Source: Yuukianura sp. NJ FZ-2021
Taxonomy: Eukaryota
Assembly: GCA_046563655.1 (NCBI GenBank)
Contig: JAJCTO010000012.1
Span: 186,001 to 250,000, forward strand
Length of the DNA: 64,000 bases
Direction: 5' to 3'
Part shown: positions 1-64,000 of the stretch, piece after piece
How positions within the stretch are numbered: position 1 is the first letter of the stretch
Layout: each line of letters opens with the position of its first letter
Position numbers and translations under genes: made by a program
Notes under the pieces: model-generated
Told to the model about the DNA's origin: nothing
Seen by the model: only the letters and a program-made list of their open reading frames with translations
Database searches by the model: none

Positions 1-1246
1 ACCATTTTGACGCAAAAACGACTTAAGTTTGTGAGAATGAACATGCAAATGTGAGAATGAACAGAAAGTAAATTACATTTTTGAAATCCTCATAAAAAGT
101 GCTACAGGAACCCACTTTCACTTGCTGTGTCGTCCCTCATCTTGTTACCTTTATTTATGAAAATTCATGTTTCATAACAAAGAATTCAAAAGAAATACAT
201 TCCGGAACGATGCTGGGTAAAAGTCAACTATATTTTTGAAATCCTCATAAATTGGGCTACAGGAACCCACTTTTACTTGCTGTGTCGTCCCTCATCTCGT
301 GACTTTATTTTATGAAAATTTATTTCAAAACAAATCATTCGAAAAACTCCCACGCGTAGCAATGCCGGGTGAAAATGAGTTACTTTTCTGAAATCCTCCT
401 GAAAAGTACTACAGGAACCCAAGTTTAATTGACGTGGATATGTCGCAATTAAATCTGGTTAGCGTGTACTTAAAGATCTGGATGAAACGCACTGCCTCGG
501 ATTTTATCTTGGGTTGGTATGCGCCACCCAGGGCAATGTCGAGCACCATTTTGACGCAAAAACGACTTAAATTTGTAAGAATGAACATGGTAATGTGAGA
601 ATGAACAGAAAGTAAATTACATTTTTGAAATCGTCATAAAAAGTGCTACAGGAACCCACTTTCACTTGCTGTGTCGTCCCTCATCTTGTTACCTTTATTT
701 ATGAAAATTCATGTTTCAAAAAAAAGAATTCAAAAGAAATGCATTCCGGAACGATGCCTCGTATTTTATCTTGGGTTGGTATGCGCTACCCAGGGTAATG
801 TCGAGCACCATTTTGACGCAAAAACGACTTAAATTTGTGAGAATGAACATGTAAACGTGAGAATGAACAGAAAGTAAATTACACTTTCGAAATCCTCATA
901 AAAAGGGCTACAGGAACCCACTTTCACTTGATGTGTCTTCCCTCATCTTGTTACCTTTATTTATGAAAATTCATGTTTCAAAACAAAGAATTTAAAAGAA
1001 ATGCATTCCGGAACGATGCCTCGTATTTTATCTTGGGTTGGTATGCGCTACCCAGGTCAATGTCGAGCACCATTTTGACGCAAAAACGACTTAAATTTGT
1101 GAGAATGAACATGCAAATGTGAGAATGAACAGAAAGTAAATTACATTTTTGAAATCCTCATAAAAAGTGCTACAGGAACCCACTTTCACTTGCTGTGTCG
1201 TCCCTCATCTTGTTACCTTTATTTATGAAAATTCATGTTTCATAAC
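1..1246. repeat. Satellite DNA array (left block); monomers anchored on CTACAGGAACCCA
   Basis: Tandem near-identical units (CTACAGGAACCCACTTTCACTTGCTGTGTCGTCCCTCATCTTGTTACC...) recur throughout; the block ends abruptly at ...CATAAC|TGAAG. Confidence 0.97.
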
Positions 1247-1641
1247 TGAAGTGCCCCGGGTTTCCCCCTTTAGGTTAGCGTCATTTGCCCTTGAGGTTAG
1301 GGTGTGGCCCTAGGTTAGTGTAGTTAGGTTAGGGTTAGTCTTAGCGTTTAGTTGAGATTGGTTTAGAGTTAGCGGGAGTTTTGAGAGAGAGAGAGAGAGG
1401 TCAGGAGAGTATTGGAGACTGGTTGTGCCAGTCAGTCGGTTTTTGGTGTTCGATTCAGGATGAGCTGAAGTTTTGTATCATAGTGTACAATAAATATATT
1501 TTATAATTATTGTCGTCGTGTCTTCGTGTTGTTTCATTTGGTGTCCCTTTTGGTCCTCAGTTTCGTTGCATGAGTCCGGCAGTGCTCGGATCGTAGTCTG
1601 GAGGCCATCTTTGGCAGTTTTACGTAGCACGAAGTGCTACA
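1247..1641 (+). repeat. 5' LTR of element A (end at 1641 or 1643)
   Basis: Starts TGAAG at the satellite junction, ends CTACA(CA) immediately before a TGG-starting PBS; contains AATAAA (~1489), (GA)n and TTAGG-like motifs; no second copy is available to fix the boundary. Confidence 0.75.
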
Positions 1642-1643
1642 CA

Positions 1644-1653
1644 TGGCGACCGT
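1644..1653 (+). promoter_or_regulatory. Primer binding site, tRNA-Arg-like (TGGCGACCGT)
   Basis: Follows the LTR end; resembles the TGGCGACCGTG tRNA-Arg PBS of the 412/mdg1 Gypsy group. Confidence 0.7.
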
Positions 1654-1881
1654 TTTGTGAGTGTTACTGCTGAGGTCAAAGGTTACAATGGTGTAACAAC
1701 ACATGGTGAGTGTTAAAAACTTTTATTCTGTGTCAAGTGGGATCAAGACATCATGTAATTGTTCGTGTGTGGACGTTACCCTTGGTCAAAGGAAAGTTGC
1801 CATAATTCTGAAGTGGATCATCTGCAAATTCTGTACATAGAAGGAGGAAGTTGCCGAAACAACTTCCACTGGATCCACTCC

Positions 1882-3414
1882 ATGTCAGACAGAAAACCAG
1901 TAAGTAAAGAATTAAAAAATTTGGAAATTGATCCTACAGTGACATTTAAGCTACCAGAGCTTAGTCCAACATCAGATTCGGAAGGACCGTTTCTCCGAAG
2001 TCAAGAAAGTAAAATTCCGACTCCAATTACATCCCCAAAAATCATTGTCAGTGCTCCAGGTTCATCAGTAACCATGGCAACATACACCAAGGAGGAAGTG
2101 GACAGATTAGTGGCCGAGGCCGTGGCCCATGCCGTGCGCGGCGTGGAGCAGAGATTAGTTCAGCGGGTGACCGGTGGAGTCGCTGCGGTGACTCCAGCCC
2201 CTGCGGAGGCAGATCCAGTTGGTCAGACCCAAGCATTGATAACAGCATTGAAGAGTATCAAGTTCACATCATTATCATCTAAATTGCCTGTGCCGAGTTT
2301 TGATGCTAAGAAGATGTCAGCGGCAGGCTACCTAAATGAAGTAGAGCGTTACTTCACTGCTCAAGGACACGAGCAGAGGCAGTTTCTTTATCTTGTGAAG
2401 ACGGTCTTGCCTGTTGAATCTCAACCATGGCTAGACCACATCCTAGTGACAGTGACAGACTGGGATTCATTCAAAGACGCTTTTATCAGTAGATATGATA
2501 ATTGGATGGATGTGGCAGAACGAACGAGGCTTCTGCACACAAGAAGACAACAGTTCAACGAGTCTGTTGAATTTTATTTGTATGATGTGGTTCGGTGCTC
2601 TAGATTAATATATCCACAAGAGTCAGTGGCTGATGCAGTGTTACGTGCTAAATTAGGTTTGAATCCGAGGATTCGCACAGCCCTTGGAACACAACAATTC
2701 GACACAGTAGAATCACTTTTTGATGCATGTCGAATTGCACATGCAAATTTGACGGCAGAAGACAGAATCACAAAAAACAAATTCGGATTACCTCCAATTG
2801 TCAAGGTCGACTCAAAGTCAGACTCAGTTAAGAAAGATGATAATTCCACTAATTCGAATGCTGGAAGTTCTGCTGGAACTTCCAATGGAAATAATTGGTT
2901 TCGTGGGAAGGAAGCCAAAAATAATGGCTTCCGTGGAAACTGGAAAGGCAAGGGAAATGGCTACAAGAATTATTCCAGTGATCAATCCCCGACTAATGGA
3001 AGTAATGGAAGTCCGAACAGTGGACATTCCTCATCTCAACCCAATGACCAGTCACAAGGTCAAAGTTCAAAATCCAATTATGACAAGAATTCAGTGCAAC
3101 CTCAAAATGATTCATCTGCACGAGGGAAGGGCGGTTACCGTGGTAATCGTGGTTCTTCTAATGACAACGACCGAGGTGGTGGTCAAGGCAGAGGTCAAGG
3201 TCAGACCTCTAGACAAGATGTAAGTGATGTTCAGTGCTTCAAGTGTAATGGTTTTGGGCATCGTAAGTTTCAGTGTCCATCAGGTGTTGGTTTGGCCTTG
3301 GGGTCATTTCAAGAGGAGGTTCCACAAGGACCTCCAGTTCCGAAAAAGAAGAAGGAGCCACCTGAAAAGAATGAAGCGTCGACTTCTAATGAGAAGTTAA
3401 ACGCTCAGTGGTGA
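1882..3414 (+). CDS. gag: Gag of element A (ORF open from 1759; first ATG 1882)
   Basis: Capsid-like region (WDSFKDAFISRY...QQFNESVEFY), Gly/Asn/Arg-rich linker, CCHC knuckle CFKCNGFGHRKFQC. Confidence 0.9.
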   Translation: MSDRKPVSKELKNLEIDPTVTFKLPELSPTSDSEGPFLRSQESKIPTPITSPKIIVSAPGSSVTMATYTKEEVDRLVAEAVAHAVRGVEQRLVQRVTGGVAAVTPAPAEADPVGQTQALITALKSIKFTSLSSKLPVPSFDAKKMSAAGYLNEVERYFTAQGHEQRQFLYLVKTVLPVESQPWLDHILVTVTDWDSFKDAFISRYDNWMDVAERTRLLHTRRQQFNESVEFYLYDVVRCSRLIYPQESVADAVLRAKLGLNPRIRTALGTQQFDTVESLFDACRIAHANLTAEDRITKNKFGLPPIVKVDSKSDSVKKDDNSTNSNAGSSAGTSNGNNWFRGKEAKNNGFRGNWKGKGNGYKNYSSDQSPTNGSNGSPNSGHSSSQPNDQSQGQSSKSNYDKNSVQPQNDSSARGKGGYRGNRGSSNDNDRGGGQGRGQGQTSRQDVSDVQCFKCNGFGHRKFQCPSGVGLALGSFQEEVPQGPPVPKKKKEPPEKNEASTSNEKLNAQW

Positions 3415-3438
3415 ATGAGAAGTCGTCCATCATTCACC
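3396..3438 (+). promoter_or_regulatory. -1 programmed ribosomal frameshift signal (G_TTA_AAC + hairpin)
   Basis: GTTAAAC at 3396-3402 lies in the short gag/pol overlap (pol-frame stops at 3387 and 3390); 7-nt spacer; perfect 9-bp stem GGTGAATGA/TCATTCACC (3410-3418/3430-3438). Confidence 0.8.
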
Positions 3439-6400
3439 CTACCCTAGTTCAAGTTTCGGACGATTTAATTCCTTTTGTGACTGTGGCGAATGAAGATTCG
3501 AAATTTTTGGCAATTTTCGACACGGGATGTTCGCAGTCACTCATTGATGTAAAGTTATGTGAAAAGTTACAGTCAGTTGTAGTTCCATTAAAAAATAAGT
3601 CTACAACTATGATGAATAGTCAGAAGCTACGTCTCATTGGCTTCTGTTTTGTGTATATAAAAATTGGTGGTCGAACTTTCAAGTCAAAGTTTTTTGTGGC
3701 CGAAAATTTGCCAGTTAAGTGTGTGTTAGGTTCTGATTTTTGTTTTCAGAATGACATTGTAATTAGATTGAGAAGTAAAGAGTTTTGGTTTGGTGACAAT
3801 GGAAGTCAGAAATTCAAATTGACTTCCACTACAGAAACAACCGGGACTGCGTTGTTTTCAGTGGCTTTACCAGAAAGTCACAATCAAGATAGTGAAGTGC
3901 AAGTGAGAGTTCAGCGTGTCCTAGAGAAATTTCCAACGGTCGTCCGGAGTGATGGAAAGTTGGGAAGGACGGACCTGACTCATCATGTGATAGAAGATGA
4001 AGGGTGTCCACCGGTAAGGAACCCTTACAGAAGGTCACCAGAAATGCAAAAGATCATCAATGATCAAATTCAAGAAATGTTGAAGGAAGGTCTAATCAGA
4101 CCTTCAAGGTCACCGTATGCAGCTCCAGTTGTGGTGGTACCAAAGAAAGACGGCAGTAAGAGACTCTGTGTGGACTATACGTTGCTCAACCAGCAAACGA
4201 AGACGAATGCTGCGCCAATGGAGAGTGCTCATTCCATTTTACACACAATTCCTGCTGGTTATTGGTACACAGTGATTGACCTTGCGAAAGGATATTGGCA
4301 AGTCAAGTTGCATCCGGACAGTGTTGAGAAGTCAGCATTCGTGACTCAAGATGGTCATTACGAGTTCCTAGTGATGTCATTCGGATTAAAGAATAGTCCA
4401 AAGACGTGTCAGCAGTTGATGCGGAAAGTCATCCAAGGATTCTCCAAGTTTGCAAAGTGCTACATGGATGATATCATTTTGTTCAGTAAGACTCTGGATG
4501 AACATTTAGTGCATTTAGAAAAAGTGCTGAGTAGGTTGAAGATGGCGGGACTCACCATTAGTCCTCAAAAGTTACAGTGTTGTAGGAGAGAGGTTGATGT
4601 GTTGGGCCATCGTTTGACAGAAAATGGTCTACAAAAGTGTCCTAAAAAAGTGAGTGCCATAGTGGATTTCCCTACTCCGAAGAACGTCAAAGAAGTGCAA
4701 AGTTTCCATGGAATGAGTCAGTGGTATGCTCCATTTATTGAACATTTTGCTGCAAAGGCAGAGCCACTGTACCGAATTCTAAGAAAAAATCAACCATGGG
4801 TTTGGGGAGAAGAACAAGAGAAGTCGTTCCAGTCATTAAAAGAGTCAATGTGCAACGATGTGATGTTACATGCAGTTGACTACGCTATCCGATTTTGTTA
4901 AAGTGTGATGCGTCGAATTATGGGTTGGGTGCGGCCTTAACCCAAGTGATTAATGGTGTGGAGAGACCAGTGATGTTTATCAGTAAAACACTCCGAAAAT
5001 CCGAAATTCGGTACCACATTTACGAAAAAGAGTTGTTCGCGATTATTTGGGCCTACCTGAAGCTGAGAGAATACATTGAAGGTCAGAAGTTCACAATTAT
5101 AACTGACAATAAAGCCTTATCATTCCTCAACAAGATGAAGGAGCGGAAAGCAAAATTGGCTTTGTGGGATACGGAGATAAAGTCATGGGGTGTCGAGATC
5201 AAGCATCGTTCCGGGAAGGATAATGTGGAGGCGGACGCGCTTTCACGTGCTCCAGTTCCTGTCGATGAAGCGGATCTCGATTTTGAAGATGATTCCCCGG
5301 CGTACATGTACTCGCCAACGGCCGTGGCGTTACTGTCGTTTGATACTCCTACGATCCAGAGGATGAAAGACGAACAACGAAGAGATCCTGATTTAGTGAA
5401 AGTGATCAGTGACATTGAAAGTGGTAAAAGTGTTAGAAGTTACGTCCTAGAGAATGGCGTACTAGGCAGAGAAGTCAAAGGCTTTGACTTCTATTCCGAT
5501 AATGGGTTCTGCGGAGACATTATCGAGGGGCGGTGTGCGGAAACGAGGCCTCAATCTTCCGACATCACTCTAGAGGACGTTGACGAAAAAGAGTTCAGCA
5601 GTTCCTCAGCTCGTAAAAGTGAGCTCATTCAGGTGCCAGTGGTACCCAGGGTCATGATACCCGAAATAATGAAGTTACTTCATGATGTGCCAGAAGCAGC
5701 GCATCTTGGCATCAAAGCCACAAAAGTGAAAATCAAGAGAAGATTTTTCTGGAAAAACATGAATAAGGACATCAGTGATTATGTGAAATCGTGTCCAGTT
5801 TGTCAAGCGGTCAAGTCTTGCAACTACAAGCCCTTTGGTTTACTTCAAGCAGTGGTGCCTCCAACTAAAGTGTTTGAGAAAATCTACATCGATTTTCTAG
5901 GGCCCCTGCCAAGATCTTCAAATCAAAATGAGTATTTGTTCGTCGTGGAAGACGATTTATCCAAGTGGGTGGAGTTATTCCCGATGCGCAAAGCAAAATC
6001 GAAAAAAGTTGTGGAAGTGTTAGTGAATGAAATTTTTTGTCGTTATGGTACTCCGAAAACAGTTGTGTCGGACAATGGAAGCCAATTTCTTTCCAAAGTG
6101 ATGATTAAAATGGCTAAGGACTGGAAGATCAACCATGTTCCTGTTAGTCCGTACCATGCGCAAGCTAACACAGTCGAAAAGGTCAATCGGAACCTTAAGC
6201 CTATGCTCCAGGCTTATGTCGACAAGAATCATAGATCATGGGACCAGCATCTCCAGAAGTTCGCATTGGCTCTTAGAACTTCTGTCCATTCGACTACTAA
6301 AGTGACTCCTGCGTTACTGAATTTAGGTCGTGAGATTCCGCTGCCCCTTGATAGGAACTTACAAAGTGATGGTGACAGGGAAGTCCGGAAGTTAGGACTT

Positions 6401-6853
6401 CTGCCTGCTCAATTAGAAGAAATCATTCAGTTCGTGAGGAAGAACATGGAAGAAGCACATGAGCATAATATCAAGCATTATGACTCTAAACATCAAGAAG
6501 GAAACTTTCAAGTTGGTGATTTAGTACTTATAAAAAATCATTCGTTGTCAGACAAGAAAAAAGGAATTGCGAAAAAATTAGATCCTCGTTACATTGGTCC
6601 ATACCAAATTAGTGAAGTGTTAACCCCAGTGACCTTCAAACTTGTGACATTGCCTGAGAAAACTAATTTTGGAAAGCGTTATGTGTCGGAGTTGAAGCCT
6701 TATACTGTTCGCACGTCGCAGTTTGCGGTTCCGAAAATTCCCACTGAGTCAGAGGATTGGTCGGACTCGGAGGAGGAAGCGAACTCTGGAGGAAGAACTT
6801 TGAGGAAAAAAGTTCGGCTCAACTATCGCACGCTCGCTGGATACAGAAACTAA
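3408..6853 (+). pseudogene. pol: Pol of element A (PR-RT-RNase H-integrase), one frameshift near 4890
   Basis: PR FDTGC, RT YMDD, RNase H CDASNYGLGA, IN HHCC (LHD..AHLG..CPVC), DFLGP/SDNG core, GPY; split into 3408-4901 and 4895-6853 at the RT/RH junction. Confidence 0.92.
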
Positions 6854-6913
6854 AACGTGCTCTGTTCAGTTGTTCTTATTTAGTTATTTGGAAGTCATTT
6901 CCTGACTTCCATC

Positions 6914-8122
6914 ATGCCATCATCAATTGTTAGTGATGTGGTTCCAGTCAGTGGAAAGAAAAAGAAAACTCAAGATTACTGGAAGAAGAGACGGGAGTGC
7001 GAATTGAGGTATGGTACTGCTGATAAGAGTCCACAGGAACGTAAGGACATGTTTTTATTCGAGTCTGCTCAACGGAATTCATGGGATGAATTCCCGTACA
7101 AGTATCATCCTCACACGTCATTAGTGAAAATGTTTCGGTTGTGGGATGCAGTTATGGAGCCCTCAAAAGGAAACATCTGTGACGAAAGACAGCTGGTACC
7201 AATTCGCATTATTGATACAGAAGCTAAGTTCATGGTTATGCTTGGTTTGTTGAGAGCCGAACGAGTTATAAGTGTTGACATGGAATTCAGTCATGAGAAA
7301 GGATATCGTGACCGTTATGTTTGTTTAGTGCAGATATCGACTAAGGAATCGGATTTCATCATTGATCCATTTGTCGTGCCCATTCAGATGCAATTGTTAC
7401 GTGAAGTGTTCTCAAATGGAAATTATATCAAGATTCTGCATGGAAGTGTAAATGACATGTTCATGTTCCAGCTCCACTACCAAATCTTCTTCGTGGGTGT
7501 TATTGACACGCAAATGGTGGATTCTGTCTTTGGAGGGACTCAAGGACGTGGATTGGACAAAGTGATTCGTGACTACTTGCCTGGTGTGAAAGTGTGCAAG
7601 GATTGTCAACTTGCTGATTTCAGGATCCGTCCAATTAAAAACATGCATCCAGATATGATTCAGTATGCCAGGAGTGACACACATTTGTTGTTACGTGTAT
7701 TTGAAGTCATGAAGAAACGCTATGACTTCAAAAGTGAAAGTGTTAAGTGGAATGAGGTTGTCCAGTTGTGTAATAATTTGTGCTTAAAAGTATACAAATT
7801 TAAGCCTAATCCAAGTGCCCGTGAGATTATGGCTAAAGTGAGCATATGTGACGTAAGTGTCACTATGATGGAGCAAGTGGTCAGCTGGAGAGACTTGGTT
7901 GCCAGGGAGATGGACGTTCAACCAAAGGAAGTCATTGCTGATGTTACTTGTGCTCAATTGGTCAAGGATGGGCCTAAAAATACGTTGGACATTGTAAAAG
8001 TGATTGGCAAAAATGTTTTGTCATCTGGTCATGTGGATATGCTATTGGAAATTTTTGTATCTACTAAAAGAGTGGGTGGAGTCACAGAAGTTGCTGCTGG
8101 AGAAAATGAGTTACTTTTCTGA
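6914..8122 (+). CDS. Rrp6/EXOSC10 (RNase D family) DEDDy 3'-5' exonuclease + HRDC domain, retrotransposon-borne; C-terminus truncated by satellite
   Basis: ExoI SVDMEF..VCLVQISTKESDFIIDPF; ExoII KILHGSVND; QLADFRIRP; ExoIII YARSDTHLLL; HRDC-like WRDLVAREMD; the last 7 codons derive from satellite. Confidence 0.88.
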   Translation: MPSSIVSDVVPVSGKKKKTQDYWKKRRECELRYGTADKSPQERKDMFLFESAQRNSWDEFPYKYHPHTSLVKMFRLWDAVMEPSKGNICDERQLVPIRIIDTEAKFMVMLGLLRAERVISVDMEFSHEKGYRDRYVCLVQISTKESDFIIDPFVVPIQMQLLREVFSNGNYIKILHGSVNDMFMFQLHYQIFFVGVIDTQMVDSVFGGTQGRGLDKVIRDYLPGVKVCKDCQLADFRIRPIKNMHPDMIQYARSDTHLLLRVFEVMKKRYDFKSESVKWNEVVQLCNNLCLKVYKFKPNPSAREIMAKVSICDVSVTMMEQVVSWRDLVAREMDVQPKEVIADVTCAQLVKDGPKNTLDIVKVIGKNVLSSGHVDMLLEIFVSTKRVGGVTEVAAGENELLF

Positions 8123-10598
8123 AATCTTCCTGAAAAGTACTACAGGAACCCAAGTTTAATTGGCGTGGATAGATCGCAATTAAATCCGGTTAGAGCTGAC
8201 TTAAAAGTCTGGATGAACCGCTCTGCCTCGGATTTTATCTTGGGTTGGTGTGCGCCACCCAGGGCAATGTCGAGCACCATTTTGACGCAAAAACGACTTA
8301 AATTTGTGAGAATGAACATGCAAATGTGAGAATGAACAGAAAGTAAATTACATTTTTGAAATCCTCATAAAAAGTGCTACAGGAACCCACTTTCACTTGC
8401 TGTGTCGTCCCTCATCTTGTTACCTTTATTTATGAAAATTCATGTTTCATAACAAAGAATTCAAAAGAAATGCATTCCGGAACGATGCTTGGTAAAAGTC
8501 AACTATATTTTTGAAATCCTCATAAAAAGGGCTACAGGAACCCACTTTCACTTGCTGTGTCGTCCCTCATCTCGTGACTTTATTTTATGAAAATTTATTT
8601 CAAAACAAATCATTCGAAAAACTCCCACGCGTAGCAATGCCGAGAGAAAATGAGTTACTTTTTTGAAATCTTCCTGAAAAGTACTACAGGAACCCAAGTT
8701 TAATTGGCGTGGATAGATCGCAATTAAATCCGGTTAGAGCGTACTTAAAAGTCTGGATGAACCGCTCTGCCTCGGATTTTATCTTGGGTTGGTGTGCGCC
8801 ACCCAGGGCAATGTCGAGCACCATTTTGACGCAAAAACGACTTAAATTTGTGAGAATGAACATGCAAATGTGAGAATGAACAGAAAGTAAATTGCATTTT
8901 TGAAATCCTCATAAAAAGTGCTACAGGAACCCACTTTCACTTGCTGTGTCGTCCCTCATCTTGTTACCTTTATTTATGAAAATTCATGTTTCATAAAAAG
9001 AATTCAAAAGAAATGCATTCCGGAACGATGCTGGGTAAAAGTCAACTATATTTTTGAAATCCTCATAAAAAGGGCTACAGGAACCCACTTTCACTTGCTG
9101 TGTCGTCCCTCATCTCGTGACTTTACTTTATGAAAATTTATTTCAAAACAAATCATTCGAAAAACTCCCACGCGTAGCAATGCCGGGTGAAAATGAGTTA
9201 CTTTTCTGAAATCCTCCTGAAAAGTACTACAGGAACCCAAGTTTAATTGACGTGGATATGTCGCAATTAAATCTGGTTAGCGTGTACTTAAAGATCTGGA
9301 TGAAACGCACTGCCTCGGATTTTATCTTGGGTTGGTATGCGCCACCCAGGGCAATGTCGAGCACCATTTTGACGCAAAAACGACTTAAATTTGTAAGAAT
9401 GAACATGCAAATGTGAGAATGAACAGAAAGTAAATTACATTTTTGAAATCGTCATAAAAAGTGCTACAGGAACCCACTTTCACTTGCTGTGTCGTCCCTC
9501 ATCTTGTTACCTTTATTTATGAAAATTCATGTTTCAAAACAAAGAATTCAAAAGAAATGCATTCCGGAACGATGCCTCGTATTTTATCTTGGGTTGGTAT
9601 GCGCCACCCAGGGCAATGTCGAGCACCATTTTGACGCAAAAACGACTTAAATTTGTAAGAATGAACATGCAAATGTGAGAATGAACAGAAAGTAAATTAC
9701 ATTTTTGAAATCGTCATAAAACGTGCTACAGGAACCCACTTTCACTTGCTGTGTCGTCCCTCATCTTGTTACCTTTATTTATGAAAATTCATGTTTCAAA
9801 ACAAAGAATTCAAAAGAAATGCATTCCGGAACGATGCCTCGTATTTTATCTTGGGTTGGTATGCGCTACCCAGGGTAATGTCGAGCACCATTTTGACGCA
9901 AAAACGACTTAAATTTGTGAGAATGAACATGTAAACGTGAGAATGAACAGAAAGTAAATTACACTTTCGAAATCCTCATAAAAAGGGCTACAGGAACCCA
10001 CTTTCACTTGCTGTGTCGTCCCTCATCTTGTTACCTTTATTTATGAAAATTCATGTTTCAAAACAAAGAATTCAAAAGAAATGCATTCCGGAACGATGCT
10101 GGGTAAAAGTCAACTATGTTTTTGAAATCCTCATAAAAAGGGCTACAGGAACCCACTTTCACTTGCTGTGTCGTCCCTCATCTTGTTACCTTTATTTATG
10201 AAAATTTATTTCAAAACAAATCATACGAAAAACTCCCACGCGTAGCAATGCCGGGAGAAAATGAGTTACTTTTCTGAAATCTTCCTGCAAAGTACTACAG
10301 GAACCCAAGTTTAATTGGCGTGGATAGATCGCAATTAAATCCGGTTAGAGCGTACTTAAAAGTCTGGATGAACCCCTCTGCCTCGGATTTTATCTTGGGT
10401 TGGTGTGCGCCACCCAGGGCAATGTCGAGCACCATTTTGACGCAAAAACGACTTAAATTTGTGAGAATGAACATGCAAATGTGAGAATGAACAGAAAGTA
10501 AATTACATTTTTGAAATCCTCATAAAAAGTGCTACAGGAACCTACTTTCACTTGCTGTGTCGTCCCTCATCTTGTTACCTTTATTTATGAAAATTTAT
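8099..10598. repeat. Satellite DNA array (block 2)
   Basis: Same monomer family as 1-1246. Confidence 0.97.
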
Positions 10599-11134
10599 TG
10601 AGGGGTTGCAATGCCCCGACGACTGGCACACTGGCCACTCGAAATAAATGAGATGATGTGGGGCAGAGATCACGAGAGCTGTAAACGGATAATGAACTTT
10701 ATTTACAGTAATTAGGATAGAGTTTACGTTCTAATGAGAGCCAAATGTTGAATTGATGAAGTGTAGAGGTTGGTGGGGCTCGGTCCTGACAGGATTGACC
10801 AGGTACTGGTCCGGTGGGGCTTGTAGAGGTCACGTCCGTGTCACACAATAGATCCGGCGTGGTCCAGTGGCCAATCCAAGATGGAGGAGATGTGGAGAGA
10901 GACGGGACAAGATCCGGGCAGAGTGACGGTTGGAGTTGGACTGTTGTATGGACAGGAGTGGACTGGAGTGACGATGACGAGACGAGATGCATGTCCAAAT
11001 AGATGATGCAACTTCCCGGTTTTGGTGGTGAGGATATGGAGTTGTTGTTGTGCTGCTGCTGGAAGGACGAAGGGGGAGAAGAGGGGAAAGGGAACCAAAG
11101 TGGCTATAGTGGTTTGTGGGGAATAACCCCCACA
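10599..11134 (-). repeat. 3' LTR of element B (536 bp)
   Basis: Matches 33948-34508 apart from about 9 substitutions, a 24-bp indel and a 1-bp indel (counted by eye). Confidence 0.93.
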
Positions 11135-11186
11135 GGTCCCCAACGACCTGGAGACGTCCCGGCGACATTGGAAGAAGACGTGGGTG

Positions 11187-12407
11187 TTATTTTGGTGGAG
11201 CTGGAGGATCTCGGCGTTTTGGGGAATTCTTCCTTAGCGGAGGTGGAGCATTGGCCGAGTTCAATGCCCACCACCGAGCACGTCTCTGCTGCCGATTCGG
11301 AGCTGGTGGATTTGGTGGGACAGGGGGAAAACGTCCTTGTACAGGAGCTGGGGGAGCTGAGGAAGCTGAAGCTGCTGGAGCTGAAACTACTGGAGCTGGA
11401 ACTCCTGGAGCTGGGGTTAAATTTGAAGTTGGTGGGGAGTTGAAAGTGAAAGTAACCGAGGTTGCTGAATTTGGGAGAAGAGTGTAGTATGGGAAGTATC
11501 CAGGGGGAATTGATGAAAATGGGAATTGTGAAGTTGCAGAAGTGACAGGAACGGTAATTGAAGTGGAAGTGGACGGAATTTGTGAATTTGACCAAGTGGC
11601 TGGAGAAACTGGACGTGAATTTGGAGAAAGTGGCCGAATTTGGGGGGAAGCTGAGCGATTTCGGGGTGGAGCTGGACGAGCGTTGTACGGAGAGGGCCGA
11701 TTGGAACGGAATTGAGCTCGAACAGGGGGAACAGATTTTGACGAAGTGCTGGGTCCAGGGTTTTGGGGGTTTTGGGGGGTGCTTGGGGACAAGGAAACGT
11801 TTGACATTTTGCGTGTCAAAGCTGTAGGGGAGCTGGATCGCGAACGACCAACTGGGGGTTGTTTTGGGGGTCCATTTGGAAACTGCAAATCCAGAAGCGA
11901 GGGAATCTTCGCAGATCCAAGCCGCTGAGCCTGCAGTTTGGATTTTGGCGCTGGGTCACGAGGACGACGAAACGTGGCAGAATCTTGGGACTTGGGGGGA
12001 ACAACCACGACGACCGAAGCAAGTCTTGGGCGTGGTGCTGGAGGAGGAGCCGAAACCATGTCCTGGAGTGACTTTTGGGGGGAATTTGGTTGGAAGCTGC
12101 TAGAGCTTGGGGAAAACAACTGCCGATTGAGCTTTTTCGGAGATTTTGGAGGGGAAGCAGCAGCAAGGGGCATGTCCCAGTCGTCATCGGGAATCCGAGC
12201 AATGGCGGGCGTAGAAATTGGAGCAGCAATGACCGTAGGAGACGGAGACGAAGAGGATGACGAAGAGGATGAAGAAGACGGAGAAACAGCATTATTTTGA
12301 GGAGGAGAGTTCAACAAGTCATCTTCCGCAGCCAAATCGATCTCGGCGATTCCTTCAGAGGCATCATCTCCTTCGTCCATCATGTCATCATCGTGAGGGG
12401 GGTCCAT
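11187..12407 (-). CDS. ORF3 of element B: 406-aa Pro/Ser-rich, probably disordered protein of unknown function
   Basis: Long ORF between the integrase stop and the 3' LTR; ATG immediately preceded by a polypyrimidine tract + TAG acceptor; acidic N-terminus, basic C-terminus. Confidence 0.65.
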   Translation of the reverse strand: MDPPHDDDMMDEGDDASEGIAEIDLAAEDDLLNSPPQNNAVSPSSSSSSSSSSSPSPTVIAAPISTPAIARIPDDDWDMPLAAASPPKSPKKLNRQLFSPSSSSFQPNSPQKSLQDMVSAPPPAPRPRLASVVVVVPPKSQDSATFRRPRDPAPKSKLQAQRLGSAKIPSLLDLQFPNGPPKQPPVGRSRSSSPTALTRKMSNVSLSPSTPQNPQNPGPSTSSKSVPPVRAQFRSNRPSPYNARPAPPRNRSASPQIRPLSPNSRPVSPATWSNSQIPSTSTSITVPVTSATSQFPFSSIPPGYFPYYTLLPNSATSVTFTFNSPPTSNLTPAPGVPAPVVSAPAASASSAPPAPVQGRFPPVPPNPPAPNRQQRRARWWALNSANAPPPLRKNSPKRRDPPAPPK

Positions 12408-12451
12408 CTAAAAATATATAAAAAGAACAGCATCAGTATTTAATTACTGAG

Positions 12452-14728
12452 TCAGCGCTTCTTTGGCTTTGCGAGGCGGGAAATGCAAGACAGAGCTTTG
12501 GTGTGAGCCGCGCGTTTCGTACGACCAGAAATCGGAAGTTTGACGCTGGCAGGGGCGCAAACTATGGGGATTTTACTCGCAGCGGGATGCAGGGAATACT
12601 GGGCGGGTAAAATTGGTGGAATTAGGATTTCTGGGTCACGGCTTTGATTTTGGTTATTTAAGTCAACATTAGGGGGGTCAGAATTTTGGTTTGACGCAAT
12701 GGGAAGCGTAACAGGGTCATTTTGCTCAGTTGGAAATGGCAATTTTGGTAAGTTAGAGGACAAATCAGGGTCAGACACTGGAGGGGGGACAAAATCGTTA
12801 TCAGACGACTGAGAGGAACTACTGTCTGCATCAGACGTGTCATAAACACGCTGATTGTAAGGTTTAAGGCGCTGAACGTTCACGACTGTCTCGTGAGGCT
12901 GCCGAGGGGGGACCGAAGTAATTCGAACAGTGCCATTATGGAGGACGTCAATGACTTTGTAAGGGCCAATCCATTTCTTCGTAAATTTGCCGACACGACC
13001 TTTTTTCCGCTGAAAGTTCCTGAGCAGAACTTTCATACCAACGACATAAGTGGGGAAACGGATCTGTAACTGGGCCTTAACTCTGAGTAGCTGCTGCTCA
13101 CGGGACAGCTCGTGGGCTAAGTTATTTGCAACAAATAATCGGTCAAGGGCATCGTCGGGCTCTAAATATTGCTGGGGAAGGGGAAACAGCCTGTCTACCG
13201 GCAAAACCGGCTCCCTACCAAAGACCGGAAAATAAGGAGAAAAATTAGTGACACGATGTACTGAACAATTAATGGAAAATACCACCCTGGGGAGATGTAG
13301 ATCCCAATCCTTGTGGTTTTCACTTACGAATTTGGCGATTACTGACTTTACCGTGCCGTTATGTCTTTCACAGAGGCCGTTAGACTTGGGATTATACGAA
13401 GTCGTGGATCTGTGCTCAATGGCATGGAGGGAAAGGAAATCTTCAAATTCGTCGGAAAGGAAAACCGTACCACGGTCTGACAGAATGATTTTGGGAATTC
13501 CGTGGCGAAAAAGGACGTGTTTGTTAAGCACTTTGATCGCTTGAGCAGAATCTGCTGCGGGAACTGGCCAGGCTTCTACGTAACGGGTATGGAGATCAAT
13601 TACTGTCAGAATGTACTTGTTACGTCTCGTTGTGACTGGGAATGGGCCTAAGTAGTCTAGGGCAATGGTGTGGAATGGAATGGCGGGAACGTCAAGACCG
13701 GCGCTATTTGGCGGGAGAGCAAAATTCCGTCTATTATGGATCTGACACAAGTGGCACGACGTGACAAATTTCACCACATCTCGATACATCCGGGGCCAAT
13801 AGAACCTGGAGCGAAGAAGATGCCAAGACTTGTGTAAGCCGAGGTGGCTAAGGGAGTCGTTATGAACGGATTCCATGGACGATTTTCGGAGGGATTTAGG
13901 GAGACAGAGACGCCAGAGATTGCCAAATTCCGAGTAGTTCATCCGGTACAAAATTCCATCTCGCAGACTGTACTCTCGCAGTTTCTTGGGTTCGGGCAAA
14001 TTATGGGAAGCACAAGTTTGTTCTGCTGTCAAATACTCAATCACAGGAAGCCATTCTGGCTCTTTAAGCTGGAGATCTTTTAGTTTTGCATCTCTAACTC
14101 TTCGTGGGGATACAGGGGAAACCGCTAAGGCGAGAAGATGATGTTCAATGGCCAAATGGTCTGTGTCAGAGGGGGCTGGGTCAACTGGGTTACGCGATAG
14201 GGGATCAGCATCGGTGTGAACACGACCACTCTTATGAACCACGGTAAAATCATAAGGTTGGAGGGCTAAAGACCAACGGGAAATTTGGCCATAGGGGTCT
14301 TTAAATTTTAGCATGTCACAAAGGGAATGGTGTTCAGTGACAACTTTAAAATGACGGCCGTATAAATACGGTCGAAATTTCTCTACAGCCCAAACAAAAG
14401 CCTTCATTTCCAATTGGGGGGTTCCAAATTTCGATTCGGAGGGGGAAACCGCTCTAGAAGCATACGCTACCACTCTCTCTTTTCCGTCCTGAATTTGGCA
14501 AAGGGTCGCTCCAAAACCGAGCCCAGACGCATCACAATGCACGGACGTTTCGGCTTCTTCATCGGGGAACGCAAGGACAGGGGGAGATGTTAATTTGTCT
14601 TTAAGCGTCTGAAACGCTGTTTCGGCTTCCGGGGTCCAATGGAACGGGGTACCACGCTTCCCAGCAACAATAAGATGTAGTGGACGGGCAATTTCTGCAA
14701 AACCCTCGATAAATCGGCGATAGTAACT
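12452..14728 (-). pseudogene. pol: Pol of element B, 3' part (RT connection, RNase H, integrase)
   Basis: Resumes in frame after the element C insertion (SYYRRFIEGFAEIARPL..HCDASGLGFGA); HHCC, DYLGP, SDRG, GPY motifs. Confidence 0.92.
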
Positions 14729-15374
14729 TGTTACGCTCCTTTTTGCGCAATACCGTTGGAAGGGCCCTCTGGGTCAACGTCCGTCTAGCCAAAGGGGTCA
14801 AGGGCCTTAGGGACCCCCTTCCCGGTGAGAGTTCGTCCGTTGTCGTGTAAGGAGTAATAATTAGTAAGTGAATTAAATAAAGAAATGAGGTTTCCCATAC
14901 CTTCTTTCTATTCTTTCTGTGCTTATTTATTCGTAGTGGTGTATCGGGGTACTTAGTGGTGCTATTGGGTAGTCTTCTTCTCAGCTTCCGTCCTTTCTTA
15001 CTTCTAAATTGTGACTGAATGTTATTTATACAGAGGTGCTTAATTGCTTAATTAAGGTTGCTAGGTGGTCGTTAATTGGAAATTTGAATAACAACTTTTG
15101 CTTCCCTAACCGCATTAGCGGCGCTGGCTGTGGTTGTTCTAATTGGATAAATTTTCGATTTTAAATCACTTGGCCTTGTGGTCACTTGGCCTTGTGGTTT
15201 GTCCGCTCAGAAGGAGTTAGCCTGGTGCTTGGAGTGCTTAGTGACTAAGTCTACTTGGCAACTAGATGCGCTTAGCAACTAGGTAGTGCACGTGCGACCT
15301 TGGTCAGTGTTTTGTGGAAGTGAAAGTACAAGTGCAGGTACTGAAAGTATTGTTGTGCAAGTGCAGGTGCAACA
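14729..15374 (-). repeat. 3' LTR of element C (646 bp)
   Basis: Identical to 26979-27624 except one C/T difference seen (15269 vs 27519); purine-rich tract AGGCAGTGGAAAG immediately upstream on the - strand. Confidence 0.96.
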
Positions 15375-15432
15375 CTTTCCACTGCCTAATCTTTTTGTCG
15401 TCCCGACAAAACAAGTGTGTGAAGCTGATGAC

Positions 15433-16683
15433 TCATTCCCGGTTTGGTTGTCGTCGTTCGAGTTCCAGAAGCCTATCCTGCATATCCCGAACCTGGCGTA
15501 CTAAGTCGGGGATGAGGACATCGGGTGGTGGTAAGTCGCCGAGGGTGAGGTGTCGTTGAAGTGCAGTGGGGTATGGCGTCATTCGTCGGCTGGATATGGG
15601 AGTGGTGGATTCTGCGGCTCGTCGGCTCGGTGAGCGTATCTCTTCCACGAATTCGGGGCCAAACCAGACAAGTAACTGTGGAATGAGTTGGGACGCTCGG
15701 GCTTCGTCCATTCCGGGTGGTTTGGGTAACGTGGTAATTCGTCGGGACAGTCCTCTGATGAACTCGAGATTGGTACCGGTCTTCCATCGCATGTAGTCGG
15801 CAACGAAAAGTTGAGTGGGAACGTCCAAGACTCGAGCGACATAAATGATGCTGGCGCGAATGCGTGTATCACGATGGTCGGTTGGTAGGGTATTTGAAAA
15901 GAAGTGAGTTAGGCGAAACGGTTCTGCGGTTTGTTCATGGGTGGTCTCGAGCATGCTTTGTAACAGCGCTGGGATGTCGATTGATCCGATTGCGTAACCG
16001 TCCTGTAGGTACACGGTAATATCTTTCCACAGTTGAGCGATTGTCTCTGTGTGATCAACCATGCGAGGGTCGTCTTGTTGCATGCGGTGTTGGGGGAAGC
16101 CCGCCGGTATGGTGACCGTGGATTGGAAGTAGCTTCTCAAGGTTCGTGGCGCTGCATGGTCTGGCAAACCGAATATGTGGCAGCGGATAGTCTCTACGTC
16201 CAAGACACTGCGAGGGATGACTCCGAAATCTCGCTCAATCCACTGTTGTTGCTCCTTTCCGTTGTAGCAAATCTTCATTATCCGTGGTGATGCAAACAGA
16301 GTTTTCAACGGGCCATGCGTGTCTTCATCTCTGGGGTCCATGATAAAGGTTTTGTTCTTGGATACAATGACCAAACGGCAGATCGCTCCGATGTATGAGT
16401 GTGGCCATTCGAAACAGGCAAAGACAACTGGAGAGAGTTCGATTGCTTGTGAGACATGTGCCGTAACTTCTTCTTTCGTCTTCAAGACCGTGTAGTTAGA
16501 TGGAGGTAGGAGCCATCCTGGCGTCCAAAGTGAATCGTGCATACGAGTTTCGTCAATGTCCAGCACTTCCATCCGGTCTGGGCGTATCATTCGTGCTCCG
16601 TCCGTGAGGTTGCGCACTTGTGTTTGTGCGTACTTGAGTTGTGGGAGGTTCCGTGAGACTGAAGGTGCGATGTCGAATTCCAT
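15433..16683 (-). CDS. Divergent Rrp6/RNase D-like exonuclease-fold + HRDC-like protein, catalytic acidic residues apparently lost
   Basis: HSYIGAICRLVIVSKNKTFIMDP / LKTLFASPRIMKICYNG..QWIERDFGV..SVLDV parallel the Rrp6 ExoI-ExoII regions; VARVLDVPTQLFVAD parallels VAREMDVQPKEVIAD of ORF 6914-8122; splice acceptor + GCCATGG upstream. Confidence 0.65.
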   Translation of the reverse strand: MEFDIAPSVSRNLPQLKYAQTQVRNLTDGARMIRPDRMEVLDIDETRMHDSLWTPGWLLPPSNYTVLKTKEEVTAHVSQAIELSPVVFACFEWPHSYIGAICRLVIVSKNKTFIMDPRDEDTHGPLKTLFASPRIMKICYNGKEQQQWIERDFGVIPRSVLDVETIRCHIFGLPDHAAPRTLRSYFQSTVTIPAGFPQHRMQQDDPRMVDHTETIAQLWKDITVYLQDGYAIGSIDIPALLQSMLETTHEQTAEPFRLTHFFSNTLPTDHRDTRIRASIIYVARVLDVPTQLFVADYMRWKTGTNLEFIRGLSRRITTLPKPPGMDEARASQLIPQLLVWFGPEFVEEIRSPSRRAAESTTPISSRRMTPYPTALQRHLTLGDLPPPDVLIPDLVRQVRDMQDRLLELERRQPNRE

Positions 16684-16802
16684 GGCTAAGGAGTACCTGA
16701 GAAGGTGAAAATTAGATTAGACGTACAGTGTGCATGATTTGGTGTGCATCGTCAGGATCGTCATGAGTCAATTTCTGGGTGTGGGTTGGGTAGCGTTTGC
16801 GC

Positions 16803-19076
16803 TCAATAGTTATAGCCCGGTTCAGGATTTGTGCCGTTTCCCACATTTGTTTCGGCAAATGAGACTCGTCTGGCCTCAGAAAGAGGATAGTCGTAGTAAG
16901 CTTTCGGTGGGGTCTCTGGTTGTTGAGTGGCTTTATGGAGTTCGTTGATCGTCTCGTACTCCGTCTCGATCCGTTCAGCAAGGTTGGCTAGTGCACTGGT
17001 CCTAGGGAACTTCAAGTTCGTCAGTGGGTTGCGTTTCACGACAGGGCTGCTTCGCGTCAATTTGGCAGTTTGGGTGGCGGCTGCATAGGTGATCACCGGC
17101 TCTTCCTGCTGGGTGGCCTGGTTCCGTCGTCGCATGATGCAGTACCAGTACAGCGTGAATATTATGATGATGGTCATCAGAACCAGGGCTAAGGCGAAGT
17201 TGCTAGCATGGTGGTAGTCGACGTGGTCCGGTTGTGCCGCGGCTCCTCGTAGTCTGTCCAGGAACGGCAAGGCGAAGGTCAAGCCCGGGAAGGCTTGCAG
17301 TTGCTTGTAGAGTAGAAACCCTAGTCCCAAAGTGAGGCAGACATTCCAAATGATCAATGCCGTGTTAGTTGATGGCGGAATGATGTGCATCAACTTAGGC
17401 ACCATCATGGTCTTGAGTTGACTGATTTCGGTCAAGTTTAGTCGAGGTGCGTCGAGGTCCCAGGATTCGTTGAAGACTGATTTCAAGTTAGGGAAGACAG
17501 TTTGGCTTCCATAGTTCCAGTCGTGGGCTGGTTTGAGCATGATGTCGATCTTCGACATCATTGCTGGTATGACTATAGTGACTCGTGGTGCGTCCGCCAT
17601 GCCCGTGGGGCATGGATATGGTGGTCGAATTGTCCGTCGTCCTGGAACTTGTAGTTCGCAGTCGCAAGAGAGTCTGACTTCGAGGCTTCCAATCTGGTCG
17701 TTTGGTGGCTGCACGGGGTGAGTCCTGTTGTCCGAGATCCCGCGTTCTCCGCACTGGATCTGCATTCCTTCTGGGGCCCCAGTCAAGATAAATGTGTGGT
17801 AATCCAATTGGGTCACGCTGAAGTCTCCCGGTGTGTTGAGGCACTCGAACAGGCAAACCTCGTTGAGTTCTCTAACGCTAGCACCGCGTAAGAGCCGTTG
17901 GGCGCATAAGTATCCGGTCATCGGGTCGGAGCTGAACTGAGGCACATGGCAAAGTCCAGTTTCCGGGTGGCATTGCTGGAGTTGAGTCCCTTGAATCGTC
18001 ACTAGTTCTTCTTCGTTTACTGCCAAGTAGGCAGGGGCGTGCTGAACAATGCAGGTGCTGCCCTTGTAACTGAACGGCACGTTTATCATTTCGTATAGCT
18101 TCCAGTTGTCTACAAGCTTCTTGATGGGTACCCGAATGCGGTACATAATCCGTCCTCCGTCGCTGAAGGCGCAGTCGGTGAGCTTCAGTTTGTAATACCG
18201 TGTGACTTCGCCAACGGGTATTACGAGTCCGTAGCCATCGGCTAGTAGCTTCCGGCTGGCTTTTTGGAGGTCCGCTGCTAACCTAGTTGGTGGCACTGCT
18301 AGAATGGAAATCGTTTGGGCTCGGCAGTGGTCCTGTAGATCCTTGAAGCGCATTAGTTCTCCAATTTGGTTGAGATAGTCGAATACTTGGAGGAAGGTGC
18401 GTCTGGTGGAGTCTCCTTCTGCGGTTAGAAGACTCAACGTCCTTTGCACGCTTTCGTTGGTTTCTCGCATGGCGGCCTGCTCTTGGTAAAGACGGTTGAC
18501 ATGATCGTGTGCGCTTGAGAAGAGTTTGGAGACATTCTTTCCAAAAAGTTCCATTGAGGTCTTCATGTTCATCACATTTTGGTTGTTTATGACAACCGAG
18601 CCCTTAATGGCTTCCATAAACTTCTCAATGCTCTGGCCGTTCACTTGGAGGTCCTGCATGTCTCTTTTGGAGACGAATCCGCAACAAAAGCTGAACATGT
18701 CGCTGACTAAGGTGAGAGGGTTGAAGGACTGCCATGTGAGGTCTCGCTTCCTGCGTCCAGGGTTTACTTCTGTCATCATCATGTCATCCTTGATGGAGGC
18801 CAGCATCTTAGTGAGGTAGGTTGTGTAGGGTCGTATGTTCACTGGGAAGGTGCAACCTGCGGTTTGCGCGTTCCTGCATGTTCCTTCCATAAAATTTCCG
18901 ATAGGGTTGGTAAAGTTGACTTGGATGTCGTAGACCAAGGGAATTGTAGCAGTGTACAGCTCCGTACCTTTGACCTCCCGAACGAGAGATCCTGTGGTGA
19001 CCCTTACTTCGGTGGGTTGAATTGAGAACGCATTGGTTCCTTCGAGGATGGTTACCAGTATAACCAGCAACTCCAT
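16803..19076 (-). CDS. env: Envelope / class I fusion glycoprotein (errantivirus Env / baculovirus F-like)
   Basis: Signal peptide MELLVILVTILEGTNA, furin site RRKR followed by a hydrophobic fusion-peptide-like segment, heptad region, Cys-rich ectodomain, N-glycosylation sequons, C-terminal TM segments; located after pol. Confidence 0.85.
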   Translation of the reverse strand: MELLVILVTILEGTNAFSIQPTEVRVTTGSLVREVKGTELYTATIPLVYDIQVNFTNPIGNFMEGTCRNAQTAGCTFPVNIRPYTTYLTKMLASIKDDMMMTEVNPGRRKRDLTWQSFNPLTLVSDMFSFCCGFVSKRDMQDLQVNGQSIEKFMEAIKGSVVINNQNVMNMKTSMELFGKNVSKLFSSAHDHVNRLYQEQAAMRETNESVQRTLSLLTAEGDSTRRTFLQVFDYLNQIGELMRFKDLQDHCRAQTISILAVPPTRLAADLQKASRKLLADGYGLVIPVGEVTRYYKLKLTDCAFSDGGRIMYRIRVPIKKLVDNWKLYEMINVPFSYKGSTCIVQHAPAYLAVNEEELVTIQGTQLQQCHPETGLCHVPQFSSDPMTGYLCAQRLLRGASVRELNEVCLFECLNTPGDFSVTQLDYHTFILTGAPEGMQIQCGERGISDNRTHPVQPPNDQIGSLEVRLSCDCELQVPGRRTIRPPYPCPTGMADAPRVTIVIPAMMSKIDIMLKPAHDWNYGSQTVFPNLKSVFNESWDLDAPRLNLTEISQLKTMMVPKLMHIIPPSTNTALIIWNVCLTLGLGFLLYKQLQAFPGLTFALPFLDRLRGAAAQPDHVDYHHASNFALALVLMTIIIIFTLYWYCIMRRRNQATQQEEPVITYAAATQTAKLTRSSPVVKRNPLTNLKFPRTSALANLAERIETEYETINELHKATQQPETPPKAYYDYPLSEARRVSFAETNVGNGTNPEPGYNY

Positions 19077-19110
19077 TCTGAAGATAGAAGATTTAGGGTT
19101 AGAACTTACG

Positions 19111-22100
19111 CTAAGTAAACCGTGCAGGTTTACGAATTTGTCGCCCTGCGCGTGTGACATAGGGCGTTTGTGACCTTTTGGTCTCATCTATGTCGGCCTT
19201 GTCGACCTTTGTGTCGACCTTCTCCTCTTCCGAGGACTCACTACTGCTCTCGCAACTGTCCTCGCTAGTCGAGGTTGCGGTAGAGCTACTGTCATTCTTT
19301 TCGTCGTCAGAAGTCAGAGGCGACGATGACGTAGGTATTGTAAAGTTTTGAAGCACTGGAGGCGGAGCATTGCCTTCCCCAACTTGAGTCGCTGCTACTC
19401 CCGGAGCAGCTTCAGAGGTCGCAAATTCGAGTAGTGATTCGGAGTATGGCTTAAGATGATCGATGTGGGCCCGAACATGAGGCGCGTCGGGATCGGCGCG
19501 TGGCACGCACCAGTACGAGAGTGGAGAGTGTTTCTTGGTGATGACGTAAGGTCCACGGTATCGCATCGCAAGTTTGCGAGAAGTACCGGGTGCTGGTTTG
19601 TGAACCTTGATGAGTACAAGGTCCCCTTCATTGTATTCGAAATCCCGTCGGCCGACGTTAAAGAGTTTGCATTGGCGTTGTTGGCTCTGTTGGAGACCTT
19701 TGCGTGCCGCGTCTCGTGCTTCCTGCATTCGCCGAATGCGCGTCGGGATGTCGGTGGATAGTCGGACTGTGTCGTACACGATGTCAAGAGGGTGATAGGG
19801 ATGACGACCGTAAAGGATATAATAGCTGCTATATCCAGTAGAGTCCTTGTGCACTGCAGTGTTGAGTGCAAAAACGGCGGATCCAAGATATTTGTCCCAG
19901 TTGCGCTGGTTCGACGAAACGTAGTTGGTGAGGATTTCTTCAATGCTACGGTTGTTCCGTTCCACCAGCCCATTAGTCCTGCTGTGGTATGGCGATGAAT
20001 AGACGTTGGTCGTCCCGATCAGGGAGTTGAATTGTTTGAAGAACGAAGCGGTGAATGTAGAGGCGTTATCCGTAAGGATCGTTTTGAAGACGCCGTGAAT
20101 TTGGATGATTTCCATAAGGAAATCTAGCATCGTTTTTGTAGTATTGTGGCGTATGGCCTTCGCGTAGACGTATCGTGAGAGGAACTCGACTAGGACGACA
20201 ATGTACTTATTTCTCGACTTTGTAGAGGGCAGGGGCCCGATGACATCTACACTGACTCGGTCGAAGAGGTCGCCGACAGGGATGGGTGACAACAGTCCGG
20301 CGGGGTGTGTGTTCCGGACTCGGCGCTTCTGACAGCTGGCACAGTTCCGTACCTACTCGGTTATAAGCGCGTCGAGCCTGAACGCGAATATGCTGTTCCG
20401 AGCCCTGGCAAGGGTTCGGGCGACGCCTAGATGACCCATGAGTACGTCGTCGTGAAAACGAGGTAGAACGGAGTGCATCATGTGCTTCGGAATTACAGGA
20501 AGGTTGGTCTTCGTTAGTTTGCACTTGTACTGTAGGAGGCCGTCGTCTACAGTAAAGCGTTTGTGGAGCTTGCTCCTAGCGTTTGTAGCGAGAATAGCTA
20601 AGATTTTCTGGAGCTTCTCGTCGTTTTGTTGTTGTTGCATGAGCTCGGTACGCGAATCTATCGGGGTAACAAATTGCATTGCGTACCAGTGTACTGGGAA
20701 CTCATCAGTAAATGTCGCAGCGTGATCCTCCACAGGGAAACGTGAGAGGCAGTCTGCTTGAACGTGGGTTTTCCCATTGACGTGCTTTATGGTGTAGTCC
20801 ACGTCTTGGAGTCGTAAAGCCCAACGTGCCAGGCGCGAGTTGCGCAAGTTCCTGCACGTCTTGAGGTAGCAGAGGGCGTGATGATCGACCACAATCGTAA
20901 AGGCTTTGAATCCAATATACTCTCGAAATTTTTCGATTCCCCACAGGACGGCTAGGCATTCTTGTTCACTGGTGTTGTAGCGCTCCTCAGCGCCACGGTA
21001 GGTGCGGCTGGCGTAAGCCACCACGCGTAAAGTGTCTCCCTCTCGTTGGTGGAGTATGGCGGCAATGCCCTTGTTTGACGCGTCTGTGTGTAGCTCGAGT
21101 TCTGCATTCTCATTAAAGAATGCGAGGATGGGTGCGGAAACCAAACATTGGCGAAGAGAATCGAAGGCTCCCTGTTCTTGGTCGCCCCATTGAAAAGCTA
21201 CGGTACTTTTCGTGAGCTCAGTCAGTGGTTTCGCAATTTGGCTGTAGTTCTTGATGAAGCGACGGTAATATCCAGTACAGCCAAGGAACGTCCGAACTTC
21301 GTGAACGTTGGTGGGAGGTCGCATCTCCGTGATGGCCTTAACTTTGTCAGGGTTGACGGCAACACCATCCCCCGTAATTATGTGTCCAAGAAGGGCTAAT
21401 TTCGTCTGCCCGAAATAGCATTTCGGGGGTTGAAGAGTAAGGTTGTAAGCACGAAACTGTCGGAAGACATTTTCCAAGTTGGCCAAATGTGACTGAAAAT
21501 CCTTGGCGAAGACGCATACGTCGTCAAGGTATGCAGTACAAATGGAGTGAATCCGCGTTCCAAGAACTGTCTTCATAAATGCGCTAAAGGCAGCTGGAGC
21601 GCAAGTTAAGCCGAATCCCATGTAGAGGTGTTCGTAAGCGCCAGCATGAGTCACAAAGCTCGTCTTTTCTACGTCGTCCGGATGAATCGGTATTTGGAAG
21701 TAGCCGGACATCAGATCCAGACAAGAGAAGTACTTGGCACCATTCAAGGAGGCCAATAGTTCAGAAATTACTGGCATAGGCCAGTTGATGGTTTTGGTGA
21801 CGAAGTTGAGTTTTCTCCAGTCAATGACCATCCGATACTTGTCACTGTTCGGTTTCTTAACTAAAGAAACTCCAGCGGCCCAAGGGGAGCGGCTTTCTCG
21901 AATAATTCCTGCTTGTAGAAGTTTGTCAACTTCTTCTTCAATTATTTTCTTCTCGGCCGGGCTTTTCTTGTAAGGTGGGCAGCTTACTGGTAGTGCGTCG
22001 CCAGTGTCGATACGGAAAGTTATATCTTTGGCTTTACCAAGTTGGTCCAAATTCCACGCGAAGATGTCGCCGTATTCTAAAATGAGAGCGCGGAGTTGCG

Positions 22101-23063
22101 CTTGTTCGTCGGGGCTTAAGTCTGGATTTATTTGAAGTTGGGCAATATTTTCCCGGGTTGATTCCTGTCGTTGTCGGCGGATTTCCTCCTCTGGTTCCGT
22201 TTCTCGAACCAAAACACGGTAGATATTCCCGACGTTGACTCCGCGGTACAACTTGACAGCGACTGGACGCGGATTATCTATGGGGATTTCGAAGTCTCCT
22301 CCTGCGACATGAGCGAGTCCTGGGGCACAAAGGCCTAACTTGTCGAGGGCTTGACTATTCGGTTCGAAAGCGAGTATTCCTCGGAGCTGGTCAACTGGAA
22401 AGACCTTGATGAGCGTAGTCGAGAATGGTGGCAGCATTGTTTCCTCAACTGTAAGAACTTTTGGCATCGAGGGACCATGAACCTGGGTAGCGTGAACTTG
22501 TTCGCGTTGCATTGTGTTTAGACTCAGTCCAAGTGCTGCTGGGGTACGTAGGTTGAATCCTCGCGGTACCTTCATACCTAGGAACTGGAAAGTTCCATGT
22601 TCCAGCGACTTCGAATACTTCAATTGCAGTTCATGTTCCAATGTAAAGTCATTCCCGAGGATATGTCCGCCAGGACATAAAACTTATGCGTTAGCAGAGT
22701 GGTTGACTTGCGGGAGAATGTGACTTGCCGATAGACGTAACCGAGTACCGTGACCTTCGACCCGTTTGGAAGGTCGAGAGCTGATGAAGAGTCTATGGGC
22801 CTGATTTCGTCCGAGGTGACATTGTTGAGCCGAATTATGCTGACTGGGCATCCCGTGTCAAGGAGACACGAGCATCGTTTGAGTTTTGAGTCTCGTGACA
22901 AAAATATGCTAATTATGAGATTGCCGACTGGATCCGTACTACTAGGGTCTCCTGGAAAAGCTGTATTGCGGGTCATCATAGCTAGAATTGGTCGTGTTGG
23001 ATTAGAGGGTTTAGCGTTTGAGTGGGCTTCAGACCTCTCTACTGTCGCCGCGCTGCGTTTCCC
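19111..23063 (-). pseudogene. pol: Pol of element C (PR-RT-RH-IN) with a frameshift near 22670 and an in-frame TAG at 20353-20355
   Basis: PR LLDTGC and HILGNDF lie in different frames; RT YLDD; RH HTDASNKG; TAG between the HH and CC of the integrase zinc finger with both sides in the same frame; DVIGP, TDNA, GPY. Confidence 0.92.
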
Positions 23064-24508
23064 TGAGCCGTTACGGTTCGTCCTGCCGTTGGAGCTGAAG
23101 CTACAGCTTCGGAAGAGTTGCCTCTGTGTTCCGGTTGTCGCCGGGGGCAATCGAACGTAAGGTGTTCTCCGTCACATTGAGCGCAGCGAGGGTCCCGAAT
23201 AGTGTTCCTCAGATATGATTGGTAGCGAGAGCACTCCGCTCGCCGGTGTTCCGGTGATCCACACTCGAAGCATCCACGGAACGTAGGGCGGTCTTGCCAT
23301 GGTCGCCATGGGCGACCGTTGCTGCGCTGTCCAGAGCTGTATGGATTGGTTCCCTGAGATTGACGTGGTTGATCGCGATTGTACCCGTGGCCTGCTTTGC
23401 CCCATGCTGGGCGCCGTTTCACCGTGCGTCGCTCCACAGCTTGTGGTTCCGCTGGTGCTTCCAAGTTCATGTTGTTGAAACGTGCAGTCAATCGGGGTAG
23501 ATCGGTGCCTGCCCGTTTCCGCTTCATCATGAAGTCGTAGTTCTCCTTTTCGATAAGAAACTGCGTCACATCTTGCGGCGTCTTCGGTTGACGTAGGAAT
23601 ATCTCGTGACTGACATCTGCTGGCAACCCCTTGAGCAGGAAGTTGACCCGCTTTTCGTCCTTCATGGTGGTCCCTTGGCTTTTGTCCAACTGGTCACATA
23701 GTCGCAGCACCTTGCCGCAGTAGTCTTCCACGCTCTCTTTTGGATTTCTCTTCCGTTGAGCCAAGCGGTATTCCAATTCTTCTTCAGTTAGCCGTGACTT
23801 GAAGCTAGTGTGGAATCCCTCCTTTAGGGTCTTCCACGGAAGGGCGACAACGTCGCCGTTGGCATCTCGATTGGCTGGGTCACGCTCCCAGTCAGTGCGA
23901 AAGTTCAAGAACCAAGTCTTCGCGTAGCCCTTGAGGTAAAGCGGCAGATGGCGCACTTTCGCAGCCTCGTCCCAACGTTGATTAACAGCTATTGCCTTGA
24001 AAGTCTCCCAGAAATTCCTGGCTGGGTAACCTCGCTTCCCTTCGAATGTTGAATCGCCCGGTGGTGTCCAAACGGATACCACAACACTCGGTGCGGGAGT
24101 CGTCAGCATAACAGGCTGCTGAGGTCCCGGAGTAGGTGGCGTGCCTGTGCCTCCTGGCGTTCCAGATGCTTGTGGCTGTCCACCACCGGTTAGATTCACA
24201 ACTGGGACTATTGAGCTTGGCCCACCAGCTCCTGCTGGCGGCGTCGGTGGGGTAGTCGTTGCGGGCACCGGAAAAGTGAACGCGCTCCCGGTCCCTCCGG
24301 CGGGTCCTGTTGTCCCGCCCGTTTGGCCCGTTGCGGGGCTAACGACAGGGTCGTTAGGGCTTGTCGCCGCACCGGCTCCTGCCGTGGGCGTCTTCGGTCG
24401 TTGCCGATCCCGTTCTTTTGCCTCCTTCAGTATTGCGGAGAGGTCCGCAGGTCCGTACGTTGGTGGAGTCCCGTCCTGCCGGGTGTGTCGATGAGCTGGA
24501 TCCGACAT
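23039..24508 (-). CDS. gag: Gag of element C
   Basis: Capsid-like LYLKGYAKTWF...ESVEDY; knuckles CFECGSPEHRRAEC and CAQCDGEHLTFDC. Confidence 0.92.
   Translation of the reverse strand: MSDPAHRHTRQDGTPPTYGPADLSAILKEAKERDRQRPKTPTAGAGAATSPNDPVVSPATGQTGGTTGPAGGTGSAFTFPVPATTTPPTPPAGAGGPSSIVPVVNLTGGGQPQASGTPGGTGTPPTPGPQQPVMLTTPAPSVVVSVWTPPGDSTFEGKRGYPARNFWETFKAIAVNQRWDEAAKVRHLPLYLKGYAKTWFLNFRTDWERDPANRDANGDVVALPWKTLKEGFHTSFKSRLTEEELEYRLAQRKRNPKESVEDYCGKVLRLCDQLDKSQGTTMKDEKRVNFLLKGLPADVSHEIFLRQPKTPQDVTQFLIEKENYDFMMKRKRAGTDLPRLTARFNNMNLEAPAEPQAVERRTVKRRPAWGKAGHGYNRDQPRQSQGTNPYSSGQRSNGRPWRPWQDRPTFRGCFECGSPEHRRAECSRYQSYLRNTIRDPRCAQCDGEHLTFDCPRRQPEHRGNSSEAVASAPTAGRTVTAQGNAARRQ
23057..23063 (-). promoter_or_regulatory. 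-1 frameshift slippery site G_GGA_AAC (gag to pol, element C)
   Basis: Canonical heptamer 5 codons before the gag stop; the -1 frame leads into the protease. Confidence 0.75.
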
Positions 24509-25929
24509 GGTTTACTTCGTCTTCTTCTTCTTCTTCTGAAAGGATCAGATGATTAGTTGTATTTGGTCCCCTAGGGCGTGGGATGATGTAGGGTCGAGGG
24601 TTGGACAACTTCCTCCCTCGGCATTTGCAGAAAAATGAAATAGCTATTGCCCCCATGCCGGCTAGTAACCCTACTATGAAACCGCGCATGAAGGTGTCGG
24701 GGTTGAATATGTCGGACATAAGGTGGGCAGTTTGACAGTCTACCCCCAGTTGAAGATATGCGTATAGGGACTTGTCCATGAGTAGCTTGTTTTCCCGGGT
24801 TATCAGCTGGACCCGGCCTTTCTCGTAAGTGTAAACGCCTCGTTCCGTGTCCCGAATACCGACAAGGCGTAGATCTCGTAGGTGAGGGTAGGGCATGTAG
24901 ATGTCGGGCTCGTCCCATAAGGTTTGTATCATGCCCTTCTCTAGGTATAGCGGCCTCCATCCAGTAGTCAGCTTGATCCAAAGGGTGTGTTCTGATGGGA
25001 AGTACCCCAAAACTGGGTATGTAATGCCAAAGATACTTCGGTGCTTGAGTCCTGGTGTGATTAGGTGGCCGTCTGATGAATATACTCCGATTTGGTCGTC
25101 AACCATAACATAGAGGTAACTCGCGACGCCGACTGTGAAGTTGATTCGGCCGTCCGGCGGGAAGTCCTCGAAGAAATCGGCATTCTGCACTGGAGTAGGA
25201 AGTAGTGTCCCAGCTCCTGTAACTTTAACGTGACTTTTCCCGTGGAACAAGAGGTGGTCCCCATTGAGGTATCCAACATGATCGTACCACAGGGTACTCA
25301 GGCCTCGGATGTTTTCTCCATCCGGCCCTTCGTCGAAGAATCCTGGTGGGTACAGGACTTTCAGTGCTTCTTCGTCGGGAACTCTTTTCCGTAACGTGCG
25401 GCCAGAACTGGTACCATGCTGTCATCACAGATCCTATGGCACGAGTGTGTGGCAAGGCCAAGGCGTGGCCTATTTCGTGTAGGAGTACCGAAAATAGATT
25501 GACGTGTTCGTCGTCTTCTCCGAGAGACCAAGTCTCGTTTGCGTCTAGGTGGATTTGTCCGCCCATAACTGATCCTGGATAGTGGGGGTGGGCTAGTGTG
25601 CCTCCGCGTCCGTCACTGGCGTCATCATGAATTTCGTGTTCGAAAGTGATGGGGATGTCAGCACTGCCTTCTACGTAAGTAAAGGTGAAGTTGGAATAGC
25701 GTTGCCACTTCACAAACGCCAGACTGGCGTCTGCCAGTGCTTCTTCTCGGTCCATATCATATGGAGTAGGTCCAAGGGTCCAGGTAAGGTCCCTCTTGGT
25801 CCACCGGTGAGGGTTCACCGGACTTCGTCGAGTTCGTGTCGCCGGTGCCCACGGGCACATCATCGTTCCGGCGACCTCTGCAGCAAGCGTCGCTCCGACG
25901 CAAAATACAAGGAGCATCCGTGGAGTCAT
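24354..25929 (-). pseudogene. Membrane-type matrix metalloproteinase-like gene (signal peptide, furin site, M10A catalytic domain, hemopexin-like repeats, TM), single frameshift near 25385
   Basis: RTRR|..RWTKRDLTW, DGRGGTLAH, GQIHLDANETW, HEIGHALALPH (25447-25479), Met-turn GSVMTAWY; the +1 frame continues PDEEALKVLY..WYDHVGYLNGDHLLFHGK..FIVGLLAGMGAIAISFF. Confidence 0.85.
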
Positions 25930-26958
25930 ACCGTCCAGGTATCCTGTAACAGGGTTGAACCGCCAAGGTTCGGTAATTTGTTTCATTGCTTCGTTTGTAG
26001 CCTCGTTGTGTTTCGCTCCTCGGGGTATGCGACAGGTGTCGAAGAAAAACCTCTGTCCTACGTCATCGCCTCTCTCGAGTGGTCGCGACTCCACCCTCAA
26101 AGCGACTTCGATTACTTGCGCTAAATGGGCAGCTGTAGGGTCTGGGACCTCAACATTCTACAGCCCGGTCAAAATTTACACCGTTGCCGAGGTGACGGCC
26201 CACCGTCCCTCAACCCGTTCCTTCACGGAATATTTCTAGACGTTCGGTTTCATCTACGCCAAGCGCGGAGAGCAGTGAATCTTCTATACAAGTCGTTAAT
26301 ACGCCAGCCAGCTACCCAACTGGCTGGGGAAGAAAGTAACGTCGAAAGAGAAGTGACGGAAGGAGTTTCCTACTCCCCCTTCAATTGTGAGAACAATACC
26401 GCCAACCGTGTATAAGTCAAACTGATGGCTACCGCAGTAACCTATGACCTTTGGCTAGAGCCACAGCCCTATACGGTGACCTTTGACCTGAGGCAGAGCG
26501 TGTGTGACAACAATAGAGGACTTTCACCTCAGCGAGGGTCACCTTCTCTATTGTGTCTGTTCGATGCCTGTGAGTACTTGGTCACCAGGGGGGGATAGCA
26601 CTGGTCGCGGTCACTTACGTAGTAGGTAGCTTCGTAGAAATCAGCTTGACTTGTTCGTTGGTTGCCCCAGGGTAGTTGCCCTAGGAGCCCTTTAATACTT
26701 AAATCTAAACTTTATTAGATGTTTGTACGTTATTGTCTTCACATTACGTTATTGTCTTTAAGTTACGTTATTGTCCTAAGTTACTGACTACGTTATAATT
26801 TCGCGCACGCATTCATTCGATACGTTAAATTACGTTAACAGCTGCATTAAAGGTTGCGGTATTGTAGTAACAATAGTCTTGCCTGAACAAAAAGCGCAAG
26901 AAAGAAAAGCAAACAGCGGCAGAGGCGGGAACCTCTTATTGTTTTAAAAGAAATTGCC

Positions 26959-26976
26959 ATCTCGGCAAATGCACCA
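26959..26976 (-). promoter_or_regulatory. PBS of element C, tRNA-Gly(GCC)-like
   Basis: TGGTGCATTTGCCGAGAT 2 nt after the 5' LTR; resembles the complement of the tRNA-Gly(GCC) 3' end (TGGTGCATTGGCCGGGAA). Confidence 0.65.
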
Positions 26977-26978
26977 TT

Positions 26979-27624
26979 TGTTACGCTCCTTTTTGCGCAA
27001 TACCGTTGGAAGGGCCCTCTGGGTCAACGTCCGTCTAGCCAAAGGGGTCAAGGGCCTTAGGGACCCCCTTCCCGGTGAGAGTTCGTCCGTTGTCGTGTAA
27101 GGAGTAATAATTAGTAAGTGAATTAAATAAAGAAATGAGGTTTCCCATACCTTCTTTCTATTCTTTCTGTGCTTATTTATTCGTAGTGGTGTATCGGGGT
27201 ACTTAGTGGTGCTATTGGGTAGTCTTCTTCTCAGCTTCCGTCCTTTCTTACTTCTAAATTGTGACTGAATGTTATTTATACAGAGGTGCTTAATTGCTTA
27301 ATTAAGGTTGCTAGGTGGTCGTTAATTGGAAATTTGAATAACAACTTTTGCTTCCCTAACCGCATTAGCGGCGCTGGCTGTGGTTGTTCTAATTGGATAA
27401 ATTTTCGATTTTAAATCACTTGGCCTTGTGGTCACTTGGCCTTGTGGTTTGTCCGCTCAGAAGGAGTTAGCCTGGTGCTTGGAGTGCTTAGTGACTAAGT
27501 CTACTTGGCAACTAGATGTGCTTAGCAACTAGGTAGTGCACGTGCGACCTTGGTCAGTGTTTTGTGGAAGTGAAAGTACAAGTGCAGGTACTGAAAGTAT
27601 TGTTGTGCAAGTGCAGGTGCAACA
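26979..27624 (-). repeat. 5' LTR of element C (646 bp)
   Basis: Direct repeat of 14729-15374, followed by the PBS on the - strand. Confidence 0.96.
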
Positions 27625-30317
27625 AACTGCAAAGACCAATGAAGGAACGGACACCTCTAACAGTCGTGGGAACGGGGAATTCACGAACTGCTTTTGTTTT
27701 GTTGGGGTCAACTGCAATTCCATCTCTGGAAACAATATGGCCAAGGAATTTCAGAAAATCTTCGCCAAAGTTGCACTTTTTGGGTTTAAGACTCAGACCA
27801 GCTCTTCTAAGGGCACAAAAAATTTGGGCTAAGTGATCCAAATGATCTCCAAAAGTTCGGGAGTAGCAAACCACATCGTCTAAATAAACGAGTGCTATGG
27901 ACCACTTTAAACGGCCTAAGACATTGTCAATTAGGCGTTGCCACGTCGCTGGTGCGTTTGTTAGACCAAAGGGCATTACAACGAACTCATATTGTCCGTC
28001 GGGGGTAACAAAACTGGTCTTTTCTCGGTCCTCAGGCTCCACCTCAACCTGGTAATACGCTTGATCACAATCCATGGAGGAAAAATACTTGGCGCCATTA
28101 AGTCTGTCTAGGGTATCATCAATTCGGGGGAGGGGGTAAGAATCTTTCCGAGTCACTGCGTTGACTTTACGAAAGTCAACACAAAACCGCCAACTTTCGT
28201 CGGGCTTTTTGACCAGAAGGACTGGGGAACACCAAGGGCTATCGCTCGGAGTAATAGCATTGAGATTCAAAAGACGCTCGACTTGGTTTTGAATTTCCCT
28301 CCGCTCAGTAAATCCAGTTCTGTGGGGATGGGAAGCAATCGGTTTAGCAGAACCTGTGTCGATTTTGTGGGTGGTTAGGTGAGTACGGCCAAGGGTAGCG
28401 GGATCAAAATTGAAAACATCCAAATTTGCGACAAGAAAATCTTGCATAATTTGGCGCTGTTCAGGGGTTAGGGAATTTGAAATCTGGAACGCCTCGATCC
28501 TCTTTTGCAGTTTCAGTGTTGCTATTTCAGCGTCATCATTAACCGAAAGTCCTAAGATCTCGTGCGCTGGGAGGGAAGATTGGGAGGATTTAGAGCTAAC
28601 ATGGTCGAATTCATCAAGGTCACAGAGTACTGAAGACTCTGCGAAGGGTTCGAAGGTGCCAATAGAGACGTTTTGAAGAAGTTTCACAGGGCGGTCACTC
28701 AAATTCCACAAGAACGTAACTCCACAACCATCTTTAAGCGTAGAAATAGAATTCCCAATGGCAATATGCTTCGCGTGTTGGAGCTCACGACGAGGGGAAA
28801 CCAAAATATCTCCTGTGAAAGGTAAATCAGTTTTTACGCTGACTCGCTTCATCGTTCTTGGGTTAATGAGGATTGACCTGGCCAGTCTCAGGCACGGAGG
28901 GGGAGTGGAATTTTGAGATAAATTCGAATTGCTCACGAAGGACGCTTCGGAGTCAAGTAGAGAAGGGGAATTTGAAGTATTTTGGGACTGGGATGAATTC
29001 TGAGCCATGTCATTAGCTAGAGTGTTGTGATTTTCGGGAATGGCCGTACATTTGGGAGGGATCGACTCTGGTTCTGCTTCCGAAGACTTTGGGATACTGG
29101 GGCTATCAGAAACTTCTTCAGTTTCTGACAAAGTTAATTTGTTAAGGACAGGGACTTGGGACTTTGGGATACAGACATACTCATTTCTGAGGTCTGTACA
29201 CGGGAGTTCACCTTTTACAAGGCGCTCATTCGCGGGATCCAAAAGAAAATTTTGGGAACGGAGGAAATCTGAGCCCATTTGAAAGGTGCTGGAAGATGTA
29301 AAATGGGTATTGGAAGGAGACGCCAGCAATTGAGAAAGTGATCATTGTAGTTTGGGGGGAACCACAACGAACGTAAGAACCAAAAGAAAGTTTGACACGA
29401 ACAGGTTGAACATCAACCGCTTGGGAAACAATATTGGGGAACCTCCTTAGAAAATCAGGGTGGACACAACAAAGAGAAGCACCTGTATCACACAGGACTC
29501 GAAGAGTCGTAGAACCAAAGACAACATTGGTGTGGAAAGTAGAATGGGGGGTGGAGTCAATTCCAGAAATGAACTTTGCAGCTGAGATTCCCGAAGGAAA
29601 CTCGGAATCATGGCTTGGGGACTTAGGTGGGGAATCAAAATCGAAAGAAGTGGGATCTGGAACTTTGGAATTTGCAGCTGAGAACTCAGGAGCCGAATAA
29701 TTTACCCAGTCAGCGACTCGGCTTACATTGGAGGGGCTAATGCCAAATTTGGAAGTGACAGAAACGGCTAGTGGGTTTGGTTGAGTAGGGCCACACACAA
29801 ATTCAGAAGGGCAAGGTTCGGAAGGGCCAACCCAAACAGAAACAAACTTTGGTACTGCAGCAGTAGGTTGAGTAGAGGGAAGAACAGAAGTAGTAGTAGC
29901 GGCGGTTGTAGTTGTAGGTCCCAGAAGGGAAGAAATGTGAGTAGCGGCGGAGTTACGAAGAGAAGTAGGGACTGTAGGAACTGCAGCGTCAGAACAAAAG
30001 TTTGGGAAAGTTGTAGTAACCTCCCCAACGACCAAAGGTGAAATAGGCTGGGGGTTTGATTTAGGACAAGTTCGGTGGTGGTCAAAAAGAGCTTGTAGTT
30101 TGAAAAGAAACTCTTCTGGAATGATTGGAATTTTAGAATTGTGCTTCCTGCCAAAAGCTGAACAATTCTTGTGGGTATGAAATTTAGGTTGTTTGATTTT
30201 TCGGAATTTGGGACGTGTTGGACAAACCCTGGGTGGGGCTTGTATCTTAATTTGAGAGACTGGATTGGGTGGTAATAGAAGCTGTCGTCCCTGCAACGGC
30301 AGCTCTATTGGTTTTCC
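27625..30317 (-). pseudogene. pol: Pol of element B, 5' part (S/T/P-rich spacer, protease, RT), frameshift near 29280-29300, interrupted by element C
   Basis: PR LCDTGAS in 29226-30401; GSDFL, WRFCVDFRKVN and YLDD in 27554-29329. Confidence 0.9.
30280..30317 (-). promoter_or_regulatory. -1 frameshift signal G_GAA_AAC + hairpin (gag to pol, element B)
   Basis: GGAAAAC at 30317-30311 just before the gag stop; downstream stem AGCTG(C)CGT/ACG(A)CAGCT. Confidence 0.6.
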
Positions 30318-31683
30318 GGAGGTTTGGGAAGTACGGCGGATGCGATGTTTGTAAGAAGATCCGTCATTGTAGAGAAAGCAGACATCATCGAAGGAACCCA
30401 TTGGTTTTCCTGAGCTGGTGGTCCAGTTTGCGGATTATGAAATGACTGCGGCTGATGTGGGCTGGTTTGTAGTGGTCTTGAATCAACGTTAGGGAAGGGA
30501 CGTTGAACAGCTTGGCTATAACTAGCCAGCTGCTGGGGTTGTTGATTATTGGGATTGTTTCGGGGGCGCAGTGGTCTACAGTTGCGGGTCAAAGGGTCAA
30601 TGCCTTGGCTCCACCACCATTTGTGACAGTATCGAACAATATGCCCAATATTGTTGCAGTAATCGCAAATTGGCTTTCCATCATCAGAACGACGATTCTG
30701 TTGTGGAGGGAAATGGCGATCGGGCTGGGGAGCAGTTTGAACTGCTGGTTGGGTTTGAGCAGGAGGGCGTTGGTACTGCTGGACTTGGTAGGGAATAGTT
30801 GTAGGGAAATTAGCATTTGGAATGGCGGGAGCCATTTGAGTTTCAAGTCCACTTAGAGAAACCATCGGATCAGAATTGGGTTTAGAGCGGGTGTGAACAT
30901 CAGCAACTCGTCTCAGGATCTTCTGGAATTCGGAAGGGGTCTGGATATTCTGCATGACAAATGCTTGTTCCAGCTCATGTGGGAGACCACGAACTAATTG
31001 TTCAACCTTCCGGAATTCTGGCATCATGGGATCAAGTTTGGAAAGAATTTGGATTTTTTCAGCCACATACTGGTCAATGTTGTCTCCTATTTTGAACCGC
31101 AGAGCCTTGCTCTGGGCTTTGAAAACCTCCCGTCGCTCTTTAAGGGAAAAATGGGAAACAAATTCTTTTTCAAATTTGCTCCAAATGTTTTCTGCAACTG
31201 CTCACGGAAATGGGGCCAAATGGAAACAAACCAGGCACTAGCAACACCCGTCAATACTCTGTCAAAATGACTGAGCGCTCCGAATGCACCAAAGCCTGAT
31301 CCGCTCAAGCCGTATTTGTATCGGGCCATGTATTCAGCAGGATCGCTCATTCCATCGTACTGTCTGATGTGTTTGAATATCTTGATGTCCTGCTTGCTTG
31401 GATCTGGTGGCGGGAAATTTCGAAAAATTTGGGGAATATTAGTTTGTACAGCTGCAGGGCTAGCAATGGTACTTGCTGGGGTGGGGGGTGTAGGAACGAA
31501 TTGGGCTTGTGTTGGGGCAAAATGAACTGCAGCAGGTTGACCTTGAGTTGACAAATTGAGAGTAGGAGGAAGAGTCTGGGTAGCAGTATCCATGGGAATT
31601 GTAGACTGGGATAAGATCTGTTGAGTGGGGTGTCCGTCTTGTTGGGGGGTAGAGGCAAATGGTCTCGCAAAGTATGACAGCAT
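30305..31683 (-). pseudogene. gag: Gag of element B, frameshift near 31180
   Basis: YDGMSDPAEY..LTGVASAWF capsid-like part (31087-31683) continues in another frame to EQLVRGL and CCHC CDYCNNIGHIVRYC (30305-31066). Confidence 0.85.
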
Positions 31684-31695
31684 TTTTGGGAATTC

Positions 31696-32109
31696 TTATA
31701 AACGGCGTCTCGGATCAACACGGGGTTCGGTTTCAAACACTAACCAGCCTTGGGCATTGGCAAATGCTTTGAACAACCACCGGTAAATGGGACCGAAGAA
31801 ATCCCAGTGGTAGTAGAGGATTCGTACAATTAGGGCTAGGAAGTAGTAAGTCTCGGTTCCAATGAGGACCCGGAAAAAGTAACGATAAGTTCTCGGAGCT
31901 TGCCGTAGGTAGAAGACTGGGATAATGTGGAGGGCGATATAGTCCGAAACAACCGAAAATGTCGCTATTAGACAGGAATAAGTAATGTGGGAGAGGAATG
32001 TTGCGATGAGATATACAGTTTCAAGGACCAAAAGGATGAAGCAGATTCCAAAGAATGCTGCTAAGCCGAGAAACACGACTGTTTTTAGAAAGGACCAAAA
32101 AATTTGCAT
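31696..32109 (-). CDS. Hydrophobic multi-TM ORF upstream of, and in frame with, gag of element B
   Basis: MQIFWSFLKTVVFLGLAAFFGICFILLVL...; separated from the gag ATG only by TAA GAA TTC CCA AAA. Confidence 0.45.
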   Translation of the reverse strand: MQIFWSFLKTVVFLGLAAFFGICFILLVLETVYLIATFLSHITYSCLIATFSVVSDYIALHIIPVFYLRQAPRTYRYFFRVLIGTETYYFLALIVRILYYHWDFFGPIYRWLFKAFANAQGWLVFETEPRVDPRRRL

Positions 32110-33947
32110 TTGCAGGGACTTCAAAATAACTTAAATGCTTTTCAGCACTTAAGCTTATTCAAGAAAATGTAGAAGAAGAGAGACCAAAAAGAAAACGACA
32201 ATCCGTTGAACAATGACGCCAATCGTAGCAATGACAACGATCAAGACAATGTAGAGGAATGGGGAGTACATCGTCTGTTTTCTGGACTGGGCAGGGACTT
32301 TCTAGAAATACTTGAAATAAATGGAATTATTAAATAGATAATGAATATGAATATTAATATTTATAACCTTAAATCTAGAAAAAGAAAGAAATGGGAATTG
32401 GAAAATAAATAGGGTATGTAGAGTTAGCTACTGTCTAGGGGCTAGGATTTCAAAAAGAAATCAAATTCCTCCAAAACAGAACTTTCAGAACAACCGAAGA
32501 AACAATCGGACAAGGAGGACAAGAAAAACGAGTCTTACGCCAACCGATGCAATGCCAAACCACATTAAGAAACCGACGAGCCAAAGAAAAATCTCAATAA
32601 TTTGCATTACTGAGCTTTGTTTTCAGAAAAAGAACCGAAAAATTGGAATGGGTACTTCAATTAGGGAGGGCACGATGTAAAATCGCGTTATCAGAAGAAT
32701 CGGCGAAGTCAGAGGATTAGGTAGTGCCTACTCACTCACTGACTAATAGTACACCGACTTAGAAAGTTTTAAGTTTTTAGAATTTTGAAAAATTTGGGCA
32801 GGGGTTTGGGACGAAAAGCCGCTTTTAATTTTTGAAGTTTGGACCAAAATCTGAATTTAATCAATTTAAAGTTAGAACGTAACGTGATTTAGGAATTAGG
32901 AATTGTTTTTAGCCAAATTCTGAAAAATCCGACTATTCAGGGGAATGGGGGATATCGCAGTTACGTGCGACTCGAAAAATCAGAAGAATCGGCTGACTCT
33001 GGGGATTAGGTTAGGTAGGGGGTAAACAAAAATCAGAATTCTGCTAAGTGTCTGAAATCAAGAAAAATTTGGGCAGAGTTCCGTTAAGGGGTAAGGAAAA
33101 TGTGAATTTGGTAACGTTGTTCAATGGTGGGACTAGGTGGGGCAGGCTTGATTCAAAAAAAAATTTTGAAAACCGAAAAATTTCAATTTACTTTAATTTT
33201 AGAAAAAATTTTGACAGGGGTTGGGTAGGGGTAGACGTTTTTCGAATTTAGGTTACGTTTAAAAAAATTTTTCAGACCAAAATTTCAGAAGGGAGGGAAA
33301 GGGGAATAGCCTCTTGACCTTTGCAGGGAAGACTGGGGTACTTTAGTTTGGGTGGGGCGCTACGCTTTTTTGAAAAAGAAAATTTAAATTTGTGGAAAAC
33401 GACTAAGTTGTTGAATTTTTGAAAAATTTTGAACAGGGGGGCGGGAGGATTTTTGAATTTGAATTTTCGCGGGGCTACTACTTTTTGTTGAAAAAAAAAA
33501 CGCTCGCGCAGAGGGAGGGGGGATAACCAAAAGAAAACGGCTGACCTTTGTGACCTTGCCTCAATCGGTCAGTGACTGCACGGAGGAGGCAGAACTGAAG
33601 AAAAGACGAGATGACGTGGAGGCAGGAAGTGATGAGTTGGAGCGTGGATTTGGAGCGTGGAGATGGAGAGTGGGTGTGACGTGGCGGTTGTGGCTTTTGT
33701 CAGCTCCTCGTGGGCTTTTTGGATGATGGTGGCTCGTGGCTCGTGGCTATTGGCAGGTTGGTGACTCGCTACCTGAAAAAAATTGATGAAAAATGAGCAT
33801 GATTTTGAAACAATCTTACAAAAATTGCTAATTAAAAAAATTTTGATTAGTTTTTGGAGAGGTCACGGGGTCACAGGGCTCCTAGTGGCACGATTCAGCT
33901 TTGGCGGTGAGGTCACGGTGGCTCGTTTCCCGTCAGAGCATCCCACC

Positions 33948-34508
33948 TGAGGGGTTGCAATGCCCCGACGACTGGCACACTGGCCACTCGAAATAAATGA
34001 GATGATGTGAGGCAGAGGTCACGAGAGCTGTACACGGATAATGAACTTTTATTTACAATAATTAGGATAGAGTTTACGTTCTAATAAGGGCCAAATGTTG
34101 AATTGATGAAGTGTAGAGGTTGGTGGGGCTCGGTCCTGACAGGATTGACCAGGTACTGGTCCGGTGGGGCTTGTAGAGGTCACGTCCGTGTCACACAATA
34201 GATCCGGCGTGGTCCAGTGGCCAATCCAAGATGGAGGAGATGTGGAGAGAGACGGGACAAGATCCGGGCAGAGTGACGGTTGGAGTTGGACTGTTGTATG
34301 GACAGGAGTGGACTGGAGTGACGATGACGAGACGAGATGCATGTCCAAATAGATGATGCAACTTCCCGCGCATCTGATTGGTTGTTGAGGTGGTTTTGGT
34401 GGTGAGGACGTGGAGTTGTTGTTGTGCTGCTGCTGGAAGGACGAAGGGGGAGAAGAGGGGAAAGGGAACCAAAGTGGCTATAGTGGTTTGTGGGGAATAA
34501 CCCCCCCA
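33948..34508 (-). repeat. 5' LTR of element B (561 bp)
   Basis: Direct repeat of 10599-11134; followed by TSD TTAT and satellite on the + strand. Confidence 0.93.
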
Positions 34509-37500
34509 TTATTTCAAAACAAATCATTAGAAAAACTCCCACGCATAGCAATGCCAGGAGAAAATGAGTTACTTTTCTGAAATCCTCATGAAAAGTACTA
34601 CAGGAACCCAAGTTTAATTGGCGTGGATAGATCGCAATTAAATCCGGTTAGAGCGTACTTAAAAGTCTGGATGAACCGCTCTGCTTCGGATTTTAGCTTG
34701 GGTTGGTATGCGCCACCCAAGGCAATGTCGAGCACCATTTTGACGCAAAAACGACTTAAATTTGTGAGAATGAACATGCAAATGTGAGAATGGACAGAAA
34801 GTAAAATACATTTTTGATATCCTCATAAAAAGTGCTACAGGAACCCACTTTCACTTGCTGTGTCGTCCCTCATCTTGTTACCTTTATTTATGAAAATTCA
34901 TGTTTCAAAACAAAGAATTCAAAAGAAATGCATTCCGGAACGATGCCTCGTATTTTATCTTGGGTTGGTATGCGCCACCCAAGGCAATGTGGAGCACCAT
35001 TTTGACGCAAAAACGACTTAAATTTGTGAGAATGAACATGCAAATGCGAGAATGAACAGAAAGTAAAATACATTTTTGAAATCCTCATAAAAAGTGCTAC
35101 AGGAACCCACTTTCACTTGCTGTGTCGTCCCTCATCTTGTTACCTTTATTTATGAAAATTCATGTTTCATAACAAAGAATTCAAAAGAAATGCATTCCGG
35201 AACGATGCTGGGTAAAAGTCAACTATATTTTTGAAATCCTCATAAAAAGGGCTACAGGAACCCACTTTCACTTGCTGTGTCGTCCCTCATCTTGATACCT
35301 TTATTTATGAAAATTTATTTCAAAACAAATCATTCGAAAAACTCCCACGCGTAGCAATGCCGGGAGAAAATGAGTTACTTTTCTGAAATCTTCCTGAAAA
35401 GTACTACAGGAACCCAAGTTTAATTGGCGTGGATAGATCGCAATTAAATCCGGTTAGAGCGTACTTAAAAGTCTGGATGAACCGCTCTGCCTCGGATTTT
35501 ATCTTGGGTTGGTGTGCGCCACCCAGGGCAATGTCGAGCACCATTTTGACGCAAAAACGACTTAAATTTGTGAGAATGAACATGCAAATGTGAGAATGAA
35601 CAGAAAGTAAATTACATTTTTGAAATCCTCATAAAAAGTGCTACAGGAACCTACTTTCACTTGCTGTGTCGTCCCTCATCTTGTTACCTTTATTTATGAA
35701 AATTTATGTTTCAAAACAAAGAATTCAAAAGAAATGCATTCCGGAACGATGCTGGGTAAAAGTCAACTATATTTTTGAAATCCTCATAAAGAGGGCTACA
35801 GGAACCCACTTTCACTTGCTGTGTCGTCCCTCATCTTGTTACCTTTATTTATGAAAATTTATTTCAAAACAAATCATTCGAAAAACTCCCACGCGTAGCA
35901 ATGCCGGGAGAAAATGAGTTACTTTTCTGAAATCCTCCTGAAAAGTACTACAGGAACCCAAGTTTAATTGGCGTGGATAGATCGCAATTAAATCCGGTTA
36001 GAGCGTACTTAAAAGTCTGGATGAACCGCTCTGCCTCGGATTTTATCTTGGGTTGGTATGCGCCACCCAAGGCAATGTCGAGCACCATTTTGACGCAAAA
36101 ATGACTTAAATTTGTGAGAATGAACATGCAAATGTGAGAATGAACAGAAAGTAAAATACATTTTTGATATCCTCATAAAAAGTGCTACAGGAACCCACTT
36201 TCACTTGCTGTGTCGTCCCTCATCTTGTTACCTTTATTTATGAAAATTCATGTTTCAAAACAAAGAATTCAAAAGAAATGCATTCCGGAACGATGCCTCG
36301 TATTTTATCTTGGGTTGGTATGCGCTACCCAGGGTAATGTCGAGCACCATTTTGACGCAAAAACGACTTAAATTTGTGAGAATGAACAGAAAGTAAATTA
36401 CATTTTCGAAATCCTCATAAAAAGGGCTACAGGAACCCACCTTCACTTGCTGTGTCGTCCCTCATCTTGTTACCTTTATTTATGAAAATTCATGTTTCAA
36501 AACCAAGAATTCAAAAGGAATGCATTCCGGAACGATGCCTCGTATTTTATCTTGGGTTGGTATGCGCCACCCAAGGCAATGTGGAGCACCATTTTGACGC
36601 AAAAACGACTTAAATTTGTGAGAATGAACATGCAAATGTGAGAATGAACAGAAAGTAAATTACATTTTTGAAATCCTCATAAAAAGTTCTACAGGAACCT
36701 ACTTTCACTTGCTGTGTCGTCCCTCATCTTGTTACCTTTATTTATGAAAATTTATGTTTCAAAACAAAGAATTCAAAAGAAATGCATTCCGGAACGATGC
36801 TGGGTAAAAGTCAACTATATTTTTGAAATCCTCATAAAGAGGGCTACAGGAACCCACTTTCACTTGCTGTGTCGTCCCTCATCTTGTTACCTTTATTTAT
36901 GAAAATTTATTTCAAAACAAATCATTCGAAAAACTCCCACGCGTAGCAATGCCGGGAGAAAATGAGTTACTTTTCTGAAATCCTCCTGAAAAGTACTACA
37001 GGAACCCAAGTTTAATTGGCGTGGATAGATCGCAATTAAATCCGGTTAGAGCGTACTTAAAAGTATGGATGAACCGCTCTGCCTCGGATTTTATCTTGGG
37101 TTGGTGTGCGCCACCCAGGGCAATGTCGAGCATCATTTTGACGCAAAAACGACTTAAATTTGTGAGAATGAACATGCAAATGTGAGAATGAACAGAAAGT
37201 AAAATACATTTTTGATATCCTCATAAAAAGTGTTACAGGAACCCACTTTCACTTGCTGTGTCGTCCCTCATCTTGTTACCTTTATTTATGAAAATTCATG
37301 TTTCAAAACAAAGAATTCAAAAGAAATGCATTCCGGAACGATGCCTCGTATTTTATCTTGGGTTGGTATGCGCTACCCAGGGTAATGTCGAGCACCATTT
37401 TGACGCAAAAACGACTTAAATTTGTGAGAATGAACTGAAAGTAAATTACATTTTCGAAATCCTCATAAAAAGGGCTACAGGAACCCACCTTCACTTGCTG

Positions 37501-40500
37501 TGTCGTCCCTCATCTTGTTACCTTTATTTATGAAAATTCATGTTTCAAAACCAAGAATTCAAAAGGAATGCATTCCGGAACGATGCCTCGTATTTTATCT
37601 TGGGTTGGTGTGCGCCACCCAAGGCAATGTGGAGCACCATTTTGACGCAAAAACGACTTAAATTTGTGAGAATGAACATGCAAATGCGAGAATGAACAGA
37701 AAGTAAAATACAGTTTTGAAATCCTCATAAAAAGTGCTACAGGAACCCACTTTCACTTGCTCTGTCGTCAGTCATCTTGTTACCTTTATTTATGAAAATT
37801 CATGTTTCAAAACAAAGAATTCAAAAGAAATGCATTCCGGAACAATGCTGGGTAAAAGTCAACTATATTTTTGAAATCCTCATAAAGAGGGCTACAGGAA
37901 CCCACTTTCACTTGCTGTGTCGTCCCTCATCTTGTTACCTTTATTTATGAAAATTTATTGCAAAACAAATCATTCGAAAAACTCCCACGCGTAGCAATGC
38001 CGGGAGAAAATGAGTTACTTTTCTGAAATCTTCCTGAAAAGTACTACAGGAACCCAAGTTTAATTGGCGTGGATAGATCGCAATTAAATCCGGTTAGAGC
38101 GTACTTAAAAGTCTGGATGAAACGCTCTGCCTCGGATTTTATCTTGGGTTGGTGTGCGCCACCCAGGGCAATGTCGAGCACCATTTTGACGCAAAGACGA
38201 CTTAAATTTGTGAGAATGAACATGCAAATGTGAGAATGAACAGAAACTAAATTACATTTTTGAAATCCTCATAAAAAGTGCTACAGGAACCCACTTTCAC
38301 TTGCTCTGTCGTCAGTCATCTTGTTACCTTTATTTATGAAAATTCATGGTTCAAAACAAAAAATTCAAAAGAAATGCATTCCGGAACGATGCTGGGTAAA
38401 AGTCAACTATATTTTTGAAATCCTCATAAAAAGTGCTACAGGAACCCACTTTCACTTGCTCTGTCGTCAGTCATCTTGTTACCTTTATTTATGAAAATTC
38501 ATGTTTCAAAACAAAGAATTCAAAAGAAATGCATTCCGGAACAATGCTGGGTAAAAGTCAACTATATTTTTGAAATCCTCATAAAGAGGGCTACAGGAAC
38601 CCACTTTCACTTGCTGTGTCGTCCCTCATCTTGTTACCTTTATTTATGAAAATTTATTTCAAAACAAATCATTCGAAAAACTCCCACGCGTAGCAATGCC
38701 GGGAGAAAATGAGTTACTTTTCTGAAATCTTCCTGAAAAGTACTACAGGAACCCAAGTTTAATTGGCGTGGATAGATCGCAATTAAATCCGGTTAGAGCG
38801 TACTTAAAAGTCTGGATGAACCGCTCTGCTTCGGATTTTATCTTGGGTTGGTGTGCGCCACCCAGGGCAATGTCGAGCACCATTTTGACGCAAAAACGAC
38901 TTAAATTTGTGAGAATGAACAGAAAGTAAATTACATTTTCGAAATCCTCATAAAAAGTGCTACAGGAACCCACTTTCACTTGCTCTGTCGTCAGTCATCT
39001 TGTTACCTTTATTTATGAAAATTCATGGTTCAAAACAAAGAATTCAAAAGAAATGCATTCCGGAACGATGCTGGGTAAAAGTCAACTATATTTTTGAAAT
39101 CCTCATAAAAAGTGCTACAGGAACCCACTTTCACTTGCTCTGTCGTCAGTCATCTTGTTACCTTTATTTATGAAAATTCATGTTTCAAAACAAAGAATTC
39201 AAAAGAAATGCATTCCGGAACAATGCTGGGTAAAAGTCAACTATATTTTTGAAATCCTCATAAAGAGGGCTACAGGAACCCACTTTCACTTGCTGTGTCG
39301 TCCCTCATCTTGTTACCTTTATTTATGAAAATTTATTTCAAAACAAATCATTCGAAAAACTCCCACGCGTAGCAATGCCGGGAGAAAATGAGTTACTTTT
39401 CTGAAATCTTCCTGAAAAGTACTACAGGAACCCAAGTTTAATTGGCGTGGATAGATCGCAATTAAATCCGGTTAGAGCGTACTTAAAAGTCTGGATGCAC
39501 CGCTCTGCCTCGGATTTTATCTTGGGTTGGTGTGCGCCACCCAGGGCAATGTCGAGCACCATTTTGACGCAAAAACGACTTAAATTTGTGAGAATGAACA
39601 TGCAAATGTGAGAATGAACAGAAAGTAAATTACATTTTTGAAATCCTCATAAAAAGTGCTACAGGAACCCACTTTCACTTGCTGTGTCGTCCCTCATCTT
39701 GTTACCTTTATTTATGAAAATTCATGTTTCAAAACAAAGAATTCAAAAGAAATGCATTCCGGAACGATGCCTCGTATTTTATCTTGGGTTGGTATGCGCT
39801 ACCCAGGGTAATGTCGAGCACCATTTTGACGCAAAAACGACTTAAATTTGTGAGAATGAACAGAAAGTAAATTACATTTTCGAAATCCTCATAAAAAGGG
39901 CTACAGGAACCCACTTTCACTTGCTGTGTCGTCCCTCATCTTGTTACCTTTATTTATGAAAATTCATGTTTCATAACAAAGAATTCAAAAGAAATGCATT
40001 CCGGAACGATGCTGGGTAAAAGTCAACTATATTTTTGAAATCCTCATAAAAAGGGCTACAGGAACCCACTTTCACTTGCTGTGTCGTCCCTCATCTTGTT
40101 ACCTTTATTTATGAAAATTTATTTCAAAACAAATCATTCGAAAAACTCCCACGCGTAGCAATGCCGGGAGAAAATGAGTTACTTTTCTGAAATCTTCCTG
40201 AAAAGTACTACAGGAACCCAAGTTTAATTGGCTGGATAGATCGCAATTAAATCCGGTTAGAGCGTACTTAAAAGTCTGGATGAACCGCTCTGCCTCGGAT
40301 TTTATCTTGGGTTGGTGTGCGCCACCCAGGGCAATGTCGAGCACCATTTTGACGCAAAAACGACTTAAATTTGTGAGAATGAACAAGCAAATGTGAGAAT
40401 GAACAGAAACTAAATTACATTTTTGAAATCCTCATAAACAGTGCTACAGGAACCCACTTTCACTTGCTCTGTCGTCAGTCATCTTGTTACCTTTATTTAT

Positions 40501-43500
40501 GAAAATTCATGGTTCAAAACAAAGAATTCAAAAGAAATGCATTCCGGAACGATGCTGGGTAAAAGTCAACTATATTTTTGAAATCCTCATAAAAAGTGCT
40601 ACAGGAACCCACTTTCACTTGCTCTGTCGTCAGTCATCTTGTTACCTTTATTTATGAAAATTCATGTTTCAAAACAAAGAATTCAAAAGAAATGCATTCC
40701 GGAACAATGCTGGGTAAAAGTCAACTATATTTTTGAAATCCTCATAAAGAGGGCTACAGGAACCCACTTTCACTTGCTGTGTCGTCCCTCATCTTGTTAC
40801 CTTTATTTATGAAAATTTATTTCAAAACAAATCATTCGAAAAACTCCCACGCGTAGCAATGCCGGGAGAAAATGAGTTACTTTTCTGAAATCTTCCTGAA
40901 AAGTACTACAGGAACCCAAGTTTAATTGGCGTGGATAGATCGCAATTAAATCCGGTTAGAGCGTACTTAAAAGTCTGGATGAACCGCTCTGCCTCGGATT
41001 TTATCTTGGGTTGGTGTGCGCCACCCAGGGCAATGTCGAGCACCATTTTGACGCAAAAACGACTTAAATTTGTGAGAATGAACATGCAAATGTGAGAATG
41101 AACAGAAACTAAATTACATTTTTGAAATCCTCATAAAAAATGCTACAGGAACCCACTTTCACTTGCTCTGTCGTCAGTCATCTTGTTACCTTTATTTATG
41201 AAAATTCATGGTTCAAAACAAAGAATTCAAAAGAAATGCATTCCGGAACGATGCTGGGTAAAAGTCAACTATATTTTTGAAATCCTCATAAAAAGTGCTA
41301 CAGGAACCCACTTTCACTTGCTGTGTCGTCCCTCATCTTGTTACCTTTATTTATGAAAATTTATTTCAAAACAAATCATTCGAAAAACTCCCACGCGTAG
41401 CAATGCCGGGAGAAAATGAGTTACTTTTCTGAAATCTTCCTGAAAAGTACTACAGGAACCCAAGTTTAATTGGCGTGGATAGATCGCAATTAAATCCGGT
41501 TAGAGCGTACTTAAAAGTCTGGATGAACCGCTCTGCCTCGGATTTTATCTTGGGTTGGTGTGCGCCACCCAGGGCAATGTCGAGCACCATTTTGACGCAA
41601 AAACGACTTAAATTTGTGAGAATGAACAGAAAGTAAATTACATTTTCGAAATCCTCATAAAAAGTGCTACAGGAACCCACTTTCACTTGCTCTGTCGTCA
41701 GTCATCTTGTTACCTTTATTTATGAAAATTCATGGTTCAAAACAAAGAATTCAAAAGAAATGCATTCCGGAACGATGCTGGGTAAAAGTCAACTATATTT
41801 TTGAAATCCTCATAAAAAGTGCTACAGGAACCCACTTTCACTTGCTCTGTCGTCAGTCATCTTGTTACCTTTATTTATGAAAATTCATGTTTCAAAACAA
41901 AGAATTCAAAAGAAATGCATTCCGGAACAATGCTGGGTAAAAGTCAACTATATTTTTGAAATCCTCATAAAGAGGGCTACAGGAACCCACTTTCACTTGC
42001 TGTGTCGTCCCTCATCTTGTTACCTTTATTTATGAAAATTTATTGCAAAACAAATCATTCGAAAAACTCCCACGCGTAGCAATGCCGGGAGAAAATGAGT
42101 TACTTTTCTGAAATCTTCCTGAAAAGTACTACAGGAACCCAAGTTTAATTGGCGTGGATAGATCGCAATTAAATCCGGTTAGAGCGTACTTAAAAGTCTG
42201 GATGAAACGCTCTGCCTCGGATTTTATCTTGGGTTGGTGTGCGCCACCCAGGGCAATGTCGAGCACCATTTTGACGCAAAGACGACTTAAATTTGTGAGA
42301 ATGAACATGCAAATGTGAGAATGAACAGAAACTAAATTACATTTTTGAAATCCTCATAAAAAGTGCTACAGGAACCCACTTTCACTTGCTCTGTCGTCAG
42401 TCATCTTGTTACCTTTATTTATGAAAATTCATGGTTCAAAACAAAGAATTCAAAAGAAATGCATTCCGGAACGATGCTGGGTAAAAGTCAACTATATTTT
42501 TGAAATCCTCATAAAAAGTGCTACAGGAACCCACTTTCACTTGCTCTGTCGTCAGTCATCTTGTTACCTTTATTTATGAAAATTCATGTTTCAAAACAAA
42601 GAATTCAAAAGAAATGCATTCCGGAACAATGCTGGGTAAAAGTCAACTATATTTTTGAAATCCTCATAAAGAGGGCTACAGGAACCCACTTTCACTTGCT
42701 GTGTCGTCCCTCATCTTGTTACCTTTATTTATGAAAATTTATTTCAAAACAAATCATTCGAAAAACTCCCACGCGTAGCAATGCCGGGAGAAAATGAGTT
42801 ACTTTTCTGAAATCTTCCTGAAAAGTACTACAGGAACCCAAGTTTAATTGGCGTGGATAGATCGCAATTAAATCCGGTTAGAGCGTACTTAAAAGTCTGG
42901 ATGAACCGCTCTGCTTCGGATTTTATCTTGGGTTGGTGTGCGCCACCCAGGGCAATGTCGAGCACCATTTTGACGCAAAAACGACTTAAATTTGTGAGAA
43001 TGAACAGAAAGTAAATTACATTTTCGAAATCCTCATAAAAAGTGCTACAGGAACCCACTTTCACTTGCTCTGTCGTCAGTCATCTTGTTACCTTTATTTA
43101 TGAAAATTCATGGTTCAAAACAAAGAATTCAAAAGAAATGCATTCCGGAACGATGCTGGGTAAAAGTCAACTATATTTTTGAAATCCTCATAAAAAGTGC
43201 TACAGGAACCCACTTTCACTTGCTCTGTCGTCAGTCATCTTGTTACCTTTATTTATGAAAATTCATGTTTCAAAACAAAGAATTCAAAAGAAATGCATTC
43301 CGGAACAATGCTGGGTAAAAGTCAACTATATTTTTGAAATCCTCATAAAGAGGGCTACAGGAACCCACTTTCACTTGCTGTGTCGTCCCTCATCTTGTTA
43401 CCTTTATTTATGAAAATTTATTTCAAAACAAATCATTCGAAAAACTCCCACGCGTAGCAATGCCGGGAGAAAATGAGTTACTTTTCTGAAATCTTCCTGA

Positions 43501-46500
43501 AAAGTACTACAGGAACCCAAGTTTAATTGGCGTGGATAGATCGCAATTAAATCCGGTTAGAGCGTACTTAAAAGTCTGGATGCACCGCTCTGCCTCGGAT
43601 TTTATCTTGGGTTGGTGTGCGCCACCCAGGGCAATGTCGAGCACCATTTTGACGCAAAAACGACTTAAATTTGTGAGAATGAACATGCAAATGTGAGAAT
43701 GAACAGAAAGTAAATTACATTTTTGAAATCCTCATAAAAAGTGCTACAGGAACCCACTTTCACTTGCTGTGTCGTCCCTCATCTTGTTACCTTTATTTAT
43801 GAAAATTCATGTTTCAAAACAAAGAATTCAAAAGAAATGCATTCCGGAACGATGCCTCGTATTTTATCTTGGGTTGGTATGCGCTACCCAGGGTAATGTC
43901 GAGCACCATTTTGACGCAAAAACGACTTAAATTTGTGAGAATGAACAGAAAGTAAATTACATTTTCGAAATCCTCATAAAAAGGGCTACAGGAACCCACT
44001 TTCACTTGCTGTGTCGTCCCTCATCTTGTTACCTTTATTTATGAAAATTCATGTTTCATAACAAAGAATTCAAAAGAAATGCATTCCGGAACGATGCTGG
44101 GTAAAAGTCAACTATATTTTTGAAATCCTCATAAAAAGGGCTACAGGAACCCACTTTCACTTGCTGTGTCGTCCCTCATCTTGTTACCTTTATTTATGAA
44201 AATTTATTTCAAAACAAATCATTCGAAAAACTCCCACGCGTAGCAATGCCGGGAGAAAATGAGTTACTTTTCTGAAATCTTCCTGAAAAGTACTACAGGA
44301 ACCCAAGTTTAATTGGCTGGATAGATCGCAATTAAATCCGGTTAGAGCGTACTTAAAAGTCTGGATGAACCGCTCTGCCTCGGATTTTATCTTGGGTTGG
44401 TGTGCGCCACCCAGGGCAATGTCGAGCACCATTTTGACGCAAAAACGACTTAAATTTGTGAGAATGAACAAGCAAATGTGAGAATGAACAGAAACTAAAT
44501 TACATTTTTGAAATCCTCATAAACAGTGCTACAGGAACCCACTTTCACTTGCTCTGTCGTCAGTCATCTTGTTACCTTTATTTATGAAAATTCATGGTTC
44601 AAAACAAAGAATTCAAAAGAAATGCATTCCGGAACGATGCTGGGTAAAAGTCAACTATATTTTTGAAATCCTCATAAAAAGTGCTACAGGAACCCACTTT
44701 CACTTGCTCTGTCGTCAGTCATCTTGTTACCTTTATTTATGAAAATTCATGTTTCAAAACAAAGAATTCAAAAGAAATGCATTCCGGAACAATGCTGGGT
44801 AAAAGTCAACTATATTTTTGAAATCCTCATAAAGAGGGCTACAGGAACCCACTTTCACTTGCTGTGTCGTCCCTCATCTTGTTACCTTTATTTATGAAAA
44901 TTTATTTCAAAACAAATCATTCGAAAAACTCCCACGCGTAGCAATGCCGGGAGAAAATGAGTTACTTTTCTGAAATCTTCCTGAAAAGTACTACAGGAAC
45001 CCAAGTTTAATTGGCGTGGATAGATCGCAATTAAATCCGGTTAGAGCGTACTTAAAAGTCTGGATGAACCGCTCTGCCTCGGATTTTATCTTGGGTTGGT
45101 GTGCGCCACCCAGGGCAATGTCGAGCACCATTTTGACGCAAAAACGACTTAAATTTGTGAGAATGAACATGCAAATGTGAGAATGAACAGAAACTAAATT
45201 ACATTTTTGAAATCCTCATAAAAAGTGCTACAGGAACCCACTTTCACTTGCTCTGTCGTCAGTCATCTTGTTACCTTTATTTATGAAAATTCATGGTTCA
45301 AAACAAAGAATTCAAAAGAAATGCATTCCGGAACGATGCTGGGTAAAAGTCAACTATATTTTTGAAATCCTCATAAAAAGTGCTACAGGAACCCACTTTC
45401 ACTTGCTCTGTCGTCAGTCATCTTGTTACCTTTATTTATGAAAATTCATGTTTCAAAACAAAGAATTCAAAAGAAATGCATTCCGGAACAATGCTGGGTA
45501 AAAGTCAACTATATTTTTGAAATCCTCATAAAGAGGGCTACAGGAACCCACTTTCACTTGCTGTGTCGTCCCTCATCTTGTTACCTTTATTTATGAAAAT
45601 TTATTTCAAAACAAATCATTCGAAAAACTCCCACGCGTAGCAATGCCGGGAGAAAATGAGTTACTTTTCTGAAATCTTCCTGAAAAGTACTACAGGAACC
45701 CAAGTTTAATTGGCGTGGATAGATCGCAATTAAATCCGGTTAGAGCGTACTTAAAAGTCTGGATGAACCGCTCTGCCTCGGATTTTATCTTGGGTTGGTG
45801 TGCGCCACCCAGGGCAATGTCGAGCACCATTTTGACGCAAAAACGACTTAAATTTGTGAGAATGAACATGCAAATGTGAGAATGAACAGAAAGTAAATTA
45901 CATTTTTGAAATCCTCATAAAAAGTGCTACAGGAACCCACTTTCACTTGCTGTGTCGTCCCTCATCTTGTTACCTTTATTTATGAAAATTCGTGTTTCAA
46001 AACAAAGAATTCAAAAGAAATGCATTCCGGAACGATGCCTCGTATTTTATTTTGGGTTGGTATGCGCTACCCAGGGTAATGTCGAGCACCATTTTGACGC
46101 AAAAACGACTTAAATTTGTGAGAATGAACAGAAAGTAAATTACATTTTCGAAATCCTCATAAAAAGGGCTACAGGAACCCACTTTCACTTGCTGTGTCGT
46201 CCCTCATCTTGTTACCTTTATTTATGAAAATTCATGGTTCAAAACAAAAAATTCAAAAGAAATGCATTCCGGAACGATGCTGGGTAAAAGTCAACTATAT
46301 TTTTGAAATCCTCATAAAAAGTGCTACAGGAACCCACTTTCACTTGCTCTGTCGTCAGTCATCTTGTTACCTTTATTTATGAAAATTCATGTTTCAAAAC
46401 AAAGAATTCAAAAGAAATGCATTCCGGAACAATGCTGGGTAAAAGTCAACTATATTTTTGAAATCCTCATAAAGAGGGCTACAGGAACCCACTTTCACTT

Positions 46501-49500
46501 GCTGTGTCGTCCCTCATCTTGTTACCTTTATTTATGAAAATTTATTTCAAAACAAATCATTCGAAAAACTCCCACGCGTAGCAATGCCGGGAGAAAATGA
46601 GTTACTTTTCTGAAATCTTCCTGAAAAGTACTACAGGAACCCAAGTTTAATTGGCGTGGATAGATCGCAATTAAATCCGGTTAGAGCGTACTTAAAAGTC
46701 TGGATGAACCGCTCTGCCTCGGATTTTATCTTGGGTTGGTGTGCGCCACCCAGGGCAATGTCGAGCACCATTTTGACGCAAAAACGACTTAAATTTGTGA
46801 GAATGAACATGCAAATGTGAGAATGAACAGAAAGTAAATTACATTTTTGAAATCCTCATAAAAAGTGCTACAGGAACCCACTTTCACTTGCTGTGTCGTC
46901 CCTCATCTTGTTACCTTTATTTATGAAAATTCGTGTTTCAAAACAAAGAATTCAAAAGAAATGCATTCCGGAACGATGCCTCGTATTTTATTTTGGGTTG
47001 GTATGCGCTACCCAGGGTAATGTCGAGCACCATTTTGACGCAAAAACGACTTAAATTTGTGAGAATGAACAGAAAGTAAATTACATTTTCGAAATCCTCA
47101 TAAAAAGGGCTACAGGAACCCACTTTCACTTGCTGTGTCGTCCCTCATCTTGTTACCTTTATTTATGAAAATTCATGTTTCATAACAAAGAATTCAAAAG
47201 AAATGCATTCCGGAACGATGCTGGGTAAATGTCAACTATATTTTTGAAATCCTCATAAAAAGGGCTACAGGAACCCACTTTCACTTGCTGTGTCGTCCCT
47301 CATCTTGTTACCTTTATTTATGAAAATTTATTTCAAAACAAATCATTCGAAAAACTCCCACGCGTAGCAATGCCGGGAGAAAATGAGTTACTTTTCTGAA
47401 ATCTTCCTGAAAAGTACTACAGGAACCCAAGTTTAATTGGCGTGGATAGATCGCAATTAAATCCGGTTAGAGCGTACTTAAAAGTCTGGATGAACCGCTC
47501 TGCTTCGGATTTTATCTTGGGTTGGTGTGCGCCACCCAGGGCAATGTCGAGCACCATTTTGACGCAAAAACGACTTAAATTTGTGAGAATGAACAGAAAG
47601 TAAATTACATTTTCGAAATCCTCATAAAAAGTGCTACAGGAACCCACTTTCACTTGCTCTGTCGTCAGTCATCTTGTTACCTTTATTTATGAAAATTCAT
47701 CGTTCAAAACAAAGAATTCAAAAGAAATGCATTCCGGAACGATGCTGGGTAAAAGTCAACTATATTTTTGAAATCCTCATAAAAAGTGCTACAGGAACCC
47801 ACTTTCACTTGCTCTGTCGTCAGTCATCTTGTTACCTTTATTTATGAAAATTCATGTTTCAAAACAAAGAATTCAAAAGAAATGCATTCCGGAACAATGC
47901 TGGGTAAAAGTCAACTATATTTTTGAAATCCTCATAAAGAGGGCTACAGGAACCCACTTTCACTTGCTGTGTCGTCCCTCATCTTGTTACCTTTATTTAT
48001 GAAAATTTATTTCAAAACAAATCATTCGAAAAACTCCCACGCGTAGCAATGCCGGGAGAAAATGAGTTACTTTTCTGAAATCTTCCTGAAAAGTACTACA
48101 GGAACCCAAGTTTAATTGGCGTGGATAGATCGCAATTAAATCCGGTTAGAGCGTACTTAAAAGTCTGGATGAACCGCTCTGCCTCGGATTTTATCTTGGG
48201 TTGGTGTGCGCCACCCAGGGCAATGTCGAGCACCATTTTGACGCAAAAACGACTTAAATTTGTGAGAATGAACATGCAAATGTGAGAATGAACAGAAAGT
48301 AAATTACATTTTTGAAATCCTCATAAAAAGTGCTACAGGAACCCACTTTCACTTGCTGTGTCGTCCCTCATCTTGTTACCTTTATTTATGAAAATTCATG
48401 TTTCAAAACAAAGAATTCAAAAGAAATGCATTCCGGAACGATGCCTCGTATTTTATCTTGGGTTGGTATGCGCTACCCAGGGTAATGTCGAGCACCATTT
48501 TGACGCAAAAACGACTTAAATTTGTGAGAATGAACAGAAAGTAAATTACATTTCCGAAATCCTCATAAAAAGGGCTACAGGAACCCACTTTCACTTGCTG
48601 TGTCGTCCCTCATCTTGTTACCTTTATTTATGAAAATTCATGTTTCATAACAAAGAATTCAAAAGAAATGCATTCCGGAACGATGCTGGGTAAAAGTCAA
48701 CTATATTTTTGAAATCCTCATAAAAAGGGCTACAGGAACCCACTTTCACTTGCTGTGTCGTCCCTCATCTTGTTACCTTTATTTATGAAAATTTATTTCA
48801 AAACAAATCATTCGAAAAACTCCCACGCGTAGCAATGCCGGGAGAAAATGAGTTACTTTTCTGAAATCTTCCTGAAAAGTACTACAGGAACCCAAGTTTA
48901 ATTGGCTGGATAGATCGCAATTAAATCCGGTTAGAGCGTACTTAAAAGTCTGGATGAACCGCTCTGCCTCGGATTTTATCTTGGGTTGGTGTGCGCCACC
49001 CAGGGCAATGTCGAGCACCATTTTGACGCAAAAACGACTTAAATTTGTGAGAATGAACAAGCAAATGTGAGAATGAACAGAAACTAAATTACATTTTTGA
49101 AATCCTCATAAACAGTGCTACAGGAACCCACTTTCACTTGCTCTGTCGTCAGTCATCTTGTTACCTTTATTTATGAAAATTCATGGTTCAAAACAAAGAA
49201 TTCAAAAGAAATGCATTCCGGAACGATGCTGGGTAAAAGTCAACTATATTTTTGAAATCCTCATAAAAAGTGCTACAGGAACCCACTTTCACTTGCTCTG
49301 TCGTCAGTCATCTTGTTACCTTTATTTATGAAAATTCATGTTTCAAAACAAAGAATTCAAAAGAAATGCATTCCGGAACAATGCTGGGTAAAAGTCAACT
49401 ATATTTTTGAAATCCTCATAAAGAGGGCTACAGGAACCCACTTTCACTTGCTGTGTCGTCCCTCATCTTGTTACCTTTATTTATGAAAATTTATTTCAAA

Positions 49501-52500
49501 ACAAATCATTCGAAAAACTCCCACGCGTAGCAATGCCGGGAGAAAATGAGTTACTTTTCTGAAATCTTCCTGAAAAGTACTACAGGAACCCAAGTTTAAT
49601 TGGCGTGGATAGATCGCAATTAAATCCGGTTAGAGCGTACTTAAAAGTCTGGATGAACCGCTCTGCCTCGGATTTTATCTTGGGTTGGTGTGCGCCACCC
49701 AGGGCAATGTCGAGCACCATTTTGACGCAAAAACTACTTAAATTTGTGAGAATGAACATGCAAATGTGAGAATGAACAGAAACTAAATTACATTTTTGAA
49801 ATCCTCATAAAAAGTGCTACAGGAACCCACTTTCACTTGCTCTGTCGTCAGTCATCTTGTTACCTTTATTTATGAAAATTCATGGTTCAAAACAAAGAAT
49901 TCAAAAGAAATGCATTCCGGAACGATGCTGGGTAAAAGTCAACTATATTTTTGAAATCCTCATAAAAAGTGCTACAGGAACCCACTTTCACTTGCTCTGT
50001 CGTCAGTCATCTTGTTACCTTTATTTATGAAAATTCATGTTTCAAAACAAAGAATTCAAAAGAAATGCATTCCGGAACAATGCTGGGTAAAAGTCAACTA
50101 TATTTTTGAAATCCTCATAAAGAGGGCTACAGGAACCCACTTTCACCTGCTGTGTCGTCCCTCATCTTGTTACCTTTATTTATGAAAATTTATTTCAAAA
50201 CAAATCATTCGAAAAACTCCCACGCGTAGCAATGCCGGGAGAAAATGAGTTACTTTTCTGAAATCTTCCTGAAAAGTACTACAGGAACCCAAGTTTAATT
50301 GGCGTGGATAGATCGCAATTAAATCCGGTTAGAGCGTACTTAAAAGTCTGGATGAACCGCTCTGCCTCGGATTTTATCTTGGGTTGGTGTGCGCCACCCA
50401 GGGCAATGTCGAGCACCATTTTGACGCAAAAACGACTTAAATTTGTGAGAATGAACAGAAAGTAAATTACATTTTCGAAATCCTCATAAAAAGGGCTACA
50501 GGAACCCACTTTCACTTGCTGTGTCGTCCCTCATCTTGTTACCTTTATTTATGAAAATTCATGTTTCATAACAAAGAATTCAAAAGAAATGCATTCCGGA
50601 ACGATGCTGGGTAAATGTCAACTATATTTTTGAAATCCTCATAAAAAGGGCTACAGGAACCCACTTTCACTTGCTGTGTCGTCCCTCATCTTGTTACCTT
50701 TATTTATGAAAATTTATTTCAAAACAAATCATTCGAAAAACTCCCACGCGTAGCAATGCCGGGAGAAAATGAGTTACTTTTCTGAAATCTTCCTGAAAAG
50801 TACTACAGGAACCCAAGTTTAATTGGCTGGATAGATCGCAATTAAATCCGGTTAGAGCGTACTTAAAAGTCTGGATGAACCGCTCTGCCTCGGATTTTAT
50901 CTTGGGTTGGTGTGCGCCACCCAGGGCAATGTCGAGCACCATTTTGACGCAAAAACGACTTAAATTTGTGAGAATGAACATGCAAATGTGAGAATGAACA
51001 GAAACTAAATTACATTTTTGAAATCCTCATAAAAAGTGCTACAGGAACCCACTTTCACTTGCTCTGTCGTCAGTCATCTTGTTACCTTTATTTATGAAAA
51101 TTCATGGTTCAAAACAAAGAATTCAAAAGAAATGCATTCCGGAACGATGCTGGGTAAAAGTCAACTATATTTTTGAAATCCTCATAAAAAGTGCTACAGG
51201 AACCCACTTTCACTTGCTCTGTCGTCAGTCATCTTGTTACCTTTATTTATGAAAATTCATGTTTCAAAACAAAGAATTCAAAAGAAATGCATTCCGGAAC
51301 AATGCTGGGTAAAAGTCAACTATATTTTTGAAATCCTCATAAAGAGGGCTACAGGAACCCACTTTCACCTGCTGTGTCGTCCCTCATCTTGTTACCTTTA
51401 TTTATGAAAATTTATTTCAAAACAAATCATTCGAAAAACTCCCACGCGTAGCAATGCCGGGAGAAAATGAGTTACTTTTCTGAAATCTTCCTGAAAAGTA
51501 CTACAGGAACCCAAGTTTAATTGGCGTGGATAGATCGCAATTAAATCCGGTTAGAGCGTACTTAAAAGTCTGGATGAACCGCTCTGCCTCGGATTTTATC
51601 TTGGGTTGGTGTGCGCCACCCAGGGCAATGTCGAGCACCATTTTGACGCAAAAACGACTTAAATTTGTGAGAATGAACATGCAAATGTGAGAATGAACAG
51701 AAACTAAATTACATTTTTGAAATCCTCATAAAAAGTGCTACAGGAACCCACTTTCACTTGCTCTGTCGTCAGTCATCTTGTTACCTTTATTTATGAAAAT
51801 TCATGGTTCAAAACAAAGAATTCAAAAGAAATGCATTCCGGAACGATGCTGGGTAAAAGTCAACTATATTTTTGAAATCCTCATAAAAAGTGCTACAGGA
51901 ACCCACTTTCACTTGCTCTGTCGTCAGTCATCTTGTTACCTTTATTTATGAAAATTCATGTTTCAAAACAAAGAATTCAAAAGAAATGCATTCCGGAACA
52001 ATGCTGGGTAAATGTCAACTATATTTTTGAAATCCTCATAAAAAGGGCTACAGGAACCCACTTTCACTTGCTGTGTCGTCCCTCATCTTGTTACCTTTAT
52101 TTATGAAAATTTATTTCAAAACAAATCATTCGAAAAACTCCCACGCGTAGCAATGCCGGGAGAAAATGAGTTACTTTTCTGAAATCTTCCTGAAAAGTAC
52201 TACAGGAACCCAAGTTTAATTGGCTGGATAGATCGCAATTAAATCCGGTTAGAGCGTACTTAAAAGTCTGGATGAACCGCTCTGCCTCGGATTTTATCTT
52301 GGGTTGGTGTGCGCCACCCAGGGCAATGTCGAGCACCATTTTGACGCAAAAACGACTTAAATTTGTGAGAATGAACATGCAAATGTGAGAATGAACAGAA
52401 ACTAAATTACATTTTTGAAATCCTCATAAAAAGTGCTACAGGAACCCACTTTCACTTGCTCTGTCGTCAGTCATCTTGTTACCTTTATTTATGAAAATTC

Positions 52501-54999
52501 ATGGTTCAAAACAAAGAATTCAAAAGAAATGCATTCCGGAACGATGCTGGGTAAAAGTCAACTATATTTTTGAAATCCTCATAAAAAGTGCTACAGGAAC
52601 CCACTTTCACTTGCTCTGTCGTCAGTCATCTTGTTACCTTTATTTATGAAAATTCATGTTTCAAAACAAAGAATTCAAAAGAAATGCATTCCGGAACAAT
52701 GCTGGGTAAAAGTCAACTATATTTTTGAAATCCTCATAAAGAGGGCTACAGGAACCCACTTTCACCTGCTGTGTCGTCCCTCATCTTGTTACCTTTATTT
52801 ATGAAAATTTATTTCAAAACAAATCATTCGAAAAACTCCCACGCGTAGCAATGCCGGGAGAAAATGAGTTACTTTTCTGAAATCTTCCTGAAAAGTACTA
52901 CAGGAACCCAAGTTTAATTGGCGTGGATAGATCGCAATTAAATCCGGTTAGAGCGTACTTAAAAGTCTGGATGAACCGCTCTGCCTCGGATTTTATCTTG
53001 GGTTGGTGTGCGCCACCCAGGGCAATGTCGAGCACCATTTTGACGCAAAAACGACTTAAATTTGTGAGAATGAACAGAAAGTAAATTACATTTTCGAAAT
53101 CCTCATAAAAAGGGCTACAGGAACCCACTTTCACTTGCTGTGTCGTCCCTCATCTTGTTACCTTTATTTATGAAAATTCATGTTTCATAACAAAGAATTC
53201 AATAGAAATGCATTCCGGAACGATGCTGGGTAAATGTCAACTATATTTTTGAAATCCTCATAAAAAGGGCTACAGGAACCCACTTTCACTTGCTGTGTCG
53301 TCCCTCATCTTGTTACCTTTATTTATGAAAATTTATTTCAAAACAAATCATTCGAAAAACTCCCACGCGTAGCAATGCCGGGAGAAAATGAGTTACTTTT
53401 CTGAAATCTTCCTGAAAAGTACTACAGGAACCCAAGTTTAATTGGCTGGATAGATCGCAATTAAATCCGGTTAGAGCGTACTTAAAAGTCTGGATGAACC
53501 GCTCTGCCTCGGATTTTATCTTGGGTTGGTGTGCGCCACCCAGGGCAATGTCGAGCACCATTTTGACGCAAAAACGACTTAAATTTGTGAGAATGAACAT
53601 GCAAATGTGAGAATGAACAGAAACTAAATTACATTTTTGAAATCCTCATAAAAAGTGCTACAGGAACCCACTTTCACTTGCTCTGTCGTCAGTCATCTTG
53701 TTACCTTTATTTATGAAAATTCATGGTTCAAAACAAAGAATTCAAAAGAAATGCATTCCGGAACGATGCTGGGTAAAAGTCAACTATATTTTTGAAATCC
53801 TCATAAAAAGTGCTACAGGAACCCACTTTCACTTGCTCTGTCGTCAGTCATCTTGTTACCTTTATTTATGAAAATTCATGTTTCAAAACAAAGAATTCAA
53901 AAGAAATGCATTCCGGAACAATGCTAAGTAAAAGTCAACTATATTTTTGAAATCCTCATAAAGAGGGCTACAGGAACCCACTTTGACTTGCTGTGTCGTC
54001 CCTCATCTTGTTACCTTTATTTATGAAAATTTATTTCAAAACAAATCATTCGAAAAACTCCCACGCGTAGCAATGCCGGGAGAAAATGAGTTACTTTTCT
54101 GAAATCCTCCTGAAAAGTACTACAGGAACCCAAGTTTAATTGGCGTGGATAGATCGCAATTAAATCCGGTTAGAGCGTACTTAAAAGTCTGGATGAACCG
54201 CTCTGCCTCGGATTTTATCTTGGGTTGGTGTGCGCCACCCAGGGCAATGTCGAGCACCATTTTGACGCAAAAACGACTTAAATTTGTGAGAATGAACATG
54301 CAAATGTGAGAATGAACAGAAAGTAAATTACATTTTTGAAATCCTCATAAAAAGTGCTACAGGAACCCACTTTCACTTGCTGTGTCGTCCCTCTTCTTGT
54401 TACCTTTATTTATGAAAATTTATGTTTCAAAACAAAGAATTCAAAAGAAATGCATTCCGGATCGATGCTGGGTAAAAGTCAACTATATTTTTGAAATCCT
54501 CATAAAGAGGGCTACAGGAACCCACTTTCACTTGCTGTGTCGTCCCTCATCTTGTTACCTTTATTTATGAAAATTCATGTTTCAAAACAAAGAATTCAAA
54601 AGAAATGCATTCCGGAACGATGCTGGGTAAAAGTCAACTATATTTTTGAAATCCTCATAAAAAGGGCTACAGGAACCCACTTTCACTTGCTGTGTCGTCC
54701 CTCATCTTGATACCTTTATTTATGAAAATTTATTTCAAAACAAATCATTCGAAAAACTCCCACGCGTAGCAATGCCGGGAGAAAATGAGTTACTTTTCTG
54801 AAATCTTCCTGAAAAGTACTACAGGAACCCAAGTTTAATTGGCGTGGATAGATCGCAATTAAATCCGGTTAGAGCGTACTTAAAAGTCTGGATGAACCGC
54901 TCTGCCTCGGATTTTATCTTGGGTTGGTGTGCGCCACCCAGGGCAATGTCGAGCACCATTTTGACGCAAAAACGACTTAAATTTGTGAGAATGAACATG
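34509..54999. repeat. Satellite DNA array with higher-order repeats (block 3, ~20.5 kb)
   Basis: Monomer types of ~155, ~152, 217/237 and 242/262 bp; identical spurious ORFs recur at 941, 1048, 2619, 4085 and 4589-bp offsets. Confidence 0.97.
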
Positions 55000-55174
55000 T
55001 GTTACGGTTGGTAATGGAGAAGAGAGATGAGCTCAGTTGAGTGGGCTGGGATCGAGTGATCCCATGTCTTTATTGTTAGGTGCTTTTATACCTGTGAGTG
55101 AAGACTCTACAGAGGTGTTGGGTGACGTCAGCCGTGGCATGACGTTAGCCTTTAACCGTCCTACATACCTAACA
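55000..55174 (-). repeat. 3' LTR of element D
   Basis: On the - strand: TGACGTCA, TATAAAAG, AATAAA in promoter/poly(A) order. Confidence 0.92.
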
Positions 55175-56379
55175 CATCTACACTATGGAAAAGATCGTCC
55201 TCGATCGTAGTTAATGGAACTTAAGGTATACAAGATAAGTTTGAAGGTAAAGAATAATCATGAATAATACAGTAAGTAGAAAAGTTTCGAAAAACAATTA
55301 AGTAATATAATAACAAAACAGTTATACTCGGTAAACTCAGGAAGTATAGCCAACGGTTAAGTCTACTAATTTTTTTTTTTTTGTTGAAACATTTAGGCAA
55401 AACCGTAGAGCTAGGTTTTTCTCTTGGGAAAGCTTGAATTAGGGTAATATAGGGTCACACGTAAGTTAGAAAATATTGACCTTGTAACTAATCGTGTGAA
55501 AGTTGTTTTCGGTAATGGGTATGGCCGGGTTCTACGTCGTTGAGGTTCATAACACTTATGATTATGGTTATTGAGAACTGTCACGTGTATGTTGTCAGAA
55601 AACGCATCCTTTACCACTAATCTTCCGGAGCATACTGAGGTGAAGCCGATTGGCCTATTTGAGTGCTTCATAGTTCGTTGTTTGTGCTGAGAAGCTTGGG
55701 GTGGATGAAACCCGAGCGCCTTCCAGGGACGCGAGAGTAGGTGGATTTGGGTGGGCCTCCTTAGCTAAAGCGAAGTACTGGGACGTATTAAAATCCCTCA
55801 GTGCAGTTGATGCTGAGTTGTAGTATTAACTTGTGTGCTAACGAGATGCGTAAATTGAAGAGACCGTATTGGACACCAACTTTCATTTGCACTCGGGTTC
55901 CTCAATAAATGTAGAGGGATAGCTAGGGCAGTACGCGACCAAAAAAAAAAAAGGCCGTATATTTTTGATCAAGTTCAGGAATCAGTGGATTCGTGAAACA
56001 ATTAAGTGTAAGGAGGTTAATTTAATTGAGGGAGTTATTGGAGGGACGTTCGTTTTAGGGCATAGGTCAGCCTGGGGTAGAAGGGTATGGAGTAAGTGAT
56101 CGATTCTGAATAGTGTGGGCTGTTCAATGTGTGTGTTATCAGTTAACAACACGTTCGGTGGTGGGTACCCGGCGGCCGCCTTTCGAATTTGTAGTTTTGT
56201 GTCACCTGACTACGTGCATTGCGAGCTCGCTAGTTTCGATACGATTTGACCATGGCTATTCGTGACTGAATACAAAGTCTAGTAAACTGAATTAACATTT
56301 GGTACGAAGCGCTTCCATACATTAATATATTGACAAGTTTAACTCGGGCGCCCGGCTACTATAAATTTGTTTACATTGA

Positions 56380-56985
56380 AATGACGCTGCAAAGTATTCC
56401 GTTTGCGCAAAGGACAGTGTAGCAATATAATGACGTCTTCAAGATACTTGTTTGATTCATTTGGTGACGTCACCATAAGTTTTCATGTGTTAAGTAAATG
56501 ACGTCTTGCAATATTTTCTTTTCAATAAAGTGACGTCTTCGATATATTTAATTTCTTCAGCTGGGTACGTCAGGATGAGTTTTCATGTGTTTAGTGAAAG
56601 ACGTCTTCACAATATATTTTCTTCAATGAACTGACATCTTCAAAATATTTTGGTTGAGTAAATGACGTCTGCAGGATATGCTGGTTGAGTAAATTATGTC
56701 TTGACAATATATTCTTTTCAATAAAGTGACGTATTCGATATATTAAATTTCTTCGGCTGGTGACGTCATCATGAGCTTTCATGGCTTTGGTAAAAGACGT
56801 CTTCACAAAAATTCTGTGACGTCTTCATAATATTATTCGACACATGTCAATTCGTTCAAAATTTCTTAAGTAGGTGACATCAGTGTAAGGTTCTTTTCGA
56901 ATGACTGACGTATGAAAAATATTCTTTTGCTTCAGTGGGTGATGTCATGATCAGCTGTTGTATTGTTCTAACATCACGTCATGAC
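56380..56985. repeat. Degenerate ~33-bp tandem array with (T)GACGTC cores inside element D
   Basis: TGACGTC-like cores at ~56431, 56465, 56499, 56531, 56567, 56599, 56632, 56663, 56727, 56761, 56795, 56817, 56875, 56906, 56940. Confidence 0.8.
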
Positions 56986-57647
56986 CAACTTTCCGTAGGT
57001 AGTGCAGTTATCGTGGTGGAAGTATTTAGTTTTTGGTTTATGGGGTATAATATATGTAGTTAAATTGCGTAACGTGTTTGGCTCACAGTCAACCACCAGT
57101 ATAAGTGTAAGTGTTGGGCTTACATCATTCCCCATATAAATAATTGGCGTGTGGGGTAGTGACCTGTGAGGGGGGGTGCAGTGGATTGATGGCAGTGGGC
57201 GATCTTTGCTGTATACAAATTAAGAGTACAGTCTTCAGCAAAGGGTGATTATGGATTATTGTTGTATAGTCACAAGGTTCATATTAGGGATAATTATAAA
57301 ATTGTGGGCAGGGAAATCAATGCAAACCTGGACATGTCGTTTGTGTAGCGTGTTTTCGCTGGTCAACCGTGAAATAGCGACGCGATTAAGGAGAGGGACT
57401 TATTCTTCTGGAGAATATACGTGTGCTAGGTGAGTTTACGTGGACGGAGCTGTATCCTTGTCGAAAGGCCTTGGACTTTGCGAAGTGGGGGGGGGAGGGA
57501 CGAAGGGTATTGGGGGCCTCCCTGGTATGCGAAGGAACGCCGTGCATAGGGGTCTGCACTTTGAAGCGAATGTCGGAGACCCGTGCAATGGGGTATGGGG
57601 GGATCAAGCTCCCTCCATAGTGAGAACAGAGGTGGAGAATCAACCTG

Positions 57648-57659
57648 CCTCTGCTACCA
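57648..57659 (-). promoter_or_regulatory. PBS of element D, initiator tRNA-Met
   Basis: TGGTAGCAGAGG 1 nt after the 5' LTR on the - strand; complement of the animal tRNA-iMet 3' end. Confidence 0.85.
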
Positions 57660-57660
57660 C

Positions 57661-57835
57661 TGTTACGGTTGGTAATGGAGAAGAGAGATGAGCTCAGTTG
57701 GGTGGGCTGGGATCGAGTGATCCCATGTCTTTATTGTTAGGTGCTTTTATACCTGTGAGTGAAGACTCTACAGAGGTGTTGGGTGACGTCAGCCGTGGCA
57801 TGACGTTAGCCTTTAACCGTCCTACATACCTAACA
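57661..57835 (-). repeat. 5' LTR of element D
   Basis: Direct repeat of 55000-55174, adjacent to the PBS. Confidence 0.92.
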
Positions 57836-60800
57836 CATGCAAATGTGAGAATGAACAGAAAGTAAATTACATTTTTGAAATCCTCATAAAAAGTGCTACA
57901 GGAACCTACTTTCACTTGCTGTGTCGTCCCTCATCTTGTTACCTTTATTTATGAAAATTTATGTTTCAAAACAAAGAATTCAAAAGAAATGCATTCCGGA
58001 ACGATGCTGGGTAAAAGTCAACTATATTTTTGAAATCCTCATAAAGAGGGCTACAGGAACCCACTTTCACTTGCTGTGTCGTCCCTCATCTTGTTACCTT
58101 TATTTATGAAAATTTATTTCAAAACAAATCATTCGAAAAACTCCCACGCGTAGCAATGCCGGGAGAAAATGAGTTACTTTTCTGAAATCCTCCTGAAAAG
58201 TACTACAGGAACCCAAGTTTAATTGGCGTGGATAGATCGCAATTAAATCCGGTTAGAGCGTACTTAAAAGTCTGGATGAACCGCTCTGCCTCGGATTTTA
58301 TCTTGGGTTGGTATGCGCCACCCAAGGCAATGTCGAGCACCATTTTGACGCAAAAACGACTTAAATTTGTGAGAATGAACATGCAAATGTGAGAATGAAC
58401 AGAAAGTAAAATACATTTTTGATATCCTCATAAAAAGTGCTACAGGAACCCACTTTCACTTGCTGTGTCGTCCCTCATCTTGTTACCTTTATTTATGAAA
58501 ATTCATGTTTCAAAACAAAGAATTCAAAAGAAATGCATTCCGGAACGATGCCTCGTATTTTATCTTGGGTTGGTATGCGCTACCCAGGGTAATGTCGAGC
58601 ACCATTTTGACGCAAAAACGACTTAAATTTGTGAGAATGAACAGAAAGTAAATTACATTTTCGAAATCCTCATAAAAAGGGCTACAGGAACCCACCTTCA
58701 CTTGCTGTGTCGTCCCTCATCTTGTTACCTTTATTTATGAAAATTCATGTTTCAAAACCAAGAATTCAAAAGGAATGCATTCCGGAACGATGCCTCGTAT
58801 TTTATCTTGGGTTGGTATGCGCCACCCAAGGCAATGTGGAGCACCATTTTGACGCAAAAACGACTTAAATTTGTGAGAATGAACATGCAAATGCGAGAAT
58901 GAACAGAAAGTAAAATACATTTTTGAAATCCTCATAAAAAGTGCTACAGGAACCCACTTTCACTTGCTGTGTCGTCCCTCATCTTGTTACCTTTATTTAT
59001 GAAAATTCATGTTTCATAACAAAGAATTCAAAAGAAATGCATTCCGGAACGATGCTGGGTAAAAGTCAACTATATTTTTGAAATCCTCATAAAAAGGGCT
59101 ACAGGAACCCACTTTCACTTGCTGTGTCGTCCCTCATCTTGTTACCTTTATTTATGAAAATTTATTTCAAAACAAATCATTCGAAAAACTCCCACGCGTA
59201 GCAATGCCGGGAGAAAATGAGTTACTTTTCTGAAATCTTCCTGAAAAGTACTACAGGAACCCAAGTTTAATTGGCGTGGATAGATCGCAATTAAATCCGG
59301 TTAGAGCGTACTTAAAGGTCTGGATGAACCGCTCTGCCTCGGATTTTATCTTGGGTTGGTGTGCGCCACCCAGGGCAATGTCGAGCACCATTTTGACGCA
59401 AAAACGACTTAAATTTGTGAGAATGAACAGAAAGTAAATTACATTTTCGAAATCCTCATAAAAAGTGCTACAGGAACCCACTTTCACTTGCTCTGTCGTC
59501 AGTCATCTTGTTACCTTTATTTATGAAAATTCATGGTTCAAAACAAAGAATTCAAAAGAAATGCATTCCGGAACGATGCTGGGTAAAAGTCAACTATATT
59601 TTTGAAATCCTCATAAAAAGTGCTACAGGAACCCACTTTCACTTGCTCTGTCGTCAGTCATCTTGTTACCTTTATTTATGAAAATTCATGTTTCAAAACA
59701 AAGAATTCAAAAGAAATGCATTCCGGAACAATGCTGGGTAAAAGTCAACTATATTTTTGAAATCCTCATAAAGAGGGCTACAGGAACCCACTTTCACTTG
59801 CTGTGTCGTCCCTCATCTTGTTACCTTTATTTATGAAAATTTATTTCAAAACAAATCATTCGAAAAACTCCCACGCGTAGCAATGCCGGGAGAAAATGAG
59901 TTACTTTTCTGAAATCTTCCTGAAAAGTACTACAGGAACCCAAGTTTAATTGGCGTGGATAGATCGCAATTAAATCCGGTTAGAGCGTACTTAAAAGTCT
60001 GGATGAACCGCTCTGCCTCGGATTTTATCTTGGGTTGGTGTGCGCCACCCAGGGCAATGTCGAGCACCATTTTGACGCAAAAACGACTTAAATTTGTGAG
60101 AATGAACAGAAAGTAAATTACATTTTCGAAATCCTCATAAAAAGTGCTACAGGAACCCACTTTCACTTGCTCTGTCGTCAGTCATCTTGTTACCTTTATT
60201 TATGAAAATTCATGGTTCAAAACAAAGAATTCAAAAGAAATGCATTCCGGAACGATGCTGGGTAAAAGTCAACTATATTTTTGAAATCCTCATAAAAAGT
60301 GCTACAGGAACCCACTTTCACTTGCTCTGTCGTCAGTCATCTTGTTACCTTTATTTATGAAAATTCATGTTTCAAAACAAAGAATTCAAAAGAAATGCAT
60401 TCCGGAACAATGCTGGGTAAAAGTCAACTATATTTTTGAAATCCTCATAAAGAGGGCTACAGGAACCCACTTTCACTTGCTGTGTCGTCCCTCATCTTGT
60501 TACCTTTATTTATGAAAATTTATTTCAAAACAAATCATTCGAAAAACTCCCACGCGTAGCAATGCCGGGAGAAAATGAGTTACTTTTCTGAAATCTTCCT
60601 GAAAAGTACTACAGGAACCCAAGTTTAATTGGCGTGGATAGATCGCAATTAAATCCGGTTAGAGCGTACTTAAAAGTCTGGATGAACCGCTCTGCCTCGG
60701 ATTTTATCTTGGGTTGGTGTGCGCCACCCAGGGCAATGTCGAGCACCATTTTGACGCAAAAACGACTTAAATTTGTGAGAATGAACATGCAAATGTGAGA

Positions 60801-63800
60801 ATGAACAGAAACTAAATTACATTTTTGAAATCCTCATAAAAAGTGCTACAGGAACCCACTTTCACTTGCTCTGTCGTCAGTCATCTTGTTACCTTTATTT
60901 ATGAAAATTCATTGTTTCAAAACAAAGAATTCAAAAGAAATGCATTCCGGAACGATGCTGGGTAAAAGTCAACTATATTTTTGAAATCCTCATAAAAAGT
61001 GCTACAGGAACCCACTTTCACTTGCTGTGTCGTCCCTCATCTTGTTACCTTTATTTATGAAAATTCATGTTTCAAAACAAAGAATTCAAAAGAAACGCAT
61101 TCCGGAACGATGCTGGGTAAAAGTAAATTACATTTTTGAAATTATCATAAAAAGTGCTACAGGAACCCACTTTCACTTGCTCTGTCGTCAGTCATCTTGT
61201 TACCTTTATTTATGAAAATTCATGGTTCAAAACAAAGAATTCAAAAGAAATGCATTCCGGAACGATGCTGGGTAAAAGTCAACTATATTTTTGAAATCCT
61301 CATAAAAAGTGCTACAGGAACCCACTTTCACTTGCTCTGTCGTCAGTCATCTTGTTACCTTTATTTATGAAAATTCATGTTTCAAAACAAAGAATTCAAA
61401 AGAAATGCATTCCGGAACAATGCTGGGTAAAAGTCAACTATATTTTTGAAATCCTCATAAAGAGGGCTACAGGAACCCACTTTCACTTGCTGTGTCGTCC
61501 CTCATCTTGTTACCTTTATTTATGAAAATTTATTTCAAAACAAATCATTCGAAAAACTCCCACGCGTAGCAATGCCGGGAGAAAATGAGTTACTTTTCTG
61601 AAATCTTCCTGAAAAGTACTACAGGAACCCAAGTTTAATTGGCGTGGATAGATCGCAATTAAATCCGGTTAGAGCGTACTTAAAAGTCTGGATGAACCGC
61701 TCTGCCTCGGATTTTATCTTGGGTTGGTGTGCGCCACCCAGGGCAATGTCGAGCACCATTTTGACGCAAAAACGACTTAAATTTGTGGGAATGAACATGC
61801 AAATGTGAGAATGAACAGAAAGTAAAATACATTTTTGATATCCTCATAAAAAGTGTTACAGGAACCCACTTTCACTTGCTGTGTCGTCCCTCATCTTGTT
61901 ACCTTTATTTATGAAAATTCATGTTTCAAAACAAAGAATTCAAAAGAAATGCATTCCGGAACGATGCCTCGTATTTTATCTTGGGTTGGTATGCGCTACC
62001 CAGGGTAATGTCGAGCACCATTTTGACGCAAAAACGACTTAAATTTGTGAGAATGAACAGAAAGTAAATTACATTTTCGAAATCCTCATAAAAAGGGCTA
62101 CAGGAACCCACCTTCACTTGCTATGTCGTCCCTCATCTTGTTACCTTTATTTATGAAAATTCATGTTTCAAAACCAAGAATTCAAAAGGAATGCATTCCG
62201 GAACGATGCCTCGTATTTTATCTTGGGTTGGTATGCGCCACCCAAGGCAATGTGGAGCACCATTTTGACGCAAAAACGACTTAAATTTGTGAGAATGAAC
62301 ATGCAAATGCGAGAATGAACAGAAAGTAAAATACATTTTTGAAATCCTCATAAAAAGTGCTACAGGAACCCACTTTCACTTGCTGTGTCGTCCCTCATCT
62401 TGTTACCTTTATTTATGAAAATTCATGTTTCATAACAAAGAATTCAAAAGAAATGCATTCCGGAACGATGCTGGGTAAAAGTCAACTATATTTTTGAAAT
62501 CCTCATAAAGAGGGCTACAGGAACCCACTTTCACTTGCTGTGTCGTCCCTCATCTTGTTACCTTTATTTATGAAAATTTATTTCAAAACAAATCATTCGA
62601 AAAACTCCCACGCGTAGCAATGCCGGGAGAAAATGAGTTACTTTTCTGAAATCTTCCTGAAAAGTACTACAGGAACCCAAGTTTAATTGGCGTGGATAGA
62701 TCGCAATTAAATCCGGTTAGAGCGTACTTAAAAGTCTGGATGAACCGCTCTGCCTCGGATTTTATCTTGGGTTGGTGTGCGCCACCCAGGGCAATGTCGA
62801 GCACCATTTTGACGCAAAAACGACTTAAATTTGTGAGAATGAACATGCAAATGTGAGAATGAACAGAAAGTAAAATACATTTTTGAAATCCTCATAAAAA
62901 GTGTTACAGGAACCCACTTTCACTTGCTGTGTCGTCCCTCATCTTGTTACCTTTATTTATGAAAATTCATGTTTCAAAACAAAGAATTCAAAAGAAATGC
63001 ATTCCGGAACGATGCCTCGTATTTTATCTTGGGTTGGTATGCGCTACCCAGGGTAATGTCGAGCACCATTTTGACGCAAAAACGACTTAAATTTGTGAGA
63101 ATGAACAGAAAGTAAATTACATTTTCGAAATCCTCATAAAAAGGGCTACAGGAACCCACCTTCACTTGCTGTGTCGTCCCTCATCTTGTTACCTTTATTT
63201 ATGAAAATTCATGTTTCAAAACCAAGAATTCAAAAGGAATGCATTCCGGAACGATGCCTCGTATTTTATCTTGGGTTGGTATGCGCCACCCAAGGCAATG
63301 TGGAGCACCATTTTGACGCAAAAACGACTTAAATTTGTGAGAATGAACATGCAAATGCGAGAATGAACAGAAAGTAAAATACATTTTTGAAATCCTCATA
63401 AAAAGTGCTACAGGAACCCACTTTCACTTGCTGTGTCGTCCCTCATCTTGTTACCTTTATTTATGAAAATTCATGTTTCATAAACAAAGAATTCAAAAGA
63501 AATGCATTCCGGAACGATGCTGGGTAAAAGTCAACTATATTTTTGAAATCCTCATAAAAAGGGCTACAGGAACCCACTTTCACTTGCTGTGTCGTCCCTC
63601 ATCTTGATACCTTTATTTATGAAAATTTATTTCAAAACAAATCATTCGAAAAACTCCCACGCGTAGCAATGCCGGGAGAAAATGAGTTACTTTTCTGAAA
63701 TCTTCCTGAAAAGTACTACAGGAACCCAAGTTTAATTGGCGTGGATAGATCGCAATTAAATCCGGTTAGAGCGTACTTAAAAGTCTGGATGAACCGCTCT

Positions 63801-64000
63801 GCCTCGGATTTTATCTTGGGTTGGTGTGCGCCACCCAGGGCAATGTCGAGCACCATTTTGACGCAAAAACGACTTAAATTTGTGAGAATGAACATGCAAA
63901 TGTGAGAATGAACAGAAACTAAATTACATTTTTGAAATCCTCATAAAAAGTGCTACAGGAACCCACTTTCACTTGCTCTGTCGTCAGTCATCTTGTTACC
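57836..64000. repeat. Satellite DNA array (block 4, runs off the window)
   Basis: Same monomer family; 679- and 1048-bp periodicities visible. Confidence 0.97.

Follow-up and report, generated by a model that had tools for sequence, protein, structure and literature searches.

The 64-kb stretch of DNA analysed here (the window) contains a Ty3/gypsy retrotransposon in which an open reading frame in the env position, ORF3, encodes an Rrp6/EXOSC10-type exonuclease core together with an HRDC domain. Rrp6 is a nuclear surveillance nuclease that helps silence repeats. We consider that ORF3 is probably a 3'-truncated copy of an Rrp6-derived accessory gene that belongs to a Ty3/gypsy lineage. That this gene is an integral and selected component of the elements, and of Rrp6 origin, seems to us highly probable.

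The carrier element and its flanks are organized as follows.

1..1246, unstranded: satellite array forming the left flank, with units of ~262, 242 and 155 bp (TRF period 262 at 493-1242)
1247..1642, + strand: probable 5' LTR of 396 bp with TG...CA ends and an internal AATAAA (direct reading)
1643..1654, + strand: primer-binding-site-like TGGCGACCG..., abutting the terminal CA of the LTR (direct reading)
1882..3414, + strand: gag, encoding 510 aa and including a CCHC zinc knuckle (zf-CCHC E = 0.00095 and 19.6 bits, narrowly short of the cut-off)
3393..4901, + strand: pol part 1, protease (DTG) and RT, in frame -1 with respect to gag (RVT_1 E = 1.9e-31)
4880..6853, + strand: pol part 2, RNase H plus integrase, not in the frame of part 1 (stop-to-stop frame, with Pfam matches to RT_RNaseH, Integrase_H2C2, rve and SH3_Tf2-1)
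6854..6913, + strand: spacer of 60 nt separating the pol stop from the ATG of ORF3, with an in-frame TAG at 6881-6883
6914..8122, + strand: ORF3, Rrp6-core-like DEDDy exonuclease with HRDC, 3'-truncated, the native part ending at 8101
7205..7720, + strand: exonuclease domain of ORF3, residues 98-269, containing D122/E124/D181/Y251/D255 (Pfam, alignment with yeast Rrp6)
7817..8062, + strand: HRDC-like helical domain of ORF3, about residues 302-383 (sub-threshold Pfam match, Rrp6 alignment, predicted helices)
8102..10595, unstranded: satellite array resumes, ORF3 taking its final seven codons and its stop from the first 21 nt

The order gag (with its CCHC motif), protease, RT, RNase H and integrase is that of Ty3/gypsy elements (Metaviridae), and the closest named relatives of the integrase are springtail proteins annotated as Ty3/17.6-type Pol. 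Of the two LTRs characteristic of such elements we find only the 5' candidate, followed by the primer-binding-site-like TGG...; there is no second copy of 1247-1642 anywhere in the 64 kb. In sequencing runs X1-X3 contig word depth across 1247-1718 is roughly double the depth of the internal bins. An LTR that extended over the satellite was rejected, as 1247-1642 has no copy in the downstream 56 kb. ARAGORN identified no tRNA gene within the window.

ORF3 begins with the ATG at 6914 and ends with the TGA at 8120-8122, encoding 402 amino acids without introns, and lies 60 nt beyond the TAA at 6851-6853 that terminates the integrase ORF. These are the coordinates given in the first-pass annotation, which had been made from the sequence alone. 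ORF3 is in the same frame as the end of pol, but translational read-through was rejected because of the second in-frame stop, the TAG at 6881. Pyrimidine-rich AG sites within the spacer might conceivably act as a splice acceptor, for instance the AG at 6882-6883, and a GTAAGT that follows codon 6 of gag would be a candidate donor.

The exonuclease domain is confirmed. Residues 98-269 match the Pfam family DNA_pol_A_exo1 with E = 5.6e-27 (95.1 bits), and phmmer aligns residues 94-363, thus including the HRDC, with yeast Rrp6 at E = 1.8e-28. Within that alignment the VDME, HGSVND and YARSD sequences of ORF3 superimpose on the ExoI, ExoII and ExoIII motifs of Rrp6, placing all five catalytic residues as D122, E124, D181, Y251 and D255; the DEDDy signature recognized in the first-pass annotation is therefore borne out residue by residue. 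The corresponding match with human EXOSC10 has E = 3e-23, falling to 7.2e-6 for RNase D and 3.5e-4 for a MUT-7 homologue. The HRDC-like segment was also correctly identified. It matches the Pfam HRDC profile at E = 0.0032 and 17.9 bits, below the 23.8-bit cut-off, it falls within the Rrp6 alignment as far as residue 363, and helices are predicted over residues 302-383.

An AlphaFold2 model of ORF3 has a pLDDT of 89.9. When compared with known structures using Foldseek, the top 12 matches are catalytic cores of Rrp6 (exonuclease plus HRDC), each aligned over ~330 columns, with E = 2.9e-20 for Rrp6 versus 1.5e-13 for bacterial RNase D at rank 14. Nibbler (4.5e-10) and EXD1 (2.5e-6) are further neighbors. 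A search of the ESM Atlas with ORF3 returned only clusters of cellular Rrp6 and RNase D. ORF3 was also considered as an env gene, a reading rejected because the protein does not look like a membrane protein and is predicted to fold as a soluble nuclease.

Rrp6/EXOSC10 (PDB 2hbj, 3saf, 4nlb and 5c0y) is thus the best match, sharing with ORF3 the exonuclease plus HRDC core, the five catalytic residues and N-terminal wrap motifs. The last of these are conserved RPQ...HP motifs, seen in an alignment consensus and shared with cellular Rrp6. There are also differences. The PMC2NT domain, which binds Rrp47/C1D, gives no Pfam match in ORF3, where only some 95 residues precede the exonuclease domain, so that its suspected absence is upheld. 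Judging by the extent of the alignments, the exosome-associating C-terminal region is lacking too; those to the 695-733-aa yeast Rrp6 chains end at about residue 486-488 of the chain, and only ~20 residues follow the HRDC in ORF3, of which the final seven are satellite-encoded. Unlike its cellular counterpart, ORF3 is multi-copy and transposon-borne, belongs to a separate, long-branched clade, and has relatives that end in a CCHC knuckle. The basic runs noted previously are present, KKKK at residues 15-18 and KKRR at 24-27, and constitute a candidate nuclear localization signal.

Other members of the fold superfamily are more distant. RNase D carries two HRDC domains. The bacterial enzyme (PDB 1yt3) resembles ORF3 in being a stand-alone DEDDy exonuclease with HRDC and without exosome partners, but is a far weaker match than Rrp6. 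EXD1 and Egalitarian, catalytically inactive RNA binders of DEDD fold, and the small-RNA trimmer Nibbler/MUT-7 belong to the same superfamily by Foldseek, yet all rank below Rrp6 and are host genes rather than transposon genes.

The 3' end of ORF3 is not its own. At the junction 8101/8102 the sequence becomes identical to satellite unit 341-420 from GAAAATGAG onward, 368-757 matches 8099-8488 at 94.9 %, and contigs have loose ends at 8102, where word depth reaches ~785,000. Since everything from 8102 is satellite, ORF3 is 3'-truncated, and its last seven codons and stop are non-native. The native 3' end would be expected ~130 codons further on, with a CCHC knuckle. The left flank is of the same material, 1-1246 matching 8820-10064 at 97.4 % as well as many places between 34.5 and 64 kb. 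The element lies within heterochromatin-like satellite that holds nested elements. The window copy is dead as a transposon, with no 3' LTR, a frameshifted pol and an ORF3 fused to satellite. The earlier description of the nuclease as apparently active therefore stands in respect of the catalytic pentad, which is intact, but not in respect of this copy, which is truncated by satellite and has no knuckle tail, no 3' LTR and a broken pol. In intact copies the protein is likely to be catalytically active, judging by its sequence.

If ORF3 were a host exonuclease gene or pseudogene that happened to lie beside a gypsy fragment, the missing 3' LTR would fit, as ORF3 is not bracketed by LTRs in the window copy. 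Yet it is on the same strand as pol, 60 nt beyond its stop, and the arrangement recurs elsewhere. In the metagenome contig L001 an integrase ORF ending in ...NYRTLAGYKN is followed after 36 nt by a 532-aa exonuclease ORF, the two proteins being 50 % and 39 % identical, respectively, to those of the window. In L001 there is just one TAA, and the spacer is an open stretch of 12 codons, so that read-through into the exonuclease is possible there. Two springtail gene models join the same domains within one polypeptide: P0110 of O. dallaii combines the C-terminal part of an integrase at residues 3-137 (E = 8e-22 against the integrase of the window) with an exonuclease at 165-488, and in P0007 of O. 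cincta a partial exonuclease is joined to RNase H and integrase, although both Orchesella fusions are automatic gene models. Moreover, contigs from all four sequencing runs, representing two organisms, cover the ORF3 bins in the same way as those of gag and pol. Because the order of integrase then exonuclease recurs in L001 and in the two Orchesella models, we regard the view that the exonuclease gene is part of the element as supported, and chance juxtaposition as close to refuted. That ORF3 occupies the place of env in a gypsy element, with gypsy-type genes upstream, is likewise supported.

The searches that bear on the distribution of this arrangement differed in yield. L001 was the single locus obtained among 178 pattern matches when metagenome contigs were searched with a six-row alignment, and the same search of viral contigs gave no related locus among 60 pattern matches. 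Searching for homologues of similar length to ORF3 gave one match among 2063 candidates; at greater lengths there were three among 2347, all of them ordinary Rrp6 proteins with PMC2NT and none a pol-exonuclease fusion. Both of these homologue searches are weak evidence. Among the 32 contig pieces listed (with 3812 further ones) none spans 6853-6914, and three end at 6818-6849. An exonuclease ORF follows pol in the window and in L001; ahead of an intact 3' LTR we find only a degenerate homologue, in a second element described below.

The origin of the gene was addressed using a tree that comprised the window ORF and 55 proteins picked by hand (54 from the 150 matches listed, P0001, P0260-P0262). 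The tree is unrooted, with numerous long branches, and was calculated by a quick method; in it a single clade of 23 rows unites the window ORF with 22 of the 24 PMC2NT-less relatives, separated from 31 rows of cellular Rrp6 with an SH-aLRT of 100. Of 45 proteins scanned, 10 gave a match to PMC2NT, every one of cellular type, and none of the 22 clade relatives did so; several PMC2NT-less relatives pass the Pfam cut-off for HRDC. Identity of clade members to the window ORF is 23-39 % (23-37 % within alignment A1). The closest are transposable element-type proteins at 38-39 %, and all the named relatives are springtails (Collembola). The pentad DEDYD is intact in 20 of 22 aligned sequences, counting the window ORF, and lost in P0108 and P0117. 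A CCHC zinc knuckle lies at the C-terminus in 13 of the 22, where relatives have the knuckle with a basic tail; the window ORF has no such tail.

The first-pass annotation had envisaged a captured host surveillance enzyme. A recent capture, in which the element or a close ancestor retrocopied the Rrp6 gene of its host and then repurposed it, would account for an intronless ORF that is nearer to Rrp6/EXOSC10 than to RNase D, MUT-7 or EXD1 and shares the RPQ...HP motifs with the cellular protein. But ORF3 groups with none of the cellular sequences in the tree; its clade is deep and long-branched, its nearest relatives are transposon proteins of low identity, and the gene order was already established in an element with an integrase only 50 % identical. 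We therefore consider a recent event improbable, and the claim is not supported in that form.

The only precedent that we found for an exonuclease ORF3 in LTR elements is that of bdelloid rotifers, reported in 2017. The rotifer LTR elements Juno and Vesta, and also Athena/Terminon, have an ORF3 encoding a DEDDy exonuclease (Rodriguez, Kenefick and Arkhipova 2017, PMC5408684), and such ORFs are mentioned in PMC6338049 and PMC6431247. The statement that this is not a standard gene of LTR elements must be tempered to that extent. No paper on an exonuclease gene in gypsy elements of springtails or other arthropods emerged from the literature searched, which took in few subscription journals and lay outside Repbase.

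On the published description the two cases have features in common. In each an LTR element has an extra post-pol ORF encoding a DEDDy/DnaQ-like 3'-5' exonuclease without transmembrane or coiled-coil features, and the exonuclease ORF is found in at least two element lineages that are unrelated but share a genome. They also differ. The rotifer ORFs are described in that text as RNase D-like, requiring HHpred for recognition and having DEED in place of DEDD (PMC5408684), whereas ORF3 is reached by plain Pfam and phmmer searches at E = 1e-27 to 1e-28 and has the full DEDD-Y pentad and an HRDC. Unlike the rotifer ORFs as described there, relatives of ORF3 carry a C-terminal CCHC knuckle. In contrast to the rotifers, the hosts in the present case are arthropod-like and the relatives come from springtails. 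A second, apparently independent and far more Rrp6-like case with arthropod relatives suggests that such genes are acquired repeatedly and serve the element.

Variation between copies bears on whether the gene is maintained. Among the 21 variants listed within ORF3, 14 fall at the third position of a codon (binomial p = 0.0018) and 12 are synonymous, compared with 20 % expected at random; none of the four listed in the HRDC region is synonymous. The list is the best-supported subset, with 540 variants beyond it. One variant within ORF3, in which 119 nt are replaced by 15 nt, is present in three of the four runs. Broken copies of ORF3 therefore persist, as exemplified by this variant and by the truncated window copy. 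None of the listed sequencing runs containing the stretch is an RNA run.

These broken copies, and the loss of catalytic residues from two members of the family, would be expected of a decaying relic, acquired once and now drifting neutrally, with the open frame of the window copy a matter of luck. The rotifer ORF3s are likewise reported to exhibit no significant deviation from neutrality (PMC5408684). Against this, the pentad has been held in 20 of 22 sequences at only 23-37 % identity to the window ORF, synonymous changes among the listed variants (12 of 21) exceed the 20 % expected, and the order of genes has been retained while the integrases diverged to 50 % identity. Neutral decay is accordingly very improbable in our estimation.

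We can then consider how an accessory gene derived from Rrp6 might function. The roles put forward in the first-pass annotation, trimming or destruction of small or antisense RNAs or processing of element RNA, are conjectural. Descent from a eukaryotic Rrp6/EXOSC10 would have retained a short N-terminal wrap, the DEDDy exonuclease domain and one HRDC, while PMC2NT and the exosome-binding tail would have been lost. Full-length relatives would have acquired the CCHC zinc knuckle and basic tail at the C-terminus. The product should be a free-standing, distributive 3'-to-5' exoribonuclease, which the nucleocapsid-like knuckle would target to single-stranded nucleic acid in the particle or RNP of the element. 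Trimming of 3' ends in that location could benefit the element, candidate substrates being genomic RNA or the tail of that RNA, the primer, or host-added tails. We would tentatively suggest the RNA or primer of the element itself as the substrate, in preference to host small RNA or cDNA, with somewhat less than even confidence.

DEDD domains proofread and polish ends for DNA polymerases. The nuclease might correspondingly trim or proofread the 3' ends of cDNA alongside RT and integrase. The Pfam family matched is that of the DNA polymerase A 3'-5' exonuclease, and the gene lies directly after integrase or is fused to it. In large RNA viruses DEDD exonucleases serve fidelity, as stated in PMC8297929, which describes WRN-like DEDDy ORFs of ampeloviruses and cites the coronavirus ExoN. 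These viruses too are selfish replicons that have acquired an accessory 3'-5' exonuclease gene from cells, although on that account their enzymes are of other subfamilies (WRN-like or DEDDh) and the carriers are RNA viruses instead of retroelements. But the nearest proteins to ORF3 by both sequence and fold are RNA enzymes, Rrp6 and then RNase D, and not WRN or the proofreading domains of polymerases, so that we think a role on DNA would be quite improbable.

The second element with an Rrp6-like ORF lies on the opposite strand.

14728..27624, - strand: full-length young LTR element with matrixin ORF, gag, pol, Baculo_F-like env and Rrp6-like ORF (LTR pair, Pfam)
15433..16683, - strand: degenerate Rrp6-like ORF P0276, 416 aa, the last gene before the 3' LTR (profile matches)

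Its LTRs (14728-15374 and 26978-27624) are 647 bp in length and 99.85 % identical, and P0276 is located ~60 nt ahead of the intact 3' LTR, in the same terminal position as ORF3. It matches Pfam DNA_pol_A_exo1 at E = 8.9e-05 (22.8 bits, slightly below the threshold), T. brucei RRP6 at E = 1.7e-4, and alignment A1 by hhalign with a probability of 95 % (E = 2.8e-08, 82 columns). The acidic residues of both ExoI and ExoII are substituted, a loss in which P0276 resembles EXD1 and Egalitarian.

This second copy is relevant to a different role for the exonuclease, that of counter-defence, whereby it would destroy or over-trim piRNA or siRNA precursors or surveillance RNAs of the host and so suppress silencing. 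The fold neighbors Nibbler and EXD1 are small-RNA trimmers or piRNA factors, the carrier element is embedded in heterochromatin-like satellite with nested elements, and a role related to silencing was raised by the authors for the rotifer ORFs (PMC5408684). However, the CCHC knuckle, the basic tail and the integrase-exonuclease fusions would suit delivery to the element's own RNP at least equally well, and a suppressor acting as a nuclease could not tolerate the loss of catalytic residues seen in P0276. By analogy with these systems counter-defence is conceivable, and we rate it as unlikely. A bolder proposal would be that springtail-like gypsy elements have long kept a knuckled mini-Rrp6, either as a suppressor directed at piRNA or siRNA precursors and host tails or as an editor of 3' ends in reverse transcription, in at least two unrelated families, one of which (young and bearing env) now has a catalytically dead RNA-binding module like EXD1 or Egalitarian. 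This has perhaps one chance in a handful of being right.

A core of Rrp6 kept by a transposon, free of the exosome and bearing a knuckle, amounts to a clean natural experiment in the reuse of genes between host and parasite. The ORF3 protein is small and its fold is predicted with high confidence, making it well suited to biochemistry, and with its conserved residues and the CCHC tail of its relatives the hypotheses of 3'-end trimming of particle RNA, removal of inhibitory tails and attack on small RNA are all testable. As the second element shows, with its env gene, matrixin ORF and dead Rrp6-like ORF between near-identical LTRs, the gypsy elements of this genome are unusually rich in genes.

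The open reading frame behind the integrase (ORF3) encodes 402 amino acids on the forward strand, with its ATG at 6914 and its TGA at 8120-8122. The first-pass annotation had placed it at 6914-8122, 60 nt past the integrase stop codon (TAA 6851-6853), and both placement and spacing are confirmed. The gypsy context is borne out by gag, protease/reverse transcriptase and RNase H/integrase ORFs upstream, which belong to a Ty3/gypsy element. The pol frame shifts between reverse transcriptase and RNase H, and the two frames overlap at 4880-4901.

Features of the ORF3 element and its surroundings (window coordinates)
1247-1642, forward strand: candidate 5' LTR, with TG...CA ends and AATAAA
1882-3414, forward strand: gag, with a weak CCHC knuckle
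3393-4901, forward strand: pol part 1, DTG protease and reverse transcriptase, -1 frame (RVT_1 E = 1.9e-31)
4880-6853, forward strand: pol part 2, RNase H, integrase zinc domain, rve and Tf2-type SH3, third frame
6914-8122, forward strand: ORF3
1-1246, 8102-10595 and 34509-64000: complex satellite with 262-, 242- and 155-bp periods, about half of the window

The product of ORF3 resembles the catalytic core of Rrp6. Pfam DNA_pol_A_exo1 matches residues 98-269 (E = 5.6e-27), while the HRDC segment that had also been proposed stays below threshold, at 17.9 bits against a cut-off of 23.8 bits. Pfam finds no PMC2NT domain in ORF3, in agreement with its apparent absence in the first-pass annotation. 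Among sequences of solved structures the closest is yeast Rrp6 (E = 1.8e-28, query residues 94-363), followed by T. brucei RRP6 (1.2e-25) and human EXOSC10 (3e-23); RNase D (7.2e-6) and a MUT-7 homologue (3.5e-4) are weaker. Alignment to yeast Rrp6 sets VDME, HGSVND and YARSD opposite the three exonuclease motifs, and thus all five residues, D122, E124, D181, Y251 and D255, are present, as the claim of an intact DEDDy site required. An AlphaFold2 model calculated from a 22-row family alignment has a pLDDT of 89.9 and a pTM of 0.87. When this was compared with the PDB by Foldseek the 12 best matches were exclusively Rrp6 catalytic cores, over about 330 aligned columns spanning the exonuclease and HRDC domains, with RNase D, Nibbler and EXD1 ranking below.

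We searched 1.84 billion representative proteins with ORF3, obtaining 4,627 matches at E 0.001 or better and 14 at 1e-30 or better. A Pfam scan of 45 proteins from the top matches reveals two types. Ordinary Rrp6 has its exonuclease domain from around residue 200-320; the other type lacks PMC2NT and has the domain from around residue 75-99, as in ORF3. PMC2NT was present in 10 of the 45. The best match (P0106, E = 6.8e-73, 38 % identity) is encoded on L001, a metagenome contig of 3,573 nt, where an integrase ORF is followed after 36 nt by the 532-aa exonuclease ORF. The integrases end in ...RVNYRTLAGYKN on this contig and ...RLNYRTLAGYRN in the window; identity is 50 % over 551 aa for the integrases and 39 % over 352 aa for the exonucleases.

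The same arrangement recurs in springtails. In the Orchesella dallaii protein P0110, residues 3-137 match window integrase residues 483-613 (E = 8e-22), with the exonuclease following at 165-488. In O. cincta P0007, whose annotation is Pol polyprotein from transposon 17.6, RNase H and integrase are followed by part of the exonuclease at the C-terminus. In both gene models the junction of integrase and exonuclease is possibly an annotation artefact. The remaining named members of the group lacking PMC2NT are also from springtails (O. dallaii P0151 and P0277, Allacma fusca P0171), and the best named relatives of the window integrase are from Orchesella and Folsomia. Two exonuclease/Pol pairs have longest contigs of equal size, P0154/P0010 (8,265, ENA) and P0138/P0006 (4,273, Logan); each may share one contig and so be a further integrase-exonuclease pair, although this is only suggestive. 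Contigs from four sequencing runs of two organisms (X1-X4) cover every bin of ORF3, as they do gag and pol. None of the 32 contig pieces listed, with 3,812 further pieces beyond these, bridges the spacer between pol and ORF3.

A quick IQ-TREE analysis of 56 rows and 325 columns comprised the window ORF, 24 proteins lacking PMC2NT and 31 of cellular type. The rows were chosen by hand, 54 from 150 listed matches, with P0001 and P0260-P0262 added. A branch with an SH-aLRT of 100 sets apart the window ORF together with 22 of the 24 proteins without PMC2NT; the other two, P0123 and P0124, fall among cellular Rrp6. This shows that the group is a distinct, old clade, in a tree that is unrooted with many long branches and does not indicate the donor. 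Consensus RPQ...HP motifs near the N-terminus are common to the family and cellular Rrp6, so that the family has the appearance of an Rrp6 without PMC2NT and without the exosome-binding tail. The absence of these two parts, together with its position in the tree, places it outside the Rrp6 orthologue family. In the 22-row family alignment, which includes the window ORF, the full catalytic D-E-D-Y-D pentad is intact in 20 rows; of the two others, P0108 lacks one of the five and P0117 most. A CCHC knuckle followed by a basic tail ends 13 of the 22, and the window ORF lacks both because it is truncated. We conclude that transposons carry a genuine and conserved family of this exonuclease gene.

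Variation between copies was examined in the run contigs. Of the 21 ORF3 variants listed, 14 fall at third codon positions (binomial p = 0.0018) and 12 are synonymous, where random changes would give 20 %. For gag, 8 of the 11 listed are synonymous; the HRDC region has four listed variants, none of them synonymous. The list is the best-supported subset, beyond which there are 540 more variants. At 7804-7924, 119 nt are exchanged for the same 15 nt in three of the four runs (X1, X3 and X4, from two organisms). The contigs concerned represent a subfamily in which the HRDC region is disrupted, and thus broken copies of ORF3 persist too.

The copy in the window is itself defective. Its non-repeated portion spans 1247-8101 with satellite on both sides: 1-1246 matches 8820-10064 (97.4 %), 8099-8488 matches 368-757 (94.9 %), and the same repeat occupies 34.5-64 kb. 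Satellite unit 341-420 reads ...GCCGGGT and then GAAAATGAGTTACTTTTCTGAAATC, and the 3' boundary of the element reads ...GCTGCTGGA, then the same GAAAATGAG..., so that satellite sequence supplies the stop codon of ORF3 and the seven codons before it. The run contigs confirm the boundary at 8102, having loose ends there, with word depth rising from about 1,000 to about 785,000. The candidate LTR is immediately followed by TGGCGACCG..., and its contig depth is about twice that of the internal bins in X1-X3. No second copy of 1247-1642 was found anywhere in the 64-kb window, and so the element here has neither a 3' LTR nor the native 3' end of ORF3; with pol frameshifted as well, it cannot be autonomous. 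Taking the satellite as part of the LTR does not fit, with 1247-1642 lacking that second copy. Within the candidate LTR, 1323-1415 varies in length around a (GA)n run, and contigs in several runs skip 55-86 nt.

Read-through from pol into ORF3 is unlikely in this copy, since a second in-frame stop codon (TAG 6881) intervenes. A consensus splice donor, CCA|GTAAGT, lies at 1897-1905, after gag codon 6 (position 1900). The spacer has acceptor-like AG sites behind a pyrimidine run at 6868-6884, of which AG 6882-6883 is in frame with ORF3. Judged from these sites, an env-style spliced or subgenomic mRNA for ORF3 may be formed. The spacer of L001 is comparable, with ...TGTCAG and then an open 24 nt up to the exonuclease ATG.

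The exonuclease-HRDC core of Rrp6 alone is a distributive 3'-5' exoribonuclease, and its PMC2NT and C-terminal tail tie the protein to Rrp47, Mtr4 and the exosome. The family nuclease derives from Rrp6 and probably acts much as that core does. It would be untethered from the exosome, and in intact copies the nucleocapsid-like CCHC knuckle and basic tail could redirect it to single-stranded nucleic acid. The simplest target would be the element's own RNP, which fits an exonuclease located directly behind the integrase or, in gene models, forming one protein with it. A tentative role is 3'-end trimming, on RNA or primer belonging to the element itself or on tails that these carry. Attack on host small-RNA precursors, close to the destruction of small or antisense RNAs that the first-pass annotation had entertained, seems rather unlikely, and trimming or proofreading of cDNA ends very improbable. 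Overall, what that annotation observed is confirmed, and its interpretation as a repurposed host enzyme is partly supported.

The closest known system is the DEDDy ORF3 of the bdelloid rotifer LTR retrotransposons Juno and Vesta, shared with Athena/Terminon elements (PMC5408684) and taken up again in two reviews (PMC6338049, PMC6431247). PMC5408684 describes those ORFs as RNase D-like and recognised by HHpred, with DEED residues and at least two acquisitions; they do not depart clearly from neutrality, and no function is known for them. Compared with that description, the window family resembles Rrp6 clearly: the pentad is complete, an HRDC domain is present, and relatives have a CCHC tail; its named relatives, in contrast to the rotifer hosts, are springtails. 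We found no report of an exonuclease gene in arthropod gypsy elements in the literature searched, most subscription journals and Repbase lying outside it.

The satellite is also broken by a nested pair of LTR elements, the outer being split by the inner.

Features of the nested elements (window coordinates)
10599-34505, reverse strand: outer element, inserted in satellite; LTRs 10599-11131 and 33948-34505, 94 % identical
11187-12407: Ser/Pro-rich ORF of 406 aa downstream of the outer element's integrase, in the ORF3 position
14728-27624, reverse strand: inner element, 12.9 kb; 647-bp LTRs 14728-15374 and 26978-27624, 99.85 % identical
25225-25986, reverse strand: matrixin/Peptidase_M10 ORF of the inner element (E = 6.8e-35)
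16803-19187, reverse strand: env-like ORF of the inner element, weak Baculo_F match (3.9e-5)
15433-16683, reverse strand: P0276, Rrp6-like ORF of 416 aa, ending about 60 nt before the inner element's 3' LTR

The Ser/Pro-rich ORF has no Pfam match. The inner element has the order matrixin ORF, gag, pol, env-like ORF and P0276; gypsy elements with an env do not usually carry a metalloprotease gene between 5' LTR and gag. P0276 scores 22.8 bits with DNA_pol_A_exo1 (cut-off 23.6 bits), matches T. brucei RRP6 at E = 1.7e-4, and aligns to the family by hhalign with a probability of 95 % (E = 2.8e-08) over 82 columns only. Its AlphaFold2 model is moderate (pLDDT 61.9, core above 80); the best structural matches are Rrp6 cores, which is partly circular because the alignment supplied was of the Rrp6 family. 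The ExoI and ExoII acidic residues are replaced. P0276 is related to ORF3 by fold, though degenerate, and, judged by these replacements, is probably inactive. Between its LTRs this full-length, very young element, different from that of ORF3, thus holds an Rrp6-like ORF, but in a form that is probably inactive.

About 3 kb of higher GC (0.40-0.42) interrupts the satellite at around 55000-57900; no long ORF was found in it, the longest stop-to-stop frame being 117 aa. In word depth of the run contigs the satellite exceeds the retrotransposon about 800-fold (in X1, 785,564 compared with about 1,000). It is possibly an array, centromeric or heterochromatic, in which gypsy insertions accumulate.

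Follow-up and report, generated by a model that had tools for sequence, protein, structure and literature searches.

Why should two LTR retroelements of different families each carry, downstream of pol, an ORF related to the exonuclease Rrp6/EXOSC10, and what could such a gene do for its element? The window (the whole stretch of 64,000 nucleotides analysed here) holds three LTR elements embedded in satellite DNA of 262/544-bp units; elements A and C carry such an ORF, and element B of the same window has no exonuclease ORF. A and C belong to distinct families, as had been proposed, with an RT identity of only 33%. Both ORFs are very probably accessory genes that LTR retroelements carry in the 'ORF3' position, derived from the EXO(+HRDC) core of the Rrp6/EXOSC10-RNase D group. 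The best explanation of the locus as a whole, to which we assign a probability of roughly 0.55, is that these are captured Rrp6-core accessory genes that would act on RNA 3' ends. Element A is laid out as follows.

About 1375-8099, + strand: element A, Ty3/Gypsy
1375..1643, + strand: 5' LTR remnant, read from the sequence, left boundary approximate
At 1644, + strand: PBS-like TGGCGACCG, directly after the 5' LTR remnant
1759-3414, + strand: gag (Pfam zf-CCHC in the element's gag-pol region)
3393-4901, + strand: PR-RT (Pfam RVT_1 2.4e-31)
4880-6853, + strand: RH-IN (Pfam RT_RNaseH 3.9e-29, Integrase_H2C2 2.6e-20, rve 6.6e-14)
6914..8122, + strand: ORF3 (P0001), Rrp6/EXOSC10-like EXO+HRDC core (Pfam, PDB alignment)

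Satellite lies on either flank of element A, and the left satellite homology stops at ~1368. A second LTR copy is absent from the window, and element A, a single truncated copy, has no 3' LTR. The exonuclease ORF is separate from pol, its ATG at 6914 lying 61 nt past the pol stop, and its native C-terminus is lost because the satellite resumes at 8099, the final seven codons and the stop being satellite sequence. The EXO domain of P0001 matches PF01612 at E 5.9e-27 (Pfam), the HRDC match (0.003) falls under the Pfam cut-off, and residues 104-373, which run from EXO through HRDC, align to solved Rrp6/EXOSC10 with an E of 1.9e-28. Rrp6/EXOSC10 accounts for 13 of the 17 PDB sequences that match at E<=0.01 (1.9e-28 to 1.2e-22). 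The DEDD-Y set is complete (D132, E134, D191, Y261 and D265), and none of the five varies in an alignment to Rrp6-like proteins, to which P0001 is 20-29% identical. A specific catalytic relative found elsewhere, P0003, shares 33% identity and is its sister in the tree (SH-aLRT 95). The prediction for P0001 is an active 3'-5' exo(ribo)nuclease that stands on its own.

Element C lies on the opposite strand and is complete.

14728-27624, - strand: element C, 12.9 kb, delimited by paired LTRs
26978..27624, - strand: 5' LTR, a 647-bp repeat of 14728-15374
26976-26961, - strand: PBS-like TGGTGCATTTGCCGAG, read from the sequence
25225..26157, - strand: matrixin (metalloprotease) ORF upstream of gag (Peptidase_M10 1e-34)
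23039-24511, - strand: gag (Pfam)
19111-22683, - strand: pol (Pfam)
16803..19187, - strand: F-type envelope-like ORF (Baculo_F 3.9e-5, under the Pfam cut-off)
15433..16683, - strand: last ORF (P0002), Rrp6-type EXO-like, predicted catalytically dead (profiles, model)
14728..15374, - strand: 3' LTR (647-bp repeat)

The 647-bp LTRs are 99.8% identical, and the family is high-copy and young. The pol of the present copy contains one in-frame stop (20353-20355), and the env-like translation has a signal peptide, an RRKR site and a transmembrane segment. P0002 begins 120 nt past env and stops 58 nt short of the 3' LTR; the claim that the exonuclease gene comes last in both elements is secure for C and provisional for A, where satellite follows from 8099 in place of a 3' LTR. 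Three regions can be delineated in the encoded protein.

Residues about 70-272: EXO domain, diverged Rrp6-type
Residues about 279-361: helical HRDC-like region after EXO, unproven
Residues 403-426: C-terminal helix

Taken alone, P0002 matches PF01612 weakly (9.3e-5, 22.7 bits against a cut-off of 23.6) and its best PDB match has an E of 1.1e-4. Profile comparison (hhalign) gives 97.5% for the protein alone and, once a relative is included, 98.3% (E 1.5e-14, residues 71-272). In a representative search of 1.84 billion proteins it has 10 matches at E<=0.001, nine of which contain PF01612 at the same threshold and eight of which contain HRDC; the tenth, P0004, reaches 0.0011 for PF01612. The top 13 matches in the PDB profile search are all Rrp6/EXOSC10 (1.5e-6 to 5.7e-4), and this branch provides the best sequence matches for A and C alike; the RNase D enzymes of bacteria and trypanosomes are far weaker by sequence (E 0.85 and 0.08-0.11), although they are the top structural matches of the P0002 model (1yt3, Z 19.6, rmsd 2.9 over 183 residues; 7c4c, Z 18.1). 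Human RRP6 fits that model with a Z of 17.6, and Rrp6 chains fill nine of the best 10 Foldseek rows. The AF2 model reaches a pLDDT>=70 at 228 of 427 residues (single-sequence model, pLDDT 36.8) and was built with an alignment that includes Rrp6 proteins; its fold match and the sequence evidence are therefore not independent. The Rrp6 kinship first proposed for ORF 15433-16683 is upheld by profile and structure for EXO, and HRDC stands in A, which aligns through both domains, but not in P0002, where no significant HRDC match was obtained (E 0.12 and 0.047). The division into one apparently catalytic and one dead protein also holds: all five DEDD-Y residues are present in A, and all five catalytic positions of P0002 are changed or deleted. 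P0002, which keeps the fold but none of these residues, is most probably a derivative that binds nucleic acid without cutting it and carries a helix or coiled coil at its C-terminus.

How, then, would the two proteins act? In the preferred reading of captured Rrp6-core genes, the A protein would trim or degrade RNA 3' ends in the nucleus, the C protein would bind RNA 3' ends without cutting them, and in both cases the element's own transcripts, or those that otherwise feed surveillance, would be processed at the 3' end, or would decay, in a different way. That both act on nuclear RNA 3' ends in this manner to the benefit of their element is possible, and we put it forward tentatively.

The original prediction had gone further and read the pair as one old retroelement gene family, a nuclease and a decoy, directed against nuclear-exosome decay or piRNA/siRNA silencing in the manner of a viral silencing suppressor. 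Cellular Rrp6 helps to silence retrotransposon RNA in yeasts and flies, which counts in favour of such a role, as do the derivation of both proteins from the Rrp6 branch and not from other DEDD families and the conservation of the dead form across organisms. EXD1 and Maelstrom, a precedent for dead DEDD proteins, serve the piRNA pathway (PMC5408684), and the first entry of a feature-based atlas for the C protein is an 'Exd1 homolog' cluster, whose score of 0.86 is below the counting level and serves as a lead only; EXD1 is, however, missing from the PDB profile matches of P0002 at E<=10. Neither protein has a recognisable exosome-cofactor-binding domain, PMC2NT not being found by Pfam in A or C. 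The motifs cited as common to A and C are present, but they are family-wide Rrp6 consensus motifs and do not link these two in particular, and direct comparison (BLASTP) gives E 0.014, with 18% identity over 87 residues. In the exonuclease tree the retroelement-type sequences form an unresolved polytomy with no joint clade, and A and C sit on very long terminal branches (3.7 and 4.67, the median being 1.05). A single clade of the four retroelement-type sequences is not rejected by the AU test (p-AU 0.247, lnL difference 0.59). The sequences support the descent of both element-borne ORFs from the Rrp6/RNase D branch of DEDD exonucleases, and the tree neither supports nor rejects a joint retroelement-borne origin. 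A single old family is accordingly not supported, and we regard the silencing-suppressor role as unlikely.

It is likewise improbable that these are enzymes of the replication cycle, processing the 3' ends of the element's own genomic RNA, tRNA primer or cDNA with no anti-defence role, the C copy being a structural or RNA-chaperone remnant. Such a role has been proposed for the DEDDy ORFs that LTR elements of rotifers and Terminons carry (PMC5408684, PMC6431247), RNase D-family enzymes mature the 3' ends of structured RNAs (according to the title of entry 1yt3), and the active site of A is intact. Yet most Ty3/Gypsy elements manage their replication with no gene of this kind, as the lack of one in element B illustrates, and a dead but conserved version fits an enzymatic processing step poorly.

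The two genes might also be passengers of no benefit, template switching having twice and independently captured a host Rrp6-like mRNA, with C a decaying relic whose frame is still open. Host sequences do get taken up by LTR elements, the long branches of A and C would fit, and the rotifer study reports no clear fitness signal: according to its Discussion, ORF3 transcription was not unambiguously linked to copy number, and within-genome evolution did not depart significantly from neutrality (PMC5408684). However, a neutral relic is very unlikely to have kept 416 codons open at about 50% GC. The P0002 ORF is intact and covered by contigs from two runs, with word depths in the hundreds (none of the runs listed as holding the stretch is RNA sequencing); none of the 12 indels listed of 138 breaks its frame, and all three of its variants among the 40 listed of 1,959 are synonymous (P 0.036), as compared with 10 of 12 among the variants listed in each of env and pol. 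A metagenome contig (L001/P0019) encodes a relative from another organism, 26% identical over 268 residues (E 1e-22), that shares the loss of ExoI, the D-to-Q change in ExoII, the D-H-x-E in the place of ExoIII and the C-terminal helical or coiled segment. This relative is a pseudogene with four in-frame stops inside the region aligning with P0002, which would suit a passenger, and no RT or IN lies nearby, so that its retroelement context is at most putative. The dead form looks maintained on this evidence, A keeps five of five catalytic residues in spite of its low identity to Rrp6-like proteins, and passenger status is distinctly unlikely. An Egalitarian-like adaptor, with C binding structured element RNA and its C-terminal helix linking a partner for RNA localisation or packaging, is highly improbable: the Egalitarian chains rank among the best structural matches (Z 17.9, with RNase D at 19.6) but are effectively tied with other DEDD folds, a similarity common to all DEDD domains that therefore does not discriminate, and even with a C-terminal segment conserved in the L001 relative and solved complexes that include a retrotransposon RNA signal ('ILS of I-factor mRNA', an entry title), the sequence match is E 0.37 for Egalitarian against 1.5e-6 for Rrp6.

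The genes of A and C belong to a described class, the DEDDy-type ORFs captured by LTR retroelements; the initial observation is largely borne out, but its standing as a discovery, based on the belief that no description existed, was overstated. Unrelated lineages of LTR retrotransposons have gained DEDDy exonuclease ORF3s independently of one another and share them with Penelope-like elements, the carriers being Juno, Vesta and Athena/Terminon of bdelloid rotifers (Rodriguez, Kenefick and Arkhipova 2017, PMC5408684), and a 2019 paper counts the DnaQ-like exonuclease among the well-known accessory domains that LTR transposons carry (PMC6338049). As in the rotifers, the exonuclease of A and C is a separate ORF downstream of pol in Ty3/Gypsy-like LTR elements, with an RNase D-like DEDD domain in unrelated element lineages of one genome. 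The rotifer ORFs, which have already been likened to the dead piRNA-pathway proteins EXD1 and Maelstrom, are reported to be closer to one another than to Rrp6, RNase D, mut-7 or WRN and to keep their invariant residues (DEED), unlike P0002, whereas P0001 is specifically Rrp6/EXOSC10-like with HRDC, a term that occurs 0 times in PMC5408684. Compared by description, the passages of that paper considered here present no fully inactivated form and no placement after an F-type env.

A shares with Rrp6/EXOSC10 the EXO (PF01612) and HRDC core and the DEDD-Y residues. Unlike the cellular proteins, A and C are ORFs free of introns that encode roughly 400 residues and reside in retroelements, without PMC2NT, with no visible C-terminal exosome-binding region (A is truncated there) and, in C, without catalytic residues. 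The dead DEDD proteins EXD1, Maelstrom and Egalitarian are RNA-binding or adaptor modules. The C protein would resemble them, judging by its model, as a DEDD fold without an active site, and Egalitarian and Exd1 are among its fold matches, but it comes from the Rrp6 branch. By description only, arenavirus NP and nidovirus nsp14 ExoN offer a further parallel, a cellular-type 3'-5' exonuclease captured by a replicating element, and the arenavirus exonuclease suppresses innate immune signalling (bioRxiv 10.1101/2021.02.01.429129); the viral enzymes are DEDDh exonucleases of RNA viruses, whereas those of A and C are of the DEDDy/Rrp6 type and reside in retroelements.

The exonuclease-like ORFs of elements A and C, two of the three LTR retroelements in the window, are very probably genuine accessory genes derived from Rrp6, a reading to which we assign a probability of about 0.9. 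Their surroundings are laid out here, with gene orders taken from a Pfam run on 19 stop-to-stop ORFs of the window.

1-1368, 8099-10598 and 34506-64000: satellite array of 262/544-bp units, about 38% GC
about 1375-8099, plus strand: element A, a Ty3/Gypsy-type LTR element
6914-8122, plus strand: exonuclease ORF of element A, encoding protein P0001
10599-11131 and 33948-34505, minus strand: LTRs of element B, which is interrupted by element C
14728-15374 and 26978-27624, minus strand: the 647-bp LTRs of element C, 99.8% identical
15433-16683, minus strand: exo-like ORF of element C, encoding protein P0002

All three elements display the Ty3/Gypsy domain order PR-RT-RH-IN in Pfam; LTR pairs were found for B and C, and PBS-like TGG motifs adjoin the LTRs. 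Element A reads gag, PR-RT, RH-IN and exonuclease ORF, while element C, a young insertion judging from the near-identity of its LTRs, encodes a matrixin ORF, an unassigned ORF, gag, RT-RH-IN, an F-type envelope-like ORF and finally the exo-like ORF. The envelope-like assignment combines a sub-threshold Pfam match to Baculo_F with a signal peptide, an RRKR site and a membrane anchor in the translation. LTR elements have inserted into the satellite array at least four times, once in nested fashion, a pattern suggestive of heterochromatin or of a centromere-like region. Flanked by 178-bp direct repeats of 99% identity, a 2.8-kb insertion in the satellite (55000-57838) lacks any long ORF, shows no resemblance to the proteins of A, B or C, and looks like a small non-autonomous LTR element. 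The last ORF of element B (11187-12407, minus strand) is a 406-codon, Pro/Ser-rich frame of low complexity without a Pfam family. It was considered as a third exonuclease and rejected on these grounds, and may encode a disordered protein or be no gene at all.

The case for element A is straightforward. Its exonuclease ORF is separate from pol, with the ATG at 6914 lying 61 nt past the pol stop codon, and P0001 matches the DEDD exonuclease family PF01612 at 95 bits over residues 108-279 (Pfam cut-off 23.6, E 5.9e-27). Thirteen of its 17 matches to PDB sequences at E<=0.01 are Rrp6/EXOSC10 (1.9e-28 to 1.2e-22), and the other four, namely a diDNase ancestor, RNase D, nanoRNase C and a mut-7 homologue, are far weaker. 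HRDC scores 17.8 bits, under the Pfam cut-off of 23.8; the phmmer alignment to solved Rrp6 extends over residues 104-373, through the WRD-x-VAR helix of HRDC, and on this alignment P0001 has an HRDC domain after the EXO domain. The five catalytic residues of the DEDD-Y motif (D132, E134, D191, Y261 and D265) are retained, without variation among the eight Rrp6-like proteins aligned with it. PMC2NT (PF08066), the N-terminal domain of cellular Rrp6, gave no Pfam match at E<=0.01 in the ORF of either element. A word-based homologue search with P0001 retrieved one relative, P0003, which is 33% identical, has intact catalytic motifs, has the strings DFIIDPFVV and IFFVGV in common with P0001 and resides on a 1.85-kb contig, too short to give it a genomic context. 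Among longer proteins, a word-based search for pol-exonuclease fusions returned 12 cellular Rrp6 sequences, all with PMC2NT unlike both retroelement ORFs, and none with RT or IN, which is weak evidence.

The element C ORF is more divergent. That it belongs to the element is unquestionable: it starts 120 nt past env, and 58 nt separate its end from the 3' LTR. As a single sequence P0002 scores 22.7 bits on PF01612, just short of the Pfam cut-off of 23.6, and its best PDB match is trypanosome Rrp6 at 1.1e-4, with Rrp6/EXOSC10 accounting for 13 of the 14 matches at E<=1; at this level the evidence for an Rrp6-type protein is marginal. A word-based homologue search with P0002 found no match, and scans of viral contigs with both family profiles found no relatives. 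Scanned in full with HMMER, 1.84 billion representatives yielded ten matches at E<=0.001 (1.6e-5 to 9e-4); PF01612 was detected at E<=0.001 in nine of them, HRDC in eight and PMC2NT in four. The tenth match, P0004, is a fragment with the unusual substitutions of P0002, and its source is a 9-kb metagenome contig, L001. The homologous frame on L001 is 26% identical to P0002 over 268 residues (E 1e-22), in an alignment that reads four in-frame stops through as X, a fifth TGA being located further downstream. A profile of just these two sequences aligned to an Rrp6-like profile with 98.3% probability in hhalign (E 1.5e-14), the match at residues 71-272 covering the whole EXO domain. In a search of the PDB the same profile ranked 13 Rrp6/EXOSC10 entries first (1.5e-6 to 5.7e-4), followed by trypanosome RNase D (0.08-0.11), Egalitarian (0.37) and RNase D (0.85).

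Structure prediction points in the same direction. An AlphaFold model of P0002 from an 11-row alignment placed 228 of 427 residues at pLDDT>=70, and residues 70-268 superposed on RNase D over 183 residues (Z 19.6, rmsd 2.9); the corresponding scores were Z 17.9 for Egalitarian and Z 17.6 for human RRP6. Foldseek returned Rrp6 chains in nine of its top ten rows. The model depends on Rrp6 rows, and AlphaFold on the sequence by itself gave a mean pLDDT of 36.8 and no usable model, so the fold match is corroboration rather than independent proof. Taken with the profile comparison, P0002 is predicted to contain a DEDD exonuclease domain. The evidence for HRDC in P0002 is no more than suggestive: a collinear match of 13-17 residues at VAR-x-x-D against the Rrp6 profile (E 0.12 and 0.047), a VAR-x-LD motif kept between P0002 and L001, a confident helical region at 279-361 (pLDDT 74-87) in the model, and Foldseek alignments to Rrp6 and RNase D spanning 310-352 columns. 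The HRDC and ExoIII segments of P0002 on their own had no significant match to the Rrp6 profile.

Whereas P0001 appears catalytic, the P0002 sequence has lost all the DEDD-Y positions and is predicted to be a dead form. The ExoI Asp and Glu positions are occupied by Ala/Phe or a gap, the ExoII Asp by Gln156 and the ExoIII Tyr by His222, and the ExoIII Asp falls within a four-residue deletion. The ExoI loss recurs in the L001 relative (VFSCF versus VFACF), as do Gln at ExoII and D-H-x-E in place of ExoIII. These common losses indicate that the inactivation is old and shared and no recent lesion. All five in-frame stops of the L001 relative (L001:2691-3902) are TGA, and reading TGA as sense restores a 477-codon frame; the stops could reflect mutational decay or a TGA-sense genetic code. 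Pfam detected only the exo-like domain and a dUTPase fragment (L001:1280-1588, E 2e-29; 1.1 kb upstream on the same strand) in the L001 ORFs and six read-through frames, with no RT or IN, and one of 17 window proteins, the element C exo-like ORF, matched the contig.

Whether the dead ORF is maintained was approached by comparing contigs of four coded sequencing runs with element C over its full length. None of the runs listed for the stretch is an RNA run. The main organism has the family in many copies: two runs gave 547 and 456 contigs, whose word depths add up to hundreds. Of the contigs over the exo-like ORF, several carry 5-21 differences without gaps and one has a single gap; none of the 12 indels listed out of 138 lies within the ORF. 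Among the 40 variant sites listed out of 1,959, all three in the exo-like ORF are synonymous third-position transitions (P 0.036, assuming a synonymous fraction of 0.33), and 10 of 12 are synonymous in both env and pol (P about 6e-4 each). The pattern is indicative of purifying selection on element C in its entirety, the exo-like ORF included, with a tiny sample of three sites in the latter; the run of the second organism, in which the bins over the ORF are without cover, carries no weight. The element C pol in this copy has one in-frame stop at 20353-20355 (minus strand), between RT-RH and integrase, which is absent from contigs of other copies. An internally deleted derivative joins 16990 to 25766, skipping 8,775 nt with 28 other letters in between, and its junction was seen in three runs and two coded organisms. 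Since the junction is upstream of the exo-like ORF the derivative would keep it, although junction and ORF occur together on no single listed contig. The 5' part of the element holds an accessory gene that is out of the ordinary for LTR elements, a matrixin-type metalloprotease ORF (25225-26157, minus strand; Peptidase_M10, E 1e-34) between the 5' LTR and gag. Where it overlaps the next ORF (25225-25421) four of five listed variants are synonymous in the other frame, and the protease frame therefore probably ends before the overlap.

How are the two genes related? The original prediction of two distinct Gypsy families, each ending in an Rrp6-like exonuclease-HRDC gene, one catalytic and one dead, holds in outline. 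Over 330 residues of RT, A and C share 33% identity, and the PBS-like sequences beside the LTRs differ, which identifies them as distinct families, and the catalytic residues divide as predicted. The fold, on which the prediction hinged for ORF 15433-16683, is borne out by the 98.3% hhalign match and the Z score of 19.6 to RNase D; HRDC is well aligned in A and only suggestive in C. The terminal position is evident in C, between env and the 3' LTR. In A the 3' end is cut by satellite: satellite homology resumes at 8099, so that the last seven codons and the stop of P0001 are satellite, A lacks a polypurine tract and a 3' LTR, and we infer that the exonuclease ORF is the last gene. By contrast, the motifs quoted at the outset as common to A and C are those of the Rrp6 consensus at large (DFIVD, IVKVLHG and WRD-x-VAR-x-x-DES), and P0001 compared directly with P0002 only just reaches significance (E 0.014). 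A 23-row tree groups A with P0003 (SH-aLRT 95) and C with L001 (99), and both pairs join cellular Rrp6 in an unresolved polytomy with very long branches. Constraining A, P0003, C and L001 to a single clade lowers the log-likelihood by 0.59 units (p-AU 0.247); a common retroelement origin of the two genes is thus neither supported nor rejected.

As to function, P0001, for want of PMC2NT, would act as a free-standing 3'-5' exo(ribo)nuclease that is not tied to exosome cofactors, and P0002 would be a non-cutting binder of nucleic acid or of a partner; both would serve their element by altering the fate of RNA 3' ends. This general role is a tentative proposal. The target may be the element's own RNA or cDNA, it may be host surveillance including small-RNA precursors, or it may be RNA transport in an Egalitarian-like manner, a protein that superposes well on the P0002 model and trails Rrp6 in the profile search. 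The counter-surveillance system originally envisaged is a more specific and rather unlikely version of the 3'-end reading. Its fullest form, in which at least two retroelement lineages recruited the Rrp6 core and turned it into active and dead 'decoy' forms that shield element transcripts from the exosome or small-RNA silencing, is a little less likely still; if true, retrotransposons would encode a suppressor of RNA surveillance that is conserved between distant hosts. Improbable as well is that the ORFs are functionless passengers, which would make them an ordinary extension of a published observation, given the pattern of synonymous variants in C, few as those sites are. The reading of Rrp6-derived accessory genes, in contrast, is real and well anchored, and its main appeal is that nature supplies an active and a dead form as a pair. 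That a dead form is kept suggests a need of the element for binding, besides cutting. Retroelement accessory genes are rare windows onto the limits to element spread, and the active and dead 'alleles' form a natural pair for asking if retroelements interfere with the surveillance of RNA 3' ends in the nucleus.

The phenomenon as such, of which no description was known at the outset, has precedents in rotifers. According to the available text of Rodriguez, Kenefick and Arkhipova (2017, PMC5408684), bdelloid LTR retrotransposons carry RNase D-like DEDDy ORF3s, acquired independently at least twice in the Juno and Vesta lineages; these ORFs are shared with Penelope-like Athena elements, their invariant residues (DEED) are intact, and the discussion takes in 3'-end processing, silencing of the mut-7 kind, and EXD1 and Maelstrom as dead DEDD proteins. 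The finding is repeated in PMC6431247, and PMC6338049 calls the exonuclease a well-known accessory domain of LTR transposons. In the openly available text that was covered, the rotifer work included, three things did not appear: an Rrp6-specific EXO+HRDC module in an LTR element, a fully inactivated yet conserved DEDD derivative in such an element, and a dead DEDD ORF after an F-type env in an errantivirus-like element.

Set against known systems, the two proteins differ from Rrp6 proper by the absence of PMC2NT; the C-terminus, where Rrp6 has its exosome-association region, is cut off in A by satellite at 8099. For EXD1 and P0002 the signals are mixed: EXD1 was absent at E<=10 from the P0002/L001 profile search of the PDB and its chains rank 33 and 35 in Foldseek, and a feature-based atlas lists the cluster 'Exd1 homolog' for P0002 at 0.86, a lead only. 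The rotifer ORF3s are not found by name among the homologue matches of P0001 and P0002, and the comparison with Juno, Vesta and Athena is by description. As in the rotifer elements, the exonuclease ORFs of A and C are separate and downstream of pol, the 3' LTR of A being missing. The rotifer DEDDy ORFs are without an assigned function; here the same enzyme class is found in a specifically Rrp6-like form, and a conserved version devoid of catalytic residues sits behind the envelope gene of a young, high-copy element.

Follow-up and report, generated by a model that had tools for sequence, protein, structure and literature searches.

Element architecture and insertion site

The window (the whole 64,000-nucleotide stretch of Yuukianura sp. 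NJ FZ-2021 DNA that was analysed) contains an LTR element of 12,896 bp on the minus strand at positions 14729–27624 (Table 1). On the element strand, the genes are arranged in the order MMP, gag, PR-RT-RH-IN, env and exonuclease-like, and the minus strand is common to all five. The two LTRs, each 646 bp long with TG..CA ends, differ at a single position (645 of 646 identical) and constitute the lone direct-repeat family between 13500 and 29000. The LTR hallmarks of the Metaviridae are present, namely paired TG..CA LTRs, a short target-site duplication (TSD), and a primer-binding site (PBS) and purine-rich tract (PPT) adjoining the LTRs. The pol domains follow the order PR-RT-RH-IN with gag upstream, as assigned by Pfam and, for PR, by a D-T-G motif. 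A sequence-only reading of this DNA had described a 12.9-kb unit with 646-bp LTRs, PBS, PPT-like tract, TSD and co-oriented genes; these features were confirmed, as was the order of the five genes between the LTRs (by ORFs and Pfam), and the empty insertion site was also seen.

The host site of the element is an older gypsy element, which itself lies inside a satellite array. The region as a whole is highly repetitive, with nested elements within the array.

Table 1. Features of the element and its flanks, in window coordinates.
Feature	Position	Strand	Basis or remark
Target-site duplication AACT, left copy	14725..14728	.	Sequence read; 4 letters shared at joint 14724->27625
3' LTR, 646 bp, TG..CA	14729..15374	-	645/646 identity to other LTR
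Purine-rich tract (PPT-like), abutting the 3' LTR on its upstream side on the element strand	15375..15386	-	Sequence read
Exonuclease-like ORF, 416 aa from first ATG	15433..16683	-	Stop-to-stop frame opens at 16716
env ORF, 794 aa	16803..19187	-	Sub-threshold Baculo_F match; relatives at 39-46% identity
Integrase core and C-terminal segment (rve, SH3_Tf2-1)	19111..20352	-	Pfam
In-frame stop, integrase H2C2 zinc-finger region	20353..20355	-	Lesion of window copy
RT, RNase H and start of integrase zinc finger; 776-aa open frame	20356..22683	-	62% identical to L001 pol
Protease segment with D-T-G motif	22620..23171	-	Frame differs from RT in window copy
GGGAAAC heptamer inside gag/PR overlap, gag-frame register	23057..23063	-	Register worked out from gag stop
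gag ORF, 489 aa; Retrotrans_gag, Ty3_capsid, CCHC-type knuckle	23039..24508	-	Pfam; knuckle visible in sequence
MMP C-terminal segment, 355-aa open frame	24354..25421	-	Catalytic-domain end, hemopexin lead, hydrophobic anchor, tail
MMP N-terminal segment	25225..25986	-	Signal-like stretch, RTRR site, matrixin catalytic domain with HEIGHALALPH
Leader, ~970 nt, PBS to MMP start codon	25987..26958	-	Indels distinguish copies here
Primer-binding site, 18 nt, TGG start, two bases past 5' LTR	26959..26976	-	Sequence read
5' LTR, 646 bp	26979..27624	-	LTR comparison
Target-site duplication AACT, right copy	27625..27628	.	Sequence read and empty-site joint

The copy in the window is defective at three places: the MMP frame is shifted, 13 bases are missing where PR meets RT, and the integrase is interrupted by an in-frame stop. 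This copy is dead. The earlier expectation that all five ORFs are intact therefore fails at MMP, PR/RT and integrase. The element is an env-carrying Ty3/gypsy unit, but this copy, with its three lesions, is not an intact infectious one.

gag, pol and env

Pfam matches in gag-pol include Retrotrans_gag, RVT_1, RT_RNaseH, Integrase_H2C2 and rve. The protease gave no Pfam match; its D-T-G motif is visible in its frame. The GGGAAAC heptamer (Table 1) is a candidate -1 frameshift site. At the place aligned with the integrase stop, the metagenome contig L001 reads through.

A search with the RT returned 439 proteins at E≤0.001. Among the matches listed, all contain RVT_1 and RT_RNaseH and most also contain rve, and the source names include 'transposon opus' and 'Gypsy retrotransposon integrase-like'; judged by its sequence, the RT groups with Ty3/gypsy RTs. 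The RT phylogeny that had been proposed as a check was run and places L001 as the sister of the focal element with a support of 100, and the pol and env of the two are 62% and 46% identical. This pair does not group with P0097, an aphid protein carrying Baculo_F; since P0097 is the sole insect representative in the tree, the test against the insect errantivirus clade is a weak one.

The env product appears to contain a signal, a C-terminal anchor and a furin-type site that precedes a hydrophobic peptide. The furin-type site is RRKR, with a hydrophobic segment after it, and further hydrophobic segments are found at residues 38–56 (signal-like), 608–628 and 658–686 (the two C-terminal ones). Baculo_F scores 22.9 bits on env, below the cut-off of 24.1, and is matched in one of four family members. 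Alignment of env to the aphid Baculo_F-bearing protein with hhalign was not significant, with only the furin and fusion-peptide stretch aligning.

The MMP gene

The MMP coding sequence is uninterrupted within the retroelement, upstream of gag; in the window copy its frame breaks near 25383–25385, so that the gene is split over two frames. PF00413 (Peptidase_M10) matches the matrixin catalytic domain with a score of 120.7 bits (cut-off 24). The zinc site HExxHxxxxxH is present as HEIGHALALPH, and a downstream Met (Met-turn) is visible. The nearest cellular relatives found are two octocoral MMP-14/24-like proteins (P0002 and P0003, 35% identity), whose zinc and calcium motifs are conserved in the element MMP by alignment.

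From its sequence, the MMP is predicted to have a membrane-type layout that runs from a signal peptide and a furin-type site through a catalytic domain with the full zinc motif to a putative hemopexin-like region and an anchor. Hydrophobic stretches occur at residues 24–44 (signal-like) and near the C-terminus; the latter, the putative anchor, comprises residues 243–267 of the C-terminal segment and is followed by a tail that overlaps the start of gag. The furin-type site, RTRR, is located ahead of the catalytic domain. For the pro-domain, there is no PG_binding_1 match in Pfam, and the domain is missing in the alignment with the octocoral MMPs; a PRCGxPD cysteine switch is not recognisable, a lone Cys being present before RTRR. 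Pfam gives no hemopexin match at E≤10 in the C-terminal segment. The hemopexin-like assignment comes from a weak BLASTP match to the hemopexin region of P0002 (E 0.28) and from an Atlas result for the C-terminal part (MMP-16 hemopexin and tail, 0.84), which is taken as a lead only.

The exonuclease-like ORF

The exonuclease-like ORF is of the Rrp6/RNase D type as judged by sequence and by modelled fold. DNA_pol_A_exo1 reaches 22.8 bits on this ORF, just below the Pfam cut-off of 23.6. Among its ten library matches at E≤1e-3, DNA_pol_A_exo1 is present in nine, HRDC in eight and PMC2NT in four; the ORF itself has no Pfam match to HRDC or PMC2NT. Thirteen of 14 matches to PDB sequences are Rrp6/EXOSC10 and the remaining one is RNase D, with an identity to cellular Rrp6 of 33% at most. 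The model (pLDDT 63.9) derives from aligned Rrp6 homologues and therefore leans to that fold, the single-sequence model having a pLDDT of only 36.5. Its top Foldseek matches are Rrp6 cores (E 3.5e-8), and its target TM-score with the Nibbler EXO domain is 0.70. Foldseek also matches Egalitarian (E 7.5e-6) and Exd1 (E 9e-6), and the Atlas lead for this ORF is 'Exd1 homolog' (0.87). The helical region after EXO aligns along Rrp6 EXO+HRDC cores over 340–360 columns with a high rmsd; ahead of EXO the ORF has no more than about 60 residues.

By sequence, the active site has been lost. In MAFFT and HMMER alignments, which agree, the ExoI D and E and the ExoII D are replaced or gapped; one of the two, where it is less secure, shows other residues at the ExoIII Y and D positions as well. 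With at least three of the five DEDD-Y residues replaced, the protein is predicted to be a pseudo-exonuclease that cannot work as a nuclease. The proposal of an Rrp6-like gene is thus upheld by the PDB sequence matches and Foldseek as to kinship, and not as to the catalytic residues, which are gone. No recognisable exonuclease-like ORF is present in the 754 bp after env in L001, which indicates that the gene is not universal in the lineage.

The window contains another Rrp6-like ORF, which is intact and belongs to an unrelated gypsy element (element A, 1759–8122). Element A and the focal element are not sisters in the RT tree, and the two Rrp6-like ORFs share about 17–18% identity.

Other copies in public sequencing runs

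Contigs of three public runs (X1, X2 and X3) were checked over 13200–29200. All three runs are from one sample, possibly the source of the assembly itself, so that the read evidence is not independent of the assembly; the contigs give neither a copy number nor proof of one fully intact copy. In every run, coverage extends to all 30 depth bins. In X1, 593 pieces were found, 207 of them at ≥99%, 219 at 95–99% and 167 at 90–95% alike, counts that span the whole of 13200–29200 and include the flanks of the outer element. The empty site, an uninterrupted outer element, is seen in all three runs as a joint 14724->27625 with four shared letters, across which 12,900 bases are absent; these amount precisely to the element (12,896 bases) and one copy of the TSD.

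Diverged contigs bridge env and the exonuclease-like ORF (record 3, 16262–16965), MMP and gag (record 20, 23842–25798), and MMP, leader and LTR (record 21, 25835–27026). Together with the LTR pair, the TSD and the empty site, these bridges indicate that the five genes move as a family-wide unit: they inserted as a single 12.9-kb unit, and both extra genes are present in other copies too, as the sequence-only reading requires. An internally deleted derivative (joint 16990->25766) was also found, which retains the exonuclease-like end.

At two of its lesions, the window copy differs from the contigs of other copies. At the MMP break, all covering contigs have an indel, which in X1 and X2 is of two bases and thus brings both MMP segments into one frame; for the more diverged X3 contig, just one of these two additional bases is recorded. 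At ~22657, all covering contigs of other copies are 13 bases longer in all three runs, so that PR and RT share one frame. Among the few variants listed, all six in the core genes are synonymous, including the one at 24479, although this one changes the amino acid in the MMP frame that overlaps there; four of seven in the exonuclease-like ORF and one of four in MMP (where 24479 is counted as well) are synonymous. With fewer synonymous changes than the core, the accessory genes look less constrained.

Comparison with known elements and proteins

Env-carrying Ty3/gypsy elements of non-insect metazoans have been described as 'ancient errantiviruses' (Chary & Hayashi, eLife 2026, PMC13524379). The focal element resembles them in the order LTR, gag, pol, env, in its multi-copy, near-identical insertions and in its position apart from the insect errantivirus clade, which has one aphid representative in the focal tree. 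Their env is glycoprotein-F-like; the focal env shares the furin-type site and C-terminal anchor, its own match to F being sub-threshold. Unlike these elements, the focal element contains two extra genes. The main text makes no mention of a metalloproteinase, matrixin, MMP, exonuclease or accessory genes, and the supplements searched make none of metallo-, matrixin, exonuclease or an additional ORF.

An exonuclease ORF of the DEDDy type has already been reported, as ORF3 of the bdelloid rotifer LTR retrotransposons Juno and Vesta (Rodriguez, Kenefick & Arkhipova 2017, PMC5408684). ORF3 is reported to keep its catalytic residues (DEDD changed to DEED) and replaces env. The focal ORF is likened by description to that of Juno and Vesta, as an RNase D/Rrp6-class ORF that lies downstream of pol in the 3'-terminal part of an LTR element. 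As in bdelloids, such ORFs occur in unrelated LTR lineages of one genome (element A and the focal element). The focal ORF differs in having lost these residues and in lying beside a full env. Of the two genes beyond gag-pol-env, the MMP has no precedent as a retroelement-borne gene in the literature searched, and no MMP-carrying relative was found in any database searched; an exonuclease gene of this kind in LTR retrotransposons was already in print (PMC5408684). The gene set as a whole, a captured MT-MMP and a dead Rrp6-like gene on an env-carrying gypsy element, was not found described.

The modelled protein also resembles Exd1 and Egalitarian in having a predicted Rrp6/RNase D-like fold with the active site lost. 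It differs from them in showing no specific sequence kinship, its best sequence matches being Rrp6/EXOSC10. The MMP shares with cellular MT-MMPs (MMP-14/16/24-like) the matrixin domain, the zinc and calcium motifs, a basic furin-type site and an anchor with a tail. Unlike them, it is encoded by a retroelement, is only 35% identical, and has no PG-binding pro-domain, cysteine switch or Pfam hemopexin match.

Betabaculoviruses and other insect DNA viruses carry MMPs or enhancins that are thought to breach extracellular barriers, and insect DNA virus genomes with metalloproteinases also carry F-type fusion proteins; these viruses are large and their proteases are secreted. The focal MMP is likened to these viral proteins by description, and its nearest relatives found are cellular rather than viral.

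Interpretation and alternatives

We interpret the element as a recently active, multi-copy, env-carrying Ty3/gypsy endogenous retrovirus with MMP and pseudo-exonuclease genes that are family-wide. A probability of roughly 0.72 is given to this structural and evolutionary reading; the functional inferences are graded apart. The earlier proposal assigned roles in ECM crossing to the MMP and in countering RNA surveillance to the Rrp6-like protein, and such roles we infer as follows. The MMP would have been captured from a host mRNA; activated by furin and anchored in the membrane of producer cells or particles, this protease could loosen the extracellular matrix so that enveloped particles reach new cells, which is possible but less likely than not. 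The pseudo-exonuclease might act as an RNA-binding or decoy protein rather than a nuclease, and might shield or route the element RNA or compete with the host Rrp6/exosome, a suggestion that is rather doubtful.

The extra genes could instead be passengers, fragments of host mRNA acquired by template switching in one recent sublineage, without a role in the life cycle and now decaying. The frameshifted MMP of the window, the lost active site, the absence of the exonuclease-like ORF after env in L001 and the lack of any other MMP-bearing retroelement in the databases or literature searched agree with this, as do the non-synonymous changes among the listed variants (three of four in MMP and three of seven in the exonuclease-like ORF versus none of six in the core). 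However, the ORFs are long and open (416 aa for the exonuclease-like ORF; a single frame for MMP in the contigs of X1 and X2), both are still covered in copies with up to 5–10% divergence, the internally deleted derivative keeps the exonuclease-like end, and the MMP retains all metal-binding motifs, signal, furin site and anchor. The distance of the exonuclease-like ORF from cellular Rrp6 (at most 33% identity) argues for a long residence and not a recent pick-up, and a passenger origin of both genes is unlikely. Far less probable is that the MMP or exonuclease-like region is a separate insertion or a mis-joined contig. The repetitive surroundings, with nested elements in a satellite array, and read evidence solely from one sample that may be the assembly's source would allow it; against it, no extra repeats or TSDs surround either ORF, the MMP ORF overlaps the gag start with all genes on one strand, separately built diverged contigs bridge LTR-leader-MMP, MMP-gag and env-exo, and the empty site removes the element precisely.

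Both proteins could also work inside the cell, on components of the element itself. The substrates of the MMP would then be Env, Gag or a host surface receptor (for superinfection exclusion or shedding) rather than the matrix, and the pseudo-exonuclease, like Egalitarian or Exd1, would serve as an adaptor in the packaging or transport of genomic RNA. The predicted membrane anchor and cytoplasmic tail would keep the MMP with membranes that also hold Env, and the inactive Egalitarian and Exd1 are among the Foldseek matches, with Exd1 also the Atlas lead. On the other hand, Env has its own furin-type site and so needs no extra protease, and the matches to Egalitarian, Exd1 and Rrp6 all share the general DEDD fold, which does not single out an adaptor role; this explanation is improbable. 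An extended form of the preferred reading, which we regard as unlikely, is a 'complex' invertebrate retrovirus in which both extra genes are adaptations for spread and Rrp6-derived ORFs are a recurrent, shared counter-measure. A furin-activated, membrane-anchored MMP displayed with Env would open the matrix and let particles pass from somatic producer cells to germline or stem cells, and the pseudo-enzyme would bind element RNA or partners in the host exosome or piRNA pathway, protecting or routing genomic RNA.

Implications

Env-carrying gypsy elements outside insects have been catalogued only recently and were described with three genes. A complete membrane-type MMP in such an element would be the first retroelement-borne MMP found, and would provide a concrete way of testing how such elements move out of one tissue and into the germline. 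With the Rrp6-derived ORF, the finding of DEDDy ORF3s in bdelloids is carried over to a further host, and a catalytically dead form is added. That one genome contains both this dead form and an intact one suggests that retroelements have recruited an RNA-surveillance protein repeatedly. If the extended reading is true, Rrp6-derived ORFs in two unrelated gypsy lineages of one genome would represent a recurrent, selectable counter-measure.

Overall organization of the focal element

The focal element is an env-carrying Ty3/gypsy LTR element with five genes in the order MMP, gag, pol, env and an exonuclease-like (exo-like) ORF. Its LTR pair is the only direct-repeat family in 13500–29000. AACT is present on both flanks, and every long ORF inside the LTR pair is on the minus strand. 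The PBS presumably resembles the 3′ end of tRNA-Gly. Pfam searches assigned matrixin to the first gene (120.7 bits), Retrotrans_gag and Ty3_capsid to the second (gag), and RVT_1, RT_RNaseH, Integrase_H2C2 and rve to pol. The matches of env to Baculo_F (22.9 bits, cut-off 24.1) and of the last ORF to DNA_pol_A_exo1 (22.8 bits, cut-off 23.6) fell just short of threshold. The LTR alignment, flanking AACT, PBS, purine-rich tract, ORF strands and Pfam order all agree with the anatomy and coordinates of the five-gene element described in the sequence-only reading.

Features of the focal element and of its surroundings
Feature	Position	Strand	Remarks
Focal element	14729–27624	-	12,896 bp
Focal-element LTRs	14729–15374, 26979–27624	-	full alignment, 646 bp each, TG..CA, 1 difference
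PBS	26959–26976	-	18 nt, TGG start, two bases past the 5′ LTR
MMP gene	25986–25225, 25421–24357	-	two overlapping frames
GGGAAAC heptamer	23057–23063	-	in register with the gag frame
Protease	23171–22623	-
RT	22683–20356	-	different frame from protease
Integrase stop	20353–20355	-	in frame, breaks the zinc finger
Purine-rich tract	15375–15386	-	adjoins the 3′ LTR on the upstream side (element strand)
Outer element	10599–34508	-	minus 14729–27624
Outer-element LTRs	10599–11134, 33948–34508	-	94% alike
Outer-element RNase H and integrase	within 12452–14773	-	Pfam
Outer-element RT	within 27554–29341	-	Pfam
Element A	1759–8122	+	third, separate element
Satellite array	1–1300, 8200–10700, 34700–64000		262/544-bp units

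The copy in the window is damaged. The MMP reading frame is broken in two, protease and RT are in different frames, and the integrase zinc finger is interrupted by a stop, so that the five ORFs are not all intact in this copy. The gag and protease frames share 133 nt, and this overlap, together with the heptamer, corresponds to a conventional -1 frameshift layout with a candidate slippage site.

The element is located within the pol of an older gypsy element (the outer element), between RT and RNase H; the outer element is considered older because its LTRs are only 94% alike. Its 3′ ORF (11187–12407) encodes 406 aa, is Pro/Ser-rich and has no family match. This ORF was considered as a third exo-like gene and was rejected as a low-complexity, unrelated sequence. 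Element A encodes a gag with a zinc knuckle, then PR-RT and RH-IN, and downstream of these a 3′ ORF of 412 aa. Its surroundings gave satellite matches but no LTR pair. The satellite array encloses the retroelements and includes 81–82 copies of a 300-nt reference at 60–100% identity, and no host gene-like ORF of at least 120 aa was found in 34700–64000. The array suggests a heterochromatic or pericentromeric region.

The five-gene unit in other copies

Contigs from three sequencing runs (X1, X2 and X3) of one sample, possibly the data behind the assembly, were aligned to 13200–29200. A joint from 14724 to 27625, skipping 12,900 bases with 4 letters common to both sides, was found in all three runs. 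This joint represents the outer element without the insertion; the focal element was therefore inserted as a single unit, with 4 bp duplicated, which bears out the proposal that the five genes form one mobile unit.

All 30 depth bins were covered in each run. X1 alone contributed 593 pieces, outer-element flanks included, of which 207 are at least 99% alike to the window, 219 are at 95–99% and 167 at 90–95%. This spread, together with the full bin coverage, indicates many diverged copies, although pieces do not equal copy numbers, nor do they show any single copy fully open. Contigs of diverged copies bridge the junctions between MMP and gag (record 20, 23842–25798, 72 differences), between MMP, leader and LTR (record 21), and between env and the exo-like ORF (record 3, 16262–16965). 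The extra genes are thus also present in other copies, as had been supposed, and the five-gene structure is real and family-wide.

The same contigs bear on the frame breaks. At the MMP break, covering contigs of X1 and X2 are longer by 2 bases, and at the PR/RT break contigs of all three runs are longer by 13 bases; by frame arithmetic, these differences place both segments of each gene in a single frame. The more diverged X3 contig has only a single additional base listed at the break in MMP. A second joint (16990 to 25766, 8,775 bases skipped, 28 other letters between) was found in two runs, X1 and X3. This internally deleted derivative retains the LTR, leader, MMP start, env end and exo-like ORF, and may be a non-autonomous form. 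Copies vary in the leader (25987–26958, about 970 nt from the PBS to the MMP start), with several skips of 62–98 bases and small indels.

Sixteen well-supported contig substitutions are located within the ORFs, with position 24479 in the gag/MMP overlap scored in both frames. All six in the core genes are synonymous, including 24479, which is non-synonymous in the MMP frame. Synonymous changes account for four of seven in the exo-like ORF and one of four in MMP (24479 included). These counts hint at weaker constraint on the accessory genes than on the core genes, in a sample far too small for a test.

Relatives of pol and env

Three metagenome proteins are related to the focal env (39–46% identity), and the contigs of two were examined. 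One of them, L001, encodes a pol with 62% identity to the focal pol in RT/RH and 54% in IN, followed by an env with 46% identity. No exo-like similarity was found in the 754 bp past the L001 env; the contig begins inside RT and does not cover the region where an MMP would be located. In a FastTree phylogeny of 50 pol sequences, with local support only and without a named reference set, the focal element groups with L001 as its sister (support 100), apart from an aphid Baculo_F-fused pol, the outer element and element A. In the focal env, RRKR precedes a hydrophobic stretch, and two more hydrophobic segments are C-terminal; the similarity of this env to F proteins is below threshold.

The MMP gene

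The MMP catalytic segment shares 35% identity with octocoral MMP-24/MMP-14-like proteins of 500 and 458 aa, both with a PG-binding, a matrixin and a hemopexin domain. In the alignment, the focal MMP retains HEIGHALALPH, the Met-turn and the residues of the structural metal site, and its basic site RTRR is opposite RRRKR in the octocoral proteins; it has neither the pro-domain nor the cysteine switch. Residues 24–44 form a hydrophobic, signal-like stretch. The second frame starts in the last part of the catalytic domain and continues with about 230 residues without a Pfam match. This region aligns weakly by BLASTP with the hemopexin region of P0002, an octocoral MT-MMP-like protein (E 0.28), and an Atlas match to an MMP-16 hemopexin domain and MT-MMP tail (0.84) is a lead only. 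A hydrophobic anchor at residues 243–267 of the second-frame segment is followed by an acidic tail. The predicted protein combines a complete-looking matrixin active site with secretory and anchoring signals.

The 1.6-kb MMP ORF is upstream of gag, and its tail overlaps the gag start by about 150 nt. It has the layout of a membrane-type MMP with uninterrupted coding. Capture of a host mRNA would be the most economical origin. Scans of viral contigs with MMP, env and the exo-like ORF gave no matches.

The exonuclease-like ORF

When 1.84 billion representatives were searched exhaustively with HMMER, the exo-like ORF had 10 matches at E≤1e-3 (best 1.6e-5), none above 33% identity. DNA_pol_A_exo1 is present in nine of them, HRDC in eight and PMC2NT, the mark of Rrp6 proper, in four. 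Among PDB sequences, 13 of 14 matches at E≤1 are Rrp6/EXOSC10 and one is RNase D. A single-sequence model gave no usable fold (pLDDT 36.5). A model from a homologue alignment (pLDDT 63.9) matches Rrp6 cores (E 3.5e-8), RNase D, Nibbler (target TM-score 0.70), Egalitarian and Exd1; since the input alignment consisted of Rrp6 relatives, this match supports the assignment but does not test it independently.

In both MAFFT and HMMER alignments, Asp and Glu of ExoI and Asp of ExoII are replaced or gapped; the ExoIII Tyr and Asp appear to be replaced as well. The adjoining QW..RDFG motif, typical of Rrp6, is retained. Because the catalytic positions are replaced, the protein is a pseudo-exonuclease, an Rrp6-fold protein without catalytic residues. 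Of the Rrp6-like exonuclease proposed from the sequence to counter RNA surveillance, the kinship with Rrp6 stands (HMMER, PDB and fold), but catalysis does not, and a non-enzymatic role has to be assumed instead.

P0005, a 168-aa protein from a 9,075-bp metagenome contig, is the closest relative (29% identity) and has the same loss of ExoI residues; degenerate Rrp6-like ORFs of this type thus occur elsewhere. A metagenome scan with the exo-like ORF gave 56 pattern matches, none of which was confirmed. Unlike the focal ORF, the 3′ ORF of element A (6884–8122, plus strand) has all five DEDD-Y residues. It matches DNA_pol_A_exo1 strongly (5.9e-27), HRDC weakly and yeast Rrp6 across EXO+HRDC (E 1.9e-28), and is by these sequence matches clearly Rrp6-like.

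Proposed roles and relation to known elements

The MMP may be a protease that is activated by furin and bound to the membrane of producer cells or particles, where it would loosen matrix for spread of the element or, alternatively, cleave surface proteins. The pseudo-exonuclease may bind RNA or host partners, as a shield, as a decoy for Rrp6/exosome surveillance or as a transport adaptor like Egalitarian or Exd1. Gag downstream of the overlapping MMP ORF could be translated through splicing, internal entry or leaky scanning, and packaging, splicing and internal translation start are candidate roles of the leader. This functional account of the MMP and pseudo-exonuclease is a prediction and is unproven.

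PMC13524379 describes env-carrying Ty3/gypsy elements from across the metazoans, cnidarians included, in which env is of the F or gB type. Metalloproteinase, matrixin and exonuclease are not mentioned in its main text or seven of its supplements, nor are accessory genes in the main text or an additional ORF in those supplements; peptide motifs gave no match in these files, which may contain no sequences. The open-access literature yielded no precedent for an errantivirus or gypsy element with a metalloproteinase or matrixin, and none was among the matches listed for gene capture by invertebrate ERVs in general. For exonucleases, PMC5408684 describes a DEDDy-type ORF3 in the bdelloid rotifer LTR retrotransposons Juno and Vesta (mentioned also in PMC6338049). 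This ORF3, which has no known function, was acquired on at least two occasions and also occurs in Athena elements. The catalytic residues are kept in it, as described there, whereas they are lost in the focal exo-like ORF. The Rrp6-derived ORF of the focal element extends a known but rare theme, and the MMP is the new part of the element.

Follow-up and report, generated by a model that had tools for sequence, protein, structure and literature searches.

A gene for a predicted membrane-anchored matrix metalloproteinase upstream of gag in an env-bearing Ty3/gypsy-type retroelement

Retroviruses and LTR retroelements are known to acquire env genes and, less diversely, genes for additional enzymes such as dUTPase, esterase and exonuclease; a protease acting on the extracellular matrix would extend this repertoire by a new class. 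The element described here carries a gene for a matrix metalloproteinase (MMP) and is most readily compared with errantiviruses, the env-carrying Ty3/gypsy elements of invertebrates. As described in the main text of Chary & Hayashi (eLife 2026, PMC13524379), these elements resemble it in their LTRs and 4-bp duplication, in the succession of gag, protease and RT-RNase H-integrase, in a following F-type env whose product has a furin-type site, and in their multiple similar genomic copies. Unlike them, it harbours a 1.6-kb MMP gene between the leader and gag and an RNase D-like ORF downstream of env; the stem "metalloprote" and the words "MMP" and "matrixin" have no occurrence in that main text. 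The LTR retrotransposons of bdelloid rotifers also carry captured ORFs (Rodriguez, Kenefick & Arkhipova 2017, PMC5408684). According to the article text, these include enzymatic accessory ORFs, among which RNase D-like DEDDy exonucleases resemble the post-env ORF of our element. They correspond to ORF3, located downstream of pol; the passages on them describe no gene upstream of gag, and "metalloprote", "MMP" and "peptidase" do not occur in the article. Among the papers listed by searches of full-text literature, none was found that describes a retroelement-borne MMP.

The window, i.e., the whole stretch of DNA that was analysed, comprises 64,000 nucleotides of contig JAJCTO010000012.1 from Yuukianura sp. 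NJ FZ-2021, and all coordinates below are positions in it. A 12.9-kb LTR element located on the minus strand (14729-27624) carries, between its LTRs and in this order, the MMP gene, gag, protease, RT-RNase H-integrase, an F-type env and an RNase D-like ORF. The 5' LTR (26979..27624, minus strand, TG..CA ends) and the 3' LTR (14729..15374, minus strand) are direct repeats that differ by a single mismatch (27519 versus 15269) over about 646 bp. They are flanked by a 4-bp target-site duplication, AACT (27625-27628 and 14725-14728), and the element cleanly interrupts the pol of another element. The window around it is rich in repeats, among them nested elements and arrays of satellite. Together, the LTRs and their target duplication, the gag gene and the pol order PR-RT-RH-IN identify an env-bearing Ty3/gypsy-type retrovirus-like element (Metaviridae, errantivirus-like). 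This copy was inserted recently and is defective: the frame of its MMP is broken and its integrase contains a stop. As it is recent but broken, it was probably mobilized in trans, or later damaged or mis-assembled.

The leader (25987..26978, minus strand), delineated by reading of the sequence and a motif scan, contains nine ATGs and a primer-binding-like stretch that starts with TGG 2 nt past the LTR. The scan found consensus matches to one GTAAGT donor-like motif (26618) and one pyrimidine-tract/CAG acceptor-like motif (end at 26324) in the leader, and to a second acceptor-like motif ending at 24536; these were not retained as evidence of splicing, as such matches are expected by chance in 2.6 kb. 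Since 27 ATGs lie between the start of the MMP and that of gag, the expression of gag-pol would probably need a spliced or internally initiated message. Among the RNA runs looked through for the MMP/gag stretch, none is listed as containing it.

The gag gene (23039..24508, minus strand) encodes a 489-aa protein with a CCHC-like end, which matches Pfam Retrotrans_gag (2e-9) and the gag of a metagenome contig, L002, described below; an alignment of gag found no relative among viral contigs. A -1 step leads from gag to the protease frame (22620..23171, minus strand), which was recognized by frame arithmetic and a D[TS]G-like motif in the translation and has no Pfam match. A second -1 step leads to pol (19111..22683, minus strand), where RT, RNase H and integrase are encoded in one frame (Pfam RVT_1, RT_RNaseH and Integrase_H2C2). 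An in-frame stop (20353-20355) lies inside the integrase zinc-binding region, and the Integrase_H2C2 match is cut at position 36 of the 59 of the profile. Identity of pol with database sequences is at most 43% among the best 120 of 929 matches; the best named ones among the matches listed (33-42% identity) come from fish, frog, moths, a pseudoscorpion and plants.

The env gene (16803..19187, minus strand) encodes a 794-aa protein that is, as judged from its predicted features, an F-type viral fusogen. Its translation includes a signal, a furin-type site (RRKR) that precedes a hydrophobic peptide, and a C-terminal transmembrane (TM) segment. Its match with Pfam Baculo_F (E 3.9e-5, 22.9 bits) is just below the cut-off (24.1); of the 30 matches of its Atlas features, 13 belong to the Baculo_F family set, and it has 201-208 features in common with the three best Atlas clusters (score 0.93). 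The protein has no match among PDB sequences, and a pairwise BLAST comparison with one baculovirus F gives a non-significant E of 0.31. Downstream of env, an additional ORF of 416 aa (15433..16683, minus strand) can be weakly assigned to the RNase D/Rrp6-like 3'-5' exonuclease fold, on the basis of similarities to Pfam DNA_pol_A_exo1 (E 8.9e-5, 22.8 bits for a cut-off of 23.6) and to Rrp6 in the PDB (4nlc, E 1.7e-4).

The first ORF of the element (25225..25986, minus strand, 253 aa) is, by the similarities of its translation, a matrixin (peptidase family M10A). Its match with Pfam Peptidase_M10 (PF00413; E 6.8e-35, 120.7 bits for a cut-off of 24) covers positions 1-138 of the 159 of the profile, the remaining 21 lying beyond a frame break. 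The same frame matches 111 distinct MMP sequences of the PDB (the best being stromelysin-3, 1hv5, E 1.3e-23), and 3953 library proteins match the MMP at E<=0.001. A word-indexed homologue search restricted to sequences of near length returned nothing at E<=0.001 with either half of the MMP, and a related-locus search with the window ORF found no relative among metagenome contigs or viral contigs.

A previous sequence-only reading had proposed that the gene starts at 25929 on the minus strand, which is the second Met; the ORF opens at 25986, so that either Met is a candidate start. The other features that this reading had listed for an intronless MMP gene were all recovered on the minus strand: a hydrophobic, signal-like core at the N-terminus of the translation, MMCPW, a furin-type site RTRR (25825-25836, cleavage being predicted), the zinc motif HEIGHALALPH (25447-25479) and a Met-turn (Met at residue 188, 25423-25425). 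The catalytic domain extends over about 25405-25806. Its zinc motif keeps the three His and the catalytic Glu and has an Ala (25456-25458) at a position occupied by Gly in 157 of the 157 motifs found in the best 150 relatives (Ala in none); this replacement may reduce the activity of the enzyme predicted for the window organism. The structural-zinc residues His/Asp/His/His are aligned and identical with those of MMP-11 and MMP-1. There is no cysteine-switch prodomain: about 14 residues, including a lone Cys (MMCPW), separate the signal-like core from RTRR. The PRCG switch is not universal among the best 150 relatives, 43 of which match it by regular expression. An insertion in the catalytic domain, the MT-loop, is a feature of the MT-MMP subfamily. 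It is absent here, the aligned span being 135 query residues versus 146 in MMP-16 (1rm8) and 136 in MMP-1. Taken as a whole, the MMP signal and the MMP anatomy are far beyond chance, and they lie within an element that is bounded by LTRs and flanked by a duplicated target site.

Three-frame translation and stop-to-stop frames (26157..25225 and 25421..24354) locate a single frame break (25383..25402, minus strand), which separates the catalytic part of the MMP from its remainder. The first frame remains open for 59 more codons past the break, and these extra residues have no match in the Pfam search. The second frame (24354..25421, minus strand) encodes a linker, a diverged hemopexin-like domain (about 24732-25310) with a Cys at its end, a TM helix (24627-24683, from the sequence), a basic stop-transfer and an acidic cytoplasmic tail, whose end (24354) overlaps the gag ATG (24508) by 155 nt. 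This succession of one frameshift, a hemopexin-like part, a TM and a tail running over the gag start had been proposed earlier, and both the three-frame translation and the alignment with L002 bear it out.

Three results point to the second half being a hemopexin-like domain, in addition to an Atlas lead: a BLASTP match with the hemopexin region of L002 (E 2e-6, 23% identity), an hhalign score of 26.4 against the hemopexin profile with the window sequence alone, above that of 200 of 200 shuffles, and an hhalign probability of 93.6% (E 2.1e-7) for the joint profile of the window and L002 against the same profile. Of the two Pfam profiles that the sequence-only reading had proposed as a check, Peptidase_M10 is found in the first frame; Hemopexin is recovered in L002 (25.1 bits for a cut-off of 21.3), while a Pfam search with the second frame of the window alone returned nothing, even at E 10. 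AF2 models of the second half have a mean pLDDT of 34 from the single sequence and of 53, confident only at residues 35-115, with a 27-row alignment, which consists mostly of known hemopexin MMPs and is thus not independent evidence. The latter model shows four beta-sheet groups and a helix (233-257) in the TM region. Foldseek found no match of the second-half model in the PDB at E<=0.001; the top row, obtained with a low-confidence model and standing among other beta-propellers, is the hemopexin-like domain of vitronectin (E 1.1e-3, TM 0.16/0.25). The MT-MMP layout, in which a hemopexin-like domain is followed by a TM and a cytoplasmic tail, is present in the window MMP. Pfam, translation and Atlas data thus agree with the earlier description of a membrane-anchored, furin-site matrixin without cysteine switch, encoded upstream of gag in an Env-bearing LTR element.

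By sequence identity, the closest known relative of the element is L002, a contig whose 5' end and LTRs are missing. Its pol N-terminus is 63% identical to that of the window element (versus at most 43% pol identity among the best 120 of 929 matches) and its gag is 45% identical (E 3e-95). It displays the same MMP-gag-pol order as the window element, and its MMP is an unbroken ORF of 431 aa, separated from the downstream gag ATG by 69 nt. The encoded protein has an RKRR site, a Peptidase_M10 match (2.9e-47), a canonical zinc motif (with Gly) and a TM; its catalytic part is 43% identical to that of the window (E 2e-35) and the cytoplasmic tails of the two proteins differ greatly. As the MMP is unbroken before gag in L002, the gene is a conserved part of the lineage, i.e., a lineage-wide component and not a one-off passenger. 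The absence or decay of the gene in the family, which had been put forward as evidence that would count against a role, is not what this diverged relative displays. The conserved MMP-gag junction provides a simple marker for the lineage in animal genomes.

Short-read contigs from three studies (X1, X2 and X4, the last from a second organism) document further copies, 262 contigs in X1 and 169 in X2 falling on 22900-27700 with all identity bands included. Such contigs bridge the LTR-leader-MMP junction (X4 record 19, from the second organism, among them) and also the MMP-gag junction. The frame break is bridged in one frame by all three listed contigs (X1 record 5, X2 record 12 and X4 record 18) and by one further X1 contig; these sequences differ in length from the window at the break, which brings both halves of the MMP into one frame. 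The status of the frameshift in other copies, another check suggested earlier, is therefore the same in every listed bridging contig from the two organisms. In a sample of 16 of about 645 differences, selected by the tool according to support, 6 of the 12 displayed between the window and the contigs in MMP-only sequence are synonymous, as are 5 of the 6 displayed in the catalytic/hemopexin core, the sixth being K>R.

In the phylogenetic tree, the window and L002 MMPs cluster with three cell-type MMPs of invertebrate type, P0006, P0022 and P0094 (UFboot 92 / SH-aLRT 70). These proteins combine a signal peptide and a PRCG switch with tails that are hydrophobic at the C-terminus, and have local motifs around the zinc site in common with the window MMP. 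Such nearest relatives, which are cell-type MMPs with prodomains, are in line with the idea that the gene was captured; its most likely ancestor is a cellular MMP with a membrane anchor, the prodomain having been lost. The sisterhood of the window and L002 MMPs has an SH-aLRT of 71 in one tree and is an open fork in the careful tree; a single acquisition would rest mainly on their shared position and architecture. A furin-type site, a catalytic domain, a hemopexin-type domain and a C-terminal anchor are common to the window MMP and cellular membrane-anchored MMPs. Unlike these cellular MMPs, the window MMP has neither the PG-binding/cysteine-switch prodomain nor the MT-loop, carries an Ala in the zinc motif, is intronless and LTR-bounded, and reaches at most 44% identity. 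The window MMP is a naturally occurring case of an MMP without the latency prodomain.

The sequence-only reading had named granuloviruses and entomopoxviruses as encoding MMPs; of these, baculovirus MMPs are found on IMG/VR contigs. An MMP alignment compared with viral contigs gave nine loci (four baculovirus-type, four unidentified viral and one phage), the inspected parts of which contain no retroelement gene; the phage contig, L010, has a terminase. The baculovirus MMPs form a separate clade (support 100/99). The PRCG regular expression has no match in six of the eight extracted viral MMP ORFs, including all four of baculovirus type (L004, L005, L006 and L008), which, like the window MMP, have a signal peptide and a furin-like basic site with an adjoining catalytic domain. 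In L004, an MMP with the organization signal-RRKR-catalytic, without switch, lies 1.7 kb from the F gene, and the contig also encodes PIF-2 (2.5e-171) and Baculo_F (5.1e-193); as in the window element, an F-type fusion protein is thus co-encoded with an MMP. Unlike the window MMP, to which they are 31% identical (E 1e-15), these proteins belong to DNA viruses. Roles in tissue breakdown have been reported for baculovirus MMPs, and the parallel between the retroelement MMP and those of granuloviruses is striking.

The best explanation of these data, to which we give a probability of roughly 0.6, is that the first gene encodes a conserved type-I membrane-anchored matrixin, which would act as a constitutive surface protease aiding particle spread. 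The following mechanism can be proposed. The signal peptide would direct the MMP into the secretory pathway where, as there is no inhibitory prodomain, it would need only a furin-type cut at RTRR, a protease of the same class being also required to cut the F-type Env of the element. The producing cell, and possibly budding particles as well, would then display the MMP in a constitutively active form, and the enzyme would cleave extracellular matrix, basal lamina or cell-surface proteins. This cleavage would let enveloped particles exit the producing tissue and reach target cells. Such a function, close to the passage from soma to germline proposed in the sequence-only reading, would provide a testable route past basal laminae by which particles could travel from the cells that produce them to the germline or elsewhere in the body. 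More tentatively, the element might be, now or recently, an infectious retrovirus-like agent of invertebrates equipped for tissue invasion: its furin-activated membrane MMP without prodomain, placed next to an F-type fusogen at the surface of cells or particles, would open basal laminae and let the agent pass from tissue to tissue. It would then have arrived at the two-gene solution of granuloviruses (MMP and F), either by convergence or by module exchange between large DNA viruses and retroelements, and would be the first retroelement known with an extracellular-matrix protease.

Rather than degrading matrix, the MMP could be a sheddase or processing enzyme. Its targets on the producing cell would be the Env of the element, a receptor of the host, or molecules involved in immunity or adhesion, and its benefit might be, for instance, a block to superinfection, the release of particles or escape from recognition. 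Cellular membrane-type MMPs shed surface proteins, and both the membrane anchor with a hemopexin-like substrate-docking domain and the co-encoding with a furin-dependent Env would suit such a role; the Env carries its own furin-type site, which argues against it, and we regard this role as rather unlikely. The hemopexin-like part is fast-evolving (23% identity between the two elements), an observation that fits a sheddase as well as a matrix degrader.

If a host MMP cDNA had been transduced into the leader with no benefit to the element, it would now be a decaying passenger. The frame break and the Gly-to-Ala change in the window copy, together with the very different cytoplasmic tails of the two elements, could be read in this way. 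However, the ORF of L002 is unbroken and has canonical motifs despite the divergence of gag and pol to 45-63% identity, the window copy has lost neither a zinc ligand nor the Met-turn, the sequences of other copies run through the break in one frame, and the displayed core differences are mostly synonymous. Decay is therefore already disfavoured and appears improbable. The break might instead be a site of programmed +1 or -2 frameshifting, which would yield a soluble protein with the catalytic part only and, less often, the full-length membrane form, in an element that already makes two -1 steps (gag to PR to RT) and whose first frame stays open for 59 codons past the break. This is highly improbable, as both parts are in one frame in L002, all the bridging contigs seen (X1, X2 and X4) differ in length from the window in a way that gives one frame, and the 59 extra residues match nothing. 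Finally, the MMP could be foreign to the element, through a chimeric assembly, to which a repeat-rich window with nested elements and satellite arrays is prone, or as a host gene between two solo LTRs; X1 contains only 0.65 of the sampled words. Against this stand the near-identical LTRs, the matching 4-bp duplication, the clean interruption of the pol of another element and the overlap of the MMP frame with gag, and it is effectively refuted by the independent contig L002, with its same MMP-gag-pol order, and by the short-read contigs of three studies that bridge the LTR-leader-MMP and MMP-gag junctions.

The element that carries the matrix metalloproteinase (MMP) ORF is an LTR retroelement located on the minus strand at 14729-27624. 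Its LTRs (14729-15374 and 26979-27624) form a direct repeat with TG..CA ends and one mismatch in ~646 bp, and the same four bases, AACT, flank them on both outer sides. In between, a ~1-kb leader is followed by the MMP ORF, gag, a protease frame, an RT-RNase H-integrase region, an envelope ORF and one further ORF. The gag (Pfam Retrotrans_gag, 2e-9), the protease and the RT (RVT_1, 1.9e-24; RT_RNaseH, 1.7e-31) occupy three frames, with a -1 step into each. In the translated envelope ORF, a hydrophobic peptide follows an RRKR site, and the protein also has a signal and a C-terminal anchor. It scores 22.9 bits against Pfam Baculo_F, just below the 24.1-bit threshold, and 13 of its 30 ESM Atlas feature hits belong to the Baculo_F family set, the best three clusters scoring 0.93 with 201-208 of 256 features in common. 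Because of this LTR/gag/pol anatomy, the envelope features and the Baculo_F matches, the element belongs with the env-carrying Ty3/gypsy elements (errantiviruses) covered by the survey of Chary and Hayashi (PMC13524379).

The first frame of the MMP ORF (25986..25225, minus strand) matches Pfam Peptidase_M10 (E 6.8e-35) and 111 distinct PDB MMP sequences (stromelysin-3 being the top one, 1.3e-23); the library contains 3953 proteins matching it at E<=0.001. Its N-terminus consists of a signal-like core, ~14 residues with one Cys and RTRR, with the catalytic domain immediately after; neither a PG-binding prodomain nor a PRCGxPD switch was found by Pfam search or in the translation. The frame keeps all three zinc His and the structural-zinc ligands, along with the catalytic Glu and the Met-turn. 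The HExxHxxGxxH motif has Ala at the Gly position, and as Gly is found there in 157/157 motifs of the best 150 relatives, this Ala is a real oddity and calls for caution about the activity of the window MMP. These data agree in every particular with the sequence-only reading, which had described an M10 enzyme with a short pro-segment devoid of the PRCGxPD switch, a furin site RTRR, a zinc motif with Ala for Gly and a Met-turn.

A single frame change at ~25383-25402 leads to a second frame that runs to 24354 on the minus strand and encodes a beta-rich region, then a hydrophobic helix at 24627-24683 with a basic stop-transfer behind it, and lastly an acidic tail that overlaps the gag start (24508) by 155 nt. 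This second half alone has no Pfam match, even at E 10, and its single-sequence AF2 model has a pLDDT of 34. When it is compared by hhalign with a profile built from the hemopexin regions of 20 MMP hits, the score is only 26.4 (P 0.0032), which still exceeds 200/200 shuffles (maximum 24.4), and four hairpin units fall onto the four hemopexin blades; hemopexin clusters also take the top two places among its ESM Atlas feature hits (0.89, with 185 and 182 features in common). The decisive link for a hemopexin-like identity is L002, a metagenome contig bearing a related element, whose equivalent region passes the Pfam Hemopexin threshold (25.1 vs 21.3 bits) and aligns to the window second half with an E value of 2e-6. 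Taken with L002, the window sequence matches the hemopexin profile with 93.6% probability (E 2.1e-7), and this rises to 98.8% (7e-17) when three cell-type relatives are added. An AF2 model based on a 27-row alignment has four beta-sheet groups and a helix (pLDDT 53) and gave no Foldseek match at E<=0.001; this outcome was counted neither way because the alignment is mostly made of hemopexin MMPs. The translation, the L002 alignment and the profile match thus bear out the proposed succession of one frameshift, hemopexin-like repeats, a TM and a tail overlapping gag.

L002 (4435 nt) was found by a pol-ORF search of metagenome contigs. It shares 63% identity with the window element over the pol N-terminus and 45% over gag (E 3e-95), and the best 120 of 929 pol matches in the protein collection are at most 43% identical, far below this 63%. 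Directly upstream of gag, it carries a 431-aa frame without a break, which is still open where the contig begins at its 5' end. RKRR comes first in this frame and is followed by Peptidase_M10 (2.9e-47), with a canonical Gly-containing zinc motif and a Met-turn, then by a hemopexin region bounded by Cys, a TM helix and a tail of 11 residues; the stop lies 69 nt before the gag ATG. The catalytic parts are 43% identical (E 2e-35). This ORF has stayed open and retained every catalytic residue through a divergence of gag and pol to 45-63% identity, which is strong evidence of long-term purifying selection.

Five sequencing runs contain part of 24300-26100: three from one sample of organism A, one from organism B and one metagenome. 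Their contigs were aligned over 22900-27700 only, at a likeness of at least 80%. X1 (organism A) has 262 contigs on this region (81, 75, 60 and 46 at >=99, 95-99, 90-95 and <90%, respectively), X2 (organism A) 169, X4 (organism B) 16 and X5 3. The junction between the MMP start and the leader is bridged by X1 record 7 and the two MMP halves by X1 record 5, X2 record 12 and X4 record 18; in organism B, a single contig (X4 record 19) runs from the MMP N-terminus through the leader to the LTR edge. Judged by length difference alone, all contigs displayed across the break put both halves in one frame (2/2 in X1, 1/1 in X2 and 1/1 in X4), so that the break is either private to the window copy or an assembly error. 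Within the family, 6 of the 12 displayed differences in MMP-only sequence are synonymous, as are 5 of 6 in the catalytic/hemopexin core, the sixth being K>R. Since the sample comprises 16 of ~645 differences, selected for support, this pattern is a hint rather than a test. In contigs of X1, X2 and X4, six other letters also take the place of 25865-26465 between 25864 and 26466, which suggests a family variant whose leader may be partly replaced or missing, together with the start of the MMP. Two independent lines, the runs and L002, say that the MMP is a gene of the family, not an accident of one copy: it is neither decayed in all copies nor absent from other members, as the unbroken ORF of L002 attests.

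The window copy itself has a second defect, an in-frame stop in pol (20353-20355, minus strand) within the integrase zinc-binding region, despite LTRs that differ at one base. Together with the MMP frame break, this stop makes it probable that the copy is non-autonomous, had a defective template or was hit by assembly errors.

No close cellular donor of the MMP was found, the best single-domain library matches being 42-47% identical; the highest-scoring matches owe their rank only to their two or three catalytic domains. In catalytic-domain trees, the window and L002 are mutual nearest rows. They are sisters in a 147-row tree (SH-aLRT 71), and a careful 41-row tree places them in a five-member group (92/70) with P0006, P0022 and P0094, three cell-type MMPs from Logan run assemblies that form their own clade (100/97). 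The phylogeny proposed as a check therefore upholds a grouping with cell-type MMPs, but in neither tree does the catalytic domain alone resolve the monophyly of the window and L002 genes. The three Logan proteins, the nearest cell-type clade to the retroelement MMPs, are intronless. They have a signal peptide, a PG-binding-type prodomain and a PRCG switch; their hemopexin region is short and degenerate, and a hydrophobic tail forms the C-terminus. On the simplest reading, a cell-type membrane-anchored MMP was captured once and then lost its prodomain.

Four baculovirus-type contigs encode MMPs made of a signal, a basic site and a catalytic domain, in which no PRCG was found. One of them, L004, carries PIF-2 and F protein genes beside the MMP and so pairs an MMP with a fusion protein, the same pair of functions as encoded by the retroelement. 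On this ~101-kb contig, the prodomain-less MMP (9845-11080) and the F gene (12823-14598) are 1.7 kb apart, PIF-2 being on the other side. The baculovirus MMPs fall into a clade of their own (100/99), with no support for a link to the retroelement group. The parallel in design is real, and common descent may or may not lie behind it.

The role of the MMP could be viewed as follows. A membrane-anchored matrixin that has a furin-type site and lacks a latency prodomain would arrive active at the cell surface, and the Env of the element would depend on the same convertase class. By cutting matrix, basal lamina or surface proteins where particles are made, the enzyme would help enveloped particles to reach other cells; the soma-to-germline passage previously proposed would be one scenario of this. 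The main rival is that the MMP acts as a sheddase or a processing enzyme. We infer that proteolysis at the site of particle production, aiding the spread of enveloped particles, is the most economical explanation. Concerning expression, gag lies behind a 1.6-kb MMP ORF with 27 ATGs. The minus strand has a candidate GTAAGT donor-like motif, a consensus match, in the leader (26618) and candidate pyrimidine-tract/CAG acceptor-like motifs before the MMP ORF (26324) and 28 nt before the gag ATG (24536). Such motifs are to be expected by chance; alternative splicing at them could give MMP and gag-pol messages. In L002, TTTTAG is found 4 nt before the gag ATG.

Full-text literature searches turned up no description of an MMP in a retroelement, and MMP terms are absent from the text of the two most relevant papers, the errantivirus survey (PMC13524379) and a paper on extra ORFs of bdelloid rotifer LTR elements (PMC5408684). 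We rate as new the accessory gene class within an already known kind of env-carrying Ty3/gypsy element. Located after env and before the 3' LTR, the further ORF (416 aa; 15433-16683, minus strand) shows a weak similarity to RNase D/Rrp6-type 3'-5' exonucleases (Pfam DNA_pol_A_exo1, 8.9e-5; PDB Rrp6, 1.7e-4). The DEDDy exonuclease ORFs known from bdelloid LTR elements, as reported in PMC5408684, are a precedent for such an ORF after env. When aligned, the 416-aa ORF seems not to conserve the leading acidic residue of the ExoI motif.

The MMP element is inserted in a second Ty3/gypsy element of the minus strand (12452-14773 and 27554-31695), whose pol is split into an RT on the right (27554-29341) and an RNase H-integrase on the left (12452-14773), and whose gag-like ORFs extend to ~31.7 kb. 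A third LTR-retroelement-like run with four long ORFs is found at 1759-8122 (plus strand), its pol being 27-33% identical to that of the MMP element (tblastn). These retroelements look as if they were located at the edge of heterochromatin: a satellite array of 155-, 242- and 262-nt units, with a higher-order pattern and a flat GC of 0.38, adjoins the MMP element and extends from 34682 to the window end (64000).
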